Shown here: positions 1 to 64,000 of the stretch, in pieces | Layout of the letters: every line of letters begins with the position of its first letter | How positions within the stretch are numbered: the first letter of the stretch is position 1 | DNA from: Naegleria gruberi | Lineage: Eukaryota | Strand: one strand, 5' to 3' | Assembly: GCA_000004985.1 (NCBI GenBank) | Contig: GG738847.1 | Length of the DNA stretch: 64,000 nucleotides | Position numbers and translations under genes: made by a program | Notes under the pieces: model-generated | Databases searched by the model: none | What the model saw: only the letters and a program-made list of their open reading frames with translations | What the model was told of the DNA's origin: nothing

Positions 1-642
1 TGGACCAATTTGTTCTGGTTTCAATCCTTGTTGAATTTCTTTCTGGATGTGATTCTTCAAATCTTGGGCGGATCCCAACTTTTCAAATTCGAGTTGAGTT
101 TGAGGGAAACTCAAGTGAGCTAATTCTTCTAAGGTCTTTTCATCACCAGCAACGTTTATTGATTTGTTCTTTAATTGTGGATTCAAAGATGCTTCGACAA
201 CATACTTGGCAATATCTGAAGTGTCAGTCAATTGGATTCTGACATTCAAATCTCCATAGTATTTAACAGTGTCATTCTCCTTTTGGAATAAGAAACTTGG
301 AAAGAAAGCATAACTATAGAATAATCCATTGTGAATCAATAGATAGTCAACTTGGTTTTGAGATTGCAAATCACTAATCAATTTCTTCTTTGGATCGATG
401 AGGAAACTATCACCTAATTGCAAATAATCTTGGAAATTGAAACCGTAACTTGAAGGAACAAACTTTTTAACACCACTCAACTTGGCAGCATTCAATAATT
501 TCAGTTGACCATCATAAACAATTGACTGATCTCCAGAAAGTGCGCTTACAATGACTTCAATTCCTTTGAATAATTGAGCCAAATCTTCAACACTTGAAGT
601 TACAACATCTCCCTCAATAATGTGAGCATTAGAAATATTCAT
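1..642 (-). CDS. NmrA-like / isoflavone-reductase-family NAD(P)-binding protein (exon; 3' part continues past window start)
   Basis: Minus-strand ORF from ATG at 640-642 is open through position 1: MNISNAHIIEGDVVTSSVEDLAQLFKGIEVIVSALSG...LGSAQDLKNHIQKEIQQGLKPEQIGP. The pattern matches the central and C-terminal parts of NmrA/PCBER-type reductases. The GxxGxxG Rossmann N-terminus is missing, so an upstream exon is likely (possibly near 880-960). Confidence 0.5.
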   Translation of the reverse strand, partial: MNISNAHIIEGDVVTSSVEDLAQLFKGIEVIVSALSGDQSIVYDGQLKLLNAAKLSGVKKFVPSSYGFNFQDYLQLGDSFLIDPKKKLISDLQSQNQVDYLLIHNGLFYSYAFFPSFLFQKENDTVKYYGDLNVRIQLTDTSDIAKYVVEASLNPQLKNKSINVAGDEKTLEELAHLSFPQTQLEFEKLGSAQDLKNHIQKEIQQGLKPEQIGP

Positions 643-1086
643 TTACTGGCCATTTAAATTAAAATAGAGAGATAGTACGCAGTGAGTGAGGAAAAATTTG
701 TACGCCCTAAGACACACCATCGGGATTGACAAAGAGTGCATGGACATACATTGTTATTCCAAGCTTGAGGAGCGCAAACATTCCATAATGGAATTTTTCA
801 AACTTCCAAACAGTGGTTCACATTTTCAATGTTTCTCTTTTTGTTGAAGAGGAAAATTACTCTCCGTCCTCCTACTAATACTAATACAGCAACCTTCTTT
901 AATTCTCTTCTTTCTCTAACTGCCATTGAATACAAAGTGTTGAGGGAGTAGATGCTTGTTCTTCAGTGGTGGCACTAGCTCTTGATGTGAAAGGGTTAGA
1001 CATTTTCTAGTATTACATAATACTTGTTTGGCCGTATATTGAAAACTCTTAATTTACTAGAAATTGGAAGTATTAAGGAAGTGAAT

Positions 1087-1205
1087 GGCTACGGCCATAT
1101 CACGATTCATGCACCTCATCCCGTCCGATTTGAGAAGTTAAGCATCGTCGAGCCACATCAGTACTGAGGTTGGAGACAACTTGGGAACCTGTGGTGCTGT
1201 AGTCT
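1087..1205 (+). rRNA. 5S ribosomal RNA gene (dispersed chromosomal copy) followed by a T5 run
   Basis: GGCTACGGCCATATCACGATTCATGCACCTCATCCCGTCCGATTTGAGAAGTTAAGC...AGTACTGAGGTTGGAGACAACTTGGGAACCTGTGGTGCTGTAGTC. The 5' and 3' ends pair (GGCTAC with GTAGTC, allowing G-U). Internal GGTTGGAGACAAC and GGGAAC blocks resemble Dictyostelium 5S. A TTTTT pol III terminator follows immediately at 1206-1210. Confidence 0.85.
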
Positions 1206-1265
1206 TTTTACAAAATTTGAAAAACAAGGTAAATTAATTTGGTAGTTTTGTATCTTATGTTTATT

Positions 1266-2510
1266 TTAAACTGAAAATCTCTTACTTTTAATCATAAAAA
1301 CCAATAATTGATACAATAGGAAATCGGAGAGTTCTTTTCTTGAAGGAACTTGATCAATAAAGGCAAGATTATTTTCACAATAATTTACAATGGGAAGTAA
1401 GCTAACATCCATCTTTTCAACTGATTTGATAGGTTTGGAATAATTGCCAAACAAGACATCTGTTTCTCTTTGATCAATTTCTTCGAATACATGACCATCA
1501 AAAACAAAACTCTTGAAATCTTTCAATGTTCTTTCCTTATTTAGGAAAGAGGAAGAATTATCGAGAGCTGTTGCTACCAAAACAGTTGGGACGCCTTTCT
1601 TCCATGAGTATTCATTCAACTCTGAGAATAAGTTTCGTGCAGGAGGTGAGGTAGTTATCTTGTCATGACTAGCACAATACAGAATAATGTTTGGTTTGGA
1701 AATTGGATTAGGATTTGAAATAAATACTTCATTGTTGTCCATACCACTTCTGACTTTTCCTTTAAAGATTCTTCCGAGAATTTTCTTTGCCGGTTCAATA
1801 TCTGATTTCAAAGGTTCTCTCAATTGATTCCAAAATCCAGGACAATCAATAATCTCAATTTCTACGTGCTTTCCATCAATTTCCTTTGAAAGCTTCAAAT
1901 TGAAAATTTGTGTAGTGACAGTTTGTTCAGATTTGTAACATTTAATCATTTCTCTCTTTCCTTCTGTCAAGACGAAACCCAAATTTTGTTCAAGTAAATC
2001 AACAATTGCTTTGAGGAGAGTTGACTTTCCTTCACCACAACCTCCACAAGTTAAAAATTTGAAAGTTTCTTCAACCTTTAGTAAATTTAGGAATGATTGC
2101 TGAAGGGTTTTAATTCTGGACGAAAGTGGAATATTCTTTTCGATTTCTAAGGAGTAAAGCTTGGTTTTGAATTCAACTCCTTGTTGATCCTTGATGGTCG
2201 CATAAATTTCTTCCTTAAATTTTGACTTGTCGTTGGAAGAAAGGAAGAGAATATTCGAATTGAAAGCTTCCAATATTTTCGTATTATTCTTGGTGAATAG
2301 TGCAACATGATAAGGAACCTGACCCAAGTTTCCTGAGAGATGAAACTCAACCATTGCAAGGGAATCATAAACTTTTGAAATGGATACGGACCATTCAGGT
2401 TTACGTTTGGTTTCTTCTTGTTTAGTTTGATTATCTGTTTGATAGGTTTTGTACATGTAACCAGCTGCAATAGATGCAACACTGAAAAGAGCAGGAAGAA
2501 GGTAATTCAT
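1266..2510 (-). CDS. Membrane-anchored P-loop GTPase of the AIG1/IRG/Toc-like (TRAFAC) type
   Basis: 414-aa ORF. N-terminal hydrophobic anchor MNYLLPALFSVASIAAGYMY. G1 motif FLTCGGCGEGKSTLLKAI (GxxxxGKS). G3-like motif IIDCPGFW (DxPG). No introns evident. Confidence 0.6.
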   Translation of the reverse strand: MNYLLPALFSVASIAAGYMYKTYQTDNQTKQEETKRKPEWSVSISKVYDSLAMVEFHLSGNLGQVPYHVALFTKNNTKILEAFNSNILFLSSNDKSKFKEEIYATIKDQQGVEFKTKLYSLEIEKNIPLSSRIKTLQQSFLNLLKVEETFKFLTCGGCGEGKSTLLKAIVDLLEQNLGFVLTEGKREMIKCYKSEQTVTTQIFNLKLSKEIDGKHVEIEIIDCPGFWNQLREPLKSDIEPAKKILGRIFKGKVRSGMDNNEVFISNPNPISKPNIILYCASHDKITTSPPARNLFSELNEYSWKKGVPTVLVATALDNSSSFLNKERTLKDFKSFVFDGHVFEEIDQRETDVLFGNYSKPIKSVEKMDVSLLPIVNYCENNLAFIDQVPSRKELSDFLLYQLLVFMIKSKRFSV

Positions 2511-2749
2511 TTAGTTTTTTGTATTAGAGAAATTGATCAGTCCAACAACTTCGAATGATTTATTCGAAACGTGTGTAAATTTTTGATTCTCTTTGATCCA
2601 ACCAATAGAAATCGTCCTGCAACACTTTACAATGGAATTCCAAAGTCAGTTTTTGTAATTCTTGATCAAAAATGGTCTTTGATCAATAAATACCTTCATT
2701 TGTTTGCATCACGTTTTCCACAAACTATAGTTTAGTTTCTTTTAAAAAA

Positions 2750-3565
2750 ATGATCAAAACAATTCTTGCTACCATTGCAGCAATTTCAACTTCAATTGGT
2801 TTTGGAGTTTTGGCTACACAACCCACGAGACAAGATCCTTATGGGGAATCTGTTATTTCACAAAATTCGAATAATCCTTCGTCTATTGTTCAAACTAATC
2901 TAGATGCCGCTATCAAGTATGAAAATTTGCAGCGTGAAGTTGAAATTATCAATCAAAAAATTCAAGATTTAATGTCACAACTTTCCACTCAGGGAAAATT
3001 AATCGAAACTTTGAAAACTAAACTGGAAATGGTAGAATTGAAATGGGTAACTTCTATTGTGGAATTAACAAGGAAACAAGATGGAGTTATTTGGACTTGT
3101 TTGATTGCAGGAGGTGGATTATTAACAATTTTCCTTATTTACAAGTTTATTTTAAGGAAGAAGAAAGTTTTTTCAAAGTTATTCGAAACAAATTCATCTC
3201 CTCCTCAGAAAGTCCCAAATCCAAAACCTTCTACAATTCTGTACTATTACCTTGCAGAGAAGGAATTTTTTGATGTACATTTTCAAAAAATACTCTCCTC
3301 ACTCAATTCTCATTCGAATGTTAAATTTGAAAGAGTTTCCAATCAATCTCAAAGTCATTTCACAATTCTAAACTTTAGCAATAGACAGAGAATGGGTAAT
3401 AACGTTCCAGATTCCATCAATCAATACCTTTCCATTGGTGGGAATGTGAACAGCACTGAATGGGCTAATAATGAAGTGAGATTATTTAGTGATGAGAATG
3501 GAAATGTTGATTGGAATGAAGATGTCATTGAAACTCTTATTAAGCTGGGAAATAAATTAGATTAA
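2750..3565 (+). CDS. Hypothetical secreted/type-I membrane protein with coiled coil
   Basis: 271-aa ORF. Signal-peptide-like N-terminus MIKTILATIAAISTSIGFGVLA. Heptad-rich segment (EVEIINQKIQDLMSQLSTQGKLIETLKTKLEMVELK). One TM helix WTCLIAGGGLLTIFLIYKFIL followed by RKKK. No recognisable catalytic motif. Confidence 0.45.
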   Translation: MIKTILATIAAISTSIGFGVLATQPTRQDPYGESVISQNSNNPSSIVQTNLDAAIKYENLQREVEIINQKIQDLMSQLSTQGKLIETLKTKLEMVELKWVTSIVELTRKQDGVIWTCLIAGGGLLTIFLIYKFILRKKKVFSKLFETNSSPPQKVPNPKPSTILYYYLAEKEFFDVHFQKILSSLNSHSNVKFERVSNQSQSHFTILNFSNRQRMGNNVPDSINQYLSIGGNVNSTEWANNEVRLFSDENGNVDWNEDVIETLIKLGNKLD

Positions 3566-3744
3566 ACTATATTCCTCCTGTTTTTCCAAGAAATTGTTGT
3601 CATAAAAAAAGGATTTGTTAATACTATCTACCAAATACCATGCCAATTAACAAGAGTTAAAGTGATATGCTGCATAAATTTTAAAATTAATTGGATTAAT
3701 ACACCAGTTCGTTATCATTCAAAGGCAAACTCTCTTTGAAACAA

Positions 3745-5214
3745 CTATTTGTATTCAAGTAAATTATTAAAAACCCATCTAACAATTATGTTTTTAACTG
3801 CAAGACTCTTAATTTCAAGTGGTTGTGCAAAGGCATGACTAATCTTTGCTTCTTTGTCACCATTAAAACTAATCAAAGCATCAATAATATTGTCCAAGTC
3901 ACGTCCTTTCAATTTGAGGTTTTGGGACTCTTCTTCATCCAATCCAACACCTTGCTCAGCATCTAATAATACCACTTTAACTTGCTCAGGGCTCCAACTT
4001 TTTGGCCTGCTTTTATCCAATAGATTATCTTGGATAATTAACATTCCACAAGCTCTTTGTAATGTTTTTGAGTTTGATGCTTGATTGGCATGCATTTGAG
4101 AGGATCCAATATTTGATGTCAAAGGAGTGTATGAAGATTCAATGCTTGAAAAAGAAGGTTTTTGGGGGAATCCAACATGATAACAAATCATTTTTCTATA
4201 CAGTTCTTCCTTTTTCTGGGTGTGGTCATGAAACAGAGTATACAAATCCTTGCTTAATAAATTCTCTAAGCCTTTTTTAGTTAACAATAGAACTTCGAAA
4301 CCTCCTTTTTTCAATTTCAACCAAGATTTTGTTCCAAATTTTGGCTTTGTGTAGCTTATTGTTTCATTCTCTAGATAGCATGTTCCTGTTATAAGAAGAG
4401 ATCCATAATTATTCGCATTTTTTTCTATAACTCGAAGTACGCTATCTGAATATCCCATAACTACCATTATTACTGTGAAGTGTAAATTTTCTCCATTCAA
4501 AGATGGCTTTTCTTCAACTGAATAGGTATTGGGTAAAAAAGCCGATGCTTGATTGATTTCTTCTTGCAACTTTGATAAAGAAAAATCCTTTTCATAGAGT
4601 TTCATTTCAAATAATAACAATTTTCTTAATACTTGTAATGGAGTTTTGTTCAGTGCTATCAATACATCAAATCCACTATTAATTTCTCCAGGAATAGCTG
4701 CACAAAATTGATTTTCACTCATAGCATCGTCTAACACTGAGGTGAATGATACGTAATTTGGATGTAGGTAATTACTAAACCCCATCTCTTGATCGTACTG
4801 TTGTTTTGTGCTAATTGGTGAAAATCCAGGGATTAAAATATTTTGTGTTAAAAAATTGGGAGGTAACTCTAAACTACTAAAAAATGTTTCTTTGAAAATC
4901 CCGCCACATAAATCCCCAAATACAGTAATTTCGTTCGTTTTTGTAAAAGAGAGAGTCAATATTTGTTCAGCTAATAAATCAATGACTGATAATTCCAACG
5001 CCTTTGAAGTGTGGAGTAAAATGGAATTATTTTGCAACAAATTATAGCGCACTCCACTTATTGATGTTTTGAATTTTGATAATTTCATTAAAATATCATC
5101 TTTTAGTAGCTTGGGTATATTAATCTTGACAGTCTTATCTTCCATGACTTGAAAATGCATTTTTAAATATGGAAGTATTTCAATAAAGTTTCTGTGCCTC
5201 TTATTAAAGTACAA
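3745..5214 (-). CDS. C-terminal continuation (or separate downstream cistron) of the P-loop NTPase gene; no recognisable domain
   Basis: 489 sense codons in the same frame as 5218..6489. The first ATG (MHFQVMEDK...) is only 57 nt after the TAG. A separate promoter in that space is implausible. Confidence 0.4.
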   Translation of the reverse strand: MYFNKRHRNFIEILPYLKMHFQVMEDKTVKINIPKLLKDDILMKLSKFKTSISGVRYNLLQNNSILLHTSKALELSVIDLLAEQILTLSFTKTNEITVFGDLCGGIFKETFFSSLELPPNFLTQNILIPGFSPISTKQQYDQEMGFSNYLHPNYVSFTSVLDDAMSENQFCAAIPGEINSGFDVLIALNKTPLQVLRKLLLFEMKLYEKDFSLSKLQEEINQASAFLPNTYSVEEKPSLNGENLHFTVIMVVMGYSDSVLRVIEKNANNYGSLLITGTCYLENETISYTKPKFGTKSWLKLKKGGFEVLLLTKKGLENLLSKDLYTLFHDHTQKKEELYRKMICYHVGFPQKPSFSSIESSYTPLTSNIGSSQMHANQASNSKTLQRACGMLIIQDNLLDKSRPKSWSPEQVKVVLLDAEQGVGLDEEESQNLKLKGRDLDNIIDALISFNGDKEAKISHAFAQPLEIKSLAVKNIIVRWVFNNLLEYK

Positions 5215-5217
5215 TTT

Positions 5218-6489
5218 CTAAAACTCATTAAACTGAAAACTAAAGAATTCTACACTTACTGTTTGAGATGGTATGGCAATACCAAAGGAATGGAGTAAAT
5301 ATAAATGAGCTACCAATTTGGCTTGTTCATCATTGCGCAGAGCAATCGTCACATCGTGTTGTTTTTGCTCAGATTTTTCAATAGCTTCACATATTTTCTC
5401 TTTTGATGATAAATTATTCAAGTTACGCAAAATGCTATTGAATGCATTTTCCATTATTCTTGGAGCAGTTCCAGTATATTCCACAAGAATATCTATGAAA
5501 TCATCAATATCATTTAAGCCTAACAATTGTAAAGCATCCAATAGTGTGATACACGAATTACCTTTTTGAACATGACTCTGTCTGAGCATGATTTCGACGA
5601 CCTGGTTTTCCATAGGTGACAGAAATACAAGACAGTAATCAGAAGGTGGACTTTTTTTAACATCTTGATTCTCTGTCAAAGCTAAGTGTACAGGAATATG
5701 ACCACTAAATATAACAGTGCTCTTATAGGGGATCAGAAGTGGCATTACTTCATTCCATAATTCTAGAAAGCGACTCAAATAAATATCACAACCTTCTTTA
5801 CATGTTGTCCATTTCGAGTCTTGCAATAGTTGCCCAAAATTATTCTGTAAAATTCCATCTACTTCATCAACAAGTACTAAATATCCTTCAGGTAAGGATG
5901 AATCAATATTTAAAGCTTCAAAAATAAGGTTAGCTCCATAATCGTTTTGGTTTGCAAAATCCAACATCTTTTGGTAAAAATCTTGTCTTTTCTGTAAAAG
6001 ATCTTGTGATCCATTTGGTTGGAATTTTGTTATAAATTGCTTGCAATATTCCTTAACCACGAAATCAGCAATTTTTTTGCTCATATCTGAAATACTTTCT
6101 TCCGAAGAGACTTTAAATAATCTAAAATCCAATTCAAATAGCTGTAAATCTTTCACCCATTCCGATTGTTGATCCCATTTTCCATATACCTCTCTAAATC
6201 TTCTGACCAAGGTTGTTTTACCAATACCAAAGGTTTGAAAAAGCGACACTAATTTAGCTTGGCTCAAGTTTTGTTGCTTCTTGTTTTGCACTAAAGTATT
6301 AACAATTCGTTCCGACTCATTTTCACGATTAACAAATTTAAGTTGTAATGCAGAGTTTTTGAGGTCTTCTTTTGTTATTAATACATGAGTCTGTGGAGAA
6401 GAGAAAGGTTTGGTGGTTTCGGGTTCTTGTTTTTGCTTTTTGTTTTTAGGACCATCACCTGCCATTACACATTTTGTGCATTTTTTCAT
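5218..6489 (-). CDS. P-loop NTPase (STAND/AAA-like), N-terminal segment; reading frame continues past an in-frame TAG into ORF 3745..5214
   Basis: 423-aa ORF. Walker A LVSLFQTFGIGKTTLVRRF. Walker B YLVLVDEVDG. The TAG at 5215-5217 is followed in the same frame by 489 more sense codons. Confidence 0.55.
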   Translation of the reverse strand: MKKCTKCVMAGDGPKNKKQKQEPETTKPFSSPQTHVLITKEDLKNSALQLKFVNRENESERIVNTLVQNKKQQNLSQAKLVSLFQTFGIGKTTLVRRFREVYGKWDQQSEWVKDLQLFELDFRLFKVSSEESISDMSKKIADFVVKEYCKQFITKFQPNGSQDLLQKRQDFYQKMLDFANQNDYGANLIFEALNIDSSLPEGYLVLVDEVDGILQNNFGQLLQDSKWTTCKEGCDIYLSRFLELWNEVMPLLIPYKSTVIFSGHIPVHLALTENQDVKKSPPSDYCLVFLSPMENQVVEIMLRQSHVQKGNSCITLLDALQLLGLNDIDDFIDILVEYTGTAPRIMENAFNSILRNLNNLSSKEKICEAIEKSEQKQHDVTIALRNDEQAKLVAHLYLLHSFGIAIPSQTVSVEFFSFQFNEF

Positions 6490-6568
6490 TATTGTTTGGC
6501 GAGAAGATCACCCGAAATCCCAAACAACAACTTTTATTTCTTGTTGGAATTCCAAGTATTAAATCCAC

Positions 6569-7112
6569 TTAGGGTTATTCACGAATTGAAAATGGAATGG
6601 AATAGAATGGAATGAAATTTTTCTAAAAAATTCTATCCAAATAATTCCGTGTCCAGAATTTTTTTTTAGAATTGGTTGTGAACGTTTATTACATTATTCA
6701 AACGTTGTAAACGTTTTAACGTTTTTTAAATGTTTAAAACGTTAAATATGTTTTTCTTGTAATAAGGAAACCATTATTGGAGGCCTCCAATAATCATCCC
6801 TATATTGTGATGATATAGTTGAGCTTGCTTAATGTCCTTAATATCTGTGTGGGCGGGAATCAAACTGATTTTCCATTTCTTTCAAATGTGTAAATACGTT
6901 TTCAACATTTAGAACGTTTCAAACGTTTTTAACGTGTTTAATCAGTTTAGTTTAATAAATTCTTTTCAAAAATTAAAAATAACCACCAACGAAATAATTG
7001 GAATTTTTTCACGGAATCATTCTGAATTATTCTAAAAAATTCTGAAAAATTCCGTCAATTCCATCAATTCCATCAATTCCGTCAATTCTTTCCAATTCGT
7101 GAATAACCCTAA
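6569..7112. mobile_element. MITE-like non-autonomous DNA element (about 545 bp) with 20-bp terminal inverted repeats
   Basis: Left end TTAGGGTTATTCACGAATTG (6569-6588). Right end CAATTCGTGAATAACCCTAA (7093-7112). These are perfect reverse complements. Subterminal GGAATGG/AATTCCATC 9-mer tandem copies sit on both ends. Internal AACGTT-rich palindromic blocks are at 6700-6745 and 6895-6950. No ORF. It lies in the divergent intergenic region between the 6489 start and the 7365 start. Confidence 0.6.
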
Positions 7113-7364
7113 CTAGTAATTGATTTGACATTTTTTTCTAAAGATTTTAGGTTCTTTTTACGTGGCCCATTTCCAGCCATACAAATGATCCTTTTTTCAA
7201 TTCAAGTTGAAAAATAAGTTGAAATTTACATGTTCATTTGAATTTATTGCTTTTATTTTGTCTAATATAGTGTAAATTTACTGTCCAACAGTGGAGTCCT
7301 TGTACAGGAAATTGTTGCCTTCCTTGCAAATGATGAAGATAAATCCAACATTGGTCAAATTCTC

Positions 7365-8126
7365 ATGATGAGATTAGTTTGCAAAGATTGGAACGAAACT
7401 TTTATTAATTCTCATGATTTCTGGTACAGTATGATGATTACCAATTTGGATAAGGGTATGAAAGCAAGAGGAATTGAAGAGAAGGTTGAAATTCTTTCAC
7501 ATCCCAATCGAAACAATACTCAGTTCATGTTAAATTGTATTCGAAACTGTTTTCTTGCTCAACAATCGATTGACTGTTTGAAATCAGTGGAAGCCGAACA
7601 ATCAATGTGTTATGAGCCTGCTATCCTTAACGAATCCAATGACGAATTAGTTTCCGAAATGATTCGCCAACTTTCACCTTACATCTTTATCCAGAAAACC
7701 TCTTTTGATTTCTTTTCTTATGATCAATCAGAATGTGAATATGATTTTATCATTCCAAATATTCAAGGAAATACCGAATTGACTGAACTATATTTTAAAG
7801 TTTATAGATGCGATTAAGGATGTGGTAATGGTTCACTACTAAGATCTATTGAAGTAGTTTTCCAAGAAGAAAAAGAAATTCTAAAAAATGAAGTTTGCTA
7901 CGAGTATGATGGCTCACGCTCAGAATACGTTGCAGATAAGGAGATGATTAAGGTTGTTATGGAGAGAATTGGGTTGAGTGCAGAAATGATAAAATCTAAA
8001 GCTTGTTTCGATGAATTTATGATTGCATTGTATTATAAAGCAGTTGTGGGAGTAATTCCTATTGCTCTATGTGAAAGAGATATGTTTTATATTGATAGAA
8101 CAAGCAGAATAAAAGATATTATGTAA
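7365..8126 (+). CDS. Hypothetical F-box-like protein; ORF interrupted by in-frame TAA at 7815-7817
   Basis: ORFs 7365..7817 and 7944..8126 are in the same frame (579 nt apart) with a single TAA between them. The frame is open upstream to 7266, encoding LVQEIVAFLANDEDKSNIGQILMMRLVCKDW (F-box-like L..EI..F and VCK.W) with no in-frame ATG. An ATG at 7330 is offset by 1 nt. Confidence 0.4.
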
Positions 8127-8197
8127 ACGGCCAATGCAAAACGACAAAATTATTGACAAAAAAAATAAAATAAAAGGAATATGGTTATGAACCAGAT

Positions 8198-9556
8198 TTA
8201 TTGCTTCTTATTAGCCTTCATTCTTTCCCTTAATTTATTCTTAGAATCGGATGAATTCATTTGAGCTTTTTGTTGTTCCATTCTCAATTTCTCGTAATGT
8301 TTTACTGTCCAGTCACCTCCTTCAATTGAGTAAAAGTCCATTGGATAGATTGGTCTCCATTCAGTGGCTGTTAAAGCTACCTCAGCTTCATAGGCAGTCA
8401 GTAATGGTTTATCAAAGAAGTGACCCCAATCGATTGAGAGACGAGGACAAGCAATTTGAATCCAACACTCAACATCGTGGAATAGTTGAAGTTTGCTTGG
8501 GAAAATTTCACTCAAAAGGAGAGAAACATATGGAATATTCTTTTCGTTCAGTAATCGTTCAATAGTTTCAAGAATTTTTGGAGAACCTTGTCTACCCAAA
8601 GTTCCTAGAATTACACCAAACTTTTTGGCTTTCTTTGCCTTTTCAATGGCATCTTGTCTGATGGAAAATAATTGTGGATGATCATAGTGTTCCTCTGTGA
8701 ATTTCTTTCCATATGGATCATATTTGTAATATTTCAATTCTGGATTTTGAATCATGACACTTTCCAAATGGAATCTACCATCTCCCAAATAAACCATAGT
8801 TTCAATTTGATGATTTTTAGCTAAATCTTTTGGACTTGTGCAACCCAGAACTTCACCAGGTGACAATGGTTTAACTTGAGGAATAAATACAGGAGTTGTG
8901 AAATGTTTGTCCAATTCTGCCTTGGCAGTTCTTAAACTTGAAACAAATTGAATAGTTGCAACCATAGCCATTTTGGTTTCTTTTGGAAAGTTGTTAATCA
9001 TTGATTGAACAAAATAATTAATATCAATTTGAATATCCACAAAAACGTATAGAATATTCTTAATGCAACAATCACTGACAGGAACAAGACAACTGTGAGC
9101 ATAATGCACCATGAAATCAGCACCCAAAGCTCTAGCAGTAAGATCATCTATACAGCATGCTCCGTATGTGACATCTCCCATAATTACTGTACTTGTTTCT
9201 GGACAAAATCTTTCAATAATATCACTAATCACACAACTAAACAAGAGCAATCCTTCAGGAAATTGCAAAGCAACTCTCTTTGGTTTAATTTGTTGAATTC
9301 TATGAATAGTTTTATGAATTTCAAAATTATAATTTGTTGGAAGTGTTTCCTTGATGAGTCTATTCAATTCTTCGTTTTCTAAAATTGAAGCAGGAACACT
9401 TTGTTGTAATTTAATACTAGATGAAAGATTAACTCCTGCATATGGATTTGATTGTTGTTGTTGTTCAGGAGTTTGTCCAATATTGTTGTTATTGTTATTA
9501 CTATCTTCCGATGATGAAGAAGAAACGGCAACAAGACTTGTTTCTTGATTTTCCAT
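8198..9556 (-). CDS. DPH1: Diphthamide biosynthesis protein 1 (2-(3-amino-3-carboxypropyl)histidine synthase subunit 1)
   Basis: 452-aa single-exon ORF. Hallmark DPH1 blocks [60 protein letters not shown] and [12 protein letters not shown]-terminal Ser/Asn/Gln low-complexity extension. Confidence 0.9.
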
Positions 9557-9757
9557 TTTTTTTTATTCGTTTCAAAATTTTTATTAATTTACAATTTTAA
9601 ATTATTATATACTAGTCATAATAATAATATTAAATTATTATCACTTCTTCATGGTTATTAATTTTTTAATTATAATTCTATATGGAGGACTTGATAGTTT
9701 TCTATTTTTCATTGTTATTATTTTAATAAAATTACTTGATGATTATTTACATATAAA

Positions 9758-10168
9758 TTAGACCTTTGGAATATCATTATATTCGGTTAGTTTAGAAATA
9801 CGATCGTTAAATTCATTGATTTTTTCTCTGTAGGATTTTTGAGCTCTTTCCTTGATGAGTTTCTTCTTTCTTTCCATCGATTTGGTTTCATATTTTTGTT
9901 CGGCTTCAGTCTTTTCCACTACAATTGCCTTTTGATTAGAGTTGTTATTATTTGTTTTATGTTGTTTGGTAATTCCGCCAATTGTTCCTGTTCTACCTTT
10001 TAATTTAAGTGGTCCTTTAATGACATTATCAAAGGAGAGGGAATATTTGTGTGCGTCATCATCGTGGTGGTGATGATCACTACCACTCTTCGGAGTAGTG
10101 GTTGCAGTTGTTGTTGTATTACTACTCGCTCTTTGATTGTTGTTTGATGAAGAAGTGTTTGGTTTCAT
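9758..10168 (-). CDS. FAM32A (OTAG-12)-like small nuclear protein
   Basis: 136-aa ORF. KGPLKLKG motif, Lys-rich middle and C-terminal EFNDRISKLTEYNDIPKV. These match the FAM32A family ends (KGPLKLKG ... DFNRHLDTLTEHYDIPKV). Confidence 0.75.
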   Translation of the reverse strand: MKPNTSSSNNNQRASSNTTTTATTTPKSGSDHHHHDDDAHKYSLSFDNVIKGPLKLKGRTGTIGGITKQHKTNNNNSNQKAIVVEKTEAEQKYETKSMERKKKLIKERAQKSYREKINEFNDRISKLTEYNDIPKV

Positions 10169-10334
10169 TTTTTTTAAACTATTTTTAGATCTTTAAAATA
10201 TTTAATATTATTGAACAAGAAGTAAAAACAACATTACAATGCAGTAAGTGAAATAGTTAAGGTTCAAGTTTTGCATTAGAATCTATTGAATCAATGTCAA
10301 AAGTCAATAGTTCACAAAAAACAATTCAAAAAAA

Positions 10335-11294
10335 ATGCAACTGTTATCTTCAGAAGTTCTCATCACAGTTTTTGATTTTCTGCTCGATATTTCCAATAAT
10401 TGCATAAATATTTATGATTGTGAAATTAGAAAAGTAATTTTTTCACTTCAATCAGTCAACTCTCAATTCAAGCAATTTTATGATGAAAATTATTGGTGGG
10501 AAGTATTGAAAACTCATCTATTGATGAGTCACTCTGTATTGTCAATGTCCGAGAAGGAGATTGTCATGAATATGAAAGAGAAATTGAAACAAAATCCATC
10601 TTTCCAATCATTTCGAAGATGTACTTTATTATTCGAAATGATGAGACGAAAGGGATTTGGTTTAAAAATGAATGATATGAATAATGAAAATGTATTATTT
10701 AATAAGATATTAATTATTGGAATGAAGGGTGTTGGAAAAACCAAATGCATATTAAATTACGTCTATTCTAATGCTTTCCCATATAATCACGAAATTGCAA
10801 TTGAGGATAGCTATAGGAAAATGTCACATTACATTGAAAAGTTTCCAGTGATTGTAGAATTATTCGAGTTAATTGAAATCAATCCAATTAGTGATTACAA
10901 TTTGAAATACGTTAACGAGTCTAACATTGTTATTGTAATGTGTGAATTATATTCTGAAGAATCAGTTCAGTATTTGGAGAGTACTTTATTTCCAGCTATG
11001 GAGGATAAAATAGCAAACCTTCCAACTTTAATTGTAATTAATGATAAGCTCAATAAGGAAAATCATACAAAAAAACGAATTAAGAAACAAAATATCAAAT
11101 CAATTCTAGAAAAGTTTAAAATTCATAATTATTCATTCATAGATATAAGTACAAGTAATTATTCAACGATTGTAAATTTATTTTCTCATTGTACTACTAT
11201 TTTTGCTTTTACATTCCAACAAAATATTGAACTTGTAGAAGTAATTTTAAAAAAGGATAAGAAATTACTCTCCAAAAATTGTGTAATCAATTAA
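10335..11294 (+). CDS. F-box-like N-terminus fused to a degenerate Ras-like small-GTPase domain (predicted pseudo-GTPase)
   Basis: 319-aa ORF. N-terminal LSSEVLITVFDFLLDIS (F-box-like). G1 ILIIGMKGVGKTK. Switch-I-like YNHEIAIEDSYRKM (compare Ras YDPTIEDSYRKQ, where the T35 equivalent is Ala here). No DTAGQ G3 motif (VIVELFELIE instead). G4 degraded to INDKLN. Confidence 0.55.
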   Translation: MQLLSSEVLITVFDFLLDISNNCINIYDCEIRKVIFSLQSVNSQFKQFYDENYWWEVLKTHLLMSHSVLSMSEKEIVMNMKEKLKQNPSFQSFRRCTLLFEMMRRKGFGLKMNDMNNENVLFNKILIIGMKGVGKTKCILNYVYSNAFPYNHEIAIEDSYRKMSHYIEKFPVIVELFELIEINPISDYNLKYVNESNIVIVMCELYSEESVQYLESTLFPAMEDKIANLPTLIVINDKLNKENHTKKRIKKQNIKSILEKFKIHNYSFIDISTSNYSTIVNLFSHCTTIFAFTFQQNIELVEVILKKDKKLLSKNCVIN

Positions 11295-11597
11295 AATTGG
11301 GAGGTGAAGTTATTGTTATTTATTTTTAAAGATCCTAGAATTCTCCTCAAGATCTTCAAGTATTTCCGATAGTGATGGTGATTCTGTATCTTTCTCAATT
11401 TTCTGCATATGACAGCTTTGGTAGGAACTTGGAACTTACAGTAATATTTTTTAAAAGGAAAATGAGGGTGTAAAATCTTTGATTATTTTATCAGTGGTTT
11501 TAAGAGATGAAACTTTGAAAATTGATATATAGGTAGATTACATATCATTCCTCCTAATATGCAAAAAGAAAAACTCAAATCTTGGAGATAGTGTCTA

Positions 11598-11716
11598 AAA
11601 TTGATCTCGAGTGCCGGGAATTGAAAACTCTCGTTCATATCATGGCTACCGGGAATGAAACTTCCTAATTTGGAAGATGACTTCAACAACAATAATAACA
11701 ACAAAACAAATTAACA
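11598..11716. repeat. Dispersed repeat copy 1 (about 120 bp) in gene-free interval
   Basis: Shares the block AAAACTCTCGTTCATA(T/C)CATGG(C/G)TACCGGGAATGAAA(C/T)TTCC...AACAAAACAAATT with copy 2 at about 11938-12044 in the same orientation (about 85% identity by eye). Both copies contain a CTCGAG site at the same relative position. Confidence 0.4.
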
Positions 11717-11937
11717 GTAATAAATTAATGGTTATTAATGTTTATTAAATAGTGACCGTTAGGTCACTGATTGTTAATTAATTATTGATGATTTGTTGTT
11801 GAACAGATACTAACTGTAATAAAAACACATTGCAATCACCGTGACGCCAAATTAACATTTAATAATAACACATTATTAATATAATACCGTGTCGCCAAAT
11901 TCCTTGATAATTATTCATAACTGTAACTTCTTGATCA

Positions 11938-12044
11938 AAAGCACTCGAGTAATTTAACACAGTCAAAACTCTCGTTCATACCATGGGTACCGGGAATGAA
12001 ATTTCCAAATAAGGAATGACCGATATCATTCAACTAACAAAACA
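11938..12044. repeat. Dispersed repeat copy 2, abutting a truncated tRNA-Asp-like fragment
   Basis: Same shared block as copy 1. Its AACAAAACAAATT end is fused directly to the T-loop of a tRNA-like sequence on the opposite strand. Confidence 0.4.
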
Positions 12045-12102
12045 AATTGAACCCGGGTCGCCAGAGTGACAGTCTGGAATGCTACCACTATACACACCCG
12101 AT
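12045..12102 (-). pseudogene. tRNA-Asp(GUC)-like 5' fragment (acceptor 5' strand through T-loop; 3' T-stem, acceptor strand and CCA region absent)
   Basis: Minus strand reads ATCGGGTGTGTATAGTGGTAGCATTCCAGACTGTCACTCTGGCGACCCGGGTTCAATT. D-arm GTATAGTGGTA. Anticodon stem CCAGA/TCTGG pairs perfectly around loop CTGTCAC (anticodon GTC). The variable/T-stem region GACCCGGGTTCAATT is like dictyostelid tRNA-Asp. The sequence then runs into the repeat (TGTTTTGTT) instead of CCCGG plus acceptor. Confidence 0.5.
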
Positions 12103-12295
12103 TCACATTGATGTTCTTAAAAATATATCCTGAACACTCCCTATATACTATTATGTTAGTACGGTGTTTTATTAATGAAAATCACCCACTCATCAAATAA
12201 CTAATAAATATGAAAAATTTTTGTCTGAAAAAATTTCAACACAACAAGATGTTAAAAGACAAGATTTACGTGTTGTTTTCACACAAGTTGGTTGT

Positions 12296-15200
12296 TTATT
12301 GTTGATCTTGTTGCATGGATGGTGGTTGATAGACTTCATCTTGTTGCAATAACAATTCGTCGTCTTCATCTGATTCACTTTCTTCACCATCTTCGAGAAC
12401 TTGAATTTCACTTTCTTGTTGGAAGACATAGTCACCAGGCTTCTTTCTTTCACTCTTCAATTTCTTCAACTTTCTCTTACCCTTTCTAATGTAAACTCTA
12501 GTGAGAGTCTTGATTCTTTCGACAGCTTGTGGATCTCTCATAACCAAACCAACGAATGATAATACCAAGAAAATGATAGTGATAGCAATCAAGATAATTG
12601 GTGAAATATAGTAGGCCTTATAGGAGAAACCATAATTTTCCAAAGCAGTAGCAACATTTTGATTACTTTCTTGATACTTTCTAATTTCAACAGTGTACAT
12701 TAATTCGACAGCCCATCTCACTGGAGAAGAACAAACCAAAACCAATGTATACCATTCCTTAGACATGGTACGAACTGTTGGTTGAACACCACCCAACAAG
12801 GCACACAAAATAATGTACATTACACCAACAAATTCAGCATGAGTTCTTTGAACGAAAACTGAAATGAAATAGCCAAGAGAACTGAAAACAATTTCGAATA
12901 ATAAGAAGAGTCCATAGTATGTGTAAAATTCAGCTTCAGGATTAACGAGGATATACCAGAAAGTAACAAAGACCAATGGATAGATCAACAAGGAAGGAAT
13001 TTCACCAGTCAATTTACCAAGGAAGTAACTCATCTTGTTGATACCATTCTGAGCTTCACGTCTATAGAGTTCCTTATCAGCACCAAAACATTTGAGTGAA
13101 GATTGCATAGCAGCAATGGCAAGAGCAGAAACTGTAACAATACTCATTGGTGCAATCTTATCAATTCTTGGCAATGAACATTGATTACTAATAAATGTTG
13201 GACACAACTTTTGAAGAGTTGATGAAAGAGGACCAATAAAGTCCATGTTAAAGTAGAAACCTCCAATAATTACAGCAAGAGCAAAGTGGAAGAAGAAATC
13301 AAAGAAGACACCCTTGTAGTGACGACTCAATTGAAGCAAAGCACGAAGAGAGAATAAGAGATATTGACCCAAGAACGCAATTGGCTTTCTTTGTCTTTCC
13401 TTAGCAACTTCACTGCCCAACAAAACTTGTTGTGGATCAATAACAGAAGCACCAACTTCTTCATCATCTTCTTGTTCTTGTTCTGATTGTTGAGTTTCAT
13501 TACCATTTCTTGATTTGAGCCATTTCTTTTCATTTTCTTCCTTCTTCAAGTCCCACAAGTGCAACAAACGTTCTGGTTCAAAGTTTGGATCACCAGGTCT
13601 TTCAACATTACCCAAACAAACATCAACAAAAAAGTCTGGAGGATTTTCATAGTTTGGACATTTGAAGCCAATTTCTTCAAAGAATCTCAAAGCATCCTTG
13701 GTTGGACCATTGTAAACAATGCCACCATTCTTACCCATGATAATACAATCGTCAAAGAGGAGGAATACATCATTTCTTGGTCTGAGCATGGTAGAAACAA
13801 CTGTAGTACCACTTTCAGCAGCCAACTTGAAGGCCTTACACAAGAATTTCTTTCTTTCGAGTGGAATTTCATCGAATGGATTATCGACAAATAAACAAAC
13901 TGGATCAGCAACCATTTCAAGAGCCATGTTAACAAAGACTCTGAGTTCTTCATCGAGACCGTGCTTCTTTGATTTACCAATTGTATCATACATAAAGTTT
14001 TCAATACCCAAAACCTTACATGTCTTTTCAACACGTCTACCAACTTGACTGTATGTATAATAACTTGGCAAACGAGAGTGACCAGCAAATCTCAACAATT
14101 CGTGAACCTTCAATTCCTTAGCCATATCAAGTTGCTTTGGGGCAAAGCTGATAATATTTCTGAATTCGTGCGGATCCTTAATTTGTTCATTAATCATAAT
14201 TTTACCATGAACGAAACCCAAGTGATGTCTACCAGAAAGAGTATTGAGCAATGCAGAAGTTGCTTCAGAATCAACACCAATAATACATGTAGTTCTTCCG
14301 TGATAGACACGACCAGTGACACCTTCGAAAATAACTTCTTCACTCTTCTTTCTGATATATGACAAATCCTCAAAGGCATAATCAATTGTAAAGTTCTTCT
14401 TTGAGAATGGTGGTTCATTGACGAGAGAACCAGTACTATCATAATTGAATTGTTCATTTCCTTGAATAAAGTTGGCAATATTAATACCAATGTTGGCAAG
14501 ACCATTTTGTCCTGAGATTTCTTGGTCTTGTTTAATCTTCTTTTGCTTCATCTTCTTCTTCTTGTAAGAGGCAGTGACACATCTGACAACAACGAAAGTG
14601 ACCAAAACGAGGAAGACAACAACGAACATTAACAAGATACCCAAATAGAAGGATTGTTGCTTGGCAGAACCTTCTGGACAATAGGAGAACCATTGACAAC
14701 GTTTAGGATAAGTAGAGCCAGCAGCACAGTGATAACCAGATGGACACAACAACATTGAGTTGGTATTAGGGCAATAATAACCAGCAGTACAAGCAAGTGG
14801 TTCCTTAGTACCTCTTGGGCAATAATAACCATCTTCACACAAGACTTTGCTTGACAAGGTTGGACAATAGTAACCTTCTGGACAATAGTGCTCATCACTA
14901 CCATAAGTACCAGTTGGACAGTATTGAGTTCTGTTACCAATTTGTTCCAAACATGGAGTTGGAGTCATAGAGTATGGAGTTTCACAATAGTTCAATGCAG
15001 GACAAGCATTTACGAGAGTAGTGCCTGTAGTGTCAAGTCCTTGAGTAGCTAATGGACAATATTGACCATTTCTACAAGTGTATAATTGACTTCTAGTTTT
15101 TCTTGCAAGATAACCTGGTGGTACTGGAATAGACATCAAAGGGTTCAAACAAATTTGACCATCAGGACATCTTTGCTCAGTAGAGGAACCTTCAATTCCA

Positions 15201-17403
15201 CAAGTTGTTTCAAATGTTGAGGAAGGTGAACAAGCAGTAGGTGCAGTCATGGCCGAATCTTTACATTTGAATCCAACAGGACAAGGTCTTCTACGACCTT
15301 CGTTATTGGTTGGACAGTAAAATCCTGGTTCACATTTAAAGACCATTGTTGGTCTAATTGTGTGATAACCAGCAGAAATAGAAACAGTATTGGCGTAACC
15401 TTCAGCAAGAGTTTTCCAGAATCACCATATCTTGGACAAGTCCAACCTCCATTACACATTGAGAAGTAACCAATAAAATCGAATGCAGTATACTTGGTTG
15501 GATATTTCTTACAAGCTTCAGTAAATTTAGTCAATGAAGATGGAGGATTTGAAGAAGCCAACAAGGTGCAAATATCTTGCAATCTTATTCTGGCATCAAT
15601 ATCAAAGGCCTTTCTAGAAAGGACAGCAAAGATGTGTTGTGCATTTTCAGAAACATAAATGTCATTAATTTTACCATCACTGTTCAATAATGCAGTTTGT
15701 TGCAATGTAAATAAGCTTGAACTAGAAGTGGAAGCAGAAGTGTCAGTACAAGCATACTCTTGGAAGGAAAATACTTCAATACTTTCTCTTGTGGCAATGT
15801 TGATGGTGTGATAAAATGTTGAATAGGCATCAGTGATAGCAGTGTCACTTGTTTTGTACATTCCAATAACCATCTTTGAAGGAACAGCTGATGTGGTTTT
15901 CAAATCTGATTCCTTATTAGGTCTGTTAGTACAGGTTCCACTCTTTGAGTATTGAGGTTTGGTAGTTGATGTATAAGAAGTTGAGCATGTTGTGTCAGCT
16001 GGTATACCAACGGCCTTGTATATGCCAGCTGGGTCAGAACTAATATCAGTTACATCCTGACTTGCCATTTCTGGAAGGTTAAAGACAAATAATCTTGGGC
16101 CGAAAGCATTTGCAGAGGCTGTAGTTGAAGCAACACCAACAGCAACCCAAACAGATTGGGAAGTCTTAGCAAGAGTACCATAACATTCAGTAAATGCACT
16201 CACAGAATAAATACTTTCACCAGAGACACCATGTGTATAAATGATTGAGGTCTTCTTTGTTAAGTCAACAGGTGAGTCATTTGGCGTACCAACGAGTTGA
16301 ATCAAATTGACTTGTGACTTGGATTGAATTAAAAGAAGAGGTCTACTGGCTTTAACTGAATTACAGTCAACCTTTGATGAATATGTTGGGTCAGCACCAA
16401 ATTGTCCATGAGCAAAACCGAAAATCTTTCTTTCCTCAGTTTGGTCAGCAAATGCCCATTTATAAAGTGTAGAACCCTTGTAAATGATAATACCATTGGT
16501 AGAAGTAGAAGTACCATATGAGAGAACAGCCATATGAGTTGCAGTTCCAAGAGTATCAATGTAGGCAATTGTTTGCAAATCTTGCACAAATTCGCTTGAG
16601 GACAATTTGGTTGTTGTATCAATGGTAAGAGCAATAGTTTTAGAAGATGAAACTGTGAGAGTACCAGTAGTATCCAATTTAAGAACCAATAATGTTTGAG
16701 TTGACAAGGTAACATAAATTGTTGCCTCAGTAGAGCTAGTTCTATAGACAGCCATCTTACTTGGTTTATCTGTTAAAGCAGTTTTAGCATCAAGTACTTG
16801 ATAAGAGTAGGCCAATTGTTCAGTAGTCATATCAAGAACAAGCAAATGTCTATTGGTCAATACTAGTAAATATTGTTTGGCACCATCAGCTGACATTTCC
16901 AAAGGTTTAGCAGCTCTAACAAAGAAACAACGATTGTTTTCGGATTGTGATGATTGATCAGTAGTGGTAACATTTCCTCCAGAATAGTCTTCCTTATAAA
17001 TTTTAACAATATTATCAACATCTTGATCTTTCACACAAATCATGTTATTTTCAGTTGATGTAATTGGTGTCTTGTCTGTTATTTTGGTATATAAACATTG
17101 TGCACCAGTGGCATCACAATTAAAAATGTCAGGATCTCTAAAAGTGATTGGTTGACTTGCTCTAAAGTTATTATATGTACACCATGATGGTCTTGAAGTG
17201 GATAAAGATGGATCACATAATCCAAAGGCTGATTTAACTTGTTCACCAGATAATGCAGCACACCAGTCTGGAGGTGTGGCAGCAAGAGTTGAAGCACAAC
17301 TCAAAGTAATCATCAACAAGATGGAGACGATTAAATATCGAACAGCAACACGTTGTTGTGCTTGTCCTTTCAACAATGGTCTATTATCATTACGTATCAT
17401 CAT
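12296..17403 (-). CDS. ABCG-type (NBD then TMD) half-transporter-like protein with huge extracellular N-terminal domain and degenerate ATPase motifs; two ORF segments joined across a frame break near 15350-15410
   Basis: Upstream segment 15247..17403: signal peptide MMIRNDNRPLLKGQAQQRVAVRYLIVSILLMITLSCASTLAA, then a 700-aa Ser/Thr-rich ectodomain. Downstream segment 12296..15346: multiple CxxGxYCP cysteine repeats (CEPGFYCP, CPEGYYCP, CEDGYYCP, CTAGYYCP), then TM FYLGILLMFVVVFLVLVTFVVV. ABC domain with degenerate Walker A IIGVDSEATSALLNTLSGR (Lys replaced by Ala), degenerate signature HGLDEELRV and Walker B CLFVDNPFDE (Glu replaced by Asn). Typical ABCG block STMLRPRNDVFLLFDDCIIMGKNGGIVYNGPTKDALRFFEEIGFKCPNYENPPDFFVDV. 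Six-helix TMD. Acidic tail. Confidence 0.8.
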
Positions 17404-18148
17404 TGTTGATCGCGCAACGATATTGTTGTTGTTGTTTGTTATTAAATATTATTCGAAACTCTTCTCAAGAGGAGATGCAAACAAGTTAATTGTTATCAAT
17501 TTCTTTTAGAAAGTGGAGAGAGGAATGGATAAATAATAGCTAGCAGCAAATACACAACAATTATTCAGTGATGAAAGCTTTGTAAATTTTTTTTTCTTGT
17601 TGATTGTTGTGATGGGTCAATCAGATGTCTGTGAATGTTTAGACTTTGGGTTGCTGGTTTATTTCACAATAGGTTCTCATGTTGGATGTTGCGAAAGTGA
17701 TCTTGATATTCGGTATGTATTGGAGACATAAGATATTAGAAACTTCACAGACCTATAATATTTAATAGCATTTTATACTTTTCTTTGAACAATTGAAACA
17801 TGAGGGTTATTGCTTCCGATTAGATCAAATTTATCTTCTTCGTATCAATGATGTTGTGGAATTAGGAATGTTGAAAGACAGAGGAAGAAATTATTGAATG
17901 AGCACCACTACACTGCGAGAGTCAAACAACAAGAATCGATTCATCATTGGGAGAACTAGCCAAGTTACGCTGCCGCGACTCTAAGGTTTGGTTAGGAAAC
18001 AATTTTTTAAGAGCGCTGAAATTTCAAGACTTCCTTAGTTTTCCTCACCAATGTTAAAAATTTGGCGGGGAATCCCAAGCTGTGTTGATTTCTTCATCGT
18101 CCAACATTGAGTTTGTTTACAATCCTCAATTTTAACCATAAAAAGAAC

Positions 18149-18231
18149 CGTAATGGAAAGACTCAACCGTAAACCACACACTCTCAAACACACACCACAA
18201 CAATTGTTTACGGTTGAGTCTTTCCATTACG
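18149..18231. repeat. Perfect 26-bp inverted repeat (hairpin, about 31-nt loop) spanning the start codon of the 18153 gene
   Basis: Arm 1 is 18149-18174 CGTAATGGAAAGACTCAACCGTAAAC. Arm 2 is 18206-18231 GTTTACGGTTGAGTCTTTCCATTACG, the exact reverse complement. The ATG at 18153 lies inside arm 1. Arm 2 encodes FTVESFHYE. Confidence 0.8.
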
Positions 18232-19217
18232 AGAAATTGAGAAAGGAGAAGGAAGAACAAGTAGCATTGGAGCTAAAAAAGTTGAGAAAGGAAAAAAAAG
18301 AAAAGGAAAAGCTTGCACAAGAAAATAAGGAATTGCAAAGAAAACTTGAAATGATTGAAAGAGAAAAACTTTTTAAATTGGAGCAAGAGAATGAACTTTT
18401 AAAGAAGGCAACTCAAGAAGTAAAGCAAGAAGAAAAGAAGCAAGATAAACAAGAAACGAAATTGAAAAGAAAGGTTAATGATGAGGAAGTTTCCACACCA
18501 ACAAAGAAAACTAAAACAGATCCAACCATTACAGTTGTGAATAATTATTATGCTAGTCCATCAAGTATTGAAACAAAAAAGCAATCAAGCCCAAAGACTG
18601 TAGCTACTCAAGAGGGTTGCAAACACAAACGCATTTACGATCAATTTATTTACATCTACTGTTCAATGACAGGTCAGAAACCTAAAGAGTTTATTGACAA
18701 TCCAAAACAGGTTCAAGAATTTATTACCTTTTTTGAATTGAAATTGAAACCGAAAACACTTGTAAAGAACTTCAAACCTGATCCAAATATGACAACCTCT
18801 GACTATCAGGAAATTCTCTTCTACCTTCTCAACAGCATGAAGGGTAAAGAAGGTGAAAAGAAACAAGATGAAGTCATATCTGGTATTTTAAAGGGCAAGT
18901 TGAAAAGCAAATTTAACAAAGAGCTTGTGCCATACCTCATCGCTTTTGCCTATAACAATGTAGAAGGAAAAAAGCAATTACAAGGAAAAATGGAGGATTT
19001 TTTGAATGATAAAACTAAAGTTGATTCATTCATAAAGACATACAATCTCGATTTAAATCCAGAAACAAACAAACCATACCTTAAAGCTGAAACTATTTCC
19101 AATAACAAAGCTAAGATTATGGACATTGTAAAGAATCCAAAAACTCTGAAAGATTTGTTGAATGAAGCATGCAAGGAGGTGATTCAAAGATTCTTTGGCT
19201 CTCCAAAAACTAAATAG
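18153..19217 (+). CDS. Hypothetical Lys/Glu-rich coiled-coil protein
   Basis: 354-aa ORF. Residues 25-110 are KEKEEQVALELKKLRKEKKEKEKLAQENKELQRKLEMIEREK...; the C-terminal half is less biased. No catalytic motif found. Confidence 0.5.
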   Translation: MERLNRKPHTLKHTPQQLFTVESFHYEKLRKEKEEQVALELKKLRKEKKEKEKLAQENKELQRKLEMIEREKLFKLEQENELLKKATQEVKQEEKKQDKQETKLKRKVNDEEVSTPTKKTKTDPTITVVNNYYASPSSIETKKQSSPKTVATQEGCKHKRIYDQFIYIYCSMTGQKPKEFIDNPKQVQEFITFFELKLKPKTLVKNFKPDPNMTTSDYQEILFYLLNSMKGKEGEKKQDEVISGILKGKLKSKFNKELVPYLIAFAYNNVEGKKQLQGKMEDFLNDKTKVDSFIKTYNLDLNPETNKPYLKAETISNNKAKIMDIVKNPKTLKDLLNEACKEVIQRFFGSPKTK

Positions 19218-19543
19218 GAAGAAAAATAAGTGTTTGAATAATTCTCCTTAACTGAATGATAGGCAGCGAAAAAGGAATAAAGAAGTGATTACGTAGCATC
19301 ACGTTTAGTTCGTCCTTAAGAATATTGATTCATTGACCGTAGCAGGTTTGTGCACATTTCCATGGTAGTTCATTGGCTTGTTTTGTAATGTAATAGTTAT
19401 TTTGTATTATTGAAAGCTTACAACAAATATGAGCTTGCGTTTATTTATTGAGTAACACAGTTCTTCCTTAATGATTGGCATCAACTTTTGTTTTTGGCTT
19501 GTTTGCAAAAACACGAAAATAACAATAATTGTGCAAAGAGTAA

Positions 19544-22500
19544 TTATTGCGTTACGTTTATTGGGCCAGATACTTCTGGTGTTACTTCCTCCTTTTCCTC
19601 AATAGGAGTGGAATGTGAAGATAAGAATCCGAGAGCTTGTAAAGATTGATTATTCACATCTTCTTGTTTCAATTTTTTCTTCGCAAACGAGCCTCTTACA
19701 GTTGGACCTTCAACACTCTTATTTGGTCCAATTCCATACAAGTTTTCCAAGTTATCATAATTTTCATGTTGATCTGCTTCAGATTCTTGACGAACTGAAT
19801 CTTCATTATGCTTGCTATTTGAAATTTTACCAACTTCAAGAGATGTGTCTGTCTTTTCATCTGCTCCTTCTTCAGAATGATGAGAATCAGTTTCATATTG
19901 TAAAGGATCAACGTGATGCTTCCTCTTGAGCAGATAAGTTTGACATAAACCTTTTCCTTTTACATCAATTTTACGTTCTTCAAATTCCATTCCCATGTCA
20001 TGAACTCTTTCATAGGTAGCTCTAGAAATTTGAATTCTGCCTGGTTCACCAGTTGACTCCATTCTTGAGGCTGTATTAATGGTATCTCCCCACAAATCGT
20101 AGGCAAACTTTTTGATACCAATCACACCAGCAACAACTGGTCCTGTATGTAGACCCACACTATGTAGTTTCAATTTAAGAAAATTTCTTAGTAATTACAT
20201 TATAAATTATATACTTACCGAATATTAACATTAGTATTCTCACTTGAATTATATTCCTTGATTACTTGAAGTGTATCAATGGCAAATCTCAATGATCTCT
20301 CAGGGTGATCTGATTGAGCATTCAAGTTGATACCACCAACACAAAAATAGGCATCTCCAATAGTTTTAATCTTTTCCAAATTATACTTTTCAGTGAGTAC
20401 ATCAAAACCATTTACAATTGCATTCAACATCAACACAAGCTCAGAAGGATTCATTCCAGAGCTGATTTTTGTAAATCCAACCATATCTGAGAAGAAAACT
20501 GTTACATCATTGAACTTTTCAGCAATGAATGTTTCACCTCCCTTCAATCTTGAAGCAACACTCTCTGGCATAATATTTAACAATAATTGTTCAGATTTTT
20601 TCTTTTCTTCAGCTAATAACATATTTTGTTTCTTTTCAGGTGTGAAATCTTTAACAAAGCAACTAATAATTGGTTTCTTATTGGCTACACTAACTGAAAG
20701 ATTAACCTTGGATGGAAATTTACTTCCATTCTTTCTGACACATTCCACTTCAAGTGTTTCACCAAATGACTGGGTTGCATTTACCATTTGCTGGATAATT
20801 TGTGCTAGTTTTTGTCTATTTGGGTCCATAGGGTCAAATAGCTTGGTCAATTGCTCGCCCAAAACATCACTATTATTCATACCATACATCTTTTGAGCAA
20901 CAGGATTGAAAAGTTCAATATCACCTTGTGAATTACATAAAATGGCTCCATCAACTGCAGAATTCAAAATTGCCCTCACCTTACCATCTCCACCACCATC
21001 TTTTTCCTTGCTTTTTTCTGATGAAGAGGCCCTAGATTTAGACGAGAGATCATTGAAAAGTACAAATTGTTTAAGAGCATCATTGGAATCAATATACTCC
21101 ACAGGTAAGTAATTGAGTAAACTTCTTAATTGTTGAATCTGATCCCAAAAATCTCTTATTAACACATATGCAAAATATGATAGTGATATTAATGCAATGT
21201 ATCCTATAACAACTGCAATTATGGATAATGTAAAACTTGGAGTCGATGCATATGTAGAATATAAATCAAAAATGTCTATTATTCTATCCATAAGGGCATT
21301 TGACATTTCACTTCCCTTAAGCAAGGTCAAGAATAAATTGTCTATAGCGTAATTACTGTAATATACATCTTCGTTCAATCTTAATGACACAGTACTAATT
21401 TCTGTAACGAGCTCATCCAAATTGGTGCAATAAAATGTGGAAACGTTGGTACAATTTGTAATTGGAGAAATAAGAATATCAATATCCTCATAAGTATTCA
21501 TAAATCTACCACCATATCTTAATACTTCCCATGAAGAAGCAATAGTTCCAAATAGTGATTTCATTTGAACGTGGTAAGTGCTAAGGTCTGATTGTGAGAG
21601 CAAACGATCATCATTCAAACTACTCTTGGAAGTATATCTCATAAAACTAAATAATTCTGTCATACGGTAGGCTGCTCTGTTTGTATTTCTGAAAATTTCA
21701 ACTCCAGAAGTAACGTATTTAATCGCTAAACTTTCAGTATTAGAAATAATTTGCATATCAACGAAAAGCATTGTAATGCAAAGAACAGTTACAATGATAC
21801 TTGACACAACAACGAGTGAAATGGTTGTCTGAGGTTTTGAAATAATTCCATTCTCTTTGATATCCATTTCTTCATCAGACTTCTTGTCGAGACCTTGAAA
21901 TATTTTACCAACTTGATCCTTGGGTAAGGTTGTGGCAATAAACTTAATAGATGATCTCAATGACCTCAAATGTACTAACAATATCATAACCACAATTGCT
22001 GCACAAACACCATATACAACAACTGCAGCTACGTAGAAGGCAATAAATTGAATGTTCATATTTTGAACAGATTCAGAATTTCTACGCAAAAATAAATCAC
22101 AATAAGCATCAAAAGCTGAGCTACCTCCATTTCTATTTGTCCATAAAAACATGAAATCACCAGATGTTATTGTAGTATTAAAGCTATTTGCTTCCTTCTT
22201 CAAATAAGTCTTGGCATATTTGATTAAACTATCAGTAATTTCTGAAATGGAAGCATTTTTGGATTGAATGTAATCGGAAGGAATTGTTGAATCATTACTG
22301 TAATAGAGAACTGGTGTAACAAGAGTATATATAGGATTGGTATAGTCTGCTATGGATTCAGAAGACATTGTACCAGAGGCCTCAGCCAATTTTAACTCAT
22401 CCAAAAGTCCCTTATACTTTTCCATTCTCTCTAATTTGTCTTGGAAAAAGTCTGTAACATTAACCACATCATGTAAACCAGAGGATATAAGTTCATTCTT

Positions 22501-24953
22501 ATAGGTTGGATAGAGTATCATAAAGTTTTGGAATACTCTAATTTCCCTCAAAAGCAATCTAGGTACAGCAGATGGCATGCAAACATAGTAGGAATTCTTA
22601 ATGTTGCTAGAGAGCTGACCAGCAAAGGAAACTGACATACCAATACCAATAGATACAATACACATTGAAAGAAAAGATAGAATCAGGAAAAAGAATAAAT
22701 AAATATTGTGTGTGTGTTGTCTGTTAAGAGAAACTCTAAACTGGTATTCCTTCTTTTGGTTGCCTACAATATTTTCAATGCCACTGAATTCATCAATTCT
22801 ATCTTCGTAGGAATGACTAATGCCACTTCTTGCTCCAGATGTTTTTTGTACATCAACGCTTGCTTGATTAGTAAATCCTTCACCAAAGTAATTACTTTCT
22901 GGCAGTACTCTATTATTTTTTCCAATCTTTTTTGGAACTGAGGTCTTTTTTGTTTCTTCTTCTTCAATATAGTTGGCTTCTTCATACATTTCATATGCTT
23001 GATCTCTTTCAAATTTGACTTCTTCTAAGAATTTTGCATATGTTCTCAATACAGTCTTATTGTTACCATAGTTTGACATGAGGCCCTTAAGAGTAATTCC
23101 AACTTCCCTTGTGATGGAAGTAATTTGTTTGTTGATACTTTCTACCTTCTCGAACGAAATATTATCATTAATAAATTCTTTAAAGAAGGACTTGTGGAGT
23201 GAGGAAATAATTTGTTGTTTCTTTTCAACTTTTTGTAAAATATGTTTAATTTCTAGCAATCCTTTGCCACTGTCAAGAATTGTCTCAATTTCTTTAGTTC
23301 TCTCTACAATAGTAAATCTTTGTAACAGAGAGGGTTGATTTTTCTTTGCCTGAATAAATTTGTTAGATAAATGAAAATACTTTAAATACGTACTTTTTCT
23401 AAAATTGCAAGTGATTTTTGTTGTCCTGTTTCAAAAAAGTTACCACAAATAATGGAGGCTGCAATTAATAAATCAACATTTTGGTAAGTTTTTTGATTGG
23501 CAACACCCTTAATAAAACATTTGGAAAGTTCCAAATCACTGAGATTACCCAAAGTAGAGGTAGATCCTTTCTTCATACACCATTTTAAGAAGAGGAATAG
23601 TCTTCTTGAGCGATTGGTTTCTTCAATTTCTTGTAAGATTTTGATAGACTCCTTTTCTAGAATGTATTTAGGATTCATAATGTCATCATTACTCAAATTG
23701 TCTAATCCACGTTCCAAGTGATTCATAAATATTCCTCTCAGATCCTTATTAATGTATCTAGTCCATAAATCCATGCACAACCAACCAATGAAGGAAAATA
23801 TTATCATTACACCAATAGTCATGCCTAACAGTCCTAAACCAAGACCATACTCATTTTGAGTATTCACATATGTGGAAACAACACCACACAAAGAACCTCC
23901 AAGAGTGGCACAAACAAAACCAAAGTAAACAGCATTCTCCCATCTTCTATAAAAAGGCATTGAAAATAAAAAGAAAATAGTGATGCAAAAGCTAGCTACC
24001 ACAAAGTAAACTGCTTGAATTACCACAAATTGATCTCCTACAACATTAATCAACAAATAGTAAATTTGATAGCTTAGAACGCTTAAAAAATAGAGATGAG
24101 CATCAAATGTTAAGAAGGGAGTTTCACTCCTTGGATTTGCATCTGTTGTTGTGTAAAAACCAACAAAGGTTGTGAAAATTGTGAGCACATATGACAAAAG
24201 ACCAATTATAATGAAAGCCAAATTGGTGCCCGAATAACAGGCCACGTCAGGAAATCTATTCAAAACTTGTTCAGCTGTTGTTGAAGAAGTGACCAGCACT
24301 GCTGACGAATAATTACAATTCAAAAACCCCAACATGAGCCAACTGATTGGCAAACTTGTTAAAGAGATTGTTACATTCAATATTCTAGTAATGACTTTGA
24401 TTTTGGGCCAATACTTGCTCATTCTGTAGATAGATCTGTAGGCAATTATTAAAATAATGACTTGAAGTAGCTGTATGGCAAATATAATACCTGCAATAAT
24501 GACCGCTGCAGTGTAAGGTAAATGTTCAAAACCAAATGTTAGAGGATAATTAACAGCTCTTGCTATCCACCTTCCATACTCGCCAAAGTTATAACTAGGT
24601 TGAATGGCAATCACTAATGTTGCCCATATGAAATATAGTCTGATGAGTAGAGTTTTGATATATTCATTTCTTCCAACTAATTCTTGTCTGGTTTGTAAAT
24701 TAAGAAGGAACATGAAGGATCTCTCCTCTAACTGAGTAACAATAGACTCATTATAGTAATCTTCCAGTGATGATGTGGTACTACCCACTTGTGAAGCATT
24801 CACAACACTACCTGCTGCATTGGCATCATTAGGTTGTCTTGTTGAAGTAATATAACTTCGCTTATCTATTGAGGCAACATTGGTAGAAAAGTTATAATCT
24901 AGCACACTTCCGGATTCACCATCTGAACCAATAATACTTCCTCTCCTACTCAT
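19544..24953 (-). CDS. Class III nucleotidyl cyclase (adenylyl-type residues) with PAS domain and large N-terminal polytopic membrane region; 3 exons (24953-23394, 23349-20219, 20159-19544)
   Basis: Exon 1: about 9 TM helices, ending ...LAILEK before donor GTACGT. A 44-nt intron (23350-23393) joins in frame to exon 2, which begins AKKNQPSLLQRF.... Exon 2: coiled coil, 4 more TM helices with large loops, and a PAS-like block KVRAILNSAVDGAILCNSQGDIELFNPVAQKMYGMNNSDVLGEQL. Cyclase core FSDMVGFT ... EKIKTIGDAYFCVGG ... NVNIR, then a 59-nt intron (20160-20218). Exon 3: VGLHTGPVVAGVIGIKKFAYDLWGDTINTASRMESTG. The metal Asp (FSDM, IGDAY), the Lys in KTIGD and the N/R in TINTASR are all present. Confidence 0.8.
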
Positions 24954-25492
24954 ATTTACAGTTGGTTGTATATTCCTAGAAAATAAATTATATTATATGA
25001 TTATTTTGATGATAGCAGTTTAATAGTAGATACTAGATATTAAGGAACCTTAGTTATAAATCCAACACTCTCCTATCACACAATACACAAAGGTGAGTTT
25101 TAACTGATACAGAAAAGAGAGCAAATAAACAACAGTTCTTTTGTTTTTGAGAAACGGCTCAATAAAGAGAGGGTGGCGCTTTTTTTTCTGTAAATTTTTC
25201 TGTTAAGTTCAAACTGATAAGGTAAGGATATTGATTCTTAAGGGAATCACTTTCCCAAAAACTGCTGGAACAACCAAGGGACAAAAGATGTCAATGTAAG
25301 TACATGCGTTTCCCATAGAGGTCAATATATTGTTGTGAAATGTAAAATTATAACGTGCAAGGTTCAAGCAGTAGCATAGGAGATGATTCTTTTGGATAAT
25401 TATGTGGTGATTACTGGGAAGTGGTGTGTTGTTAACACAAAAAATGTTTAAAACGAGCTGTTTGGCTGAATGTTCCAATGGTATTTCGGTAA

Positions 25493-26026
25493 TTATTTGT
25501 GCTCAACGTTATTACTATTTCCATTAATGTTTTCCTCATTACTGCAACAGTTGGTTTGTTCCGTTGAGGTTGTCTTAATGGTTAGAGTGGTGGTAACCTC
25601 AGGTAATTGTTCCTTTCTCCACTCTTGCATACCCCCTTTTAATTGATAGGCTGTGTATCCTTGTTGGGAAAGCCACTTTACTGCTGCAATAGATCGATGG
25701 GCACTCAAACAAATAGCATAAACAGGCTTATTCTTGTCTAATTTGGGAAGAATACTTTGATTCATACGTGATGAAAAACTGAAAACATTGGGAAGGAAGG
25801 AACAATTTATCGATCCTTCAATATGACCATTATTATATTCTGACTCGGTTCTAACATCAACAATTTGAAGGGAGTATTGACTTGTTTGATTTAATTGATC
25901 AAGTTGGTGAGCAGGTAATTCTGGAACTGATCCGAAAGTCCACCACCAAGGACCTGATGATTTTAAATTATTGGATGAATTATTGTTGTTATCAGTAGAT
26001 GATGATGTGTTGTCGTTTGAAGACAT
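25493..26026 (-). CDS. Single-domain rhodanese-like (sulfurtransferase/phosphatase fold) protein
   Basis: 177-aa ORF. VDVRTESEYNNGHIEGSINC. Active-site loop PVYAICLSAHRSIAAVKWL (Cys-X4-Arg-Ser). C-terminal YQLKGGMQEWRK. N- and C-terminal Asn/Ser-rich tails. Confidence 0.65.
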   Translation of the reverse strand: MSSNDNTSSSTDNNNNSSNNLKSSGPWWWTFGSVPELPAHQLDQLNQTSQYSLQIVDVRTESEYNNGHIEGSINCSFLPNVFSFSSRMNQSILPKLDKNKPVYAICLSAHRSIAAVKWLSQQGYTAYQLKGGMQEWRKEQLPEVTTTLTIKTTSTEQTNCCSNEENINGNSNNVEHK

Positions 26027-26119
26027 TTTTTGTTATTAATTTAAATTAATTTGTGATTTATTAGATTTGTCTTGAGCGAAGGGTTTACAATAGGATAAGA
26101 AAGATCTTAAGTTTCCTTA

Positions 26120-26986
26120 CTAGTAAAATTCAGCCATCTCTCCCATCTCTTCTTCCTCAGACATTCCCAATGAAATGCAATACCCTTTTGAAATGTAGTC
26201 TTTGAATGTGCTAATATTTTCCACATTGTAAACCTTCTTTCCACACACTCTACATGACCGTTCATCTCCATATCCATCCAAGCTATTAAATTTCAATGGA
26301 CACTTGTAGATATATTCACAATTTTCAATAAAGCCGTCATCACTCTTGAAATCATAGATTGGATCTCCTTCTTTCCTTCTGAGTATTGGAAGGAAGTTGG
26401 CTCCATTAATTTTGATGTGAGCAACTCTTCTCCTTAATACATGCATCCAATTCTTAATATTCAATGCCTTTTCAAATCTTGGGAAATAGAAACAAACTAA
26501 TGGTTTCCAAACTTGAATTTGAACTAGATCAAAGTCAATTGATTCCTCATCCTTTTGGTATTTCTTTTCCTGTGTTTTTAATTCGTTTTGTTTTGCATGT
26601 TCTCCAAAATGTGTTTGAATTTTACTCTTAATTACTGTATGGTTTGGAAAATTTGAAATTTCCTGATTGAACAGTAATTTCAAGTATCTTGAATTTGACT
26701 CGGAAAACCTTGCCAGCTCTCCTCCTTGACAATAGGTTGCAATATGTACAATCAATTCATCAGGAATGAGATTGAAATTACAATTCTTCTTTTTCTTTGG
26801 TACTGTTGTTTTCATTGATGCACTGGTGTTCGTTTTCTTTTTATCGACAGCCACAACAGCCAGATCATCTTCGGCTGTTGCTTTGGAAAGGTTGGAAAGT
26901 TTAAGAGTTGGCATTTTTTTTGAAATTGAAGTGAACTTTTCCAAATACATTACAACACTGAGATTTTCAAAATAGTTTAATATCAT
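26120..26986 (-). CDS. Hypothetical F-box-like protein with C-terminal Cys-rich (zinc-ribbon-like) region
   Basis: 288-aa ORF (probable start MPTLKLSNLSK). LIPDELIVHIATYCQGGELARF (F-box-like). C-terminal CPLKFNSLDGYGDERSCRVCGKKVY...GYCISLG. Confidence 0.45.
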   Translation of the reverse strand: MILNYFENLSVVMYLEKFTSISKKMPTLKLSNLSKATAEDDLAVVAVDKKKTNTSASMKTTVPKKKKNCNFNLIPDELIVHIATYCQGGELARFSESNSRYLKLLFNQEISNFPNHTVIKSKIQTHFGEHAKQNELKTQEKKYQKDEESIDFDLVQIQVWKPLVCFYFPRFEKALNIKNWMHVLRRRVAHIKINGANFLPILRRKEGDPIYDFKSDDGFIENCEYIYKCPLKFNSLDGYGDERSCRVCGKKVYNVENISTFKDYISKGYCISLGMSEEEEMGEMAEFY

Positions 26987-27013
26987 TTAAGAAAATTAAC
27001 ATTTATTTACAAA

Positions 27014-30000
27014 TTAAAGTTCAGAATCATCATCACCAATCTTTTTCCTCACTGTTGACTTCTTTAACGAGACACCACCACCAAGAATGTTTGTACCAGC
27101 TTTTGGATCGTCCTTCTTGGCAGTTGATGCTGTGAGACGACTTGTTGTACTTGCATTTTTGAGATCTTGTTTAAGTTTTTCCTTCTTAAGCTTTTCTTCT
27201 TCTGCCTTCTTTTTCTTTTCGTCGGCCTTTTGTTGTTGAATATTCTTGTCGGCAGCTTGTTTAAATTGTTGAACAAAGGCATCAATCATTTGGAAGAATT
27301 TGTCTGGTTCTTTCATAAGATCGTCCTTAGTTTCATTGTACAATTCTGCGAGCTCTGTTAATTGATTCTTCATAGCTTCCATATCTTCCTTGATCTTGTT
27401 AATGGTATTGTCAACCTTCTCACAGAATGGTTGCATTTTTTCAACAAATTTGTCTCCATCAAGTTGTTCTTCAATGGCTTCTCTAATTTGAGTTTGTAAA
27501 ATGTTTTGTCCTTTTTTAAGTTCTTCCAAATCATCTTCCAAAGAGGAAATGTTCACTCTGGTGGCAGCTTGAACGTGTTCTAATTCTGTATCAAAACCAG
27601 CAACTTCTGGTTCGTTGTCTTGGACAAACTTGACAATATATTGGAGGAGAGAACTCTTACCGTCACCAGTCTTAGTATCATTCAACTTGGCAAGTGATTT
27701 GAGTTTAAAACCATAACTGATCTTATTCTTTTGTTTACCATTCAAAAAGTTACCAATTGTAAGAATAATACCCAACAATCTGATGAAATTCTTAGAGTTT
27801 TGCATTTCTTTACAGGCTAATGTAAGATTTTGAATATCAGGTCTAATTTTACCACTGATATCAGGGAATTTAAATTTAAATTCCCACGCATCAAGTCTTC
27901 CTTTGAGATTTGGAATTCCATCCATGACTTTGAAGAATTTATCAGGTTCTGCTAATTCATCCATTGGTCCATCATATGTATTGACAGTATCAATTTCTTC
28001 TCTCTCAGGAGCAATTTGCTTAATTGTACCAACATTATCAGAAGTAACAACAGCTTCATCGAGAGCAATAATAGCTTTCTTCAATGATTCATAACTTGTA
28101 CCTCTCAATGAACCTAATTGAAGGGAAACAGCATAACTACGTTTTGCATCCAACATTGATTTAACTTCCTTCTTCTTTTCTGTTGGCTTAACTTCTTTGT
28201 TTGGATCTTCCTTTTTCTTTGTAGAGAAACATGATGTCAAATGATCCAAATCTATTTCCTCAATAATGGAATTTGTCTTATTTGCAATACCTTTTGTCAT
28301 AAATACGGTATTGGTAAGTGTTGTCTTATTAATTTGGTCAAAGTGAACATTTCTGGTTGCTTCTTTTGGAGCTCTATCTGGAAGAACAGGTAATCCACCA
28401 CCAACAGCAGCACCTCTTCCAAAACCTCCTGGAACCATTGGTACACCTCTTCCAAAACCTGGTGGCATAGGAACACCCATACCAGGTGGCATTGGTACAC
28501 CTCCCATTCCTGGAGGCATTGGAACACCACCACCAGGAGGAGGAGGCACACCACCCATACCAGGAGGAGGAGGCACGCCTCCCATACCAGGTGGAGGATT
28601 GGAACACCTCCCATTCCTGGAGGCATTGGAATACCTGATCCTAAAGGAGGAGGAACACCGCCCATACCAGGTGGAGGAGGAACACCAAAACCTGGAGGAG
28701 GAGGAATACCACTATCCATTCCTGGAGGCATTGGAATACCTGATCCTGGAGGTGGTGGAATACCACCAAAACCTGGAGGAGGAGGAACAAATCCCATATC
28801 ACCACCAGGTGGAGGAGGAACAAATCCTGAGCCACCAGGAGGTGGAGGAACAAATCCAGTAGATCCAGGAGGTGGAGGCACGCCAAAATCACCACCAGGA
28901 GGTGGAGGCACAAATCCTGAGCTACCAGGTGGAAGTGGTACTGAACCACCAGGTGGAGGAGGAACGAATCCTGTCGAACCAGGTGGAGGAGGAACAGATC
29001 CAGTACTAGCTACTGTGCTAGTTGGAGGTACCTTAATAGGATTACTTTTGATAGATGAAATTTCTTTTTCGATGGCCGCAATAGTCTCCTTTAGCTTGGT
29101 TTCGTTTTCTTGATGCTTTTTGAGATCTGCTTGTAACTTTTCAATCTTTGATTTTCCTTCCTTTTCAACCTTTTCGGTTTCGTCTGTCACCTCCTTAACT
29201 TGATTTTTAACATCATCGTCTTGATCGCTTGAGTCTAATTTCTTTGTCCAAGTTTCCTTTTCCTCATGGAGCTTAATTTTTGATGCCACAGATTCAGAAA
29301 GTTCCTTACTGATTGTCTCTATTTCAACCTTCAGGTCTTCAATCTTCTTCTTGTTATCTTCACATTCTTTTTGAATATTTTGTTTCTCCGATTCGAGTTT
29401 TTGAACAAGTTCATTAATAATTTGCTCATTTTGTTGTCTTTCGTACTCAATTTTGTGTAACTTTTCATTCTGTTCTTGTTTAAATTTGTATTGAGAGTCT
29501 TCTAAATCAATAATTTGACTTTGGTTCAATCTGACTTGTTCTTCCAACTTGATTTCCAAATTAGTCCAATATTCTACATTTCCTGTTTCTCTGGACTGCT
29601 TTAAACTTCTCTTAACAAGTGCTAACATATTTTTCCAAGCTTCAAGAACGGTTTCTCTGTCCAAATCTCCATCTTTCATCTTTAAAACAATGTTAAGTAA
29701 TCTTTGAAGGATGTTAAGCATACTGGTCATGGATGCTTCGTTTAACATCAAGTTCAAAAGTTTTACAATTTCAGTTGGGTCACTTAAATCTTTAAGGACA
29801 GCGTGAGCATCTCCAAGATCACTGATTTTGTCTTCGAATCTTTCAATTTCTTTACTCAGATCCATTAATGTTTCTTCATTTTCATTACCTCCATAAGAAT
29901 TGGCAAGTTCATTCTTCAATTCATCTACTAACTCAACCATACCTAAATTTCTCATTTCCTTCTTGATGAGAGATTTACTACCTTCATCAGGTGCATTTGT

Positions 30001-30969
30001 CAAAATTGCATTCACTAAAATCATGACAGCCAATTTGTAATCCAAATCTCTTGTTTCTTGAACTCTTTGAACAATATCAAAGAATCTTCTCTTTTCTCTT
30101 TTAACCAATTTATAGTGATTAAAAGCATTCATAACAAGGGAGAAACCTTGATATGACCATCCACAAAGTAATGCTAATATTCTCAGACATTGACTTGCTG
30201 TGTTAACATTGTAAGTATCAAGAATTAAAGCCAAATTTTTAACAGCTTCAGTTTCGGATAAAAATTCATCTGCACCGATATTGGTATGTACAAGTGCACG
30301 TAAAGAGCTCACACACAAAGCTTGTTTTTGCAATTCTTCTTGATCACGTTTCTTTCCCAATACATTTGTCAATGCTAAACATTCTCCCAAAGCTCTAATA
30401 CCTCTTTCCATAATAAATTGGTTGACCCAACGTGTTGGAGCTGTTCTAATAAGAACATGAATAGTTTCCAAAATTTGTAAATCATAACCTCTTTGTTCCC
30501 ATAAGGCTAACATTTCACCAACACCTTGTTCAGTTGTTTCTTGGTCATCAATATCACGTTTGTTTTGTTTATATCTTTTCAATTCTCTAAATTTTGAAAT
30601 GAGTGGCTTGTTAGCAGATTCGTACTCTCTAACTTCTTCCGAAACACCAATATCAATCAACATTTCAATAAATTGTTCATTGATATCATCAGGAGAAATA
30701 TTGGAAGGAATTTCAGAGTGATGATCTAATGTTGAATCACCAGAATGATCCGTAAATGTACTAGCTGCTGTTGTATAACTTGTTGAGTCATCACCAAGAG
30801 TTGCCGTGTTGATACTCTGTTCTACTCTCTTCTTGTATTCATCCTTCTTCTTCTTTCTGTCCTTTTTGATTTTTTTTTTCAATTGATCTTTTACAGTTTT
30901 GGCGGTTTGATTGTTTTGATTTTCAATACTGTTTGTATCCACAGAAGAACCTATTAGTTTCTTTAACAT
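27014..30969 (-). CDS. Diaphanous-related formin (GBD/FH3 - coiled coil - FH1 - FH2 - C-terminal basic/DAD-like tail); apparent 1-nt frame break inside FH1 near 28599
   Basis: 890-aa ORF 28297..30969: armadillo-like GBD/FH3 (WVNQFIMERGIRALGECLALTNVLGKK...), coiled coil, then FH1 repeats GFVPPPPGGSGFVPPPPGG.... FH1 continues in another frame in ORF 27014..28585 (MGGVPPPPGMGGVPPPPGGGVPMPPG...), followed by a complete FH2 (KSSLLQYIVKFVQDNEPEVAGF...). The plus strand reads GGAGG-ATTGG at the break, where all neighbouring units read GGAGGCATTGG. Confidence 0.9.
28380..29010. repeat. Nucleotide-level tandem repeat array encoding the FH1 poly-proline units (27-30-nt periodicity)
   Basis: Repeated units of the form CCACCAGGAGGTGGAGGCACAAATCCTGAG or CCTGGAGGCATTGGAACACC. 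The antisense strand gives spurious E/H/Q-rich ORFs (for example 28599..28862). Confidence 0.6.
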
Positions 30970-31128
30970 TTTGAAATTGGAAACCGAATGTTATTAGTCC
31001 TTCTACTAGCACAGTGATGTTATTGTTTTTTTTTAAAATAGTAGGATGACAGGTTAATTTATTTTTTGTGATGACAGATGAGGGATGATGATTGATTTCC
31101 AAGTTCTAAAAACATTAAGGACTAACAA

Positions 31129-32095
31129 TCAAAAAATGTACAAGGAAATAAAGGTAGCACGATAGAATGCTCTCCAACCTTCCTTCTTGTATATTCTATT
31201 CACACAATCAAGGAAACTGGAATATTCATTTTCATAATCAGATTGATATCTCATTCTTGCAAATGTGAAAGGTGCAACAATTAAATGGCTCAAAGAAAAC
31301 GTAATAATTGTTTTGGTAAATTCATAATTTGAGTTGTTTGAATTTCCCTTCCAAATATTCCAAAACAAATCGAATACATTTCCAATAAGTAAATTACTAC
31401 ACATTGAAACTATGGATTCCAATAAAAATCCAGAAAAATAACCTCTGTACAGTCCTTGTAATCCATTGGTGTTCTTCAAAGTTTCCATCTCCTCAAATAC
31501 CTTCTTAACCTTACCCATTGCATTATTAATTATCACTTCGATTTCATTATTTCCTGAATTTCCTTTAAGGAATTGGCTTATTACTTTTGGAGTTTTGAAG
31601 AGACGAACTTGTTTTGATCTGAGGTGAGTTAATGAAATAGTATCAAATGGATAGCTAATCATTGATGAAATAATTGGAGAGAGTATTGAATGAATTGATG
31701 ATGGAATTAACAATTTGGAACAATATCGGAATAGTGATGAAATCAAACCTCCAATCATTCTGGCTTGTTGTGCAGTTCCACCTTTAAATATCCGAACTAC
31801 ATTATGCATAATACAGTACGTAATAAATCGATATGTTAAATATAGTATTATAAAACCTACACAATCCTTGATTATTATAAATATGGTAGAGTAAGTGTTG
31901 AACTGAATCATACTGATGTCTTCCACTATTTGCATTTACATCAACAACCATCCGAAGGTTCAAACTTGTGTGATCACCAATTAATGAATCAATGCCACCT
32001 GTTGCTAAGAAAACAGGCAGCAATAAATGATTACTCGTTAAAACATATTTCCATTCAGAGAAGGTGATTGGTTTTGTCGGTGTGAGGAGATTTGT
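31129..32095 (-). CDS. Mitochondrial carrier (SLC25)-like protein; at least one short intron near 31800-31870, exact splice sites unresolved
   Basis: ORF 31129..31935 contains carrier-like repeat features: PFDTISLTHLRSKQ, GLQGLYRGYFSGFLLESIV, LIVAPFTFARMRYQ and EGWRAFYRATFISL. Upstream ORF 31802..32125 supplies a first repeat (LATGGIDSLIGDHTSLNLRMVVDVN...YNNQGLCRFY). Confidence 0.5.
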
Positions 32096-32134
32096 TATCA
32101 TTTTTTTGGACTTTTTATTGTACACATCAATTAT

Positions 32135-32521
32135 TTACAATTCTCTTGTTTTAACTTGTCTATCAATTTTAGCAAGAGGAGTGGTTGGTGTTGCCACTGT
32201 TAATGGTTTCTTTGTTGTCTTGATTGAGTTCAACAAGTCTCTTACGAATTGTGGATTTCCCCAATCATCATCTTGTTCAAGTTCATCCAATGGATATGAT
32301 AAAACTCCAGTTAAAAGAGAAAGATCTAGACCTCTATCGTCATATTTCATATTAAGGAAGTGATGAAGAGTGGCTTTTGTGGATTGATCGAGTTCTTGAA
32401 GGGTTTGAACTTTTTGAGATGCATACTCCTCAGGTGCTTCAGCAACAGAACCTTCCATTCCATTTCCACCTACTTGATCCAATGAAGGAATGAAAGCTCC
32501 TTCTTCATCCTCTACATCCAA
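32135..32521 (-). CDS. Hypothetical acidic protein (128 aa)
   Basis: ORF MDVEDEEGAFIPSLDQVGGNGMEGSVAEAPEEYASQKVQTLQELDQ...PLDELEQDDDWGNPQFVRDLLNSIK. No family recognised. It may or may not be spliced to 32614..32913. Confidence 0.35.
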   Translation of the reverse strand: MDVEDEEGAFIPSLDQVGGNGMEGSVAEAPEEYASQKVQTLQELDQSTKATLHHFLNMKYDDRGLDLSLLTGVLSYPLDELEQDDDWGNPQFVRDLLNSIKTTKKPLTVATPTTPLAKIDRQVKTREL

Positions 32522-32613
32522 TGGTCGAGGAACATTTTGAAATAAATAAGAATTATCTTGTTGAGTTTGCTTTCTATATTCCGATTAAGAAAAACAATCC
32601 AAAATTCATAAAC

Positions 32614-32913
32614 CTACTCTACGTTTGCTGTTGAGTTTTTTCCGAAAATTCCCAACAATTTTCTTCCTCCTTTTTGTTCTTTTGTACTCGTAGCATCCTC
32701 ATCCTCTTGCCAACCTTTTTTCAGCAATGAATTATCTTTAGCAAGAGTGATTGGTGGTGCTGAACCACCATCATCCTCTCCATCATCGTTGGCGTTCTTT
32801 TGTTCCTGAAGGTACTTTCTTCTTCTACTTAAAACACTTCCGATATTACGATCTTTAACCTTTGTTGCTCCTTCGTTTGGGTTGACGGCATTTTCATCAG
32901 CAGCTAACGACAT
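32614..32913 (-). CDS. Hypothetical small basic/acidic protein (99 aa)
   Basis: ORF MSLAADENAVNPNEGATKVKDRNIGSVLSRRRKYLQEQKNANDDGEDDGG.... No family recognised. Confidence 0.3.
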   Translation of the reverse strand: MSLAADENAVNPNEGATKVKDRNIGSVLSRRRKYLQEQKNANDDGEDDGGSAPPITLAKDNSLLKKGWQEDEDATSTKEQKGGRKLLGIFGKNSTANVE

Positions 32914-32998
32914 TTTTTTTTGTAGTTAAGAAAGGCGCCAATTTGCACAAAATACAACCAAAGGAAATAACAGTTTTACAACAATTTCAATACTCTAT

Positions 32999-35018
32999 TT
33001 ATTTTCTCTTGACAGTAGTACTGGTTGTTGGAGGTTTTTTACCTCTGAGAGGTGTAGCTGATTTTGCAGGAGCTTTCTTTTTCGGTGTTTGCTTTGGTTT
33101 TGAGCTCGATTGAGGTTCCTCAGCTCTTTTTCTGCACTTCCTTAGGGTTTTTATAATGTCGTCAATATTTTCTCTATCGATATTTCTTTGAATATCCATA
33201 CTGTGAAATCTTTTGGAATTGACCTTCTTTTTCTCTTCGGTGGGTTCAGACTTTTCCAATGCAGTTCTATTTCCTCCATTAAAGTCGTCGAATATTTTCT
33301 GTTTGAAATTAGATCAATTTGAATTGAAAATTTGTACTTACATATTTACATGATCTTTCTGTGAATAGATCAATAGAATCTTCTCTTTCATCCTCGTCTT
33401 CATCTTCGGTCTCTTCTTTCCTAATTTTAAGTTTTAGCAGTTCAATATCATCCACCTCATCTTCCACTTCGGTTTTTTGAGATGATTCAGAGTCTCCAAC
33501 ACCAATGAATGGTATTAGAACATCAGCATGTTTTGAAAATAGGGCATTAAGTGATTTGTCTACAACAGCAAGATCTTGATCTTGATATTCTACAATGGTA
33601 TGGTTCTTTGAACAACAACCTTTTTGAACAAGAATGCCACTATTAAATTTCAACGCCTTAGCTCCACAACATGGATGCTCTCCTACTATCGTTCCCTTAT
33701 CGAACCTTGCTTCTTTTTTGTGATAGGTACAGTGGCCATATTCAGCAGCAACAAAATTTTGTCTACATTTAGAGCAAAAGTATGAATGGACTAAACTCCA
33801 ACATCTCCAATAAATATCTCTCCAGCTCATTCCTGATTTTTTCAACTTGTACAAATATCCGTCAATATTCCATATCTTGTCCACAGTGTGTCTGGAAATT
33901 GCTCTACCATGAAAATCTACCTGAATTTTTGCCTTCTCACTATTGCACACCATCCATTCATATTGTGATTTGGTAAACATTGTTTGGCAATGTTGACATT
34001 TGTATATTGTAAACTCCTCATCTTCCAATAAATCTTCCAATTTTTTCATAAATAGTTTGCTTAATATTTTATCCTTCTTATCCTTAACATCGTCCAATTC
34101 GTAATCCTTGAATCGTAAAGATAATCTTTCCAATAGATCATGCTGAATACAATCCAAATCAATTGGAAGTTTAAGTATACTGTCAATGTGATCTCGAACA
34201 TAATCTAAAGTTCTCTCAACCAGAGAATCCATTTCAAGGAAATGAGACGATATTAAAATTGAAATAGCCCAGTTCACTTCTAACTTTGGCGCGGAGAGTG
34301 GATCCTTCTTAATGTAATCCATCAACCATTGAAAAATATTTACATCACAGTGGACTGAAATATCAATTTCCTCATTCTTTGCTTTTGGTTGCAATAAATA
34401 ATATTTAAAGTATTTCATTTCATTCATTAATAAATCTCTATTGCACACAAAATCCTTATTCACTTTGTTGGCATCATCATGAACGTGGATTGTAATTTCA
34501 TCAACATTCTTCTTTCTTGGCGATTTGTATTCTGTTGATTGTGTTTGGTAATTTTGATACCCAGTTGGACTTAATGATGAAGGCTGTTGAAATGATCCTT
34601 GAATTGATTGTTGATAGGAATTTGTTGGAGAAGGTTGATATGATGATTGCATCAAATGTTCGGGATACATTACTTCTCCAATAGATGATGAAGTTGATTT
34701 AGTCATTGCATTATCAACGGATGAAGCCACCGAAGGAGCATTATCATAAATTACACTCCCTGTATCAAAATCCTGAGAAATATAATATCCCTGCCTCGAA
34801 TCAACTATTGACTTTCCTTTAATCATTGTTGTTCCTTGTGGCTTCTTTTTTGTATTCACTTCTAAGGGTTTCATTCCACCATTAGATTGTATCGGAAATC
34901 TTTGAGCACTCACGTAGAGGTTATAATCTCCTCCCTCTGGCGTGGCTGTCGTTGTCGTTGCTGTAGGCCCCTTGATGGAGGACAAGTCTTGTCTGAACGA
35001 AGAGAAGCCATTAAACAT
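32999..35018 (-). CDS. BTB/POZ-domain protein with C-terminal Cys/His-rich region (KIAA1841/SANBR-like by pattern); 2 exons (35018-33342, 33298-32999)
   Basis: BTB-like block ITIHVHDDANKVNKDFVCNRDLLMNEMKYFKYYL. C-terminal YKCQHCQTMF...YWRCWSLVHSYFCSKCRQNF...GEHPCCGAKALKF...GCCSKNH. Exon 1 ends ...RSCKY before donor GTAAGT. A 43-nt intron (33299-33341) ends in ...CAAACAG, and exon 2 continues in frame as KIFDDFNGG...TVKRK. Confidence 0.6.
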
Positions 35019-35447
35019 TTTTTTAAATCTAGTATTTTAAAAAACGTACTTAAAAAAGGCGGGAATTCTATGCAAAATTTATACAAATGAGTTGAGTTTG
35101 CAAATTTGCTACTCCTATTAAGATTAAAAACATGCCACTAACCTACATTTGTTTTTTAGAAAATATACGAATCATTAAAATCTCTATTCTATTGAATATA
35201 CAAAACCTGAGGTTCCTCAATAGAAGGAGTTTAAGGACTGTCACTAAGTATAAATTTCATGCTTCTAAATCCAAAGAAATGATAAGGATAGATCTTCTCT
35301 ATACTGTTTCAATTCTTTTCAATAAAAGCTGTAATTATTGCTCCTTACATCTCAATGCCTAGTAATAAGCCAAATTGACAAAGACCAAAAATAGATCAAT
35401 TTTACGTAAAATCAAAAAAAAATGACAACACAACTGAAGATCAAACC

Positions 35448-36691
35448 TTGCCAAGAATTCAAGTTCAACCAGATTGGAACGAAATTCTATCGGAAAAACA
35501 GGTTGGAAGTAAATTTTGGGTGAATATGTTGTATCAAAACAGTTCGGAGAATGTTTATGGATTTTTGAAATTGGATTCGTTAAAGAAGCTTGTCAAGGAA
35601 GGCTTACCTGATTCTGTGGAAATTGCTAATGTGCTTGCCACAAAATCGTTGTCACTCAAGTACAAAGATAATACATATAAATATGTATCTGCTGGAATTG
35701 TGCATCCAACAATTATGAACAAGCATGCTGTTTTGTCATTGGATATTTCTCCTGCTGGCCAATTGGGTGTTAGTGGTGGAAGTGATGGATTGTTGAGAAT
35801 TTGGGAATCTGCAACAGGAGTTGTTAGAGTAAGTATAATTGGAATTAACAACAACTAATATTATTCAGAGAGATTTCAAAGGGCATTTTGGAGATGTAAC
35901 ATGTACAAGATTTTTACCAAGTGGACAAGTCATTATGTCAGGTGCATCAGATTTCCAAATTAAAATTTGGGATTTAACAAATGGTGAATGTGGAGCTACT
36001 CTTAAAGGACATAAGGGAACAATTAATGCTCTTGATTTTATTAATAGGGGTAGAAATTTCATTTGTAAGTAAGAATGATTATTTAATTTTTCTAAATAAT
36101 ATTAAAATAATAGCCTCTTCAAGAGATGGATCTTGTAAGCTTTGGGATTGCGCCTCTCAATCAGAAATCACAACAATTCATAAGGGAACTAGTCCAGTAA
36201 CTGATTGCGCTATTGCTGTAAATACCACCCTCAGTAATTCTAATTCCTCAGCTCTCGATGAAAAAGACTTTGATACCCAAGGTAAAATTGGTGCTTTTGT
36301 TTCGAGCTCTGGCTTGTTACGAGTTTTTGATGTAAGAACAAGACAATCTGTTTTTTCTCAAACCGTAGAACATGGCCTTAAATGTTGTTGTATAATAGAA
36401 GATGGATTTGTTGTGTTGGCTGGATCAGATTCTGGTCACCTAGTCAACTTGGACTTACGTAAAACCTCAAATCAAATTGAAGTTAAGAAATTAGTAGATT
36501 CTACAATTTCCTCAATAACAAGAGATGGGCAATGGTTCTCCACAGTTGATGGAGGTTGTTTCTCTACTACTCAACACTTGGAACTCACTGGAGCAGATTG
36601 TGACCCTATTTACAAAGTTATTTCCTCCACTGATGGAAAGAAGGTCTATACAGCATGCAGAGATGGTAAAGTTCGTCAATATTCAGTGTAA
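35448..36691 (+). CDS. PAAF1: Proteasomal ATPase-associated factor 1 (WD40) ortholog; 3 exons (about 35448-35828, 35869-36064, 36114-36691); initiator ATG unresolved
   Basis: Conserved blocks match human PAAF1 (given as ours / human): LPRIQVQPDW / RIQSDW; LDISPAGQLGVSGGSDGLLRIWES / LDISSRGGLGVSSSTDGTMKIWQA; GHFGDVTCTRFLPSGQVIMSGASDFQIKIWD / GHVFDVNCCRFFPSGLVVLSGGMDAQLKIW; KGHKGTINALDFINRGRNFIASSRDGSCKLWDC / KGHKGGILDTAIVDRGRNVVSASRDGTARLWDC; ELTGADCDPIYKV and CRDGKVRQY. Introns are 40 and 49 nt (GTAAGT...AG). The nearest ATG (35422) is out of frame. Confidence 0.8.
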
Positions 36692-36708
36692 AAAGTAATT
36701 GATTAAAT

Positions 36709-38151
36709 TTAATGTTCATGGATTGTCTTGGAAACAAGTAAAATTGAGTCTCTGTTGAATCTAGTGACAAATCTCAATCCATAAATACATAATGGAAGTG
36801 TAAACAGAGCAAACACTGCGAGTATAATATTACCAGGAATCGAGTAAATAAACCAGAACGACCAACCAATATAAACCCAAGATCCTTCATGAATTGAAGT
36901 CATAACTCTCTCACAAAAACCTGTATGTAAAGCATCAGAAGCCTGACATACGATATGTACTATTGGGAATGCTACAGCACAAACAGGAATAAGGAAAAAT
37001 ATCATAGAAATGAAAAATGTAAGTAAAGTTATTGGAATTTTCATGGTAAAATAAAGTACAGCAAATCCAACATCTCTACAAAATGCATACTCGAAGCAAC
37101 TATTGTATGATCTTTTTAAATATTCCCAAATACCTCCTCTACTTTCAGATTGGTTGTCAGTGTTGGTCCTAACAGGCTCCTCCACATTAGTATTCAAGAT
37201 GGTGTTAGTTTCAACTATATTTGTTTGAGGCATTATCATTACGCTCGATCTATTATTACCTGTTGATGCCCTTGAAAGTGGATTATTTGAGTGAATATCA
37301 ACTGATCTTCCTAGCATAGTTCCATAATGTTGATAATAATAAGAGTTGTGAGATGTTGGGGAGTGCATTGAGTCTACAGAATTATCAGAGTCATCAGAGT
37401 CGTAATGGTGGAATGATTCATCCAAATTATTTGTTTGTAAAATTTGTTTCATTGGTGAGGTTGGAGAAAGGAAATCTACACTTCTGGCAGGAGGTGTTTT
37501 GAAATAATAATCTCTTTCTGGATCATAAATTGCCCTAGGATCCTGTGTTGCAAGTGAAATATTGTAGGAACTGAATGTATTGGCAGTATTTACATTTTCA
37601 TTCAGTCTACTTTTCTTAATTGGAGAAGGATTAGCCAAATTGGAATCATCGACCTGAATTAAAGGATTTTCTTCCTCCTCTTTGAAATTAGATCTTGCTG
37701 TCAATGAATGAAATCCTTTGACCAATTGTTCCGTGATATTCACTAATTTGAAACGAGGAGCAATTTTATGATTCATTGCAAGCAAATGTCTTGCTAAGAA
37801 TATTTCTACAAGTACAAAGATTCGTGTCAGCCATGCAACACCTGCAAACATGAACATTCCAATAAATATCGGAGAAAAGGCTGTTGCTATTAGCAATCCT
37901 AAATAAATAGTTATAAAATATAGAAAACTCAACGGAAATGATAATAATGTATGTACAAAAGCAAAATAAGGTCTCCTCGTAAAACATGACTTGATAATAT
38001 GTTTTAAATGTTTACGTATTTTAGATGGTTGTATATAATGAGAGCAAAACCATCCTATCCAAGATTTATCCCTCTTCTTTCTCTCGGGAAAGTAGGAAAT
38101 ATATGTTGCATCAACTAGGCTGGAATTAGATCTCCTCCTAGAACTGGACAT
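36709..38151 (-). CDS. Hypothetical multi-pass membrane protein with low-complexity central loop
   Basis: 480-aa ORF. Two hydrophobic helices near the N-terminus (FAFVHTLLSFPLSFLYFITIYLGLLIATAF, IFIGMFMFAGVAWLTRIFVLVEIFLA). A Ser/Asn/Thr-rich loop. Two or three C-terminal helices (AVLYFTMKIPITLLTFFISMIFFLIPVCAVAFPIV, WSFWFIYSIPGNIILAVFALFTLPLCIY). Confidence 0.45.
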   Translation of the reverse strand: MSSSRRRSNSSLVDATYISYFPERKKRDKSWIGWFCSHYIQPSKIRKHLKHIIKSCFTRRPYFAFVHTLLSFPLSFLYFITIYLGLLIATAFSPIFIGMFMFAGVAWLTRIFVLVEIFLARHLLAMNHKIAPRFKLVNITEQLVKGFHSLTARSNFKEEEENPLIQVDDSNLANPSPIKKSRLNENVNTANTFSSYNISLATQDPRAIYDPERDYYFKTPPARSVDFLSPTSPMKQILQTNNLDESFHHYDSDDSDNSVDSMHSPTSHNSYYYQHYGTMLGRSVDIHSNNPLSRASTGNNRSSVMIMPQTNIVETNTILNTNVEEPVRTNTDNQSESRGGIWEYLKRSYNSCFEYAFCRDVGFAVLYFTMKIPITLLTFFISMIFFLIPVCAVAFPIVHIVCQASDALHTGFCERVMTSIHEGSWVYIGWSFWFIYSIPGNIILAVFALFTLPLCIYGLRFVTRFNRDSILLVSKTIHEH

Positions 38152-38619
38152 GATTTTTAAAAACTAATTTTAAATATACGTAATTCAACTATCAAATTAT
38201 TATTATATTATCATTAATTTAAATCGATTTGCAATTTTCCTTCCGATTGTTGGATTGTTGAGCGATGATTGTTGAGAGATTTTTTTTCTATTTTAAAAGA
38301 AGTAACAAAAGTAGTCATCAAGCGAGCTTTCTCTTATATTTCTCTTAGTATTAATTTGTGTATCTTGTTTTCTCATTGTCATCATAAAGCACATATTACA
38401 TTGCCATAGAAAGAGTGCAGAGTTGTGATGGAATTTTTATCAAATAAATCTCAAAGAAAAAATAGCAACAAATCCACAAAAGAAAGGAATTTTTTGTCGA
38501 TTCAATTAATTGATTTTTAAATTCCTTCCAATTTTGTGTTTATTATTCGGATCATCAAATCATTAATTTGATATGATCATCAATATACATTACTACAAAC
38601 AATCTAGATTTAAATAAGA

Positions 38620-41208
38620 ATGAAACGACCAATAACGACTAACAGTGGAAATAATGGTAGAAGTAGTTTGACCCGAAACTCTACAATAATCAACAATAAT
38701 TCTTCGGGAAGCATCATGAATACTTCTACAACTACAAATTTTACCACTACTAGTAATAGCGGAACGAATAATAGTAGTGGAACAATATATTATGCAAATA
38801 ATAGCAATAATAACAATCAGAATAATAGAAATACAATGAATGGAAATGGTACAACCTATGCAAGGCCAACATTCGGAAATCCTGTGCCACCAATGATAAA
38901 TACCTCCAATCAACAAGGCAATTCTAATAACGGAACATCTGGTGCTTCTACATTTGTTCCACCTGTGTTTCACAGGCCCAACCCAGCTCCATCGAATGCT
39001 TCATCTAGTACTAGGCCTACTGGGACTGGGACAGCTACAACTCTAAATGTTGAACGCCAGCAGTTCATTCCACCAAAAAATCAACAATTTCAAAGACCTC
39101 AATATTCAACACCCACAAACACACAAAAACGAATTAATAATATTCCACACTCTGGACTTTCCACCCCAAAGTCTGGAAAAAAGCAGCCTTTGCATTTGGT
39201 GAGCTGCCTAAGTCCTCCTTCAACTCAATTTTCCACACCCAACAGATCTACTCAAACACCAACCACACCTGTACAAACAACCTCAAAGCCTAATCCATCT
39301 TCTTCTTCGACTAATACATCTACTCTATTTCCATTTACTTCCAATTCTAATAATTCTTTCATTTCGAATAATAACAATAGTTTTAACAAACCACCACAAA
39401 CAACATCTCATGCTAGATTTGTAATACCAAATAATTATAAACCTCAGGAACAAGTTTCTAGATTGCAATCTTCTACCAATTTATCAGATTCACAAAAAGA
39501 AAATGAGGAAATTGAAAAATTAAAAGCAGAAATTGAATTACTTAGAGGAAATCTTAATAAGAAAAAATTGGAAAATGAGGAATTAGTGAGTGCCAAAAAA
39601 GAAATTGAGGAACAGCTACTTGCAGTACAATCCAAGATGGAAGAAAATCAACAGGAAAATAGTGGAATGCTTGATGAGGATGATGACTTTTTACTTGCTG
39701 TATTGGATGATATCGATGATGAGAAAACGAAAGATGATAAGTCAACCGAGGAAGCCTCACAAAATTCTCAAAAAAAGGAGACTGAAACAGAAGTCCCAAC
39801 TGAGGAAAAGATTGATAAAACAGATGAGAAGATTATTCCACTTATACCCGAAACAGCACCAAAGAAGATATCTAAAAAAAGAGTTAAATGGAAAAATAAG
39901 AATATAGCAGATCTCCAAAAAGATCCTGATCTTCACAAAGCCCTTTACAAACTATTAGTATATAAGGGAAACAGCGATATCAATCCAATGGATCCAATGG
40001 ATACAGATGAGCTAATTAATGAACCACTTTCGGGTAAATTATGGAAGGCTCACAGAACTATTTCAAATGATCAATCTAAAATGTATTCACTTCTGCCAAT
40101 TTTGAATTCCTATCTTAAACAAGCTAAAGAAGAGCAAGACATTGAATTATTCACATGCACACTGGAAACCATTTTAAAATTAGTATTAGAAAGTGAAATG
40201 TTTAGAATTGCTTTTATTGAATCGTTCTCAGAAAGCATTACAGAACTAAAGAGAAAAAAGACTATCCAAGAAAATGGCTATGCCCAACACCCTTTATTCT
40301 CTAGCACAACCATTATCATTCCAGATGGAAAGAAAAGTTCTGTTAAAGGCAAGCTTAGAGAAAAGAGAAAGTATCTACATAACTATTTAAATGATGTAGC
40401 ATACCAACCCGATTATATATTCGATTCTAATATGGATTCTATATTATTTAACCCTGAAGAGGTTCCATTAATTCGTAATGAAGTATCTGAAACAGATCTT
40501 CTTTCAGATTTATTAGGCTATTTCGCTGGTCTTCCAGATTATTTCAATCAAAGGCAGGTAGATATTCTTTGTACGATATTGGACATTGTTAAAACTCTTG
40601 CCATATGGTCTCCTGAATCAGCCCTGGCGAAATTTAATAATTTGATTGAAAATAGTTTGATGAAACAACCAATCACTATCAAAACCATTTTCTCAAATAA
40701 TAATGTTGAACTGATTCAAAAATCCTTAGAAGTCCTTACAATTCTCGTAAAATCAGAAACCATCAGATCATCATTGCAGAGTAATAATATTCTTACTAGA
40801 GTTTCAGCATTCTTGAATGTTGAAGTAGGAACTACAGAAGAAATGTTACAGTGTAGAAGAATGATTTTAAGACTATTCCACTATTTAGCGTTCCTATGCC
40901 CTGATGGAATATCTTTGTTGAAAGAAAAGCACAACAACAATAATATTGTGTTTGACGCCATGATTCTTCTGCTCAGAAAAGAGCTAGAAAACATTGCTTT
41001 ATTAGAAGATTTTTCTAACGAAAGTGAAAGAATTTATCTGATTAGAGACATTATTGTTCTCTTCAATCATATTTCTCGGTTGAATAGTCCAATACCCTAT
41101 GTTTCGCCATCTCTTAGGTTAGACTATATTTATGCCAAGACTACGATATCAATTATTCGAGAAAAGTCAAATTTCAAGGAGAAGTTCCAATTAGATGAAA
41201 TGAAATAA
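38620..41208 (+). CDS. Hypothetical 862-aa protein: N/S/T/Q-rich N-terminus, coiled coil, acidic DDDFLLAVLDDIDDE patch, helical C-terminal domain
   Basis: Single ORF. Coiled-coil segment KENEEIEKLKAEIELLRGNLNKKKLENEELVSAKKEIEEQLLAVQSKMEE. Acidic patch right after it. The C-terminal 450 aa have predicted helical-repeat character. No catalytic motif. Confidence 0.45.
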   Translation: MKRPITTNSGNNGRSSLTRNSTIINNNSSGSIMNTSTTTNFTTTSNSGTNNSSGTIYYANNSNNNNQNNRNTMNGNGTTYARPTFGNPVPPMINTSNQQGNSNNGTSGASTFVPPVFHRPNPAPSNASSSTRPTGTGTATTLNVERQQFIPPKNQQFQRPQYSTPTNTQKRINNIPHSGLSTPKSGKKQPLHLVSCLSPPSTQFSTPNRSTQTPTTPVQTTSKPNPSSSSTNTSTLFPFTSNSNNSFISNNNNSFNKPPQTTSHARFVIPNNYKPQEQVSRLQSSTNLSDSQKENEEIEKLKAEIELLRGNLNKKKLENEELVSAKKEIEEQLLAVQSKMEENQQENSGMLDEDDDFLLAVLDDIDDEKTKDDKSTEEASQNSQKKETETEVPTEEKIDKTDEKIIPLIPETAPKKISKKRVKWKNKNIADLQKDPDLHKALYKLLVYKGNSDINPMDPMDTDELINEPLSGKLWKAHRTISNDQSKMYSLLPILNSYLKQAKEEQDIELFTCTLETILKLVLESEMFRIAFIESFSESITELKRKKTIQENGYAQHPLFSSTTIIIPDGKKSSVKGKLREKRKYLHNYLNDVAYQPDYIFDSNMDSILFNPEEVPLIRNEVSETDLLSDLLGYFAGLPDYFNQRQVDILCTILDIVKTLAIWSPESALAKFNNLIENSLMKQPITIKTIFSNNNVELIQKSLEVLTILVKSETIRSSLQSNNILTRVSAFLNVEVGTTEEMLQCRRMILRLFHYLAFLCPDGISLLKEKHNNNNIVFDAMILLLRKELENIALLEDFSNESERIYLIRDIIVLFNHISRLNSPIPYVSPSLRLDYIYAKTTISIIREKSNFKEKFQLDEMK

Positions 41209-41213
41209 TCCTA

Positions 41214-43189
41214 CTAGTTCTTTTTTAAACCTCTTTGAATCTTTTGTTCTATGAGCAATTTTGCTCCATCAATAACATGATGATATTCAATAGTTCCATT
41301 GGCAACCAAGAACAATCTTCCACCAACTGTTGCTGATTTCTCCTTACATTCAACATTAATTGCAAATGAAAAATTGGATGATTGGAAATTACTAATTTTA
41401 GAGCTCTCAATAACTGTTGATTTTCCTTCCTCAATACTTTCAACAAAGGCTCTGTGATTGAGTTTATCACTACTCTCTCCCCATTGAATTACCACCTTAT
41501 TCAAGAGCTTGTCAAAAAACATTCTAATAACTCTTTGCTTTGCAGTGGTTTTCTTCCCTCTCAAAACAAGTTTCTTTGGTACGTGCATAAACATTCTGAG
41601 TCCCTTTTGTAACACATCAAGATTTATCTTGTTTCTCTCTGTGATTTCCTCTTCTGGTTTTTGATAAAAACCTGATTGATTCTTAATTGGCTCTGGTTCT
41701 GCCAATATCACACCCACTTCAGAAACATTCTTTGCTATTTTTTGAGGGAAATCACTCGTTGGATTCAATTCACCAAGAGATGTATTCAACTCTACACCGT
41801 CAAATATTTGAACGTGAGAATGTGGAGGTCTATAAATGAAAGATCTTCCTTGCAGCAATACAAGGACCTCACTTCTATCCTTATCAGAAACCAAGAATGA
41901 GTATGGATTATCGTCCCTGTACCGTATTGTCAACTTTGTGGGCATGTCTGGATCAATCTCAACATCACCCTCTATATCAGAATATGCATGTGTTGAGAAT
42001 GGCTCTTTTGTCTCTGAATCAACGTGCCTCAAATGATTCGAATAGAGTGATAAAGTATGTGGGAAAAATCTACCTCTCTTATCAATGCCAAAAACTTGGA
42101 AATGATGAAGAGAAACATTAATATCAGGCGTAAATGTAATTGCATTCGGATTCTTTTCAAAGTTAATCTCCTCATCATAATGTTCTCTAAACTCTTTTGC
42201 ATAGTATAATAGACAATTGATTATTTCATTTCTGTCCTTACTTAGAAATATTAACTATTAAGATAATTTTAATAATATTAACAATCCAAGAGTTTTAACA
42301 ACTTACTGTATCCAACTTATTAAATTGAATTCTGAAAAGTCTGAAATTTGTATTAATGTCATGTTCCTCATTGGTATCGAACGAAATCTTTTTCAAATCC
42401 ACAAAGTTTCCTTGTTGAAAGACACGTTTTGAGAATGGATCAAATACAACTATTTCCTTAGTATTGACCTTAATACACAACACTACTCCAATTATCTTCC
42501 TTCCAAAATATATTGAAAAAAAACTTACCTCTCATAAACACTTCTCCCCTCTCAGTGTAAACATAAACTGGCCAACTTGGATGCAAATACAAGAATCCTT
42601 CATCAATTTCATGGAAATCATCTCCAAACTTTTCATTTTCATGAACCAGCACACTTGTTTCTGAATTAGTATTACTGTGATTACTCGAGCTGTTGGATAG
42701 AATAAGTGATCCTTTTGCTTCAAATCGTCCTGGGGTTGCTGATTTGGATTTTCCAATCTCTCCTATTGCTGTCCCTCCAAGTGGATCAATTGCATTTTGA
42801 AAGGTTGCATTTCTAGTGGTAGTAGTAATAAAGTTTGCAGACTTGGAATTTCTGTAACGGTCATTTCTGTCATGTTCTGTTTGTTGTGAATGAATTATTG
42901 AGGAAGGTTGGGCATGTGATATGGAAACTCCAATAGTCGATAATTGATTACGAAACATTGAAGAGGCAGAAGATGATGATGGATAGTGTTGAGGGAAGGT
43001 TTGTTCGGAGGTTCTTCTCATTGATGATTCCATATTTTGCTGTTGATGCTGTTGTTGTGATGCATATGTCGAGGATTGTTGAGGCATTGGTTGTTGTTGA
43101 CGATGCTGTTGCTGGTGGTGAAATTGAGAGAAAAGTGATTGAGGTAGATGCTGAGGTGTACTGTTTGTAGAAGCATAGAAATTGGGCAT
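41214..43189 (-). CDS. Hypothetical Gln-rich protein with C-terminal beta-rich (PH-like?) region; 3 exons with about 57- and 50-nt introns near 42457-42513 and 42245-42294
   Basis: Exon 1 43189-42514 (Q/H/S-rich, ...LHPSWPVYVYTERGEVFMR). Exon 2 about 42456-42295 (NTKEIVVFDPFSKRVFQQGNFVDLKKISFDT...). Exon 3 about 42244-41214 (…RHVDSETKEPFSTHAYSDIEGDVEIDPDMPTKLTIRYRDDNPYSF...). Donors are GTAAGT in both cases. Confidence 0.45.
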
Positions 43190-43415
43190 TTTTTTCTGTA
43201 TGTTTTATAACGGATAGTTTTGGACACTTACCTTAATGAATGTTGGATTGAAACGGACGAATTTGCATTACTAGCACTGCTGTAATGAATATGGATTTTG
43301 TGAATGAGTTTATACAAGGTTTTTTATTGAAAGTGGAAGAAAAGTATTGAGGGTGTTTCTCGTATTATTGAGATTGGTAATTGTGTACAAATTTAATCCT
43401 ATTTAACATGTTGAA

Positions 43416-44089
43416 TTATTCTTGCATGGCATCAGCTGGAAGTGTTTGATCTGAGAACAAGTCAACTTCTCTGCTACCATACTTATCTACAACTTTTACA
43501 ATAAATGATGGTGTGTTCAATAAAAGTCTCTTTTGAATTTCAGCAACACACATTCTTAAAACAATCAATGCTTCATTAAGATTCATTCCGTCCTTGTAAT
43601 GCTTGTCAAGAATTGACAATGTAAAGTAAGATCCGTAGCCATGAGCTCCATATTTAACTTCTTGCATACTTGAAAGATAATCGATATAATATAATTCAGG
43701 TTTAGCTCCTAATTATCCAATGGTAAATATTAAAATATTGATCTCAACTCACCTTCAATATCATCAACACCTCCGACCATAATATTGGTTTGATATGGAC
43801 CACTACGAAGGGCTTTAGCTAATTCTTGTCTCACAAAGTGTGCACTAGCTTTCACTGACAAGTTTGTATCATTTCTTAAACGGTACAAGTTCAAATTCTT
43901 TGTGATGAATTCGACAAATTGAACACGATCTCCTTGTTCTCCTTGAGCAGCAATAAGAATATTTTGATTTGGTACAGCTGTTATTTTGTCCTCAGTATCC
44001 TTCATCAAAATGATCGAGAATGAAGCTGTTGTATCAGCTGCCAACAAGGTGAAATCCTTTCCTTTCAATCCAATAACTGTGTCTCCCAT
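43416..44089 (-). CDS. PSMB2: Proteasome subunit beta type-2; 2 exons (44089-43753, 43708-43416) with 44-nt intron
   Basis: MGDTVIGLKGKDFTLLAADTTASFSIILMKDTEDKI...VQFVEFITKNLNLYRLRNDT...IMVGGVDDIEG, then donor GTGAGT and acceptor ATAATTAG, then GAKPELYYIDYLSSMQEVKYGAHGYGSYFTLSILDKHYKDGMNLNEALIVLRMCVAEIQKRLLLNTPSFIVKVVDKYG. This is collinear with human PSMB2. Confidence 0.85.
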
Positions 44090-44395
44090 TTTTCTAGTTG
44101 TATGATGTGTTTGGTGTTATACAATTTTTTTAAATTTATTTTTGTTTGTTGTTCTATTCTTATCCATACTTTCCAAGCTTTTAAATTTTCTTCTCTCATC
44201 AAGTCTAAAGAGTGAAGCAAATCAAGACTTTTATGTTTAATGAATATTGCAATATTCAGGAAGCTAGCCAACATGTTTAATGATAAAAGTAAATCTTGGA
44301 TTGTACAGTACCATAGAAGCATAAATAGCACAGAGTAATTAATAATATAACAAAATTTTAAAATATTTTAAAATTGAATTTTTTGAACTAAAAAA

Positions 44396-45637
44396 TGACC
44401 AAGAAGACTTCAACAAACACCACTGCCCCAACAAAGGCTACAACAACAGCTGCTACTACCACTAGCACTTCATCATCTACTTCATCTTTTGTTATTTTGA
44501 GTGATTCTGCTTTGGAAACTTTGGGTTTGAAGGGTAACAAGACGTACGTTTTTTAGTTTGATTAAAATAATAATTTATTCGGATATAGTGAACAATTCAA
44601 CACTGGTCTTAAACTTTTCGAAGAAACAACCGATAAATCTGATAGAGATACTCTTTTAGTATTGTTGGGCACTTTGGTTTCTGATGATAATTTGGATACT
44701 TTGATTGCCAAGATTAAATCTGCCAAAGACAACACTAGTCACGATATCATCAAACAACTCGCCTCTGTTTTCAACTTGATTACTAATGGCCAACAAAAGA
44801 CTAAATTATTTATTAATATTATTCAATTCATGATTCAACATGAAGAAGTTGCCACCTCTCTCAATATTTCTGCAATCGTTGACAATATTGAATCTGCTTT
44901 CACTGAATGGAGTATCTCTTCTAAGAAGGATAAGCAAGCTATTTTGATTGATTTGTCAAAGCTCTGTGTTAAACTTTCAAAGATGTATGTAGAAATAATT
45001 TTGAACTTTTTTAGTGACACTTTTTAGAAATGAAGCTTTTGATTTGATTATTAAATCATTGAAGTCTGGAGCTGAAGAAAGCGATAAGAAGGAATTAATT
45101 AATCTCTTTATTAGAAATCCATTCGAAAAATCTGCTGAAGAATTGAAAGAATTCGAACCAGAACTTTTTGGAGCTGTTTTGAGCTATCTTGACCAAGCTG
45201 ATGAAGCTGTTCCAGAAACTTTAAAGCAAAAAATCTCACAATATGAACAAACAGAATCTGTCATTTCTCAATTTGTTTCTGACTTGAAGGTCTTGAAATT
45301 CCTCGTTTCTTGCTCTGTTAAAATCCTCACCTCTAAGAAGGATATTGAACTTAAATATTCCGATATTGAAAAGTTGGCACCAAGTGGTGAAGTTGAACTT
45401 TTTGTTTGTGATATGATGGGAAGAAATTTAATTGAATGTAAGATGAATCAACTTGAACAATCCATTACTGTTCAAGCTATTAATTGCCGAGGTGCTGCTC
45501 ACAAGCAAGATTGGAAGAATGTTGAAACTCTTGTTTCTGTTTGGTCAAGCAAATTGGCCACAGTTTTGACCACAATGACCAATGAAGTCAATCCACAACA
45601 ATTCAAGAATGAAGTGAAACAACAACAACAACAATAA
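44396..45637 (+). CDS. PCI-domain protein, best match by pattern to eIF3 subunit M (Rpn9/CSN7 not excluded); 3 exons with about 45- and 43-nt introns
   Basis: Exon 1 MTKKTSTNTTAPTKATTTAATTT...LGLKGNKT, then donor GTACGT. Exon 2 ...NIESAFTEWSISSKKDKQAILIDLSKLCVKLSK (compare eIF3m DQVRKWISDWNLTTEKKHTLLRLLYEAL). Exon 3 ...KDIELKYSDIEKLAPSGEVELFVCDMMGRNLIECKMNQLEQSITVQAINCRGAAHKQDWKNVETLVSVWSSKL (compare eIF3m EISFDTMQQELQIGADDVEAFVIDAVRTKMVYCKIDQTQRKVVVSHSTHRTFGKQQWQQLYDTLNAW). Confidence 0.55.
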
Positions 45638-45638
45638 A

Positions 45639-46319
45639 TTACTTCATATATTCATACATAAATTGTTTGTGATTATCATTTCTAGTGGTATCATTGATAA
45701 ATCTCTTTTTCTTTTGTTGATTAGAGTCATTAGCTTGGTTCTTAAATATGGTACTATCAGTCCACTTTCTCTTTACAGTAAATGAATCCTCATCATCATC
45801 ATCCTTCTTACTACTTATTGGTTTTAATAATGGATTACTAGTCAATGCTCGTTCTTGTGTTGCAAGTCTTTCCTTCTCCTCTTTTGCTCTTTTTACTCTT
45901 TCCAATTCCTTAATTAGTTCATCATTATCAGAGTCACCATCAGAGTCGGAATCAGAAGATGTATTTAAATCATCATCAGAATCATCATAGTTTGATTTTG
46001 GAACTTTTGTAAATTCCTCTGTTTCTTCCTCTACAATTTCTTCAATTATATCCTTATTTTTTTCTTCCTCTATTGCTGGTATTATTGTTGATGATTGATT
46101 ATTCTTCTTTTTTTGTACTAATTGTTCTCGTTCTTGTAATTCCTTCTTTAAATCTTTATGTTTAATTTCTTCCTCATTTCCTTGCCCGATCTGTCTTGTT
46201 TTTAAGACTGTGTGGGAAGGCATTAAATATACAGATTGTGTATGTGATGGAACATAACGTTTATAACCACCTTGTGTCTCGGTTGCTTTTGCTGCATTAA
46301 ATGTTGGTCTTGATGACAT
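45639..46319 (-). CDS. CWC15: Spliceosome-associated protein CWC15 (AD-002) homolog
   Basis: 226-aa ORF. MSSRPTFNAAKA...PSHT. Acidic Asp/Ser stretch. KELERVKRAKEEKERLATQE. C-terminal SFTVKRKWTDSTIFKNQA...QQKKKRFINDTTRNDNHKQFMYEYMK, matching the CWC15 C-terminal consensus (KVKRRWDDDVVFKN...[22 protein letters not shown]). Confidence 0.85.
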   Translation of the reverse strand: MSSRPTFNAAKATETQGGYKRYVPSHTQSVYLMPSHTVLKTRQIGQGNEEEIKHKDLKKELQEREQLVQKKKNNQSSTIIPAIEEEKNKDIIEEIVEEETEEFTKVPKSNYDDSDDDLNTSSDSDSDGDSDNDELIKELERVKRAKEEKERLATQERALTSNPLLKPISSKKDDDDEDSFTVKRKWTDSTIFKNQANDSNQQKKKRFINDTTRNDNHKQFMYEYMK

Positions 46320-46715
46320 TTTTTATTTGATGCTTGTTTTCTAATAATACATTTGTCAATAATATATTCTTCTTCAACAATATTTTCAATTTTTTAAACT
46401 TATTACATTTGGATTAGACAATTTTATCATTTTGGCTATCCTTGGCAGAGTACTCTCAATCAATTTGAAATCGATAATATGCACGCGTAGATTGTTGCGA
46501 TATTAATCATCCAGATGACGCCAAAACCGAGAAGCCTATTCCGATAACAAACCCAATCAAAATTTCATCCTCAACAATTCCACAATAAAAGCTTTCTCTC
46601 CTTTGTGAAGAAGTACAATAAGAAAAAAACACAACAACCGACTAGCAGTATAAAACACTGAGGTTAAAAAGCAATCATTTAACATTTATAATTCAATAAT
46701 AATACAACAATCAAA

Positions 46716-47050
46716 ATGGGCATGTTTGGTTTCGTACTCGGACTTTCTGCTGGAATTTACATTACTAAAAGAACAATCATGAAGAATCACAACAACAAGC
46801 GTCTTTGAATAATGTTAGTGAAGAGGAGAAACAATCAATATGGCAACAATATTTGAATCAGAAAAAGATGGAAACTAACAGTCAAGCACTTTTGAATCGT
46901 CAAGAAGATTCCGATGATAACCATTCTCTTCTTTCACTTTCTAGAGAATACATTACAAGGATAAGAAATGAAAATTTTCCAATAATTCATGCACAAGAAA
47001 AATCAAATATTGATTCTCTCAATTCAAAGACAACTATTGAAAAGGATTAA
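46716..47050 (+). CDS. Possible small membrane protein (MGMFGFVLGLSAGIYITK...) whose frame appears to shift by 1 nt into ORF 46805..47050
   Basis: ATG at 46716 gives MGMFGFVLGLSAGIYITKRTIMKNHNNKRL then a stop. One nt out of frame, the longer ORF SLNNVSEEEKQSIWQQYLNQKKMETNSQ... begins with no ATG of its own. Weak. Confidence 0.2.
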
Positions 47051-47288
47051 GCAAATGTGACCAATCAGTCGCTATGAATAAGTGACTAACTTTTGGAAAT
47101 GAATTCAAACTCTCTTACTCGGAGCAACCCTTTCGAATGTGCTCTCGAATATTTAAGAAAATTCAAATAAAACAATTTGAAATTTAAATCATCATTGCAA
47201 TATCATGATAGTAATCTTAATGTCCTCATGAGGAAATCAATTCATATCTTTAATTTCCAATACTCATTGAATTTTATTAAAAAATACA

Positions 47289-49128
47289 ATGAAACCTTTA
47301 AATCAAGCCTCCAAAATTATTGCTCAACAATTCTTCTACAGAGGCAAATTCATCAAACCAACAACCATAACAACAAGTTTGAATCAATTAAAATTCAATC
47401 CTTCTTTAATTGTTAATAATGGAGTGCAACATCAAAATGCTACTTCCCGTTCCTTTTCCATCATCAATAATAATACATTATTCTCTCATTCCCTCATGAT
47501 GCAAGAAGAAGAAGGAGCTAGAGTATCATCCACCAACAACAACAATTCTTCATCGTCATCAATGGCAACATCAAATAATTTGAACAAAAAAATGCCAGAA
47601 GAACAACAACAACAAAACAAGAGAAAATTCAATCATCACAACAATAGAAATAAAAAAAACAAGAAAGTCAAGAAGGAGAAACCAAGCAATGTTATTGAAG
47701 CTGTGACTCCTTTGGCCCAGTAAGTATTGTTGATTGTGGTTTTTATGTGAATTTACGTATCGGATTTTAATAGTTTGACCTATGAAGAACAATTGGTCAA
47801 GAAGGAAGGTGAAACATTGGATTGTATGAGAGAAATGTTTTCTGAAATTAAGAAGAGTTATGGTACAGCAGAACTCCCAGAATACTATACTATTCAACCA
47901 GAAGATGAAAAATTGAAGGATGTTCATTTGACTTGGTGTGGTATTTTGTCATCACCACAAACTGAAGGATATAGAAATAATTGTGAATTTACTTGTGGAT
48001 ACAATTCTGAAGATAAACCAACTGTTGGATTTAGACAAGGTTTATTTTCTCAAGGAATTTTCAATGCCGAAAGTCCAAAAGATGTCAAAATTGTTTCTGA
48101 TAGTATGAAGAGAGCTGTTTTGGTTTTACAAAAATTTATTGAACAACATCACGATACATACAAGGTATGTTGTTTTGTGAACTATTTAATAATTACATTA
48201 ATTGTAGTGTTATGCTCAAAAAACCCATACTGGATTGTGGAGATTGATGAAAGTCAGAGAAAATAGAAATGGAGAAATGCTCATCATTGTTCAAATTAAT
48301 CCAACTGAAATTTCTGAAGAAGCTATGCAAACAATCAAAACTAATCTCATCTCTCACTTTAAATCATTCGATAAGAACGAATCATCAGATCTTTCTATTA
48401 ACGTTAAGGGATTATTCTTGCAACAACATACAGGCGTCAGCAATGCTGCTCCAACTGATGCTCCTTTGGATTTGCTCTATGGAGAACAAACTATTGTTGA
48501 GGAAGTTTTGGGATTGAAGTTTAATATTTCTCCAATGAGCTTCTTCCAAGTTAACACTAAAGGTGTTGAGGTTTTATATTCAAAGGTCAAGGAATGGACA
48601 TTAGAATCTATGGATAAGGAGTCTAATAAGGAACGTGTTTTATTGGATGTTTGCAGTGGTACAGGTACTATTGGTTCTACAATGGCTAGCTCTGTCAGCA
48701 GAGTTATTGGTATTGAAATGGTTGAAAGCTCTGTAAATGATGCCAGGAAGAATGCTCAATTGAACAATATTCAAAATATTACTTTTGTTTGTGGAAAGGC
48801 TGAAGATACAATTACAACCAAGATGGTTGAACATAACTTGAATTCATCTAATGTTGAATGTGTAGCTGTTGTAGATCCTCCAAGATCAGGTCTTCACAAG
48901 AAGGTTCTTGAATCAATTTTGAGATCTCCAACAATTGAAAAATTAATTTATGTTTCATGTAATCCAAAGACATTGGTTGAAAATGCTATTAGACTTTGCG
49001 GACCAACATCAACAGTTAGAGCCAGTTATGGTGCATTCAAACCTGTTAAGGCTATTGCTGTTGACATGTTCCCTCACACTGAACATTGTGAAATGATTTG
49101 CGTTTTTGAAAGAAAGCTTAAGAAATAA
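47289..49128 (+). CDS. TRMT2A: tRNA (uracil-5-)-methyltransferase, TrmA/TRMT2A family; 3 exons (47289-47719, 47774-48164, 48208-49128)
   Basis: Low-complexity N-terminus. Exon 2 LTYEEQLVKKEGETLDCMREMF...YRNNCEFTCGY...GFRQG (TRMT2A-like LTYAEQL..., RNKCEF). Exon 3 ...TGLWRLMKVRENRNGEMLIIVQINPTEISEEAMQTIKTNLISHF. SAM-methyltransferase motifs VLLDVCSGTGTIGSTMAS and VVDPPRSGL. C-terminal catalytic Cys region YVSCNPKTL. Introns are 54 and 43 nt (GTAAGT and GTATGT donors). Confidence 0.8.
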
Positions 49129-49151
49129 ATTATTAAGATATTATTGCTAGT

Positions 49152-50843
49152 TTACAATCTCAAGTCTTCCTCTTCTTGTTGTTTAGCAACTTGTTTTGTT
49201 CTGGTTCTCTTTTCATTCAAACTTATAGTGTTGTAAGATGAACTACCCAATATCTCTTCACATAACAGCCAAGCTTTTTCATAATACAGTAAGGCGTTAG
49301 CATACGATTCCATGGCATATTCAATATCACCTAAGGTCTCAAGTGTGACTGCTACCTCTTGGGAGTCTGATCCATGGAGTTTGGTTTTTCTCTTTTGCAA
49401 TTCCTTGTAGATCAGGATTGCTCTGGTTAATCCCTCCCTGTCATTGTCTCTAGCTTGAGCATCTTCAAGTACAGAGCTAGCAAATTTCTCGAAAACTCTA
49501 ATTGTTTTTTTGTGATATGGGCCATAGTAAGATTCCACTCCTTTGGAAGCATCCTGGTAAAACTCGATGGATTTGTTCAAATTTTGAGACTCTCTGTAGA
49601 GACCAGCTATAGTGTAGGAGGTTACGGCTGCATTCAATAAATCAACTCCTGTTCCTAGATCTTCATAAACTTTCTTTGCCTTTTGGAAGTTTTCAATAGC
49701 TTCGTTAGTTGTTCCGTTTTTAATATGTACATAGGCCATTTCTCTGAAAACTTTGGCAATATCTGGATGCGTAGATGTGCCACTCATATTCAATTTTGAT
49801 TCCCACGCCTGAATAAGGTGGGCTAAGGAGACATCATATCTTTGCATTCTGGTGTACAGGTAAGATAACTGGAGTGAAATATCAAAGGTAATTGTAACAT
49901 CTCTTTCATCTTCCTCGAGAGCATCCACTTGACGTTTGGCTTCCTTTAGACATCCATAAGCCTCTTTCATTAAGCCCTGATCTATATAACACTTTCCACA
50001 CTGAAGCAATACGTGAGGGAGCAATTTTCTTGCATCCTGATATTCCAACTCAATATCAAGAACTTCTGGAGCTCCTTCATTAATCAACTTGGGGAATGAT
50101 TGGTTTGATATTATTTGCGTGAGTAGCATTAGTCCCTTTTTCAGATAACTACTTGCTTGTTCGTATGCTTTGATTTTTGTGTAGCTGTCACCAATATCTA
50201 AATAATGCTCAGCTAATCGAACTGATTGACCACCATACAAGAGTTTTGTTAGGGCAATGGCCATGGTCCTCAAATCTACAACAGCTTGATGCTTATTCAG
50301 CTCCTTGAGTCTGGTAATTTTACTCTCCAGAACAAGCAGTTTTTGCTTTGGTGGGAGCAAATCTTCTCTGTCAGTCAAGCTGAACAGTTTTGGATCTTCA
50401 AATCTTGTTGTTTTTACAGGCGATTGTTGTTTTGATACATAGGTTATTGATGATTCGGACCTTGAGGATCTTGATGATGTTGGTGGTTCATTGTCGATTG
50501 GAAGATTTCTAATTTCCTCAAATGATATTGGATCATCCTTCTCTGTATCAGGCCCTTTCAAAATTCTCAACATGTGCATTATATCATTCTCTCGTTCATT
50601 CTTTATAGTTTCCTTTGTCTTTTTAGCTTGTTCTTGCAACTTTTTATATCGGAGAGTACTTTTTCCTGATGAAGATGCAGCTGCCTCTTTCTTGGCAGAC
50701 CTTATCAATTTTGATTTGACTGCTTGTTGAGCATCTACTATATGTTTTGGTGGATAATATCCAAAATATGAAAAGTCTTGTAAAATTGGCTGATGTTGAT
50801 AATAGCTGTCCTCAATATCTAACGGCAATTCTTCCTTACTCAT
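49152..50843 (-). CDS. Hypothetical TPR-like repeat protein (563 aa)
   Basis: Single ORF with an N-terminal Ser-rich region. The rest consists of paired amphipathic helices with TPR-like periodicity (AYEQASSYLKKGLMLLTQ..., EAYGCLKEAKRQVDALEE..., AIENFQKAKKVYEDLG..., ALLYYEKAWLLCEEILG). No catalytic motif. Confidence 0.5.
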   Translation of the reverse strand: MSKEELPLDIEDSYYQHQPILQDFSYFGYYPPKHIVDAQQAVKSKLIRSAKKEAAASSSGKSTLRYKKLQEQAKKTKETIKNERENDIMHMLRILKGPDTEKDDPISFEEIRNLPIDNEPPTSSRSSRSESSITYVSKQQSPVKTTRFEDPKLFSLTDREDLLPPKQKLLVLESKITRLKELNKHQAVVDLRTMAIALTKLLYGGQSVRLAEHYLDIGDSYTKIKAYEQASSYLKKGLMLLTQIISNQSFPKLINEGAPEVLDIELEYQDARKLLPHVLLQCGKCYIDQGLMKEAYGCLKEAKRQVDALEEDERDVTITFDISLQLSYLYTRMQRYDVSLAHLIQAWESKLNMSGTSTHPDIAKVFREMAYVHIKNGTTNEAIENFQKAKKVYEDLGTGVDLLNAAVTSYTIAGLYRESQNLNKSIEFYQDASKGVESYYGPYHKKTIRVFEKFASSVLEDAQARDNDREGLTRAILIYKELQKRKTKLHGSDSQEVAVTLETLGDIEYAMESYANALLYYEKAWLLCEEILGSSSYNTISLNEKRTRTKQVAKQQEEEDLRL

Positions 50844-51020
50844 TTTTTTATTGAATAACGACTTGATTTTTCGAAAAAGACAATCTTTGTTTTGGCGCCA
50901 AACTTACCGTAGATGATTCTTCTAATTTTTGGATCCTGAACAAAAAAAATGAATGGGCAAGTGAGAAATAATTTTATGGAAATTGTAAAGATGATTTTCA
51001 AATAAAAACAAGAAAAAAAA

Positions 51021-52294
51021 ATGGGCAAGAGAAGCCGCACAATTGATCAAGACAAGGATCTTGAGGAAGCAAGAGAACCACAAGAGATGAATCTTTATGA
51101 TCACTTATCGAGTTTGTATGATAGTTGTAATGGAGAGAATGAAGAAGGAGCAAATAATAATAATAATAACACTATTATTGTTCCTCCGAATGTTATTGTA
51201 AAGACTTCGTTTAAAGATTTTAATGTTCATGAATTTGCAGTCAAGAGAAGTGGCTTATTTAGAACCATGATTGATTCGAATGAACAGTGGAAATTGGGAA
51301 AAGTTGATGATAAATTCAATATTGATTTGACAAGTGTTGAAGGCTCTATTTCAACAGAGGGAGAACCTTTGAAAAAAAAAGATTTTGAAATCATTTTCCG
51401 ATATTTGTATTGTGATGATTTTAATTGTTATATGGGTACTTCAACCTTGAAAAGAATTATTGACATGGCCAAATATTTGGATATTCCCTCTCTTATCACA
51501 AAGATACTTGATGGAATTCAATTTTCACTTAAATATTTCCCAATCAAGTACTCATTGAAAGGAGAGTTGACTGAGCATGAGATTGTTGATCTAATTTTCA
51601 AATTAACTAATCGATTTAAAAATAATTACGGCGAAGAAGTGAAAGGATATTCGAATGAACTAATCTCATATATTTGCCAACAACAATTGGTTCCTCTATT
51701 TATCAAAGTTAACCTTTTACAACGTCATTTAACACAAAATAACAAAGGGGTTGTGATTACAAAAGAAATGCTGCAACCATTTTCAGAATGCATCAAAAAA
51801 ATGAGAAAGGAATCCAAATACTTATTACCAAACCAATCTGAGAACATTGACCCAACAATGTTCAAATTATTGGAATTGAAACAGCCAAAAGAAAATCCAT
51901 GCAAACGCAAACACTATCGTTGTGCTGATACTGTTTATATTTCTATGGGAGCAGAAGAAGACTCAGGTGAGGTAAGTGAGAAATTTTATATAATAGTTAT
52001 TAACAATTTTAACCAATTGTTAAGGATTTTCATTTATTTGATGGTAAGGTTCGTATAGATGTTTCATGTGCTTCCAGGAGCTCAGCTTTTTGGTGGGATC
52101 TCACCTTTCAAAACGATCTCGCCAATGAGGAAATTAAACTAGCTTACAAAATATTCTACCAAGCTAATGTTGGTTCTAAACAGGAAGCAATAACAGAAAT
52201 TGACGATATTTCTGCAACAGAAACAATTTATGCACCCCAATTCGATACTGGTGGATTTTATGCTAACTTTCTCTTCTTTTTCAAAAGAAATTAG
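51021..52294 (+). CDS. BTB/POZ-domain protein; 2 exons (51021-51971, 52025-52294) with 53-nt intron
   Basis: BTB-like block TIIVPPNVIVKTSFKDFNVHEFAVKRSGLFRTMIDSNEQ. Exon 1 ends ...EEDSGE before donor GTAAGT. Exon 2 is DFHLFDGKVRIDVSCASRSSAFWWDLTFQNDLANEEIKLAYKIFYQANVGS...FFFKRN. Confidence 0.55.
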
Positions 52295-52374
52295 ATTCCT
52301 AATTCACTTAAATTTCATGTAAATGTTTCTTGCAATAAACAGTTTATTGTAAACATTAGTTTTCTTACAAAAAA

Positions 52375-53340
52375 ATGAATCAAAGTGATGCTACTAAACC
52401 ACAACCTTCTTTTGGATTCAAATTGGGTGCAATAATAGTCAGCTCCTCTGTGATGGCTTCTCTAATAATATCCCGATTCAGAGTTTGTAATTCAGAGGCA
52501 GAATATTTAATTCGGAAGAGAATTAGGGATGGTAAAATAATTGTTAGTAGGAGGGGAATTGTTTGGCCCTTTCAATCATCACGAATTATTAAATTGGATC
52601 AACCTCTATTGAAAGTATGTGTTTCTAATAGTAACAATATTAATAATAAAAATATTGGTGGATTAATAAAGTTTGATTGGAATGAAAGAGAATTTCCGAT
52701 TGAGAGAATGAAAGTTAGTATTGTGGATTATGAAAAGAATCGGAAAGGATTTTTGGAAATATCTGAAAGGTTATTGGATAAAGATGAAAAGAAAATCTTA
52801 GATCGAAAGGAAATGGAAGAATTAATTGAGAAAGTTGTGGAGAAATTCACAAACATTGATAATAATTTCATGGAGGAGCTCAACAAGGACCTGAATGAAA
52901 GAGGATTGGAGATATTTTCATTCAATGTAAGAAAACCAATTAATGAACTAATTGAAAAGGAAACATTGAGTAAGGAAGATGTTGAAAAATTAATGGAAAA
53001 GAATGTAAAATTGAATGAGTTAATAGAAATTTCACCTCAAGATCCAAACTCTTACATGAAAAGAGGTAAATTCTATTTAGAAGAGTGCCATTTCTACGAC
53101 AAGGCCATTGATGATTTCTCAACAGCTATTGAACTCTATCCAAACAATTCATATGCCCACTTTTATAGAGCTATTGTCTACTACAAATTGGGCCTCAATT
53201 CTCCAGCTCTCCACGATTTTACACTAGTCACCCAGATTGAACTTTATGACACTTCAATCCTTCACGAAGCCAAGCATTACCTCTCCCTCCTAACCGACCC
53301 AAGACAGAGATATCCCAAATTGGAAGACAAAAAGTTCTAA
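52375..53340 (+). CDS. Hypothetical membrane-anchored protein with coiled coil and C-terminal TPR-like repeats
   Basis: 321-aa ORF. TM near the N-terminus FGFKLGAIIVSSSVMASLIISRF. Glu/Lys-rich coiled coil. TPR-like C-terminus (DPNSYMKRGKFYLEECHFYDKAIDDFSTAIELYPNNSYAHFYRAIVYYKLGLNSPALHDF). Its TAA stop (53338-53340) is 3 nt from, and in frame with, the next gene's ATG. Confidence 0.5.
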   Translation: MNQSDATKPQPSFGFKLGAIIVSSSVMASLIISRFRVCNSEAEYLIRKRIRDGKIIVSRRGIVWPFQSSRIIKLDQPLLKVCVSNSNNINNKNIGGLIKFDWNEREFPIERMKVSIVDYEKNRKGFLEISERLLDKDEKKILDRKEMEELIEKVVEKFTNIDNNFMEELNKDLNERGLEIFSFNVRKPINELIEKETLSKEDVEKLMEKNVKLNELIEISPQDPNSYMKRGKFYLEECHFYDKAIDDFSTAIELYPNNSYAHFYRAIVYYKLGLNSPALHDFTLVTQIELYDTSILHEAKHYLSLLTDPRQRYPKLEDKKF

Positions 53341-53343
53341 AAA

Positions 53344-54822
53344 ATGGCTCAACACGTTTTCTCCAGTGCTAATTCTTCGAGCACTGTTCGTACAAGTACT
53401 GTATTTTCTTGTGGGTATGTAGTTATTGAATATGGATAGAATGGTGTGAATTGTTGAATATAATGTACTTTCCAAAGGTCCAACAAATCTAATGCACTTG
53501 CCTTAGATGATTCCTTAAAGGAAACAGAAAATAATGGAAGTAAAATATATGAAAAACCACTTCCGATTGATGAGGGAGCATTTCAGGGATTTAGAGTTGT
53601 CAAGTAGGTTTCTTTGCAATTGTTAAAACTCGAATTAATGAAAGAGTTTTTTCTGGATATAATCATTCAGTATTTATTGATGAGAATGGAAGAGCTTATG
53701 CAATTGGTAGTAATTTACAACATCAACTTGGAATTGGAGGTGCAAGTTTTGCTGTAAAACCAACCCTTATTAGAGAATTATCAGGCATGGTGATTGTAAA
53801 TTGTGTTTTGGGATATTCGACAAATATTTTCGAGAACGACAGAGGAGAATTGTATGGAATTGGGTATAATATGAGTTATGAGATGGGTATTGATAATGAT
53901 TTTCATTTCCATAGGATTGTTCCATTGGATGTTTTTAATACTCGTCGAAGTTTGTTTAAATTACCTTTTAAACAGGTTTTAATTGGACAGGATATGTTTC
54001 AAGAGGGTTCTTGGAGTGCATTCCTAACGAGAAATTCCAGAATTTTCATTGCTAATCATCGTGTATTTGATCCCAAATATGTTAAAAAGTGCTTTACCAA
54101 GAATAATGCACTTTACAAATTGAAAACTGAATTGTTTACAACTGACATTATTGAGAAAATAGCAGGAACCAAAAAGAGATTAATTATATTAACAAGTATG
54201 TTATTGATTTACAAGTATTTCTGAATCACAATTAATTCAAAAAGAAAAGGGGCATATTTTCAGACAGAGAGAAAAAGTATTTGCTCGACTAACACTACCG
54301 CTCAAGAAAGATGAAATAGTACAGGATGTATTTGATTCTGATTACTTTGAGCTGTACAGAACTTCCCTTAATAGATTTTATGGTGCTGGTTTTTCTTTTA
54401 CTTCTGTCACAGACGTTACGAATGATAACTCTGTGGGGTTGATTAGTTTTGGTTTGCCTCCAGGTGTTAGCATTACAAACATTTATCTTGGCATAAAGAC
54501 ACTATTCCTAAATTGCACAGATAGTAATATGTATTCAATGGGATTTAATTCATGTGGTCAATCTGGTATTGGAGAAGTTTATCAATTGGTTAAATCTCCA
54601 CACAAAGTATTGTTGGATCCATCAATATTGAAACCTGGTGAAATGTTTGCTGCCGCACCTGGTTTCCAGCATACCTTCTTTTACATAACAACTATTGATT
54701 CATCTAACACAATTATGCCAAACATTTACATGTCGTCTGAATATTTATTCAGAAGACACCTTTTGGATCTTGTTGATGCTGAGAATGGATATTCTGACAT
54801 TGTGTTTAAATTATACCACTAA
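53344..54822 (+). CDS. RCC1-like repeat (beta-propeller) protein; at least 4 exons with short introns (about 63, 41 and 77 nt), last exon 54433-54822
   Basis: Exon 1 MAQHVFSSANSSSTVRTSTVFSCG, then donor GTATGT. Exon 2 SNKSNALALDDSLKETENNGSKIYEKPLPIDEGAFQGFRVVK, then donor GTAGGT. Exon 3 VFSGYNHSVFIDENGRAYAIGSNLQHQLGIGGASFAVKPTLIRELSGMVIVNCVLGYSTNIFENDRGELYGIGYNMSYEMG... (RCC1-type G.N..GQLG periodicity). The later part of the structure is approximate. Confidence 0.5.
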
Positions 54823-54863
54823 ATTCAAAAAAAACAGTAAATTAATTTATTCTAAAGTAAAAA

Positions 54864-57377
54864 TTATTGCTCTCTTGGAATTGGATTGACTGGTGGTGGG
54901 AAGTAGCCACTGTATGCGGTAACAACTGGAGTAGCGAAAGGTGGAGGAACCATCATTCCAGGTTGTGGATAATAATGATAAGGGAAAGGTTGCGGATTAG
55001 TTTGTGGATGAATAGCAGTTTGGGAATCAATATCAACAGATGTAATAGAAGTAGCATCTGCATCCTTAAAGCTCTTTCTTTGCTCAATTTCTTCATCATC
55101 CAACCAAGTAGGACCAACAGACTTTTCGAATTGATCTAGACTAACCTTGAAAAAGTGATTACGAATTTGAATATCTTCTATCTTTCCAGCCCAAGAAACT
55201 GTTCTGAAATTATTATTGTAAGATGGGTTTGTTGGAGGGAATTGAGGAGTATAGACAAATGGTGTACCAACTGCAGGTGGATATCCAACAATAGGAGGTG
55301 TAGGATAGAATCCAACTCCTACACCTGGAGGAACCATTTGTGGAGGTTGAGTGACTTGTGGCATTTGAGGGTTTGTTGGAGGTGTGGTTGTACTAGTTGG
55401 AGGTGTTGGTGTGGTAATCTTTGGAACGAATGCAGGAGTCTTTGGATTAAAAACGAAAGCTTTAGCATTAGGATTAAGTGTTGACTTTGGTTTTGGCTTT
55501 TCTTCTTCTTTTGGTTGTTCTTTCTTAGTTTCTGTGGCTGGCTTGGTTTCAGTTGTTGGTTTAGTGGCAGCAGAAGTGGTTGTTGATTCTGGAGCGTCCT
55601 TAATCTTGGAAGAGAGGAGAGAACTGAATTCCTTGAATGATGATGTTTCCTTTTCTCTATTTCTATTCAAGTCACTGGACTTCTTCTTGTATTCCATAAA
55701 ATGTTCAACAACTTCTGGTGTTACCTTTGGTACGAAAGGATGTAAGTGCAATGACATAATACTTTCCTTGATTGGATTTGGAGTAGAAGGACTTGTTGCC
55801 TTAGGGAATCCAAGTGGAGAAGAAGGAAGAGTTGGACTCATAGTACCACTTCCCAATTTTGGACTAACAGTAACTGGTTTAGTGAGTTGAGCTCTAATGT
55901 TCTTATGTTCTTCAATCTTTTGTGGAAGTGGAGCTGATCCAATAGTAAATGAATTACTTCTACCAGGTCTAGTTGTATCTACTAACAAATTGGTAACATT
56001 CTTTGGTTTTGGGGTTTCAATTGGAATACTTTGAGATTTCTCAATGAGAGACTTTTCTGGAAGAACTACTTGACTCACAGAACGGCTTTTACCAATTGAT
56101 CCCTTGATACCTTCAATAATAGGTGAGAGAGGCTTAATCTTGATAGGTTCCTTATCAAGAACAGCTTCTGCTTCTTGAGTTTGCTTTACAATTGGTTGAG
56201 AAGTAGGATGACCCTTTGGTTGCTTGTGTGGAGGTACATATTTTCCAGGAGTTGATGGTTGAGTAGCATTTGTTGCCAATGGTTGAGTAGTCTTTGGAAT
56301 ATTCTTCTTTGGTTGCTTTTTGAAAGCTGATGCACCCTTTGGATCACGAATAACAGAACTGTACAAGTCTTCTTCTGAAATATCAGTTTGTTCCAATAAA
56401 CCTCTTTCTTCCAAAATGTGAATACTATTAAGAGATGGAGCACTCTTTTCAATTTCTTCAGCAATTCTACTAGCTTTAGCAGCATGAGTTTTGTAGAAAT
56501 CAGAATTTCTGTCAAGATTTGTAGTATATAAATGTTCCTCATAAGTAGATTTAACACCAAACTTATTCAAGTTTTCAGAAAATTGATCCCATTGTCTTGG
56601 AGCATAAGTACCCTCTTCAAGTGAAATAAGTTCAGCTTCATTTTCTTCAGGTTGCCATTTAATTAATTCCTTTTCTGTTTGTTGTCTATTAGAAATTTCA
56701 GTATCAGTTTTGAATGATGTAAATGCCTTTTTAGCATTAAAGGTAATATTCTTAGCATAAATTTGTTGAACATCCTTTGATTTGAAGGTCATTGTTTCAT
56801 GAATAGTTTGAGTACCACTTCCTCCAATTAATTTAGCAAGTGTCAAAACAAAAACAAAATCATCATTTAAGGAATCGGCTTTAGCAGTGTGGAAAATACC
56901 TTCATAAACTTCTCCAGAAACATTGACAATTTCAACTACATGTCCAACGAAATTCAAAAAGAGGAAGAACATTCTCTTTCTGTTGATTTCAGACTTGTGT
57001 TTGTATTGTTCATTGTTCTCACTATGAGTAGTATTGTGAGTATTCTTTACACGAGGTGGGTTTGTATTAACATTTGATCCGTTCTTATTTTGATGTTGAT
57101 TTGGTTGTTGATTGTTGTTTGGGACTGATCCCTTATTGTTGTTATTAGCATTGTTTCTCTTTTGATTATTATCCATAGTATTATTACTAGAAGGAGAAGG
57201 CTTGGTCTTGTTACTCCAAGCAGAATTATTGTTGTTGTTGTTTGGTGTTTGTTGTTGTCCAGAGCTTTGATTCTTCTTCAGAGTTGTTGTTGATTGGCTG
57301 GAAGATGCTGGCGAAGCATTGCCAACAACACCAGAAGAACCAACAGCAGCGCCGCCGTTGTTTTGCTTGGACACCAT
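54864..57377 (-). CDS. ATXN2: Ataxin-2 homolog (Lsm + LsmAD domains, PAM2 motif, Pro/Gln-rich C-terminus)
   Basis: 837-aa single ORF. N/Q/S-rich N-terminus. Lsm-like RMFFLFLNFVGHVVEIVNVSGEVYEGIFHTAKAD...DFVFVLTLAKLI. LsmAD-like ...ELIKWQPEENEAELISLEEGTYAPRQWDQFSENLNKFGVKSTYEEHLYTTNLDRNSDFYK. PAM2 motif KSTLNPNAKAFVFNPKTP. Confidence 0.8.
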   Translation of the reverse strand: MVSKQNNGGAAVGSSGVVGNASPASSSQSTTTLKKNQSSGQQQTPNNNNNNSAWSNKTKPSPSSNNTMDNNQKRNNANNNNKGSVPNNNQQPNQHQNKNGSNVNTNPPRVKNTHNTTHSENNEQYKHKSEINRKRMFFLFLNFVGHVVEIVNVSGEVYEGIFHTAKADSLNDDFVFVLTLAKLIGGSGTQTIHETMTFKSKDVQQIYAKNITFNAKKAFTSFKTDTEISNRQQTEKELIKWQPEENEAELISLEEGTYAPRQWDQFSENLNKFGVKSTYEEHLYTTNLDRNSDFYKTHAAKASRIAEEIEKSAPSLNSIHILEERGLLEQTDISEEDLYSSVIRDPKGASAFKKQPKKNIPKTTQPLATNATQPSTPGKYVPPHKQPKGHPTSQPIVKQTQEAEAVLDKEPIKIKPLSPIIEGIKGSIGKSRSVSQVVLPEKSLIEKSQSIPIETPKPKNVTNLLVDTTRPGRSNSFTIGSAPLPQKIEEHKNIRAQLTKPVTVSPKLGSGTMSPTLPSSPLGFPKATSPSTPNPIKESIMSLHLHPFVPKVTPEVVEHFMEYKKKSSDLNRNREKETSSFKEFSSLLSSKIKDAPESTTTSAATKPTTETKPATETKKEQPKEEEKPKPKSTLNPNAKAFVFNPKTPAFVPKITTPTPPTSTTTPPTNPQMPQVTQPPQMVPPGVGVGFYPTPPIVGYPPAVGTPFVYTPQFPPTNPSYNNNFRTVSWAGKIEDIQIRNHFFKVSLDQFEKSVGPTWLDDEEIEQRKSFKDADATSITSVDIDSQTAIHPQTNPQPFPYHYYPQPGMMVPPPFATPVVTAYSGYFPPPVNPIPREQ

Positions 57378-57578
57378 TTTTTTAAACTTTAAATAATTTA
57401 TTTTTAAATTTGTGATGCGTTATTTGGGATGAAGCATACAGATTTCAATTCCCGCCAAAATAAGTAATTAGGGAATGTGATTTCGGTGAGGATTCATTAA
57501 TCTGGTGTTGGATATTCCTTTGCTTCTGAATTATGTCACATTGTAGATTGTGTTTAATTTGGTAATGGGGGAAATGTA

Positions 57579-58814
57579 TTATTTTGAGGTGGAAACTGAA
57601 AGAGTTGAGGAACAATAAGGACAACTACCAAAGACTGTATCAAAGGATTGATGAGTGCCTGGAATTGATCTCAACCATTCAATGAGACACTCAGAATGGA
57701 ATGGCATACCACACTTGACATTATCACAGACCTTATCTGGGATTTTCATGTTGAGACGATAAGAGTAGCAGACACCACAATTTTCAGAGAATTCATCTTG
57801 TTCTGTGGTTGGGTCGGTTGAAGGTTTTGGAAATTCGATATCCATAAGTGTTTCCAAATTCTCTCGTAATAGTTTGTTCATATTCCACTTGTTTCTATTG
57901 TTATTGAGGTTGAACTTTAGGGGTGAAATAATTGAATCAGATCCCAAAAGTTTGATATCTTTTGGTTTTTCTCTAGGTTTGAATGGATCAATAACTATTT
58001 GCATTGAGCAATGGTTACCAATGACAATACGTCTCATGGTGTGAGCTCGTGTTGGTTTCTCAGGTTCTAAAACTCGAACATTGGTATCAAAATCCTCAAT
58101 AACATCAAAAAAGTCACTAATCTTCTCAATCATTTCCTTATATTTTTCATAAATGATTGAAAGTGTTAATTTAGATGACAACAAATCCTTCTGTTGAAAA
58201 TCATTAGAAGTATCCATATCTTGTGAGCTATTTACAATATTTAACAAATCTTGATCAATTATTGATTGACATTCGGGTGGTATTTCTGCTGTTGTCATTT
58301 CCATATTTGAGGTTTTCACTTCCACAAAATGGTCTCGCCTCTTTTTATCTACAACTGACAAAGTTACCACTGACAAGTCCACCTTCAAATCAGCAACTTT
58401 ATCCCATCCAATTTCATCTATTTGTTTCATAAATTGTTGATAGAAGTTTCCAGATATTTCACTCTTTACAGTTTCCTCTCGATTATTATTTACACCTTGA
58501 ATTTGTTCTAATGAATTTTTCATTTCCATCAATATATTAGGAATTGGCTTTTTATCATGTTTTGCCATTCTATTCATTAAAATTTGTTGATAGGTTTGTC
58601 CTCCTACATTTGGTTTTTTAGAAAGTAATTCTTGTAGTGGTGGAGATCCTAGAATTTCCATTGTTTTTAAATCTGCACCTTCTTTTTTAAATTTAATTTG
58701 ACAAGAAACCTCACAACAATTGTTCAAGTTGATAAATCCGTGATATTGTGTAAAATCACTATTCATCGGAACGAGTAGTGGAAGAAAATCAGGGAGGTTT
58801 TGTTGTTGAGACAT
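57579..58814 (-). CDS. FANCL: E3 ubiquitin ligase FANCL (Fanconi anaemia group L) homolog
   Basis: 411-aa ORF. The C-terminal PHD/RING-like finger ENCGVCYSYRLNMKIPDKVCDNVKCGMPFHSECLIEWLRSIPGTHQSFDTVFGSCPYCSSTL is collinear with human FANCL CGICYAYQLDGTIPDQVCDNSQCGQPFHQICLYEWLRGLLTSRQSFNIIFGECPYCS. The upstream region is consistent with ELF/DRWD lobes. Confidence 0.8.
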   Translation of the reverse strand: MSQQQNLPDFLPLLVPMNSDFTQYHGFINLNNCCEVSCQIKFKKEGADLKTMEILGSPPLQELLSKKPNVGGQTYQQILMNRMAKHDKKPIPNILMEMKNSLEQIQGVNNNREETVKSEISGNFYQQFMKQIDEIGWDKVADLKVDLSVVTLSVVDKKRRDHFVEVKTSNMEMTTAEIPPECQSIIDQDLLNIVNSSQDMDTSNDFQQKDLLSSKLTLSIIYEKYKEMIEKISDFFDVIEDFDTNVRVLEPEKPTRAHTMRRIVIGNHCSMQIVIDPFKPREKPKDIKLLGSDSIISPLKFNLNNNRNKWNMNKLLRENLETLMDIEFPKPSTDPTTEQDEFSENCGVCYSYRLNMKIPDKVCDNVKCGMPFHSECLIEWLRSIPGTHQSFDTVFGSCPYCSSTLSVSTSK

Positions 58815-58936
58815 TTTTTTGTAATGTTAAACTGGTTGTTGGCAAGTAATAAGTGGAAATACAATGAATAGAATGGCAAAACAATAGATGCTAATTGACA
58901 GTGGACTATTGTTTATATTGTGTTTGGAATATGTAT

Positions 58937-60103
58937 TTATCCATTCATTTCTTCATCTTCATCAATAAAATCTTCGACAGCATCTTCCCATTCATCATCA
59001 TTTTCATCAATAATGTCGTCTGGAATAACACCTCCTAATTTTTGCTTCATGTTATTCAAATCTTCTTGAATTTCCTTCAAAAACATGCCATCTTCTTTAA
59101 CTTTCTTACCAATATTTAAGGCCTTTTCAAGATATTTAACAGCAATATCTGTTTGTCCTAAAGAATCAATACAAATACCCAATAAATACCACAAATCTAC
59201 GACTTCATCAAATTGGTCCTTCAATTGTTCCAGTATAGTTTTAGCTTCTTGATGTAATTGTAATTCAATAAGATTTTTAGCAGTTGATAATTTGAAATCA
59301 TATCCCATAACTAAATCAGAATATGTTGAATTTGTAGATTCCTTCAATCTATTTCCTTCATCAATAACTTTTTGAGCAACAATTTGCATAATACTCTTTC
59401 CTTCTTCTGGTTTACATTGACACATATTCAAGTGAGCAATTGTTTGTAAAAGATTAATATCCCAATTATTGAGTGGCACGTTATTATAAAATTCCTTGGC
59501 CATAGTAACACACTTTTCACATTCTTGTTCGGCATTTTCTTCAAAACACAAATCTGTCATGTACAATTCACAAAGTGAACACAATCCTTGTATGTATAAT
59601 TGTTTAATTTCGTCGTTGCTATTATTTGTTCTGATAATTTCTTGAATGATTCCGAGTCCATTATTAAAGTATTGAGCACTTTCCTTTCCTCCAGAAATTT
59701 GACCCAAATACATGATGGAAGGATAATGGTGTGGATTAACTATTTATTCGGATCAACAAATAATTAATATTATATATAATAAAAACATACCATGAACAGC
59801 TTGTTTTAAAAAGTGTTGTGAATTGGTTGGGTCTCCCATTTCAAGATAAATTTCTCCCATCAAGAATAACAATTCAAAAAGCCTTGGTGATGTTGAGAAT
59901 TTTCTAATTCCCTTATCCAATATGGTTCTACATTCTTCCAATTGGAATTTTTCCTTCATTTCCATCACATTTTCAATAATTGAATCAATAGTCATTGGTC
60001 CTGATTGCACAGATGATGAGGGTTGCGGAGTTGTTGTCTTTTTCTTCAGTGCGTTTGCTCTTCCGGCAGCACCAACGTTCTTTCTTCTGTGATTGTTTGG
60101 CAT
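58937..60103 (-). CDS. Hypothetical TPR-like protein (about 371 aa) with acidic C-terminus; 2 exons (60103-59791, 59739-58937) with 51-nt intron
   Basis: Exon 1 MPNNHRRKNV...LFELLFLMGEIYLEMGDPTNSQHFLKQAVH, then donor GTATGT and acceptor ...AAATAG. Exon 2 VNPHHYPSIMYLGQISGGKESAQYFNNGLGI...YLEKALNIGKK...DENDDEWEDAVEDFIDEDEEMNG. Combined length is a multiple of 3. Confidence 0.55.
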
Positions 60104-60194
60104 TTTTTTTAATCTTCAATTATTTTTACTTGCAAATCTTTTGAGAAGTTTATTTGTAAAATTGTTAAACAAAATTTATCAATTACACCTAAAC

Positions 60195-61148
60195 TCAAAT
60201 ATTTTTCATAATATTATCCCGAATTGGTTTTGGAACTACGTTCATCATAGCTTCTTTAGTAATTACTACTTCATTGGCCTCAACAGTAGTTGGTACCGAT
60301 AACGGCCATGATATTAAGCCTCGCACATAACCGTTTGTTTTTGTATGATTTTCAAGGCTCTTTTTCCAACCATTAAAACGTCCCTCCTCATTGTTGACAC
60401 GTTTACCAAAAAAATTTTCCGGTTTTACAGAGTATCTTGCTTTGTCCATTGTGGATTTTGTAATCTTGCCTAATGATGAATATTTACAACTAATGAATAT
60501 CAAAAATTGCTGGTATTGCACTATAATATCAGGTCCAGGACCGGTAGAGTCGTCTAAAGGAACAATTATTCTAAATTCGACCTCCCATTTGGTGGGATCA
60601 ATTAAATCATCAACAGTGATATAGTTATCTGTTTGGGTTGGCTGTTCACTAAGAGTATTTAAGTAAAATAATTTCTTGTTAACCGTTAATGGACTCTTCT
60701 GTTCCAACTGCCCTAATATTGTTGCAGCACCTTGGCACTTATCAAGGTTCAACAACGGCAAGAGAGCCAAAAATGTTTTCAAATTTGGTGAATAGAGTAA
60801 AACATTAGCAATAACGACTTCCAACTGTTTACCTTTACTTCTTGGATCAGTCAATAATGACAACAGTATAGCTTCTCTGAAGTAGGGTTTGTCTGTTCCA
60901 AGATTTTGAAGTGCTTTTTTTACTTGTTCGCGTTTATCAGACACTTTTTGTTTACTTTTCTCATCTTCAGTTTCTGGGTTACTGGAAGAAGCTGTTGATT
61001 GTGGACTGGAAGTAATTTTCTGTTGTTGCTTGGTGGTTGGGCTTGTTGCGGTCTTTTTACTTGTTGTTTTAGAGGGAGGTTTATTCTTTGCTGTGTCTTT
61101 GGACATTTTTTTGTTGGAAAGTTCTGTCATCGAAGCAAACAACAACAA
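60195..61148 (-). CDS. Hypothetical protein (317 aa) with Ser/Thr/Lys-rich N-terminus
   Basis: Single ORF. Probable start MTELSNKKMSKD.... No recognisable motif. Confidence 0.4.
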   Translation of the reverse strand: MLLFASMTELSNKKMSKDTAKNKPPSKTTSKKTATSPTTKQQQKITSSPQSTASSSNPETEDEKSKQKVSDKREQVKKALQNLGTDKPYFREAILLSLLTDPRSKGKQLEVVIANVLLYSPNLKTFLALLPLLNLDKCQGAATILGQLEQKSPLTVNKKLFYLNTLSEQPTQTDNYITVDDLIDPTKWEVEFRIIVPLDDSTGPGPDIIVQYQQFLIFISCKYSSLGKITKSTMDKARYSVKPENFFGKRVNNEEGRFNGWKKSLENHTKTNGYVRGLISWPLSVPTTVEANEVVITKEAMMNVVPKPIRDNIMKNI

Positions 61149-61227
61149 AAAATAAGGTTAATTACTCAGTTTACAACGAATTTGGCACCTCTGATGATTC
61201 CCATATGCAACTTTACAAGTTCCATCA

Positions 61228-62364
61228 ATGATCGGAAGACCAAAAAATTCACCAAATGCTGTTTTTCAACCACAACATGAATTCAAGTGTCACATTGGAG
61301 AGGAGTTACATCAATTTCCATTTCGATATGATGAATTTAAACCCATTATTTCTTGTGGAATAGTTCAGGATTGGGACGAAATGATTATTTTATTGGAATA
61401 TTGTTTGAAGAAGGTTCCCAAGTTTGATATGCAAGAGGGAAAATATACTAGGAGAGTTGTACTGAATGAACCATTGTTGAATCCCATAAAGAATAAGCAG
61501 AAATGGTTTGAAATCTTGTTTGAATATTTTGAATTTCATTCACTTGTTCCTCAAGTTCAACCATTGGCTGCACTTTATGCAAGTGGAAGGACAACTGGAT
61601 TGGTGTTGGATGTTGGAGAGGATTGTACTCAGATATTACCAGTTTATGATGGATATGCATTATCGAATGTGATGAATAAGATGAGATCTTGGGGTGGTAG
61701 GGTGGGAGGAGGTGATTTGACAAAATTTGTGGCTAGTCAATTGAGTCAGGTTGGAATAAGAAATCATAAATGGGAAGGAGATTTGAAATATGAGTCAGGT
61801 TGGGAGTTTTCCAATTCTGGAAGAGAAATTAGTAAGAAAATCAAAGAGAGATTGGCCTATGTTGCTCCTAATTATTGGAAAGAAGTGGAATTAAATGCAG
61901 AGAGTTCTCAATTGAGTAGAACTTTTGAGCTACCAGATAAGACCACCATAACCATTGATGATCTAAGGTTCAAGTGTGGAGAGGTTTTATTTAGACCATC
62001 AGAGTTTCTGGGAGTGGACTATGTTGATGGTGGTATAGATGATCTACTCATCAATACTCTATTGAAATCACCAATTGATTGTAGAAATGATTTTTCAAAC
62101 AATATTGTATTATGTGGAGGAACAGCACTAATGCCCGGCTTTAAAGAGAGATTGGAGTTGGAAGTTCAAAGCAGAATACTTCCTCCTCATTTACCTACGC
62201 CAAAAGTCAATGTAATTCAACAAGTGGAAAGTAGCTATTTATCTTGGATTGGTGGAGCTATCATAGGGTCGTTAGGACTTACTACTCATTATATATTCTC
62301 AAGAGAAGGTTATATGGAAAGTGGTGTGGATATTAATAGGCCTTATTCTTTGAATCTCAGCTAA
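61228..62364 (+). CDS. Actin-related protein (actin fold, divergent); N-terminal end unresolved (possible 1-nt frame offset from ATG at 61193)
   Basis: MIGRPKN... (actin IVGRPRH), GIVQDWDEM (actin GIVTNWDDM), LNEPLLNP (actin LTEAPLNP), [30 protein letters not shown] (actin [30 protein letters not shown]), [20 protein letters not shown] (actin ITIGNERFRCPEALFQPSF), [12 protein letters not shown] and SWIGGAI. The first-phosphate-loop region of actin (DNGSG) is missing or encoded upstream in another frame. Confidence 0.75.
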   Translation: [378 protein letters not shown]

Positions 62365-62422
62365 ATATGTCGAAACACTTTTATTTTCAATCTCTTTGAG
62401 GTTTATCATTAGTTTTTCTTTT

Positions 62423-63445
62423 TTATTCATGATAGTTCAAAGCACACTCTGCCAATTCTCTTTCTGGTTTGAATCCACTTCTCACATAGACGCCATTTGA
62501 AGTTGGATTTGTGGCATCAGCAAAGAGGAAAATCTTATCAAACATTAATTCTCCACTCAAAGAATCCTTCTTTTCGAATAAATGTTTGGAAATGGATTGA
62601 ATCATGAAGGAAGCAATACCTTTTCCTCTATATTCTTCCTCAGTCCAAACGTAGGAATATCTGCAAGCTTTTGGAATTGGTGTTGCAATAGTGGTGGCCA
62701 AAACTTTTGAGTCTCCTTTGCGAGTAATGTAAAAACTGTACTCTGATTGTGAAGGTTTCATGAGAATATTTTCCAAAATGAATTCTTCACTGAGTTGATC
62801 TCTGTTTGGAAAACAATATTTCCAGAATTTTTGGATCATTCCAGTGTAAATCTTAACTAGTTCACTATTGGAAGTGTCCAAAATTTTGACTTCATATTCT
62901 GTCTCTGTTTTTGGAAGTACTAAATTGTCTCGTGAGAGTGCATATGAAATCATTCTATCGGTGACTTGGTATGTTGGAGCTTTGCTTGAATCTTTGAATA
63001 AATTCACATATTCCTTACATAATACCAAGCATTCTTCCTCATCAGATAAAACTCCTGTCAACTTTCTTCCAAGTTTTCTAATAATTCCCTCAAGATCATC
63101 AAAAGACAAATCTTTACTAGAATTTTCAATTCTAAGAGATGTAAAATCTTGTGTAAATAGAATGTTAGTGAGTCCCTTCAAAATAGCATGTCTCAACTCT
63201 GTACTTTGTTCAGTAATGATTTGAAAACTCAGAGTCATAAAGTGTGGTGGGGTCCAAATTGCAACCATTTGAATATTAGTATTACTATCCTTCACAATCA
63301 TGAGCAATCTCTCATGAAGAGGATATCTGCTCGGAGAATCCATCATGGATTTTGAAATGCCAAGTTGCAAGTTATTTTCTGATGGATAGCGAGTGAGATA
63401 GGCACTTGCAGAGAGGAAGAATTGTGTCGTATCAGTGAAAAACAT
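62423..63445 (-). CDS. Hypothetical protein with C-terminal GNAT (N-acetyltransferase)-like fold
   Basis: 340-aa ORF. The C-terminal ...RYSYVWTEEEYRGKGIASFMIQSISKHLF...IFLFADATNPTSNGVYVRSGFKPE resembles GNAT motifs A/B (R/Q-x-x-G-x-G/A). Confidence 0.45.
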   Translation of the reverse strand: MFFTDTTQFFLSASAYLTRYPSENNLQLGISKSMMDSPSRYPLHERLLMIVKDSNTNIQMVAIWTPPHFMTLSFQIITEQSTELRHAILKGLTNILFTQDFTSLRIENSSKDLSFDDLEGIIRKLGRKLTGVLSDEEECLVLCKEYVNLFKDSSKAPTYQVTDRMISYALSRDNLVLPKTETEYEVKILDTSNSELVKIYTGMIQKFWKYCFPNRDQLSEEFILENILMKPSQSEYSFYITRKGDSKVLATTIATPIPKACRYSYVWTEEEYRGKGIASFMIQSISKHLFEKKDSLSGELMFDKIFLFADATNPTSNGVYVRSGFKPERELAECALNYHE

Positions 63446-63608
63446 TACGGTGAGATCGGAGCCAGTTGATTTTTATGGCTTGCTAATCAGATTTGCAGTA
63501 TGTTAAAAAGATTTACACAGCCTCAATTCTGATTTTACAGTGAAAATAATTTAACTCAGGACTTGGAAGAAAAAACCTTCTTACAATAAATAGATATGTT
63601 ATTTACAA

Positions 63609-64000
63609 TTAATTATGCTCGAGTAGGTTTGCAAAGTCAGAGTAGGATGATAGAATCTTTTGTTGATATTCTGCGAGTATTCCAACAATCATTTCCTTTT
63701 CGCTTTCATCCATTTCATTTCTTTCAGAAATATCAAGTGCTGTTGCAACAAGGTTTTCATAATATTCCATTTGCTCAGGTTTGAGATTATCATATGTAAT
63801 TGGTCTATGGACTCTCATTATTTTTTCAAATTCTTCAGCTACAACAGAAGCCCTATCTACAATACTTTGTGGAACACCTGCTTTCTTGGCAACTTGAATA
63901 CCATAACTCTTTTCGCAAACACCTCTTGCAAATTGGTAAAGGAAAATAACATCAGTAATTCTTCCTGTTTCGTCCTTTTCAACTTCGCATTCCATTTGAT
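63609..64000 (-). CDS. MutS-homolog (DNA mismatch repair) C-terminal region; gene continues beyond window end
   Basis: ...CEVEKDETGRITDVIFLYQFARGVCEKSYGIQVAKKAGVPQSIVDRASVVAEEFEKIM matches the MutS domain V helix-turn-helix consensus (FLYKL..G....SYGI.VA.LAG.P..VI.RA). The tail EEFEKIMRVH resembles MSH6-type tails. The frame is open to position 64000. Confidence 0.7.
   Translation of the reverse strand, partial: QMECEVEKDETGRITDVIFLYQFARGVCEKSYGIQVAKKAGVPQSIVDRASVVAEEFEKIMRVHRPITYDNLKPEQMEYYENLVATALDISERNEMDESEKEMIVGILAEYQQKILSSYSDFANLLEHN

Follow-up and report, generated by a model that had tools for sequence, protein, structure and literature searches.

On the minus strand of a Naegleria gruberi contig (GG738847.1, assembly GCA_000004985.1), positions 6489..3745 of the window read best as one two-exon gene with a 42-nt U2-type GT-AG intron and a 900-aa product, with a probability of about 0.93 on the sequence evidence. 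The window is the whole stretch of DNA that was analysed, 64,000 nucleotides in length. A preliminary description had presented the locus as a P-loop NTPase gene interrupted by a single in-frame TAG. In the two-exon gene, the spliceosome would excise 5259..5218 and the apparent nonsense codon would be the acceptor site. From comparative and anatomical evidence, we infer that the 42-nt intron is spliced in vivo. The predicted gene structure is as follows:

Exon 1, 5260..6489, minus strand: ATG at 6489-6487; codons 1-410, ending in ...AIPSQT; FVNRE motif and putative AAA+/STAND-like P-loop NTPase domain.
Intron, 5218..5259, minus strand: 42 nt, phase 0, GT-AG, sequence GTAAGTGTAGAATTCTTTAGTTTTCAGTTTAATGAGTTTTAG.
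Exon 2, 3745..5217, minus strand: codons 411-900 and the TAG stop at 3747-3745; begins with KLYFNKRHRNFIEILP...

Before splicing, the minus strand holds an ORF at 6489..5218 (423 aa and a stop) and an open frame at 5217..3745, which together form one frame with a sole TAG in between. Two same-frame ORFs parted by one TAG had already been described (6489..5218 and 5214..3745), and this layout is indeed seen on the minus strand. The TAG had been placed at 5215-5217; its actual coordinates are 5220-5218, and exon 2 opens with the AAA codon at 5217-5215. The window has a GC content of ~33%, and at this base composition an open frame of 490 codons has a chance probability of ~1e-16. Thus, both halves are taken to be coding. 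A six-frame scan of the 64-kb window was run for pairs of open frames, each of at least 150 codons, with a single stop between them, and this locus was the sole instance. The first ATG in the downstream ORF lies 57 nt beyond the TAG (5160), in agreement with the spacing of 57 nt between two cistrons given in the preliminary description.

On the minus strand, the donor GTAAGT occupies 5259-5254 and begins precisely between two codons. The acceptor TTTTAG ends at 5218, with the acceptor AG forming the final two bases of the in-frame TAG. Once the 42 nt are removed, ...AIPSQT runs straight into KLYFNKRH... within a 900-aa ORF, and the predicted spliced junction is ...CCATCTCAAACA joined to AAATTGTACTTT.... 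The features by which a U2-type GT-AG intron is recognized are found here: a consensus donor extension, a YAG acceptor, a frame restored by excision, colinearity with the homologue, and a length within the range of the organism. There is a candidate TTAAT branch-like motif, with its A 10 nt from the intron 3′ end; YTRAY-like motifs occur in four of the five comparison introns, a very small sample.

A 27-nt candidate intron (GTAAGT...TTTCAG) upstream of the TAG had been pointed out earlier. It is present in the sequence, and the TAG stays in frame after its removal. The donor GTAAGT was correctly recognized; the pairing of this donor solely with the CAG at 27 nt was wrong, the next AG being that of the TAG itself. 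As an intron, the 27-nt stretch was rejected, as it leaves FNEF and the stop in frame and conflicts with the homologue alignment.

Introns of 43-44 nt are normal in the N. gruberi genome. A scan of the window for long open frames that a GT[AG]AGT...YAG intron could connect gave a 44-nt intron at 43752..43709 in a proteasome beta gene and a 43-nt intron at 33341..33299 in NAEGRDRAFT_62377. The spliced products are identical to XP_002682514.1 and XP_002682511.1, respectively. The Pfam domains Proteasome and Guanylate_cyc remain unbroken when the 44-nt intron and a 59-nt intron are spliced out. In a study of N. fowleri, the minimum intron length was set at 30 bp after inspection of the gene models (PMC8296547). 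The intron described here resembles the short U2-type introns of Naegleria in its GT[AG]AGT donor, its YAG acceptor, its length (42-44 nt in this group) and its AT-rich composition (~25% GC). Unlike the 43- and 44-nt introns, it has a length that is a multiple of three (3n) and a sole in-frame stop that is the acceptor itself. Left unspliced, the exons therefore resemble a single ORF with one nonsense codon in it.

A search with the spliced product against 5.8 billion proteins found two relatives: ABK040_011008 of Willaertia magna (863 aa, 66% identity) and NAEGRDRAFT_51871 of N. gruberi (835 aa). The W. magna protein aligns gap-free over the junction (...IPVQT followed by KLYFNKRHRNFIEILP...) and omits exactly 14 codons, namely VSVEFFSFQFNEF and the stop. 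The W. magna gene comprises 2636 nt for 863 codons, and the sole deletion that reproduces the protein is that of a 44-nt intron, GTAAGTTTG...CTGTTAG. This intron resides at the identical codon boundary, and the donor hexamer GTAAGT is also identical. The preliminary description had proposed that the orthologous locus of related species be compared for one continuous ORF; what the W. magna gene holds at the same codon boundary is an intron and not a continuous ORF. The W. magna intron stems from an automatic gene model, and is supported independently by the protein alignment and by frame arithmetic. When the DNA of the two species is aligned, the exon flanks share ~85% identity, and most of the changes in them are synonymous; the introns, by contrast, have diverged in sequence and are unequal in length by 2 nt.

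These comparisons bear on the other explanations of the TAG. Programmed readthrough or recoding would fit the continuous frame on either side of the TAG, but is scarcely credible at this locus. The other genes of the window use the standard code, with long ORFs identical to reference proteins, and the peptide VSVEFFSFQFNEF, which readthrough would insert, is missing from the homologues. As the insert of 44 nt is not a multiple of three, the W. magna intron cannot be read through. The comparison with W. magna is thus taken to rule out both readthrough and an ancestral continuous ORF.

It could also be argued that a once-continuous ORF gained the TAG, leaving a nonsense allele or pseudogene. The lone stop between two long frames has this appearance, the protein of the locus is absent from the reference set, and a sister strain has a frameshifting deletion elsewhere in the gene. 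Nonetheless, this origin is very unlikely. The 13 codons ahead of the TAG are without counterpart in the homologues, and the 44 nt that correspond to them in W. magna disrupt the frame and form an annotated intron. The flanking frames are both intact across 900 codons, and a canonical GTAAGT...YAG delimits exactly the stretch that is not conserved.

On a metagenome contig, a prokaryote-style gene caller starts the downstream protein at MHFQVM, as would suit two independent cistrons with the second translated from the ATG at 5160 or the TTG at 5214. However, the 16 residues that lie between the splice site and the first ATG are identical in W. magna, and six of the six nucleotide differences in their codons are synonymous. 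Since coding conservation begins right after the AG, upstream of the first ATG, two cistrons are considered ruled out, and any residual chance of them is exceedingly slim. The homologues are single polypeptides covering both halves, which likewise speaks against two cistrons. The earlier view that the two ORFs are parts of one gene holds: removal of the 42-nt intron joins their frames.

The ENA and Logan assemblies from run ERR1078381 contain an N. gruberi-like strain that is ~98.7% identical over the gene. Both the TAG and the intron recur in this strain, the intron with a single G-to-A change. A substitution error in sequencing or assembly, for which prior probability is the one argument, is next to impossible as the source of the TAG: both assemblies of the strain share the TAG and its surroundings, and the same TAG in an independent assembly of a second strain is not a sequencing error. 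The evidence thus contradicts all four explanations that had been listed as remaining, namely a nonsense allele, a substitution error, readthrough and two cistrons; pairing of the GTAAGT donor with the TAG acceptor would excise the stop.

In exon 2 of the ERR1078381 copy, there is a 41-nt frameshifting deletion (window 4284..4244) and an additional deletion of 6 nt. Comparison of this copy with the window over the gene gives 10 synonymous and 15 non-synonymous substitutions. It is probably decaying in this strain, and the frameshift suggests that members of the NTPase family can decay.

The W. magna gene is the closest full-length relative found. Its neighbouring genes are not in common with those of the N. 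gruberi locus, the NTPase gene alone being shared, and the C-terminus of its protein differs from that of the N. gruberi protein; orthology is thus not claimed in the strict sense. NAEGRDRAFT_51871 is located on another scaffold and is therefore regarded as a paralogue. Around the homologous junction, its gene model lacks ~90 aligned residues; among those missing is a YTG..PRIMxN motif conserved among distant relatives. This gap suggests a mis-modelled intron in the paralogue.

Since the intron length is divisible by three, translation of any unspliced transcript would run in frame to the stop inside the intron and yield a truncated product, as is commonly the case for short introns of 3n length. 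It is possible, if unlikely, that retention of the intron is regulated, or that the CAG at 27 nt is used, resulting in an ATPase-only isoform of 414-423 aa or an NMD target; this would add to the two-exon gene and not replace it. The 3n length with an in-frame stop is compatible with such regulation, as is a second acceptor-like TTTCAG 15 nt upstream of the acceptor, but conservation in W. magna does not extend to this inner CAG. Stop-containing short introns of 3n length have been reported as coupled to NMD in other eukaryotes (PMC5014332, PMC2911113). Separately, the CAG at 27 nt might act as a competing acceptor, and its use would give a truncated product.

The following features were located in the predicted 900-aa protein:

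Walker A GIGKTTL, 6208..6228, minus strand: aa 88-94; G-x-G-K-T invariant in three full-length homologues.
Walker B LVLVDEVD, 5857..5880, minus strand: aa 204-211; DEVD invariant in the homologues.
D...(E/Q)xK signature GFDVLIAL ... LLLFEMKLYEK, 4588..4674, minus strand: aa 592-620; possible PD-(D/E)xK nuclease core.
C-terminal SAM-like module of ~110 aa, 3748..4080, minus strand: aa ~790-900.

The N-terminal domain is, on the structural model, an AAA+/STAND-like P-loop NTPase. Walker A GIGKTTL and Walker B LVLVDEVD, both named in the preliminary description, are found in the translation; the Walker consensus is seen in FGIGKTT (aa 87-93) and LVLVDE (aa 204-209), which are conserved in the homologues. 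The domain shows an AAA+-type alpha/beta fold with a helical lid. The matches in the fold search, with their scores, are the archaeal Walker-type ATPases 2qen (11.0) and 2fna (10.1), BrxC (10.5), Cdc6/ORC (9-10), TnsC (9.9), and NLRs and Apaf-1 (8.8-9.0). The earlier assignment to STAND or AAA+ NTPases thus agrees with the fold search, whereas classification with family HMMs, also suggested at the time, gave only a sub-threshold Pfam match. This match, the best for exon 1, is AAA_22 with an E-value of 0.018, its 15.8 bits falling short of the required 27; exon 2 has no Pfam match. The NCBIfam and PADLOC scans of the NTPase returned no match, and Pfam, NCBIfam and PADLOC gave no above-threshold NTPase family for the exons, the neighbours or the distant homologues. 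Sequence searches of the PDB with profiles returned nothing meaningful. Identity to the archaeal ATPases (2qen PABY2304, 2fna SSO1545), to Cdc6/ORC, BrxC and TnsC, and to STAND proteins (Apaf-1, plant NLRs) is 10-15%. Unlike these named archaeal, AAA+ and STAND systems, the N. gruberi NTPase is below the threshold of every Pfam family.

The family is small in the collections searched. An exhaustive HMMER search returned 34 relatives only, with N. gruberi and W. magna as the sole named organisms; the other relatives that were looked up are on environmental contigs. The metagenome scan gave a single N-terminal fragment that stops short of the junction, and the scan of viral contigs gave none.

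The middle region of the protein may be a PD-(D/E)xK nuclease. Residues D594 and K615 are invariant in five distant family members, in a part of the model with a pLDDT <50; in a repeat AF2 run of aa 540-900, the putative nuclease region again has a pLDDT <50. The D...(E/Q)xK region has no Pfam, PADLOC or PDB sequence match. Low-Z fold matches to nucleases (AgeI, AddA, LmuA) were set aside, as the model of the putative nuclease region has a pLDDT <50. Architectures that combine an NTPase with a PD-(D/E)xK nuclease do exist, e.g., the AAA-ATPase_like/PDDEXK_9 proteins. The N. gruberi protein resembles these in having a P-loop NTPase followed by an invariant D...(E/Q)xK region; unlike them, its region is without a family match and the structure model is unreliable there.

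The C-terminal module gives SAM matches, and the W. magna homologue carries a Pfam SAM_1 domain. In comparison with the SAM domains of SARM1/TIR-1, Ste50 and Shank3, the N. gruberi module is without a Pfam match and has an extra N-terminal beta-hairpin element. It has no sequence homology to the C-terminus of the W. magna protein, and is also present on an AAA_35 NTPase in Willaertia. The SAM-like module probably mediates oligomerisation. As a whole, the protein is likely to work as an NTPase that is nucleotide-switched and oligomerising, perhaps with a nuclease as its effector.

The neighbouring genes were identified by comparison with reference proteins. By exact look-up, the GTPase at 1266-2510 is the N. 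gruberi reference protein NAEGRDRAFT_78059, named “G domain-containing protein” in UniProt. Its P-loop GTPase motifs, G1 GGCGEGKSTLL and G3 DCPGF, are found in the translation as had been described. The further label of AIG1/IRG-like is not borne out, with no AIG1 or IIGP match at E <= 0.1; the best Pfam matches, Septin (20.8 bits, with 26.2 required) and GTP_EFTU, both fall below threshold. A homologue search with this protein found only one ENA fragment, which is 99% identical. Nor is the GTPase the immediate neighbour of the NTPase gene, as NAEGRDRAFT_62365 (2750-3565, opposite strand) sits between the two. A functional pairing of NTPase and GTPase is not supported, as the GTPase is not beside the W. 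magna homologue and another gene intervenes in N. gruberi. At 8198-9556, the DPH1 gene encodes a protein that matches an N. gruberi predicted protein with 100% identity. NAEGRDRAFT_78059 and NAEGRDRAFT_62365 are likewise exact matches, on the same contig as that protein, and the window is therefore assigned to N. gruberi strain NEG-M.

A doubtful, though conceivable, proposal is that the proteins form a fast-evolving conflict or innate-immunity-like family, combining an NTPase switch, a PD-(D/E)xK-type effector and an exchangeable SAM or SAM-like module, in heteroloboseans and on environmental contigs. Hints in this direction are the absence from the reference set, the apparent decay of the sister-strain copy and the occurrence of the C-terminal module on the AAA_35 NTPase. 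On this proposal, the 3n intron with its stop might serve as a further control on expression, via retention and NMD.

The locus appears to be unannotated in the reference protein set. The protein collection that was searched contains neither the spliced product nor the two ORFs separately (the second from its first ATG), and the neighbouring reference proteins are present in it. It therefore appears that the reference pipeline did not model the gene. The main value of the two-exon structure is thus a corrected annotation, namely a 900-aa N. gruberi gene that is apparently absent from the reference set. It also illustrates a general trap, in that a very short 3n intron with an in-frame acceptor TAG mimics a nonsense mutation in raw sequence. 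No unusual mechanism is indicated, and the protein family, as yet uncharacterised, is possibly worth study as a protist STAND-like system.

No protein from the NTPase locus (3745-6489, minus strand) occurs in a collection of 15 billion proteins, and the N. gruberi reference proteins of the adjoining genes are present there. The NTPase gene therefore seems to be absent from the reference annotation. The same collection holds no exact protein for the simple ORFs at 7365-7817 (plus strand), 9758-10168 (minus strand) and 10335-11294 (plus strand), so that the reference models at these positions, if there are any, must differ through extra exons or other starts. The last of these ORFs encodes an N-terminal extension of approximately 120 amino acids followed by a Ras-family domain.

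The N. gruberi paralogue of the NTPase gene, NAEGRDRAFT_51871, is located on another scaffold of 337 kb. Around the homologous exon junction its gene model is missing roughly 90 residues, and the conserved YTG..PRIMxN motif is among them. This gap is probably the result of an over-long predicted intron replacing one of approximately 42 nt. Further introns of the GTAAGT...YAG type, together with an RNA gene, lie within the window:

20218-20160, minus strand, 59-nt intron of a PAS/adenylate-guanylate cyclase gene, verified by Pfam continuity
47720-47773, plus strand, candidate intron of 54 nt
51972-52359, plus strand, candidate intron of 388 nt
1087-1205, plus strand, 5S rRNA gene, complete, matching Rfam RF00001 at 100.3 bits

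The 5S rRNA gene lies a short distance beyond the GTPase gene, on its 3′ side. No tRNA genes were found by ARAGORN across the whole window.

The related strain, represented by the assemblies ENA ERZ929261 and Logan ERR1078381 from a run labelled “metagenome”, is N. gruberi-like and approximately 98.7% identical. Its NTPase gene carries 10 synonymous and 15 non-synonymous differences, as well as two deletions in exon 2:

equivalent to 4284..4244, frameshifting deletion of 41 nt
equivalent to approximately 4119, deletion of 6 nt

The gene in this strain is likely to be undergoing pseudogenisation, or relaxed or diversifying selection.

The NTPase gene ends in a SAM-like module:

3748-4080, minus strand, SAM-like C-terminal module of approximately 110 amino acids

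Copies of this module are also found in some 20 short environmental proteins, and the W. magna AAA_35/nSTAND1-type NTPase KAL9645503.1 ends with it, whereas the W. magna homologue of the NTPase gene has a classical SAM_1 domain in its place. The C-terminal module is a mobile unit.

Follow-up and report, generated by a model that had tools for sequence, protein, structure and literature searches.

A small, non-coding inverted-repeat element, most likely mobile, that adjoins a short inversion in Naegleria gruberi

The DNA at positions 6570–7111 of the 64-kb stretch of the N. gruberi strain NEG-M genome analysed here (hereafter, the window) is most probably a small mobile DNA element of an ordinary kind, which adjoins a small inversion. 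It possesses terminal inverted repeats (TIRs), symmetric arrays of short motifs and a composition foreign to the locus, and a related strain contains an empty site whose boundary falls at the terminus of the element; based upon these characteristics, it is probably a non-autonomous class II (cut-and-paste, TIR) DNA transposon of MITE-like or foldback-like build, which would have been mobilised in trans. The TIRs, the small size without coding capacity and the insertion polymorphism are all characteristics of non-autonomous elements of the TIR type. A probable non-autonomous DNA transposon was also the reading offered by a first-pass annotation of this region, and this is supported by the finding that the orthologous contig of the related strain (L010, see below) lacks the element, with the homology ending exactly at the TIR terminus. 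The features of the locus are as follows.

6570–7111, no strand: whole element, 542 bp, 5'-TAGGG...CCCTA-3', non-coding; ends set by homology to L010
6570–6588, + strand: left TIR TAGGGTTATTCACGAATTG, 19 bp (20 bp with T6569), perfect complement of the right end
7093–7111, − strand: right TIR, 19 bp, perfect complement of the left end
6591–6618, + strand: left subterminal repeat, 5.6 copies of a 5-bp GGAAT/AATGG unit (Tandem Repeats Finder), mirroring the ATTCC array of the right end
6681–6754, no strand: left array of AACGTT / AAACGTTT at about 9-bp spacing, inverted relative to 6896–6941
6773–6794, no strand: ATTATTGGAGGCCTCCAATAAT, a perfect palindrome of 22 bp within the central unique region (reverse-strand self-match 22/22)
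6896–6941, no strand: right ACGTT-motif array, period 9, about 5 copies
7048–7088, + strand: right subterminal 9-mer array AATTCC(A/G)TC, AATTCCATC, 4.6 copies
6567–6569, no strand: left copy (ACT) of the candidate target-site duplication (TSD), identical to 7112–7114; CACT is also present in L010 at 809–812
7112–7114, no strand: right copy (ACT) of the candidate TSD, identical to 6567–6569
7115–7272, no strand: inverted segment of 158 bp directly to the right of the element, starting AGTAA and ending AGTG; inverted relative to L010
7273–7277, no strand: filler TAAAT, 5 bp at the distal inversion junction, missing from L010

The first-pass annotation described an element of about 545 bp, bounded by a perfect 20-bp TIR at 6569–6588 and 7093–7112 and with ends reading TTAGGG...CCCTAA. 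The complementarity is indeed exact: the 20-mer TTAGGGTTATTCACGAATTG at 6569–6588 (+ strand) has its exact reverse complement at 7093–7112 (− strand), the pair spanning 544 bp, and these are the only two matches of this sequence in the 64-kb window when up to three mismatches are allowed (none was obtained in 100 dinucleotide shuffles). However, because the comparison with the related strain places T6569 in the flanking DNA, the true TIR is 19 bp in length and the boundaries of the element are revised to 6570–7111 (542 bp). The outer T and A that formed the 20th complementary pair (T6569/A7112) belong to the flanking ACT/ACT, and TAGGG...CCCTA is what remains of the ends as they were originally read. 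Beyond the TIRs inverted similarity persists at a lower level (82%) as far as about 45 nt, and homology between the two arms covers about 230 nt, as the global alignment of the left half with the reverse complement of the right half has a score of 103 in comparison to 20 ± 6 for shuffled sequences. The blocks common to both arms are the GGAAT repeats, ATTCCGTG and the ACGTT array. Outside the termini the arms have diverged and are now about 60–80% alike, whereas the last 19 bp are perfect, which suggests that selection has acted upon the termini and that they are not the product of a fresh duplication. When folded as single-stranded DNA, the element has a predicted energy of −84 kcal/mol (z = −7.1). 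Subterminal 9-mers had been reported at both ends; those on the right were recovered (4.6 copies of AATTCCATC), but the repeat on the left was found by Tandem Repeats Finder to have a 5-bp period (AATGG, 5.6 copies). The AACGTT palindromic blocks are present as described, with 7 of the 16 AACGTT sites of the window located inside the element, and clusters of this motif were found in no other intergenic region of the window.

The interior of the element is non-coding, in agreement with the earlier description. No internal open reading frame (ORF) is longer than 34 aa, its concatenated six-frame translation had no match even at E ≤ 10 in a collection of 5.8 billion proteins, and nine short ORFs located inside or next to the element were all absent from the protein collection by exact look-up. 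Likewise, no tRNA was found, nor any Rfam match at E ≤ 1 within 6400–7300. The element has a GC content of 28% and contains 17 CpGs, giving an observed/expected (o/e) CpG ratio of 1.56, which is the highest value among 1,270 sliding windows, in which the ratio averages 0.43 (sd 0.22). The window as a whole is strongly CpG-depleted (mean o/e 0.43 in 544-bp windows), and the element is the sole region in it that lies well above 1. The depletion would fit cytosine methylation in N. gruberi, and the high CpG content of the element could reflect a young age, a foreign origin or the conservation of binding motifs.

No similarity was found between the element and L010, its own flanks, the adjacent inverted segment or the rest of the window, which indicates that it came from elsewhere. 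A single copy was seen, with none further in the 64 kb of the window or in the contigs of the related strain (22.6 kb); the term MITE-like thus refers to the build of an element with one copy within this scope. A transposase domain was not found in any of the window ORFs of at least 200 aa. A scan of JGI metagenomes with an 18-mer of the TIR yielded seven loci (GC 30–50%), each of them a single site with no partner TIR and no further similarity, and these chance-like matches were treated as such. In exact-match scans, viral contigs yielded no site for the TIR, the central palindrome or the 9-mer array; scans of GTDB genomes with the TIR and an AACGTT block gave no match for either, and no occurrence of the TIR sequence was found in the literature that was searched.

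The main evidence for insertion of the element comes from a close N. gruberi relative of NEG-M, whose contigs are present in the ENA metagenome assembly ERZ929261. Protein search matches for the ORF to the right of the element are confined to an N. gruberi cluster, and through the second member of this protein cluster (P0010) we reached contig L010 (1,994 bp), which spans the site without the element. Positions 1–812 of L010 correspond to 5756–6569 of the window (98.4% identity), positions 943–1785 to 7278–8120 (98.0%), and positions 809–947 to 7272–7115 in reverse orientation. The homology ends exactly after ...AAATCCACT at 6569/6570, i.e. at the TIR terminus, and the junction in the empty allele reads CCACT-ATATT. 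Comparison with related strains for an empty orthologous site had been suggested earlier as a check, and such a site is present in L010 between flanks that are 98% identical, with the 158-bp inversion as a complication. The locus is considered orthologous because the collinearity extends to either side of it in two other contigs of this sample, L002 corresponding to window 5746–1082 (94–98%) and L001 to window 9614–8174 (99.3%), with L010 bridging the gap between them. The divergent arrangement of the neighbouring genes, with ORF starts at 6489 (− strand) and 7365 (+ strand), is as originally described, and their start codons are 875 bp apart in NEG-M vs 295 bp in L010.

A control contig (L011; 11,179 bp) gave a single alignment of 98.0% identity, collinear with window 36702–47834, and thus large indels are not found everywhere. 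L002 lacks two further NEG-M-specific blocks, at 2463–2819 (357 bp) and 2872–3180 (309 bp), which have direct repeats (AACC and ATTCGAA) at their boundaries and no TIRs, and which overlap a 271-aa ORF at 2750–3565. Due to the occurrence of such TIR-less indels in the same pair of strains, presence or absence alone is no proof of transposition, and the exact coincidence of the boundary with the TIR terminus carries more weight.

The 158-bp segment that directly follows the element starts with AGTAA, the reverse complement of TTACT (7278–7282), and ends with AGTG, the reverse complement of CACT (6566–6569). These inverted duplications of CACT (4 bp) and TTACT (5 bp) are found in NEG-M alone, each of the motifs being single-copy in L010. 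As inverted duplications of this kind arise from staggered breaks followed by fill-in, the NEG-M arrangement is most simply taken to be the derived one. The TAAAT filler creates a 10-bp palindrome GTAAATTTAC (7272–7281), and both junctions in NEG-M are palindromic (ACT-AGT and GTAAA-TTTAC). With the CACT and TTACT motifs and their complements in brackets, the two arrangements read:

NEG-M: AAATC(CACT) - TAGGG...CCCTA - ACT - (AGTAA)TTGATTT...ATAT(AGTG) - TAAAT - (TTACT)GTCC
L010: AAATC(CACT)ATATTAG...CCAA(TTACT)GTCC

Inversion of L010 809–947 with duplication of CACT and TTACT predicts the NEG-M sequence exactly, except for substitutions and indels between the strains, the filler (TAAAT) and an extra block of 545 bp at 6570–7114. 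This block consists of TAGGG...CCCTA followed by ACT, which repeats 6567–6569, and as this is what the inversion model leaves, the element would comprise 6570–7111, with a 19-bp TIR and a 3-bp TSD of ACT. The ACT copies lie directly outside TAGGG...CCCTA, in agreement with the boundaries derived from the empty allele; a repeat of 3 bp has a probability of about 1/64 by chance, and its reading as a TSD rests upon a reconstructed inversion intermediate, because the neighbouring DNA is in the opposite orientation in the empty allele. The flanks ...CCAC and CTAG... are as given in the first-pass annotation, in which TA or TTA was proposed as a possible TSD. TTA and TAA do not form a direct repeat. 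TA...TA flanks do exist if the ends are read as GGG...CCC, and a TA duplication with such ends (as in Tc1/mariner elements and Stowaway MITEs) is possible, but five extra nucleotides (TAACT) are then required at the junction; no such addition is needed for ACT, which is therefore the more parsimonious and the likely reading.

In terms of the transposon interpretation, the element would have entered the NEG-M haplotype lineage by insertion between the two divergent genes, where the intergenic region was short (about 300 bp), probably with duplication of the target ACT, and the start codons that were formerly 295 bp apart would consequently have come to lie 875 bp apart. The GGAAT/ATTCCGTC and AAACGTTT repeats within about 200 bp of subterminal DNA are putative sites for a transposase encoded elsewhere in the genome, and by analogy with Ac/Ds and En/Spm they are likely to represent transposase-binding sites. 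The point of insertion is one of the breakpoints of the 158-bp inversion, and the order of these events may be envisaged in two ways. In a two-step scheme, the element could have landed on an ACT-AGT palindrome made by the inversion, leaving five bases unexplained, whereas in a one-step scheme breaks made during transposition could have inverted the neighbouring DNA, leaving about nine.

Among the competing explanations, the one that survives best is that the block represents resident, non-mobile intergenic DNA (e.g. a palindromic promoter module), which the relative has lost by deletion in the same inverting rearrangement. The 357- and 309-bp indels between these strains, with their 4- and 7-bp direct repeats and without TIRs, provide a precedent for this, the 3-bp direct repeat flanking the element could have served as microhomology, and a single copy is all that was observed in the window and the 22.6 kb of related contigs. 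Nonetheless, we regard this explanation as unlikely, as the end of the sequence missing from L010 coincides exactly with the terminus of a perfect 19-bp inverted repeat, the inverted duplications of 4 and 5 bp are found in NEG-M only and mark its arrangement as derived, and the CpG content of the block is unlike that of all other DNA in the window.

It is quite improbable that the palindrome was made locally in NEG-M by fold-back or template-switch replication, in an event of the same kind as that which gave rise to the adjacent inversion. No local template exists for it, the 542 bp being unlike the flanks, the inverted segment and the empty allele, and the arms are about 60–80% alike whereas the last 19 bp are perfect; against these points have to be set the overall character of the element, which is that of a long imperfect palindrome, its position exactly at an inversion breakpoint beside the junctions ACT-AGT and GTAAA-TTTAC, and the presence in the window of two other perfect inverted repeats of 21–26 nt without transposon features. 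A third alternative, that foreign or episomal DNA (from a virus, a Polinton-like element or an rDNA plasmid fragment) was captured and ligated into a double-strand break during the inverting repair, would account for the atypical composition (CpG o/e 1.56 vs 0.43) and for the coincidence of the block with a rearrangement junction carrying filler nucleotides. However, perfect inverted ends and symmetric subterminal motif arrays are unexpected for captured fragments, and nothing was found when viral contigs were scanned for exact matches to the TIR and two internal motifs, making capture very improbable. Motifs with an ACGT core are of the kind bound by bZIP-type factors, and arrays of them in a divergent intergenic position would suit a regulatory palindrome that is conserved, or a bidirectional promoter element shared by the two genes, the alternative named in the first-pass annotation, but scarcely any credence can be given to it, as it is contradicted by the empty orthologous site in a strain whose flanks are 98% identical, by the lack of AACGTT clusters elsewhere between the genes of the window, and by the different in-frame stops of the right-hand ORF in the two haplotypes, which give this region the look of one that is not tightly constrained. 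A secondary recruitment of the insertion as a promoter is possible.

A non-autonomous transposon thus remains the preferred interpretation, and in its build the element resembles several known types. The hAT end motif is 5'-YARNG, and the termini TAGGG...CCCTA fit it. The resemblance to Ds-type non-autonomous hAT elements (maize Ac/Ds) includes these ends (one Ac end is TAGGGATGAAA), a short TIR followed by about 200 bp of subterminal DNA that is dense in short CpG-containing repeats, and the location of a non-coding element near the 5' ends of genes; the subterminal motifs bound by the Ac transposase are AAACGG. However, hAT elements duplicate 8 bp, whereas the flanks of this element (AATCCACT vs ACTAGTAA) match at 2 of 8 positions, no 8-bp repeat is present at boundary offsets of 0 to 5, and no hAT transposase has been linked to the element. 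With dSpm/I-type non-autonomous CACTA (En/Spm) elements it shares the 3-bp length of its candidate TSD, a short TIR and subterminal motifs repeated in both orientations, but the defining CACTA/CACTG termini are missing, as the element ends in TAGGG. Its small size, AT-rich non-coding interior and insertion close to genes are reminiscent of Tourist-like MITEs (PIF/Harbinger, mPing), and if the ends are read as GGG...CCC the flanks become TTA and TAA, the PIF target; this assignment was rejected, as TTA...TAA is an inverted pair and not a direct duplication, T6569 is part of the flank, and the empty-allele junction is without TTA/TAA.

The long imperfect inverted arms composed of short subrepeats around a unique centre are similar to those of foldback-type elements (Caenorhabditis elegans Tc4, Drosophila FB); Tc4 makes a 3-bp duplication (TNA), equal in length to the candidate TSD, and FB is associated with local rearrangements. 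The arms of the present element are, however, much shorter and only about 60–80% alike, and ACT does not fit the TNA/CTNAG target of Tc4. Mutator was rejected as there is no 9–11-bp duplication (nor one of 8 to 12 bp at any boundary offset), Kolobok and piggyBac as there is no TTAA flank, and the telomere-like TTAGGGTTA at the ends of the element is regarded as a coincidence. No described superfamily fits both the termini and the length of the duplication, and the element is filed under none of them, so that the earlier statement that its family is not assignable still stands.

The window is gene-dense with a GC content of 31–38%, and its genes include those for a formin, an actin-related protein, FANCL, an ABC transporter and an adenylate cyclase, as well as one 5S rRNA gene. 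Five of its ORFs correspond exactly to annotated NEG-M proteins, e.g. EFC49761.1, diphthamide synthesis subunit 1. To the left of the element, on the − strand of 3745–6489, are two adjoining ORFs of 423 and 489 aa with one stop between them; they contain a P-loop-like GIGKTT motif and have no Pfam match. Neither a homologue of the 423-aa ORF nor an exact entry for it was found among the 5.8 billion proteins, so that the deposited N. gruberi proteins do not appear to include it. Within the first 244 codons, no more than 5 residues are different in the related strain. The gene to the right (window 7365–8126; L010 1030–1803) is in a single frame of about 253 codons in both haplotypes, with stops at different places, after ...YRCD in NEG-M (7815–7817) and at ...SVEA*QS in L010, and it looks like a decaying or oddly expressed gene.

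Elsewhere in the window, a perfect 26-nt inverted repeat (CGTAATGGAAAGACTCAACCGTAAAC...) with a 31-nt spacer at 18149–18231 overlaps the start codon of a 354-aa ORF (18153–19217), and the arms of a perfect 21-nt inverted repeat (TGTTTTGCCATTCTATTCATT) at 58558–58883, which are 284 nt apart, lie one in the coding region for the N-terminus of a FANCL-like protein and the other upstream of its start codon. The strain homology stops at position 1082, which is 5 bp away from one end of the 5S rRNA gene (1087–1205), and beyond this point L002 3938–7896 consists of unrelated DNA with an F-box-like ORF; this break at window 1–1205 is a synteny break or an insertion beside a Pol III gene.

A more far-reaching form of the transposon interpretation, which we consider doubtful, is that the element represents an undescribed Heterolobosea family, characterised by Ac-like TAGGG termini, subterminal arrays of CpG-containing motifs and a 3-bp TSD, whose integration made the inversion. 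According to this proposal, staggered breaks made by the transposase at two nearby ACT sites would have given rise to the 158-bp inversion. The insertion may also be heterozygous in NEG-M, because a 1,315-bp NEG-M scaffold (EFC35274.1, NAEGRDRAFT_55004) carries an L010-like allele of the neighbouring right-hand gene, with 171 of 174 aa identical to the L010 product.

Mobile elements of Naegleria are scarcely described in the literature that was searched; for Naegleria transposons, MITEs or Repbase entries it offered no more than the mention, in passing, that Kolobok occurs in this genus. An intact, strain-polymorphic TIR element such as the probable non-autonomous transposon described here would provide evidence of recent DNA transposition in N. 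gruberi, and it could serve as a marker of strains or haplotypes. With the insertion, the divergent promoter region has become three times as long and has gained an array of CpG-rich motifs with an ACGT core in a CpG-poor genome, and due to these changes the insertion could alter the expression of the neighbouring genes. The element itself is of a routine kind and leaves current understanding unchanged. The one feature that deserves further attention is the adjacent inversion, and the exact coincidence of the element with its breakpoint is a modest natural illustration of how transposons are linked to local rearrangement.

Follow-up and report, generated by a model that had tools for sequence, protein, structure and literature searches.

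Our analysis of a 64,000-nt stretch of Naegleria gruberi DNA (hereafter the window; GC content about 33%) points to a nuclear tRNA-Asp(GUC) gene that has very probably been split within its T-loop by 421 bp of non-coding, AT-rich mobile DNA and is now a pseudogene. Events of this type are already known; within the reach of our searches, the repeat family found in the insert is undescribed.

The 5′ part of the gene reads TCGGGTG-TG-TATAGTGGTAGCATT-CCAGA-CTGTCAC-TCTGG-CGAC-CCGGG-TTCAATT on the minus strand, comprising the acceptor strand TCGGGTG, the D arm, the anticodon arm CCAGA-CTGTCAC-TCTGG, the variable region CGAC, the T stem CCGGG and the T-loop TTCAATT (12051-12045). This part, running from the acceptor through the T-loop, had been recognized in the original prediction, where it was described as a truncated fragment. 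The missing 3′ end is, however, present on the same strand, 426 bp away. Downstream of the second repeat copy described below, from 11625 downwards, the minus strand reads TTCAATT-CCCGG-CACTCGA-G-ATCAATTTT. CCCGG complements the T-stem strand CCGGG to give a 5-bp T stem, and CACTCGA complements the acceptor strand TCGGGTG to give a 7-bp stem of six Watson-Crick pairs and one G-U pair. The following G is the discriminator base expected in tRNA-Asp, and the T4 run in ATCAATTTT, 6 nt beyond it, provides a terminator. The string TTCAATTCCCGGCACTCGAG at 11625-11606, earlier described as resembling a T-loop plus a 3′ T-stem strand, is present, but it is in fact the 3′ end of this same tRNA gene.

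The match between the two parts is specific. The 3′ part is the sole 12-mer in the 64 kb, on both strands, that can complete both stems, and chance would supply about 0.009 such 12-mers in the 1 kb that follows on the tRNA strand, an expectation that leaves the T-loop, G73 and the terminator out of account. When the two parts are joined, ARAGORN calls a 70-nt tRNA-Asp(gtc), and the minimum-energy fold is a cloverleaf. In the native window, ARAGORN finds 0 tRNA genes, and Rfam gives no tRNA match either in the whole window or in a permissive scan of 11400-12300. The cloverleaf emerges only once the 426 bp are taken out. Since both halves are present and fit each other, the gene is interrupted rather than truncated. 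The D arm of the joined gene is 1 nt short between the acceptor and the D stem (base 9 is missing) and contains one A-C mismatch (A12-C23), irregularities that may represent early decay.

Table 1 Features of the interrupted tRNA-Asp gene and its insert (positions in the window)
Feature	Position	Strand	Description
tRNA-Asp(GTC) 5′ part	12045..12101	-	acceptor 5′ strand through T-loop
insert	11624..12044	-	421 bp, located in the T-loop
repeat copy R_A	11965..12044	-	80 nt
spacer	11709..11964	-	256 nt, AT-rich, non-coding
repeat copy R_B	11624..11708	-	85 nt
second T-loop copy CAATT	11619..11623	-	putative target-site duplication
tRNA-Asp 3′ part	11605..11618	-	T stem CCCGG, acceptor 3′ strand CACTCGA, discriminator G
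long imperfect palindrome	11682..11803	+	R_B tail, TTAATT, first ~90 nt of spacer

The insert is built of two direct repeat copies, R_A and R_B, separated by a spacer (Table 1). In the tRNA sense, each copy starts with TGTTTTGTT and finishes with GAGAGTTTT. Leaving gaps aside, the copies agree at 90.7% of aligned columns; a further 15 columns are gaps, which fall into about four indels. Over a 52-nt core they are 88% identical. Motifs of this core occur exactly twice in the 64 kb, against about 0.01-0.04 occurrences expected, and no dinucleotide shuffle contained two matches. The presence of two copies 336-341 bp apart agrees with the original prediction, but the length of about 120 bp given there does not: similarity past the limits of R_A and R_B is not above chance (572/2000 and 899/2000 shuffles score as high), and the copies therefore measure 80 and 85 nt. 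A tandem segmental duplication was considered and rejected, since neither the flanks of the two repeats nor the spacer and the gene flanks are similar above chance.

On the plus strand, R_A ends in an A-rich tail, TTCAACTAACAAAACA, which adjoins the T-loop heptamer, and R_B ends in TTCAACAACAATAATAACAACAAAACA, reported by TRF as a (CAA)n array. The R_B tail contains 17 A, 6 C, 4 T and no G in 27 nt; the tail common to the two copies is free of G and varies in length. Neither a noteworthy ORF nor terminal inverted repeats are present in the insert. Rfam gives no ribozyme or intron match in the window or in the permissive scan of 11400-12300, which returned only a chance MicX match. A retrozyme-like or self-splicing reading is disfavored because no group I intron, hammerhead or other ribozyme was matched in Rfam.

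The spacer contains the direct repeat and the hairpin that had been predicted between the copies: the 16-nt repeat ACCGTG(A/T)CGCCAAATT occurs at 11838 and 11886, and a 7-8-bp hairpin lies at 11750-11769. It also carries small tandem duplications with a period of 43-48, and its end at 11714-11709 reads TTAATT, like the T-loop heptamer minus C. The R_B tail, this TTAATT and the adjoining part of the spacer form an imperfect palindrome of ~120 nt (DNA fold z = -5.8), with the perfect hairpin 11750-11769 at its center and a right arm in which part of the R_B tail with the AATTAAC junction recurs in inverted orientation. Each repeat copy also holds a small hairpin, TTCC-N6-GGAA, at 11662-11675 in R_B and at 12003-12016 in R_A. 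Its stem is conserved and its 6-nt loop is inverted between the copies (TAATTT vs AAATAA), which looks like a hairpin-flip mutation. At 11941-11949 on the plus strand, 14 nt from the R_A end, GCACTCGAG matches, in inverted orientation, the final 9 nt of the acceptor 3′ strand of the tRNA-Asp, an identity that in part reflects the CTCGAG palindrome. The tRNA-like TGGCG(A/T)CACGG motifs of the spacer are not significant alone (70/500 shuffles), and a longer alignment of the spacer to the tRNA-repeat junction is marginal (13/500 shuffles).

The T-loop bases CAATT stand at both junctions of the insert; including the TT that closes R_B extends them to TTCAATT. Because a T-loop has 7 nt, one of these T-loop copies must be a duplication made on insertion. 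Depending on how the junctions are read, the target duplication measures between 1 and 7 bp; it is 5 bp if the element has TG...TT ends and 3 bp if it has TG...CA ends. On the plus strand, AATTGAA follows the R_A tail and AATT-AA follows the R_B tail. In the tRNA sense, the latter string lies directly before R_B and is within one edit of TTCAATT, for which the chance expectation is 1-2%. Among the possibilities raised in the original prediction, an insertion that destroyed a tRNA gene is supported by the two fitting halves and by the T-loop bases repeated at either junction. A tRNA-derived SINE-like family finds no such support: the tRNA piece belongs to the host gene and not to the repeat, R_B lacks a tRNA head, and the window yielded no copy beyond these two.

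The same region could in principle have arisen without a mobile element, if a break in the T-loop was filled with duplicated or templated sequence from nearby, whether by slippage, by microhomology-mediated repair or by hairpin-driven duplication. The small tandem duplications of the spacer, the loop inverted between R_A and R_B, the strong palindrome and the AATT microhomology common to the junctions would all suit such a rearrangement. We nevertheless regard it as improbable, as a plain tandem duplication predicts similar flanks, which are not observed, the spacer is unlike the sequence at either side of the gene, and the origin of the repeat would still be unexplained.

We then considered the consequence for the gene. 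Its B box now reads GGTTCAATTtg, and the insert contains six runs of T4 or longer on the tRNA strand, the first of them 3 nt past the T-loop. A T4 run probably suffices as a polymerase III stop in this genome, since the 5S rRNA gene of the window ends directly in TTTT. With a broken B box and these T4+ runs, polymerase III would stop and no mature tRNA would be possible. Judged by its sequence, the gene is most likely dead, with no full precursor made; the locus has neither the contiguous cloverleaf nor the intact B box nor the terminator-free interior of a functional tRNA gene.

A functional split gene, in which the 426 nt would be a giant non-canonical intron of the T-loop, is accordingly hard to sustain against these polymerase III stops, and we consider it extremely improbable. 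Non-canonical tRNA introns are found in archaea and some algae, both halves of the gene are well preserved and exactly complementary, and a fold of the full-length RNA retains the acceptor and T stems. Against an intron stand also the lack of any group I or other ribozyme match in Rfam, the duplicated T-loop bases and the terminal repeats, which mark an insertion and not an intron, and the nucleotide loss and A-C mismatch of the D arm, which are consistent with decay. For annotation, the locus should be listed as a pseudogene, neither as a truncated fragment nor as a SINE; tRNA finders miss it.

As to the nature of the inserted DNA, one model is that the insert consists of a retroposon present twice, head to tail and antisense to the tRNA. 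Of these copies, E1 would be 330 nt long (11715-12044) and E2 83-85 nt (11624-11708). Both would finish at the same 3′ end, marked by an A-rich (CAA)n tail, but would reach unequally far in the 5′ direction, each being 5′-truncated, so that the short unit, R_B, would correspond to the 3′ end of the longer one, which consists of the spacer and R_A. Both copies would have been inserted at the same T-loop heptamer, either by repeated use of one site or by a template jump, which would give the same picture from a single event. A common 3′ end combined with differing 5′ extents is the usual result of target-primed reverse transcription with 5′ truncation. What is observed here is an A-rich tail that abuts the duplication, with E1 and E2 alike at the tail-side end only, and the lack of terminal inverted repeats favors a retroposon as well. 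Under this model, the T-loop heptamer after each copy would suggest an element with specificity for the T-arm of tRNA genes. The middle heptamer, however, is part of the larger palindrome and so may not be a target duplication, and the geometry of the insert is equally compatible with an LTR-type element. Weighing these points, we prefer two tandem retroposon copies, a reading that we consider plausible but somewhat short of probable.

The LTR-type alternative is a single small non-autonomous element of TRIM size (421 bp), in which R_A and R_B would be the terminal repeats, the 256-nt spacer the internal domain and CAATT the 5-bp duplication. Its architecture agrees with much of what is seen: the insert starts and stops with the direct repeats, whose limits are sharp, the total size is below 1 kb, a 5-bp duplication is typical of TRIMs (PMC3532108), R_B takes the form TG...CA if two more bases are counted, and a repeat divergence of ~9% with four indels is compatible with the few irregularities in the tRNA halves. 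The signals needed for priming are missing, however. There is no TGG-type primer-binding site within about 60 nt after R_A and no purine run or polypurine tract before R_B, in either orientation; GCACTCGAG is unfit as a primer-binding site because it is too distant from the repeat and lacks TGG. TG...CA ends would cut the duplication to 3 bp, the repeats are below the 100-350 bp quoted for TRIMs, and the model would leave unexplained both the T-loop-like heptamer that precedes R_B and the common end with its A-rich, microsatellite-like tail. We hold this alternative to be doubtful. The two-copy retroposon is preferred over it because it would explain the tail, the middle heptamer and the absence of a primer-binding site and a polypurine tract.

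A DNA transposon offers a further candidate, namely two tandem non-autonomous derivatives of a Dada-like element placed at the T-loop. The in-gene tRNA site, an apparent duplication of up to 7 bp (TTCAATT) and the absence of terminal inverted repeats fit this proposal. Deletion derivatives of a cut-and-paste element retain both termini, however, whereas E1 and E2 have one common end. No sub-terminal inverted repeat common with the target is found, no transposase is encoded among the 24 of 29 window ORFs of at least 250 aa that were scanned, and Dada is not reported in Naegleria in the literature searched. Such derivatives are thus a quite improbable source of the insert.

The exact position of the insert within the gene is a hint of a mobile element with tRNA genes as its target. 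N. gruberi is reported to have only about 0.28% transposable elements (preprint, bioRxiv 10.64898/2026.06.24.734286), so a chance landing inside a 70-bp gene would be unusual. One may speculate further, though we think it unlikely, that the repeat is the 3′ end of an undescribed Naegleria retroelement which recognizes the palindromic T-arm CCGGG-TTCAATT-CCCGG, inserts at the T-loop and cuts both borders of the stem-loop. If true, no non-LTR-type element known before it would have the coding body of tRNA genes as its target. Should other copies share the T-loop position in other tRNA genes, they would define a Naegleria element that targets the tRNA-gene interior, and would add to the examples of a ‘safe-haven in multicopy RNA genes’ strategy, so far known from Dada transposons and from rDNA- and snRNA-specific retrotransposons.

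The repeat has no further copy elsewhere in the 64-kb window, searches with an exact 27-mer were negative in JGI metagenomes, IMG/VR and GTDB genomes, and the 31-mer of the tRNA is absent from JGI metagenomes. With no second locus in the window or in these collections, the insert is to be regarded as a putative mobile element. The 24 scanned ORFs of at least 250 aa (of 29 in the window) encode ordinary host proteins; a reverse transcriptase, an integrase or a transposase is not among them. Neither N. lovaniensis nor N. fowleri yielded an empty orthologous site: synteny around the N. fowleri DPH1 gene stops after two genes, and the ABCG orthologue loci of both species, which have neither the tRNA nor the repeat, are not syntenic on the tRNA side. 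The literature searched yielded nothing on Naegleria tRNA introns or on the repeat.

The ORF at 8198-9556 on the minus strand encodes a diphthamide synthesis protein that is 100% identical to an N. gruberi predicted protein, followed by N. fowleri at 85%. In the ENA metagenome ERZ929261, the 1.6-kb contig k127_543749 (L001) encodes the N. gruberi DPH1 protein with 100% identity, and the sample thus contains N. gruberi-like DNA. The ORF at 10335-11294 on the plus strand (319 aa) carries a Ras domain over residues 124-287, but only 208 aa, 65% of the ORF, are covered by the public protein model of N. gruberi, and no orthologue of this Ras-like neighbor was found in other Naegleria species. On the other side, the minus-strand ORFs 12296-15346 and 15247-17403 both align to single ABCG genes of ~1,720 aa in N. 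lovaniensis and N. fowleri. Identity to these orthologues is 77-78% for the C-terminal ORF and only 43-45% for the N-terminal one, and the overlap of the two ORFs in different frames suggests an intron or a frameshift. The 5S rRNA gene at 1087-1205 on the plus strand (Rfam, 100 bits) is the only Rfam match of the standard window scan. It stands alone, outside any rDNA unit, is intact and without an insert, and has TTTT at its end. The sole other repeat family in the window is a dense array of 24-33-bp coding repeats at 28440-29005, which forms the proline/glycine-rich FH1 region of a formin gene between its GBD/FH3 and FH2 parts.

Several known systems resemble this insert in part. Site-specific non-LTR retrotransposons occupy one fixed position in conserved RNA genes, including R2 in 28S, Mutsu in 5S, Keno and Utopia in U2, and Dewa in the tRNA-Leu spacer (PMC3706591, PMC4640811). 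The Naegleria insert is like them in hitting a conserved RNA gene in one orientation with a short target duplication, and in the common 3′ end with variable 5′ truncation. It is unlike them in that no coding master copy is known here and one locus is seen. In the literature searched, we found no report of a non-LTR element inside tRNA coding sequence or in Naegleria.

The Dada superfamily of DNA transposons targets fixed sites in tRNA and snRNA genes (Kojima and Jurka 2013, PMC3706591). Dada elements insert inside tRNA genes at a family-specific site with 6-7-bp duplications and lack terminal inverted repeats; they are present in the protist Perkinsus, tandem copies with a duplicated target between them have been reported, and the Dada-tL target GCGTTCA overlaps the T-arm (PMC3706591). 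This precedent makes an in-gene, site-specific element plausible. The Naegleria insert shares with Dada the target within a tRNA gene, the absence of terminal inverted repeats and the tandem units with a target repeat between them; it differs in that its units have one common terminus, direct-repeat ends and no known transposase. TRIMs resemble it in being below 1 kb, with terminal direct repeats, a non-coding interior and, if the duplication is read as 5 bp, a 4-5-bp duplication (PMC3532108). Unlike TRIMs, the insert has repeats of only 80-85 bp and no primer-binding site or polypurine tract, and it is single-copy as far as could be tested.

Dictyostelid TRE elements had been brought up in the original prediction for comparison; this does not apply, the genome being that of N. 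gruberi. TRE5, TRE3 and DGLT-A of Dictyostelium and yeast Ty3 land upstream or downstream of tRNA genes and spare the gene. The Naegleria insert, in contrast, lies inside the gene and destroys it. These elements are tRNA-gene-associated retrotransposons (PMC5006619, PMC5911963), and the Naegleria insert is like them in being associated with a gene of polymerase III in a genome that is compact and poor in transposons.

What the first reader, a model, noticed from the sequence alone, without database searches (positions are those of the whole stretch)
12296..17403. ABCG-type half-transporter with about 1000-aa extracellular N-terminus and degenerate ATPase motifs
The overall layout is signal peptide, Ser/Thr-rich ectodomain, a run of CxxGxYCP cysteine repeats, a TM helix, an ABC nucleotide-binding domain, and a 6-helix ABCG-type membrane domain. 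The ATPase motifs in the nucleotide-binding domain are degenerate. The Walker A lysine is replaced (GVDSEATS instead of GSGKST). The ABC signature reads HGLDEELR instead of LSGGQRKR. The Walker B catalytic Glu is Asn (DNPF instead of DEPT). The surrounding ABCG-diagnostic blocks are well preserved, and the ORF is intact over more than 1000 codons. That combination argues for a conserved non-hydrolysing ABC module, for example a receptor or regulator, rather than a decaying pseudogene. The gene also has a frame break near 15350-15410. Changing the aaaa run around 15375-15395 to aaaaa would read ...CNGGWTCPRYGDSGKTLAEGYANTVSISAGYHTIRPTMVFKCEPGFYCP... continuously.
Basis: partly seen in the sequence, partly recalled or inferred. 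Interest (0 to 1): 0.65.

Follow-up and report, generated by a model that had tools for sequence, protein, structure and literature searches.

The report
ATPase-dead ABCG protein with propeller ectodomain
This Naegleria gruberi gene encodes a 1,702-residue membrane protein that has the full body plan of an ABCG transporter plus a large outside-facing beta-propeller, has lost every residue needed to burn ATP, and is nevertheless conserved in related amoebae including the pathogen N. fowleri, so it looks like a transporter chassis reused for an ATP-independent job.

Summary
On the minus strand, 17403-12296, two long ORFs (718 and 1016 aa) join into one 1,702-aa protein if one base is added inside a 29-nt stretch (15385-15415).

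The layout is: signal sequence, Cys-containing N-module, seven-bladed beta-propeller, CxxGxYCP cysteine stalk, extra TM helix, ABCG-type NBD, six-helix ABCG membrane domain, 77-aa cytoplasmic tail.

The window is Naegleria gruberi NEG-M, not a dictyostelid.

Walker A Lys, Q-loop Gln, the signature SGG, Walker B Glu and H-loop His are all replaced. The same five losses occur in uninterrupted orthologs from N. fowleri, N. lovaniensis and Willaertia magna, and in seven environmental relatives. These form one clade inside a large family of "long" ABCGs. The rest of that family shares the ectodomain but keeps canonical motifs.

The loss is selective: 23 of 75 conserved NBD columns are gone, nearly all in the catalytic motifs. 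NBD and TMD are under purifying selection (dN/dS about 0.1).

The dead clade also gained a conserved C-terminal tail (basic helix, acidic cluster/di-leucine, terminal YQPP).

My best reading is a conserved ATP-independent "pseudo-transporter" acting as a receptor or scaffold. Whether the N. gruberi frame break is a sequencing error or a recent lesion is unresolved.

The parts
12296..17403 (-). Whole gene. It gives a 1,702-aa protein once one base is added in the break; the stop codon is at 12296-12298.
   Evidence: ORF list, sequence and repaired translation. It aligns end to end with the N. fowleri ortholog P0001.
17278..17403 (-). N-terminal signal peptide or signal anchor (aa 1-42).
   Evidence: Hydrophobic segment at aa 24-42 after a basic n-region. 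Orthologs also start with a hydrophobic segment. No signal-peptide predictor was available.
16936..17277 (-). N-terminal Cys-containing module (aa 43-156), including the conserved SWC..NF..PITFRD.DI.NC motif.
   Evidence: Invariant Cys and Trp positions between N. gruberi and N. fowleri. The SWCxYxN motif is shared with the canonical relative P0034. AlphaFold confidence is low for aa 84-157.
15610..16935 (-). Seven-bladed beta-propeller (aa about 157-598).
15457..15609 (-). Helical hairpin after the last blade (aa 599-649). It carries the family-wide motif VS.N.QH.F....R..W.I.....R...IC.
   Evidence: Helices 599-615, 622-633 and 640-643 in the model. BLASTP E = 1e-8 to the canonical long ABCG P0034 across aa 577-635. 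The motif appears in the A4 consensus.
15385..15415 (-). Frame break. A net -1 nt lies somewhere in the 29 nt between the codons for conserved GDSG and VSIS. The A4 run (plus-strand TTTT) is at 15412-15415.
   Evidence: Three-frame translation, protein alignment with N. fowleri, DNA alignment and coordinates.
14651..15456 (-). Cysteine-rich stalk of CxxGxYCP-type repeats (aa 650-918, 28 Cys).
   Evidence: Cys positions and motif matches. The Cys, Gly and Pro columns are nearly invariant across 25 family members. No Pfam match, even at E <= 10.
14582..14650 (-). Extra transmembrane helix TM0 (aa 919-941), followed by the basic stretch KKKKMKQKK.
   Evidence: Hydropathy peak of 3.29 at aa 922-940. 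The positive charges after it place the NBD in the cytoplasm (inference from the positive-inside rule).
13610..14401 (-). Degenerate ABCG-type nucleotide-binding domain (aa 1002-1265). Motif coordinates: Walker A 14255-14278, Q-loop 14129-14146, signature 13940-13963, Walker B/D-loop 13865-13894, H-loop 13775-13795. The ABCG NPxDF motif is retained at 13628-13645.
   Evidence: PDB phmmer alignments, motif table, column statistics, ABC_tran score of 22.2 bits below the cut-off of 25, and coordinates.
12530..13384 (-). ABCG-type six-helix membrane domain (aa 1341-1625). Its first extracellular loop carries the family-specific Cys pair C1401/C1409.
   Evidence: Pfam PF19055 and PF01061, six hydropathy peaks, 86% identity to N. 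fowleri, dN/dS 0.093.
12299..12529 (-). Clade-specific cytoplasmic C-terminal tail (aa 1626-1702). It has a basic helix (RVYIRKGKRKLKKLK), an acidic cluster with DEDDELLL (12347-12370) and a terminal YQPP (12320-12331).
   Evidence: Comparison of sequence after TM6: 53-87 aa in all 9 dead-clade members, 3-9 aa in 16 of the 21 canonical relatives tabulated. 78% identical to N. fowleri.

Best explanation
The gene is the Naegleria gruberi member of an old, monophyletic heterolobosean clade of 'long' ABCG proteins. The clade derives from ATP-driven ancestors that had the same ectodomain.

Shown:
- All five catalytic elements of the NBD are replaced: Walker A Lys, Q-loop Gln, signature SGG, Walker B Glu and H-loop His.
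- The P-loop is acidic and differs from member to member.
- The rest of the NBD, the membrane domain and the ectodomain are kept under purifying selection.

Inferred:
- The protein neither binds nor hydrolyses ATP in the canonical way. Both its Walker and its signature halves are degenerate, so it cannot complete a consensus ATP site with any partner.
- It most likely works as an ATP-independent membrane receptor or scaffold. The propeller plus cysteine stalk would bind something outside the cell, or in the lumen of a compartment.
- The dimer-forming ABCG membrane domain and the inert NBD would serve as a structural or conformational chassis.
- The newly acquired tail (basic helix, acidic di-leucine-like DEDDELLL, terminal YQPP) would recruit sorting or signalling adaptors.

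The single frame break in the N. gruberi sequence is most simply a 1-nt sequence or assembly error, or an allele-specific lesion, in an otherwise intact gene.
For: - Orthologs: uninterrupted genes in N. fowleri, N. lovaniensis and Willaertia magna, plus 7 environmental members, all carry the five losses.
- The clade is monophyletic in an NJ tree of 128 NBD+TMD sequences.
- Erosion is selective. Of 75 NBD columns conserved at >= 80% in canonical relatives, 23 are lost in the clade. Nearly all 23 lie in or beside the Walker A, Q-loop, signature, Walker B/D-loop and H-loop positions. The other 52 are kept.
- The P-loop is not conserved within the clade: GVDSEATS, GVNYEASL, SIDESSGE, GREQEARL, ADDQGIAL and so on.
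- Constraint between N. gruberi and N. fowleri: NBD 83% identical with dN/dS 0.135; TMD 86% with dN/dS 0.093. The ratio is 0.33 upstream of the break and 0.15 downstream.
- Pfam ABC_tran is below threshold here and is absent from the precomputed Pfam of dead members P0001 and P0015, but present for the canonical member P0031.
- The ectodomain is a confident seven-bladed propeller, homologous to that of canonical members.
- The C-terminal tail is clade-specific.
- No intron can bridge the break, because only 29 nt separate conserved residues.
- A second isolated 1-nt frame break occurs in the formin gene of the same window, which fits sequence errors.
Against: - No experiment or tool here measures nucleotide binding. 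Degenerate sites in other ABC proteins often still bind ATP.
- The receptor/scaffold role and the reading of the tail motifs as sorting signals are inferences from architecture only. Short motifs such as DExxxLL or YQPP arise easily by chance, although their conservation across the clade argues otherwise.
- I could not search the Naegleria genomes for a canonical paralog, so a heterodimeric regulatory role is not excluded.
- dS between the two species (0.9-1.6) is near saturation, so the dN/dS values are approximate.
- I did not recover any N. gruberi protein model for this gene, so the break may be real.
Confidence: 0.5

Rival explanations
1. It is the non-catalytic subunit of a heterodimer. 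The dead protein pairs with a canonical long ABCG paralog and tunes, targets or gates a transporter whose ATP is handled only by the partner. This would be analogous to, but more extreme than, ABCG5/ABCG8.
For: - ABCG half-transporters must dimerise (established knowledge).
- The family is large, and canonical members share the same ectodomain.
- Partly degenerate members occur elsewhere in the family: P0118 has lost Walker A/B but keeps SGGQ, and P0097 has lost the signature but keeps the Walker A Lys and Walker B DEP. These show the one-sided, ABCG8-like or ABCG5-like pattern, so asymmetric pairing does evolve in this family.
- The membrane domain is very highly conserved.
Against: - In every known asymmetric ABC dimer, the degenerate Walker/H-loop half and the degenerate signature half sit on different chains, so one consensus site survives. 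Here both halves are degenerate on the same chain, so both composite sites would be defective.
- No ABC gene lies next to the dead gene in the window, in the N. fowleri contig or in the 22.5-kb environmental contig.
- The existence of a canonical long paralog in Naegleria was not established.
Confidence: 0.3
2. The N. gruberi copy is a recently inactivated pseudogene. The 1-nt frame break would then be real. The locus would yield at most a secreted 718-aa propeller fragment, even though orthologs in other species are functional.
For: - The break is present in the sequence given.
- Neither ORF, nor any near-identical N. gruberi protein, was found in the protein collections.
- The orthologs show that the ancestral state is a continuous ORF.
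Against: - There is only one lesion in 5.1 kb.
- There are no stops in 1,016 codons downstream, and purifying selection is as strong downstream (dN/dS 0.15) as expected for a working gene. Any inactivation would therefore be very recent.
- Another otherwise intact gene in the same 64 kb, a formin, also has a single 1-nt break. That points to sequence error.
- The protein searches that failed to find an N. gruberi model also missed the N. lovaniensis and Willaertia orthologs, so that absence carries little weight.
Confidence: 0.3
3. It is still an ATP-using transporter. Non-canonical residues would substitute for the lost motifs, and the protein would still pump a substrate.
For: - The NBD fold and the ABCG coupling motifs (NPxDF, VYxGP, ELLRF..RLP) are kept.
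- The membrane domain is highly constrained.
Against: - All five catalytic elements are gone at once.
- The P-loop carries two acidic residues and no Lys, and is not conserved between clade members. That is the opposite of what a working phosphate-binding loop shows.
Confidence: 0.05
4. The frame change is biological: a short intron or a programmed -1 ribosomal frameshift at G-GAA-AAC.
For: A -1 slip of tRNA-Lys on the A4 run would give exactly the repaired reading (sequence).
Against: - Only 29 nt separate residues conserved with N. fowleri, which is too short for an intron.
- There is no X-XXY-YYZ slippery heptamer.
- The N. fowleri, N. lovaniensis and Willaertia genes are continuous, so no frameshift signal is conserved.
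Confidence: 0.03

Closest known systems
ABCG half-transporters (human ABCG2, ABCG1, ABCG5/ABCG8; plant ABCG25 and ABCG16)
   Same: Reverse NBD-then-TMD order, an ABC2-type six-helix membrane domain, and ABCG-specific NBD blocks including NPxDF. The best PDB sequence matches have E = 1e-28 to 1e-19.
   Different: Those proteins have a cytosolic N-terminus and at least one consensus ATP site per dimer. This protein adds about 920 extracellular residues and an extra TM helix, has no consensus motif at all, and carries a 77-aa C-terminal tail.
Asymmetric ABC proteins with one degenerate site (ABCG5/ABCG8, yeast Pdr5, Candida Cdr1, CFTR, TAP1/2)
   Same: Natural replacement of Walker A Lys, Walker B Glu, H-loop His or signature residues, with the protein remaining functional (established knowledge; review PMC7756269 listed). 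Pdr5 is the top PDB hit.
   Different: In those proteins the degenerate Walker half and the degenerate signature half belong to different NBDs, so the second site is fully canonical. Here both halves are degenerate in the one NBD.
Canonical 'long' ABCGs of many protists (Pfam PF19055 ABC2_membrane_7 type; for example representatives P0023-P0038). Arabidopsis ABCG24/ABCG28 are, from memory only, shorter members of the same type.
   Same: Signal sequence, ectodomain with the VS.N.QH.F...R..W.I motif, CxxGxYCP stalk, TM0, NBD, TMD, and a first extracellular loop with a Cys pair.
   Different: They keep GPSGAGKT, VPQED, SGGQRKR, LDEPTSGLD and IHQPR, and most end 3-9 residues after TM6. The link to the Arabidopsis proteins was not tested here.
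ABC proteins used as regulators or channels rather than pumps (SUR1/2, CFTR)
   Same: An ABC transporter chassis is reused for a non-transport role (established knowledge).
   Different: SUR and CFTR still bind, and at one site hydrolyse, ATP. This clade appears to have abandoned nucleotide chemistry altogether (inference).
Propeller-plus-cysteine-rich type I receptors (sortilin/Vps10, LDL-receptor family, semaphorin/plexin, integrin alpha)
   Same: This is an analogy only. They have an extracellular beta-propeller followed by a disulfide-rich module, a TM helix and a cytoplasmic tail with acidic or di-leucine-type motifs (established knowledge for the receptors).

Membership tests
ABC subfamily G (reverse half-transporter) | NBD lies N-terminal to a single ABC2-type membrane domain with six TM helices. 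| tested here: met
   Pfam PF19055 (116.7 bits) and PF01061 (59.3 bits) lie C-terminal to the NBD. There are six hydropathy peaks at aa 1365-1621.
ABC subfamily G (reverse half-transporter) | NBD is homologous to ABCG NBDs, including ABCG-specific blocks (NPxDF, VYxGP). | tested here: met
   phmmer against the PDB gives ABCG8 1.3e-28, ABCG2 1.8e-28 and Pdr5 4.8e-32. 52 of 75 conserved NBD columns are retained.
ABC ATPase (functional NBD) | Walker A motif GxxGxGK(S/T). | tested here: not met
   The sequence is GVDSEATS. Lys is replaced by Thr1049, the Gly positions by Ser and Ala, and there are two acidic residues.
ABC ATPase (functional NBD) | ABC signature (L/I)SGGQ. | tested here: not met
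   LDEEL replaces ISGGQ (aa 1150-1154).
ABC ATPase (functional NBD) | Walker B hhhhDE with the catalytic Glu, plus the Q-loop Gln and H-loop His. | tested here: not met
   Asp1174 is kept. Glu is replaced by Asn1175, Gln by Lys1090, and His by Leu1207.
ABC ATPase (functional NBD) | Reaches the Pfam ABC_tran (PF00005) gathering score. | tested here: not met
   22.2 bits against a cut-off of 25 for the isolated NBD. There is no ABC_tran hit for the full protein.
ABC ATPase (functional NBD) | Binds and hydrolyses ATP. | not testable with these tools
   This needs purified protein.
Long ABCG with ectodomain (PF19055-type) | Signal sequence, ectodomain, CxxGxYCP cysteine repeats and an extra TM helix, all preceding the NBD. 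| tested here: met
   The ectodomain motif is shared with the canonical member P0034 at E = 1e-8.
Asymmetric ABC heterodimer subunit (ABCG5/G8 or Pdr5 type) | Only one half-site (Walker A/B/H-loop, or signature) is degenerate in a given NBD, so that one consensus composite site remains. | tested here: not met
   The Walker A/B/H-loop half and the signature half are both degenerate in the same NBD.
Decaying pseudogene | Several disabling mutations and relaxed constraint; orthologs also eroded. | tested here: not met
   The clade does not meet this feature. There is one frame break in 5.1 kb and no internal stops. dN/dS is 0.09-0.33. Orthologs are intact in three other species. Whether the single break inactivates the N. 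gruberi copy itself is a separate question that these tools leave inconclusive.

The most novel reading that the evidence does not exclude
Heterolobosean amoebae, including the pathogen Naegleria fowleri, carry an ancient class of 'ABC pseudo-transporters'. These are full-architecture ABCG proteins that gave up nucleotide binding entirely. They would now work as surface or endomembrane receptors: a beta-propeller plus cysteine-stalk ectodomain is read out through an inert ABCG dimer and a newly acquired adaptor-binding tail. That would be the ABC-transporter counterpart of pseudokinases.
Probability: 0.4. Interest if true: 0.75.

Novelty: new variant of a known kind. Interest (0 to 1): 0.6.

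Why it matters
ABC transporters are defined by ATP-driven NBD dimerisation. Natural members with one degenerate site are well studied. A conserved lineage in which a single-NBD half-transporter has lost both its Walker half and its signature half, so that no consensus site can form with any partner, would be a clean natural case of an ABC fold working without nucleotide chemistry.

It gives a direct handle on what the ABCG membrane domain and NBD scaffold can do on their own. It also bears on what the unexplored propeller ectodomain of the wider 'long ABCG' family is for.

The protein is conserved in N. fowleri, where a large, lineage-restricted extracellular domain could be of diagnostic or therapeutic interest.

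Practically, the single-base frame break means the gene is easily split or missed in annotation of N. gruberi.

Tried and rejected
- **The search for homologous proteins.** The full repaired protein returned only the N. fowleri cluster and one weak bacterial ABC protein. The word pre-filter was evidently swamped by low-complexity words, because it missed the N. lovaniensis and Willaertia orthologs later found by the exhaustive phmmer search. Two further searches given as DNA references (ectodomain, NBD+TMD) returned nothing at all, although P0001 must match. I treat these as tool failures, not as evidence.
- **Exact look-ups.** Neither of the two ORFs is in the collection. The flanking N. gruberi protein P0005 could not be traced to a contig with gene calls. 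I therefore could not see how, or whether, the reference annotation models this locus.
- **First AlphaFold run.** With a 2-sequence alignment it was useless (pLDDT 38.9). It was replaced by a 25-sequence run.
- **afdb50 fold library.** Unavailable.
- **Independent copy of the break region.** A metagenome scan for a 23-mer next to the break found nothing.
- **Intron or programmed frameshift.** Considered and rejected. The conserved anchors are only 29 nt apart, there is no slippery heptamer, and the orthologs are continuous.
- **Neighbouring 1014-aa ORF (20215-23259).** It is not a paralog. It encodes a TPR/PAS/adenylate-guanylate cyclase protein.
- **Literature.** Searches for Naegleria ABCG, PF19055, ABC pseudoenzymes and the ortholog accessions found nothing on this protein class.
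- **Pfam on the cysteine stalk and the ectodomain.** No family, even at E <= 10.

Full report
**What is in the sequence.** On the minus strand there are two long ORFs, 17403-15247 (718 aa) and 15346-12296 (1016 aa). They overlap in different frames. Reading the region base by base shows the upstream frame ending its conserved sequence at ...CNGGWTCPRYGDSGK. The downstream frame opens at ...TLAEGYANTVSISAGYHTIRPTMVFKCEPGFYCP. Adding one A to the A4 run (minus-strand aaaa, window 15412-15415) gives one 1,702-aa protein with a single terminal stop. The break itself is real.

**Source organism.** The window is not dictyostelid. Five flanking ORFs are identical, residue for residue, to annotated proteins of Naegleria gruberi NEG-M (XP_002682301, XP_002682503, XP_002682505, XP_002682303, XP_002682517) on a 941,567-bp scaffold. 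GC content of 31-38% fits.

**Architecture.**
- Hydropathy gives an N-terminal hydrophobic signal (aa 24-42), one strong TM helix at aa 922-940 followed by KKKKMKQKK, and six TM segments between aa 1365 and 1621.
- Residues 650-918 contain 28 cysteines and seven CxxGxxC[PA] motifs.
- Pfam recognises ABC2_membrane_7 (116.7 bits) and ABC2_membrane (59.3 bits), but not ABC_tran, in the whole protein.
- The isolated NBD scores 22.2 bits on ABC_tran, under the 25-bit cut-off.
- Against solved structures the NBD matches Pdr5, ABCG8, ABCG2, ABCG25, ABCG1, ABCG16 and ABCG5 (E = 5e-32 to 3e-19). The alignments place GVDSEATS on the Walker A, HGLDEELR on the signature and FVDNPF on the Walker B.

**Relatives.**
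- A word-indexed search found one close relative, a 1,735-aa uninterrupted protein from Naegleria fowleri (FDP41_005966, XP_044559926.1; 64% identity over 97% of the length).
- An exhaustive phmmer scan of 1.84 billion cluster representatives with the 1016-aa ORF gave 14,341 hits.
- The nine best ABC hits are N. lovaniensis C9374_011496 (79%), Willaertia magna ABK040_002358 (56%), and seven unnamed proteins from JGI metagenomes or Logan assemblies (46-36%).
- I aligned the NBDs of all 150 listed representatives to the query.
- The query, N. fowleri and those nine hits lack the Walker A Lys, the Q-loop Gln, the signature SGG, the Walker B Glu and, in all but two, the H-loop His. A fragment, P0036, that covers only Walker B and the H-loop lacks both of those residues as well.
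- About 130 more distant hits (33-24% identity) read GPSGAGKT / VPQED / ISGGQRKR / LDEPTSGLD / IHQPR.
- In an NJ tree of 128 NBD+TMD sequences the dead proteins form one clade. Another fully degenerate protein (P0147) is its neighbour. Three other degenerate lineages (P0096/P0097, P0118, P0073) fall elsewhere.

**The loss is selective.**
- Of 75 NBD columns conserved at >= 80% among the canonical relatives, 23 are lost in the dead clade. Almost all of them lie in or directly beside the five catalytic motifs.
- Those columns are aa 1040-1051, 1090/1092, 1148-1157, 1161, 1174-1181 and 1205/1207, plus one at 1226. The other 52 are retained.
- The Walker B Asp survives as Asp or Glu.
- The P-loop is not conserved between clade members and is often acidic. 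A phosphate-binding loop under selection would not look like that.
- Overall conservation is high. Identity between N. gruberi and N. fowleri is 43% in the N-terminal ectodomain, 67% in the cysteine stalk, 83% in the NBD, 86% in the membrane domain and 78% in the tail.
- Nei-Gojobori dN/dS is 0.33, 0.24, 0.135, 0.093 and 0.146 for the same five regions. dS of 0.9-1.6 is near saturation, so these ratios are approximate.

**The ectodomain.**
- A first AlphaFold run on two sequences failed (pLDDT 38.9).
- With 25 family members in the alignment the model of aa 1-664 reached pLDDT 75.2 and pTM 0.81. It has about 28 strands between aa 157 and 598, followed by a helical hairpin.
- The fold is therefore a generic seven-bladed propeller with no specific family.
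- The 25% Ser/Thr content belongs to a folded domain, not to a mucin-like stretch.
- The ectodomain predates the loss of ATPase motifs. The last blade and hairpin match the canonical member P0034 at E = 1e-8. The family alignment shows shared motifs throughout the C-terminal ectodomain, the stalk and the first extracellular loop.

All nine full-length dead-clade proteins continue 53-87 residues beyond TM6. The tail has a basic helix, an acidic cluster (DEDDELLL in N. gruberi) and, in six of nine, a YQPP motif at or near the C-terminus. Sixteen of the 21 canonical relatives I tabulated stop 3-9 residues after TM6. The clade therefore lost nucleotide chemistry and gained a cytoplasmic tail.

**The frame break.**
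- Residues conserved with N. fowleri (GDSG upstream, VSIS downstream) are only 29 nt apart in the window. An intron cannot be the explanation.
- A net one-base deficit lies somewhere in 15385-15415, not necessarily in the A-run.
- The N. fowleri, N. lovaniensis and Willaertia genes are continuous. There is no slippery heptamer. A programmed frameshift is therefore unlikely.
- There is no other lesion in 5.1 kb, and constraint downstream of the break is strong.
- The formin gene in the same window (Drf_GBD/FH3 in ORF 28297-30969, FH2 in ORF 27014-28585) also has one isolated 1-nt break, in its FH1 proline repeat at about 28587-28608. That makes sequence error a reasonable suspicion.
- I could not obtain reads or an independent copy. 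Error against recent real lesion remains open. I put a real lesion at about 0.3.

**How it most likely works.**
- Shown: ABCG architecture; a topology that puts the propeller and stalk outside and the NBD inside; complete, ancient and clade-wide loss of the catalytic residues; purifying selection on the remaining scaffold; a clade-specific tail.
- Inferred: the NBD no longer binds or hydrolyses ATP in the canonical way.
- A composite ABC site needs Walker A/B, Q-loop and H-loop from one NBD and the signature from the other. This chain is degenerate in both sets, so it cannot contribute to a consensus site as a homodimer or with any partner.
- That sets it apart from ABCG5/ABCG8, Pdr5, CFTR and TAP, where one canonical site always remains.
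- I therefore favour (0.5) an ATP-independent role. The ectodomain would bind a ligand or surface, the inert ABCG dimer would be the structural or conformational chassis, and the tail would engage sorting or signalling adaptors.
- The main rival (0.3) is a regulatory, non-catalytic subunit of a heterodimer with a canonical long ABCG. It is weakened by the both-halves-dead argument and by the absence of an adjacent ABC gene at three loci. It is not excluded, because I could not search Naegleria genomes for paralogs.
- Residual ATP use by non-canonical residues seems unlikely (0.05).

**Comparison with what is known, and novelty.**
- By fold and order of domains this is an ABCG protein of the PF19055 'long' type.
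- By the defining ATPase features of ABC proteins it fails every sequence test.
- The orthologs are annotated only as hypothetical or 'ABC-2 type transporter domain-containing' proteins.
- Full-text searches found nothing on this class, on Naegleria ABCGs or on the ortholog accessions.
- I rate it a new variant of a known kind: a fully ATPase-dead, conserved clade within a poorly studied ectodomain-bearing ABCG family.
- Interest is moderate to high (0.6). The sequence evidence for a 'pseudo-transporter' is clean and directly testable, and the protein is present in N. fowleri. The function is still inferred, and the N. gruberi copy itself carries an unresolved frame break.

Noticed in passing
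window 27014-30969 (minus strand); break at about 28587-28608: A formin gene is split into two overlapping ORFs: Drf_GBD/FH3 in 28297-30969 and FH2 in 27014-28585. A single 1-nt discontinuity in the FH1 proline-rich repeat causes the split (GGTGTTCCAAT-CCTCCACC, where neighbouring repeats read CCAATGCCTCCA). This region is also the GC spike (0.466) at 28-29 kb. It is a second isolated frame break in the same 64 kb, which suggests indel errors in the source sequence.
   Followed up: partly
representatives P0096, P0097, P0118, P0147, P0073: Other members of the wider long/short ABCG family have independently degenerate NBDs. P0118 lost Walker A/B but keeps SGGQ. P0097 lost the signature but keeps the Walker A Lys and Walker B DEP. 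P0096 and P0147 lost all three. Asymmetric or dead NBDs therefore seem to arise repeatedly in this family.
   Followed up: partly
representatives P0019 (6346 aa, 33 matched stretches), P0046, P0053, P0061, P0144, P0145, P0159: Very large proteins consist mostly of the same CxxGxYCP-type cysteine repeat, without an ABC module. They match the stalk at about 35-42% identity. The repeat has no Pfam family.
   Followed up: no
window 20215-23259 (minus strand): The neighbouring 1014-aa ORF encodes TmcB-type TPR repeats, a PAS domain and the first 103 of 183 positions of an adenylate/guanylate cyclase domain. The cyclase domain is cut by the ORF end, so the gene probably continues across an intron or another break.
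   Followed up: no
window 10335-11294 (plus strand): A 319-aa ORF has a divergent Ras-family GTPase domain (33 bits) preceded by about 120 residues of unknown nature. This exact sequence is not in the protein collection, although its neighbours are.
   Followed up: no
tool behaviour: the search for homologous proteins returned no hit at all when the query was given as a window DNA reference, although an obvious ortholog (P0001) exists. Even with a protein query it missed the N. lovaniensis and Willaertia orthologs. Negative results from that tool should not be read as absence.
   Followed up: yes
locus L001 (N. fowleri contig) 5148-7295 and 13230-18599; locus L003 (environmental contig): The genes flanking the dead-ABCG orthologs differ between the window, N. 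fowleri and the environmental contig. In N. fowleri they are LRR proteins, glutamate dehydrogenase and a 1789-aa unknown. In the environmental contig they are MutL, histone H2A and a MYND protein. No conserved neighbourhood or adjacent ABC partner is apparent.
   Followed up: partly

What the first reader, a model, noticed from the sequence alone, without database searches (positions are those of the whole stretch)
19544..24953. Very large multi-domain adenylyl-type class III cyclase: N-terminal polytopic membrane domain, 4 further TM helices, PAS and catalytic domain, across 3 exons
The catalytic core is split by a 59-nt intron but is otherwise canonical: FSDMVGFT, KTIGDAYF and VGLHTGPVVAGVIG...WGDTINTASRMES. 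It carries the adenylyl-specifying Lys and the metal-binding Asp residues. Upstream in the same transcript (44-nt GTACGT...TTCAG intron, frames compatible) there is a 520-aa domain with about 9 TM helices. Further TM helices with large loops and a PAS-like module follow. Membrane sensor plus PAS plus cyclase is a prokaryote-like layout. It does not match any of the described D. discoideum enzymes (ACA with 12 TM, ACG with a CHASE domain, ACB/AcrA with His-kinase and receiver domains, or sGC).
Basis: partly seen in the sequence, partly recalled or inferred. Interest (0 to 1): 0.6.

Follow-up and report, generated by a model that had tools for sequence, protein, structure and literature searches.

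The report
Naegleria membrane-sensor adenylyl cyclase gene
This is a real three-exon gene of the amoeboflagellate Naegleria gruberi (not Dictyostelium) for a 1768-residue membrane-bound adenylyl cyclase, and it is one ordinary member of a large gene family already present in the databases.

Summary
On the minus strand, three exons (24953-23394, 23349-20219, 20159-19544) are joined by a 44-nt and a 59-nt intron. They give an uninterrupted 5307-nt coding sequence for 1768 residues.

Domains found:
- Guanylate_cyc, E 8e-57
- PAS_9, E 3e-15
- TPR_TmcB, E 7e-15
- 12 predicted transmembrane helices, arranged 8 + 4

All six canonical class III catalytic residues are present, including the adenine-specifying Lys/Asp pair.

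The interpretation needs correcting in three ways:
- **Organism.** It is Naegleria gruberi. The gene is 99% identical to a partial, mis-spliced NCBI "predicted protein". Comparison with Dictyostelium cyclases is therefore beside the point.
- **Layout.** It is not specifically prokaryote-like. The first ~1250 residues are a eukaryotic TmcB/TmcC-type membrane body: an 8-TM domain, TPR repeats, then four TM helices carrying two extracytoplasmic helical bundles.
- **Uniqueness.** N. gruberi has at least 11 such paralogues. The family also occurs in N. fowleri, N. lovaniensis, Willaertia, Acrasis and Pharyngomonas. Trichomonad transmembrane adenylyl cyclases probably share the layout.

Homologues that encode the junction region in one uninterrupted exon or ORF support the exon 1-exon 2 fusion. 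No transcript data were available.

One point of mild interest: the Dictyostelium TmcB family, reported as a regulator of cAMP signalling, is here covalently fused to a cyclase.

The parts
19544..24953 (-). Whole coding region of the gene: 3 exons and 2 introns, 1768 codons plus stop.
   Evidence: The product is collinear over its full length with paralogues and orthologues P0002, P0003 and P0004.
23394..24953 (-). Exon 1, aa 1-520.
   Evidence: ORF. The donor GAAAAA|GTACGT was located. An in-frame stop lies 12 codons upstream of the ATG.
23350..23393 (-). Intron 1: 44 nt, phase 0, GTACGT...TCTAAC...TTCAG.
   Evidence: There is no gap at this junction in the alignment with homologues. The homologous region is uninterrupted in the L001 ORF and in the first exon of the L002 gene.
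20219..23349 (-). Exon 2, aa 521-1563 plus the first two bases of codon 1564.
20160..20218 (-). Intron 2: 59 nt, phase 2, GTAAGT...TACTAAG...ATAG, inside the catalytic domain.
   Evidence: Splicing restores NVNIRVGLHTGPVVAGVIG, which is identical in the paralogue P0002.
19544..20159 (-). Exon 3: last base of codon 1564, aa 1565-1768, and the stop codon.
24756..24953 (-). N-terminal disordered cytosolic region, aa 1-66.
   Evidence: pLDDT is below 50 for residues 1-66. The region is poorly conserved.
23778..24671 (-). TmcB-type polytopic membrane domain, aa 95-392. It has 8 predicted TM helices and a beta-hairpin loop at 213-231 flanked by conserved Cys213 and Cys239.
22930..23777 (-). Cytosolic helical/TPR region, aa 393-660, spanning intron 1. 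The Pfam TPR_TmcB match covers aa 552-654 (window 22948-23256).
   Evidence: Pfam PF25474, 55.5 bits against a cutoff of 27. Helices are seen in both models.
21181..22698 (-). Second membrane block, aa 738-1243: TM9, loop 1, TM10, a short cytosolic loop, TM11, loop 2, TM12.
   Evidence: Hydropathy. AlphaFold mean pLDDT is 82, and the TM helices continue into long loop helices.
22033..22641 (-). Extracytoplasmic loop 1, aa 757-959. Predicted helical bundle with a beta-hairpin insertion. Cys777 and Cys937 are conserved.
21238..21759 (-). Extracytoplasmic loop 2, aa 1051-1224. Predicted helical bundle. The NCTN motif, Cys1153 and Cys1161 are conserved.
20641..20982 (-). PAS domain, aa 1310-1423.
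   Evidence: Pfam PAS_9 E 2.8e-15 and PAS E 4.4e-9. The closest solved relatives are the FixL and DosP heme-binding PAS domains (E 1e-7), but the proximal His is replaced by Leu.
20524..20640 (-). Helical linker (cyclase transducer element), aa 1424-1462, KKQNMLLAEEKKKSEQLLLNIMPESVASRLKGG.
   Evidence: It aligns with the segment preceding the C2 domain of AC9. There is a weak HNOBA C-terminal hit at 1429-1455. The segment is nearly invariant in the family.
19925..20523 (-). Class III nucleotidyl cyclase catalytic domain, aa 1463-1642, including intron 2. Key residues: D1475, D1519 (metal), K1515, D1585 (adenine), R1564, N1592, R1596.
   Evidence: Pfam PF00211 E 8.4e-57. It aligns to both C1 and C2 of AC9. 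Residues were checked.
19547..19924 (-). Poorly conserved C-terminal tail rich in polar and charged residues, aa 1643-1768.
   Evidence: Not conserved among paralogues. The only Pfam match is a sub-threshold one.

Best explanation
This locus is a protein-coding gene of Naegleria gruberi with three exons. It encodes a 1768-residue, 12-TM, receptor-type class III adenylyl cyclase.

**Architecture (shown).** The protein is a complete TmcB/TmcC-type membrane body fused to a cytosolic PAS domain, a helical transducer segment and a single catalytic domain. The membrane body has three parts:
- an 8-TM domain;
- cytosolic TPR repeats;
- four further TM helices that carry two extracytoplasmic, predicted four-helix-bundle loops.

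**Catalytic residues (shown).** The single catalytic domain contains all six canonical residues: two metal-binding Asp, adenine-specifying Lys and Asp, and transition-state Asn and Arg.

**Mechanism (inferred).**
- From what is established for single-domain class III cyclases, it should act as a head-to-tail homodimer with two active sites that convert ATP to cAMP.
- The most likely control route starts with conformational changes in the membrane body, from ligand binding to the extracytoplasmic helical bundles and/or to the 8-TM domain.
- These changes would pass down the TM12 helix, through the PAS domain and the coiled-coil transducer element, and reset the geometry of the catalytic dimer.
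- The PAS domain may add a second, cytosolic input.

**Context.** It is one of at least 11 paralogues in N. gruberi and belongs to a family found across Heterolobosea.
For: **Gene model**
- Splicing gives an open 5307-nt CDS.
- Both junctions are gap-free in the alignment with P0002 (N. gruberi, 52% identity over 98%), P0003 and P0004.
- The homologous region across junction 1 lies in one uninterrupted ORF in L001, and in one exon (aa 1-788) in N. lovaniensis L002.
- Introns of the homologues are of the same type, roughly 44-60 nt with GT(A/G)(A/T)GT...YAG.

**Organism**
- 99% identity to an NCBI N. gruberi protein.

**Domains**
- Pfam Guanylate_cyc 8e-57, PAS_9 3e-15, TPR_TmcB 7e-15.

**Catalytic residues**
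- D1475, K1515, D1519, R1564, D1585, N1592 and R1596 align with the corresponding residues of AC9 C1 and C2.

**Family**
- 332 representatives were found. Of 30 long members, 28 have TPR_TmcB, 28 PAS and 25 the cyclase domain.

**Structure**
- Both models are confident: pLDDT 84 and 82.

**Topology**
- 8 + 4 TM helices place the N-terminus, TPR, PAS and cyclase on one side of the membrane.
- The three Cys-pair loops (C213/C239, C777/C937, C1153/C1161, all invariant in the four close homologues) fall on the other side.

**Activity precedent**
- The cyclase domain of the similarly built Trichomonas TMACs has adenylyl cyclase activity (PMC2914791).
Against: - No transcript or cDNA evidence could be obtained for either intron or for the start codon.
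- The NCBI model of the same gene uses the same donor after ...ILEK but a different, distant acceptor. It also carries a 19-residue N-terminal extension that I could not find in the window.
- There is no biochemical evidence for this protein.
- Neither the ligand nor the sensing role of the membrane body is known.
- The four-helix-bundle resemblance is generic. Designed bundles and talin score nearly as high, and no sequence-level match to a bacterial sensor family was found.
- The PAS domain lacks the heme-ligating His of its closest solved relatives, so its cofactor is unknown.
Confidence: 0.85

Rival explanations
1. Two separate genes. One is a 523-aa TmcB-like membrane protein ending at the TAA at 23382-23384. 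The other is an independent PAS-cyclase gene starting downstream. On this view intron 1 does not exist.
For: The exon 1 ORF does run into an in-frame stop just inside the proposed intron. No transcript data are available. Many short family hits exist in the database, though they look like fragments or prokaryote-style gene calls.
Against: - The first ATG in the exon 2 frame lies around aa 612, inside the TPR_TmcB domain (552-654).
- The alignment with three full-length homologues has no gap at the junction.
- The same region is one continuous ORF in L001 and one exon in N. lovaniensis.
- 28 of 30 long family members carry both the TmcB part and PAS, and 25 also carry the cyclase domain.
- The intron has canonical GTACGT, TCTAAC and CAG signals.
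Confidence: 0.04
2. The gene is a decaying or catalytically dead paralogue, as about 46% of Trichomonas TMAC genes are.
For: The family is large and recently duplicated. Pseudogenes are common in the analogous Trichomonas family (PMC2914791). The reference annotation of this locus is partial.
Against: - There is no stop or frameshift in 5307 nt.
- All catalytic residues are intact.
- Conservation with the paralogue is strongest in the functional domains, with long identical runs in the PAS-to-cyclase part.
Confidence: 0.05
3. The enzyme is a guanylyl cyclase or a dual-specificity cyclase rather than an adenylyl cyclase.
For: Pfam PF00211 covers both activities. Receptor guanylyl cyclases are among the good matches.
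Against: The specificity positions are Lys1515 and Asp1585, as in the C2 domain of AC9 (KIKTIG, YDIWG). They are not the Glu/Cys pair of guanylyl cyclases (the Glu/Cys rule is established knowledge of class III cyclases). Trichomonas TMAC domains make cAMP.
Confidence: 0.06
4. The TmcB-type membrane body is not a ligand sensor. It would be a transporter or channel, or merely a dimerisation and localisation anchor (for example targeting the flagellar membrane). Regulation would come from the PAS domain only.
For: - The 8-TM domain has no solved homologue, so its function is open.
- Channel-cyclase fusions are cited for Plasmodium, Paramecium and Tetrahymena (reference 15 in PMC2914791).
- A Chlamydomonas TmcB-related protein was detected in cilia (PMC11244166).
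Against: - The two loops have the fold and the TM-flanked topology of bacterial sensor domains.
- They carry conserved Cys pairs.
- The loop sequences diverge faster than the cytosolic parts, as expected for ligand-binding regions.
Confidence: 0.3

Closest known systems
Heterolobosean TmcB-PAS-cyclase paralogues and orthologues. Examples: N. gruberi P0002 (1749 aa) and D2UYX7, D2VY33, D2VQM4, D2VSW1, D2VWE2, D2VR27, D2VZ61; N. lovaniensis C9374_007057; N. fowleri FDP41_011611; Acrasis kona 'adenylate cyclase'.
   Same: - Same full-length architecture and collinear alignment. P0002 is 52% identical over 98% of the length.
- The junction sequences are the same.
- The catalytic motifs are the same.
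   Different: - This locus is a distinct paralogue. The loops and the C-terminal tail diverge.
- Its database model (P0001) is partial and mis-spliced, so the full-length product given here is not in the databases.
Trichomonas vaginalis transmembrane adenylyl cyclases (TMACs; Cui et al. 2010, PMC2914791), with Tritrichomonas P0005 as the sequence compared.
   Same: - Similar size: P0005 is 1599 aa, and TMACs are about 1450-1700 aa.
[quoted passage not shown]
- hhalign links the TM domains: probability 88.5%, E 2.7e-6, at collinear positions.
- The TMAC cyclase domain has adenylyl cyclase activity.
   Different: - P0005 has no Pfam TPR_TmcB match.
- The sequence match covers 25% of the query at 28% identity; the Pfam matches of P0005 are PAS and the cyclase domain.
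- TMAC genes have no introns.
- Homology of the membrane parts is probable but not proven.
Dictyostelium TmcB/TmcC family (Pfam PF25474; TmcB was described as a regulator of cAMP signalling in sexual development by Muramoto et al. 2005, pmid 15817229, cited in PMC12750705 and PMC8516963).
   Same: - The N-terminal polytopic domain and the TPR repeats are homologous. The profile hits D. firmibasis P0147 with iE 1.4e-9 (TM domain) and 8e-17 (TPR).
- P0147 matches TPR_TmcB at 5e-46.
- P0147 also has four later TM helices with long loops.
   Different: Dictyostelium and chytrid TmcB proteins have no PAS domain and no cyclase domain. In Naegleria the TmcB body is fused to them.
Mammalian-type 12-TM adenylyl cyclases (AC1-9; Dictyostelium ACA).
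   Same: - Class III catalytic fold. The domain aligns with AC9 C1 (E 2e-31) and C2 (E 1e-34).
- Twelve TM helices in total.
- A helical transducer segment precedes the catalytic domain.
   Different: - There is one catalytic domain, so a homodimer is needed. The mammalian type has C1 + C2 forming a pseudo-heterodimer.
- The TM helices are arranged 8 + 4 with TPR repeats between them, not 6 + 6 flanking C1.
- PAS and TPR domains are present.
Bacterial four-helix-bundle periplasmic sensor domains (Tar and Tsr, PcaY, NarQ, TorS, Adeh_2942).
   Same: - The bundle sits between two TM helices whose helices continue into it.
   Different: - Sequence identity is only 2-11% and there is no Pfam match.
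- Generic designed four-helix bundles score similarly.
- Two such bundles occur in tandem in one chain.
- This is a resemblance, not demonstrated homology.

Membership tests
Class III nucleotidyl cyclase (Pfam PF00211) | Profile match above the curated threshold | tested here: met
   192.1 bits against a cutoff of 21.9, covering aa 1463-1642 and profile positions 3-182 of 183.
Class III nucleotidyl cyclase (Pfam PF00211) | Two metal-binding Asp residues | tested here: met
   D1475 (FFSDMVGFT) and D1519 (TIGDAYF) align with the FADIVGFT and LGDCYY Asp residues of AC9 C1.
Class III nucleotidyl cyclase (Pfam PF00211) | Transition-state Asn and Arg, and the phosphate-binding Arg | tested here: met
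   N1592 and R1596 (WGDTINTASRM) align with GDTVNIASRM of AC9 C2. R1564 (NIRVG) is also present.
Adenylyl-specific (as opposed to guanylyl-specific) class III cyclase | Lys and Asp at the two purine-specifying positions | tested here: met
   K1515 (EKIKTIG) and D1585 (FAYDLWG) align with KIKTIG and LYDIWG of AC9 C2.
Adenylyl-specific (as opposed to guanylyl-specific) class III cyclase | Measured cAMP synthesis | not testable with these tools
   Only a precedent exists: Trichomonas TMAC domains have adenylyl cyclase activity (PMC2914791).
PAS domain | Profile match above the curated threshold | tested here: met
   PAS_9 scores 56.9 bits (cutoff 27). PAS scores 36.8 bits (cutoff 22.6).
Heme-binding FixL/DosP-type PAS | Proximal heme-ligating His in the F-alpha helix | tested here: not met
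   In the FixL alignment, the position of the His in RSRHDSY is Leu in this protein (PNRQKLAQ). No His is conserved there in the paralogues.
TmcB/TmcC family | TPR_TmcB (PF25474) match above threshold | tested here: met
   55.5 bits against a cutoff of 27, covering aa 552-654.
TmcB/TmcC family | Homologous N-terminal polytopic membrane domain preceding the TPR | tested here: met
   The profile of aa 80-1270 hits the TM domain of D. firmibasis TmcB/TmcC protein P0147 (iE 1.4e-9) and of chytrid P0156 (iE 2.1e-12), at collinear positions.
TmcB/TmcC family | Four further TM helices with two long loops after the TPR | tested here: inconclusive
   The hydropathy peaks have similar spacing: P0147 at 708, 958, 1177 and 1358; P0156 at 799, 990, 1080 and 1282. 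Sequence similarity in this region is weak (P0156, iE 1e-3) or absent (P0147).
TmcB/TmcC family | Role in cAMP signalling | not testable with these tools
   Known only from citations of Muramoto et al. 2005. The paper itself is not held.
Trichomonad TMAC family | [quoted passage not shown] | tested here: met
   The layouts are compared.
Trichomonad TMAC family | Sequence homology of the membrane part | tested here: inconclusive
   hhalign probability 88.5%, E 2.7e-6, over 158 columns. The HMMER profile gave no significant hit and P0005 has no TPR_TmcB match.
Mammalian/ACA-type 12-TM adenylyl cyclase | Two catalytic domains (C1, C2), each following a 6-TM block | tested here: not met
   There is a single Guanylate_cyc match, and the TM helices are arranged 8 + 4.
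Bacterial 4HB_MCP / NIT / CHASE-type sensor domains | Sequence-profile membership | tested here: not met
   [not shown]

The most novel reading that the evidence does not exclude
This is a gene-fusion (Rosetta-stone) reading. The TmcB/TmcC membrane body is widespread in eukaryotes: Dictyostelia, chytrids, Chlamydomonas and Carpediemonas. It has no known biochemical function and no solved structural homologue.

The proposal is that this body is an ancient eukaryotic receptor module whose output is cAMP synthesis. In Heterolobosea, and probably in Parabasalia, it is covalently fused to PAS and an adenylyl cyclase. In Dictyostelium the free-standing TmcB would regulate cAMP signalling by acting on a separate cyclase.

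If so, the Naegleria fusions would be a tractable way to find the ligand and mechanism of the whole TmcB family.
Probability: 0.3. Interest if true: 0.5.

Novelty: new member of a known kind. Interest (0 to 1): 0.25.

Why it matters
- **Annotation.** This locus gets a corrected full-length gene model. The public model is partial and skips about 245 residues.
- **Family definition.** One sub-family of the known Naegleria cyclase expansion can now be described as a complete TmcB-type membrane body fused to PAS and an adenylyl cyclase.
- **Lead on TmcB.** The fusion is a modest functional clue for the uncharacterised TmcB family, which literature cited here links to cAMP signalling in Dictyostelium sexual development.
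- **Overall.** Otherwise the gene is an ordinary paralogue in a large family. It is not a new kind of cyclase.

Tried and rejected
- **Homologue search with the N-terminal 580 aa.** It returned nothing even though true homologues exist, probably because hydrophobic words swamp the word index. I replaced it with the exhaustive profile search.
- **Exact-sequence look-ups of P0001 and P0002.** Neither is on record, so intron positions in the N. gruberi paralogue could not be compared. I used L001 and L002 instead.
- **Spliced protein in the representative search.** I worked around this by supplying the exon 1 and exon 2 pieces as separate rows.
- **Search for the 19-residue N-terminal extension of the NCBI model, MTFYTKYFRSS....** It is not present on the minus strand of the window. 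ATG 24953 is kept as the start, unverified.
- **Junction-spanning query for transcript-derived identical proteins.** Only a 38%-identical fragment came back, so there is no transcript evidence.
- **Heme-sensing PAS hypothesis.** Rejected because the proximal His is missing.
- **afdb50 fold library.** Unavailable.
- **Papers.** Fritz-Laylin et al. 2010 and Muramoto et al. 2005 are not held. The figure of about 108 Naegleria cyclases is from my own memory. The figure I can cite is at least 81 (PMC9928731).
- **N-glycosylation sequon density as a topology test.** Uninformative in this Asn-rich protein.
- **Dictyostelium origin.** Rejected and by the roughly 33% GC content.

Full report
**1. The observation**

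Three long ORFs lie head to tail on the minus strand: 23382-24953 (523 aa), 20215-23259 (1014 aa) and 19544-20173 (209 aa). The DNA is about 33% GC, so ORFs of this length cannot be chance.

- The first gap has GAAAAA|GTACGT...TCTAAC...TTCAG|GCAAAG. This is a 44-nt intron, 23393-23350, phase 0.
- The second gap has AATATTCG|GTAAGT...TACTAAG...ACATAG|TGTGGG. This is a 59-nt intron, 20218-20160, phase 2.
- Removing both gives a 5307-nt CDS with no internal stop, encoding 1768 residues.
- The second splice restores NVNIR-VGLHTGPVVAGVIG in the middle of the catalytic domain.

**2. Domains**

Pfam finds:
- Guanylate_cyc at 1463-1642 (E 8e-57);
- PAS_9 at 1320-1423 (E 3e-15) and PAS (E 4e-9);

Hydropathy gives a cluster of TM helices between residues 99 and 389, and four more at 738-756, 960-978, 1032-1050 and 1225-1243.

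**3. Organism and database status**

The best database hit is "predicted protein, partial [Naegleria gruberi]" (P0001, 1084 aa, 99% identical). The next is a full-length N. gruberi paralogue (P0002, 1749 aa, 52% identity over 98% of the query) with the same Pfam domains. Then come a metagenomic protein (P0003) and N. lovaniensis C9374_007057 (P0004, 1792 aa). The window is therefore from Naegleria gruberi, not Dictyostelium.

P0001 is a faulty model of this very gene:
- it joins ...AILEK directly to LSSNIKNSYY..., skipping about 245 residues including the TPR_TmcB domain;
- it stops at ...GGGDGK, just before the PAS domain;
- it differs from the window at two residues (D>N, S>G), so the window is another haplotype, strain or assembly.

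**4. Is the exon 1-exon 2 fusion real?**

No transcript evidence could be found. Comparative evidence is strong.
- The four-way alignment has no gap at either junction: ILEK|AKKNQPSLLQRF against LLEK-ATKNLPNLIQRF.
- In the metagenomic Naegleria-like contig L001, the homologous region from residue 31 to 1585 is one uninterrupted ORF.
- In N. lovaniensis L002, residues 1-788 lie in one exon.
- Those homologues have introns elsewhere, of the same type: roughly 44-60 nt, GT(A/G)(A/T)GT...YAG.
- A separate downstream gene would have to start inside the TPR_TmcB domain.
- The ATG at 24953 follows an in-frame stop 12 codons upstream. The extra 19 N-terminal residues of the NCBI model are not found in the window.

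**5. The family**

I built a profile of residues 80-1270 (everything before the PAS domain) and searched it exhaustively. It finds 332 cluster representatives at E up to 1e-3 and 94 at E up to 1e-30. About 25 of them are 1400-1800 aa long and match the profile end to end.

Of 30 long members, 28 carry TPR_TmcB, 28 carry PAS_9 and 25 carry Guanylate_cyc.

Named members come from:
- N. gruberi (D2UYX7, D2VY33, D2VQM4, D2VSW1, D2VWE2, D2VR27, D2VZ61, D2W3W6, D2UX70). With P0002 and this gene, that makes at least 11 paralogues;
- N. fowleri, N. lovaniensis, Willaertia magna, Acrasis kona ("adenylate cyclase") and Pharyngomonas kirbyi.

So the family spans Heterolobosea.

More distant hits lack PAS and cyclase domains:
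- a Dictyostelium firmibasis "TmcB/TmcC TPR repeats domain-containing protein" (P0147);
- a chytrid protein (P0156).

The profile matches both their N-terminal TM domain and their TPR region, at collinear positions. Their later TM helices have similar spacing.

Tritrichomonas P0005 has PAS and cyclase domains and the same pattern of TM helices. hhalign links its TM domain to the profile (probability 88.5%, E 2.7e-6), but it has no TPR_TmcB match. The roughly 123 Trichomonas TMACs were described in 2010 as proteins of about 1450-1700 residues with N-terminal TM helices, a conserved cytosolic domain and one C-terminal cyclase domain with adenylyl cyclase activity (PMC2914791).

**6. Catalytic domain**

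The domain aligns with both C1 and C2 of AC9. It combines:
- the C1-type metal-binding Asp residues, D1475 and D1519;
- the C2-type adenine-specifying K1515 and D1585;
- N1592 and R1596;
- R1564.

A single domain with the full set implies a homodimer with two active sites and ATP as substrate. This is inferred from established knowledge of class III cyclases.

The segment KKSEQLLLNIMPESVASRLK before the domain aligns with the equivalent helix before AC9 C2. It gives a weak HNOBA C-terminal hit. This fits a cyclase transducer element.

**7. PAS domain**

The closest solved relatives are the heme-binding PAS domains of FixL and DosP (E about 1e-7). The proximal His is Leu here, and no His is conserved there in the paralogues. 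The cofactor or ligand is unknown.

**8. Predicted structure and topology**

*Exon 1 product* (pLDDT 84, pTM 0.79):
- a disordered N-terminus (residues 1-66);
- eight helices of TM length;
- a beta-hairpin loop at 213-231;
- cytosolic helical repeats.

*Residues 521-1310* (pLDDT 82):
- the rest of the TPR region;
- a disordered linker (about 660-711);
- four TM helices, each continuing into long helices, so that each extracytoplasmic loop forms a helical bundle.

*Topology.* With 8 + 4 TM helices, the N-terminus, TPR, PAS and cyclase all fall on one side of the membrane. Each of the three loops on the other side contains exactly two Cys, and these are invariant in the four close homologues: C213/C239, C777/C937 and C1153/C1161. 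This fits one disulfide per extracytoplasmic loop (inference).

**9. Mechanism**

- Shown: the gene structure, the domain order, the catalytic residues and family membership.
- Inferred: a homodimeric adenylyl cyclase whose activity is set by conformational signals. The signals would come from the membrane body (the loops and/or the 8-TM domain) and pass through TM12, the PAS domain and the helical transducer to the catalytic dimer. The PAS domain may be a second input.
- The main rival is that the membrane body is an anchor, a transporter or a targeting device rather than a sensor.

**10. Comparison with what is known, and novelty**

Naegleria is known to hold a very large cyclase repertoire, at least 81 in the genus pangenome (PMC9928731). 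This gene and its paralogues are already in the databases as predicted proteins, some auto-named [quoted passage not shown]. The finding is therefore a new member of a known kind, with a corrected gene model.

The mildly interesting point concerns TmcB. Papers citing Muramoto et al. 2005 describe it as a regulator of cAMP signalling in Dictyostelium sexual development. A TmcB-related protein was detected in Chlamydomonas cilia. Here the entire TmcB body is fused to an adenylyl cyclase. That fusion suggests a functional link between the TmcB family and cAMP synthesis.

Noticed in passing
window 27014-30969, minus strand: This looks like a formin gene. The ORF at 28297-30969 has Drf_GBD and FH3 domains. 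The ORF at 27014-28585 has an FH2 domain (E 2e-80). The two ORFs overlap by 289 nt in different frames, so there is an intron or a frameshift in the FH1 region.
   Followed up: no
window 12296-17403, minus strand: Two overlapping long ORFs of 718 aa and 1016 aa. The downstream one has ABC-2 transporter membrane domains, so this is probably one ABC transporter gene split by an intron or a frameshift.
   Followed up: no
window 25493-26026, minus strand: A small rhodanese-domain gene (177 aa, E 5e-17) lies immediately upstream of the cyclase gene on the same strand. About 540 nt separate it from the cyclase ATG.
   Followed up: no
window 19544-24953 compared with NCBI protein P0001: The public N. 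gruberi model of this gene is partial and mis-spliced. It skips aa 521 to about 765 and ends before the PAS domain. It differs from the window at two residues (D>N, S>G). It carries a 19-residue N-terminal extension that is not found in the window. The window therefore comes from a different haplotype, strain or assembly.
   Followed up: partly
L001 (ENA ERZ27315067 k141_1905646), 5001-10197: This metagenome contig carries a Naegleria-like homologue with prokaryote-style gene calls. Its 1586-aa ORF ends artificially at a 44-nt intron after ...KKFAYD. That intron position differs from intron 2 of the window gene.
   Followed up: partly
N. lovaniensis contig PYSW02000002.1 (L002 and locus tags C9374_007051 and C9374_007057): Two family members, P0016 and P0004, are reported with the same longest-contig length (1,082,833 bp) and locus tags only six apart. 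This suggests local clustering of paralogues.
   Followed up: no
P0157 (MMETSP transcript, 2356 aa) and P0086 (N. gruberi D2W3W6, 2426 aa): These are longer variants of the family. P0157 has TPR_TmcB directly followed by a PAS domain at 668-752 and no cyclase match. P0086 has a truncated cyclase match and about 900 extra C-terminal residues.
   Followed up: no
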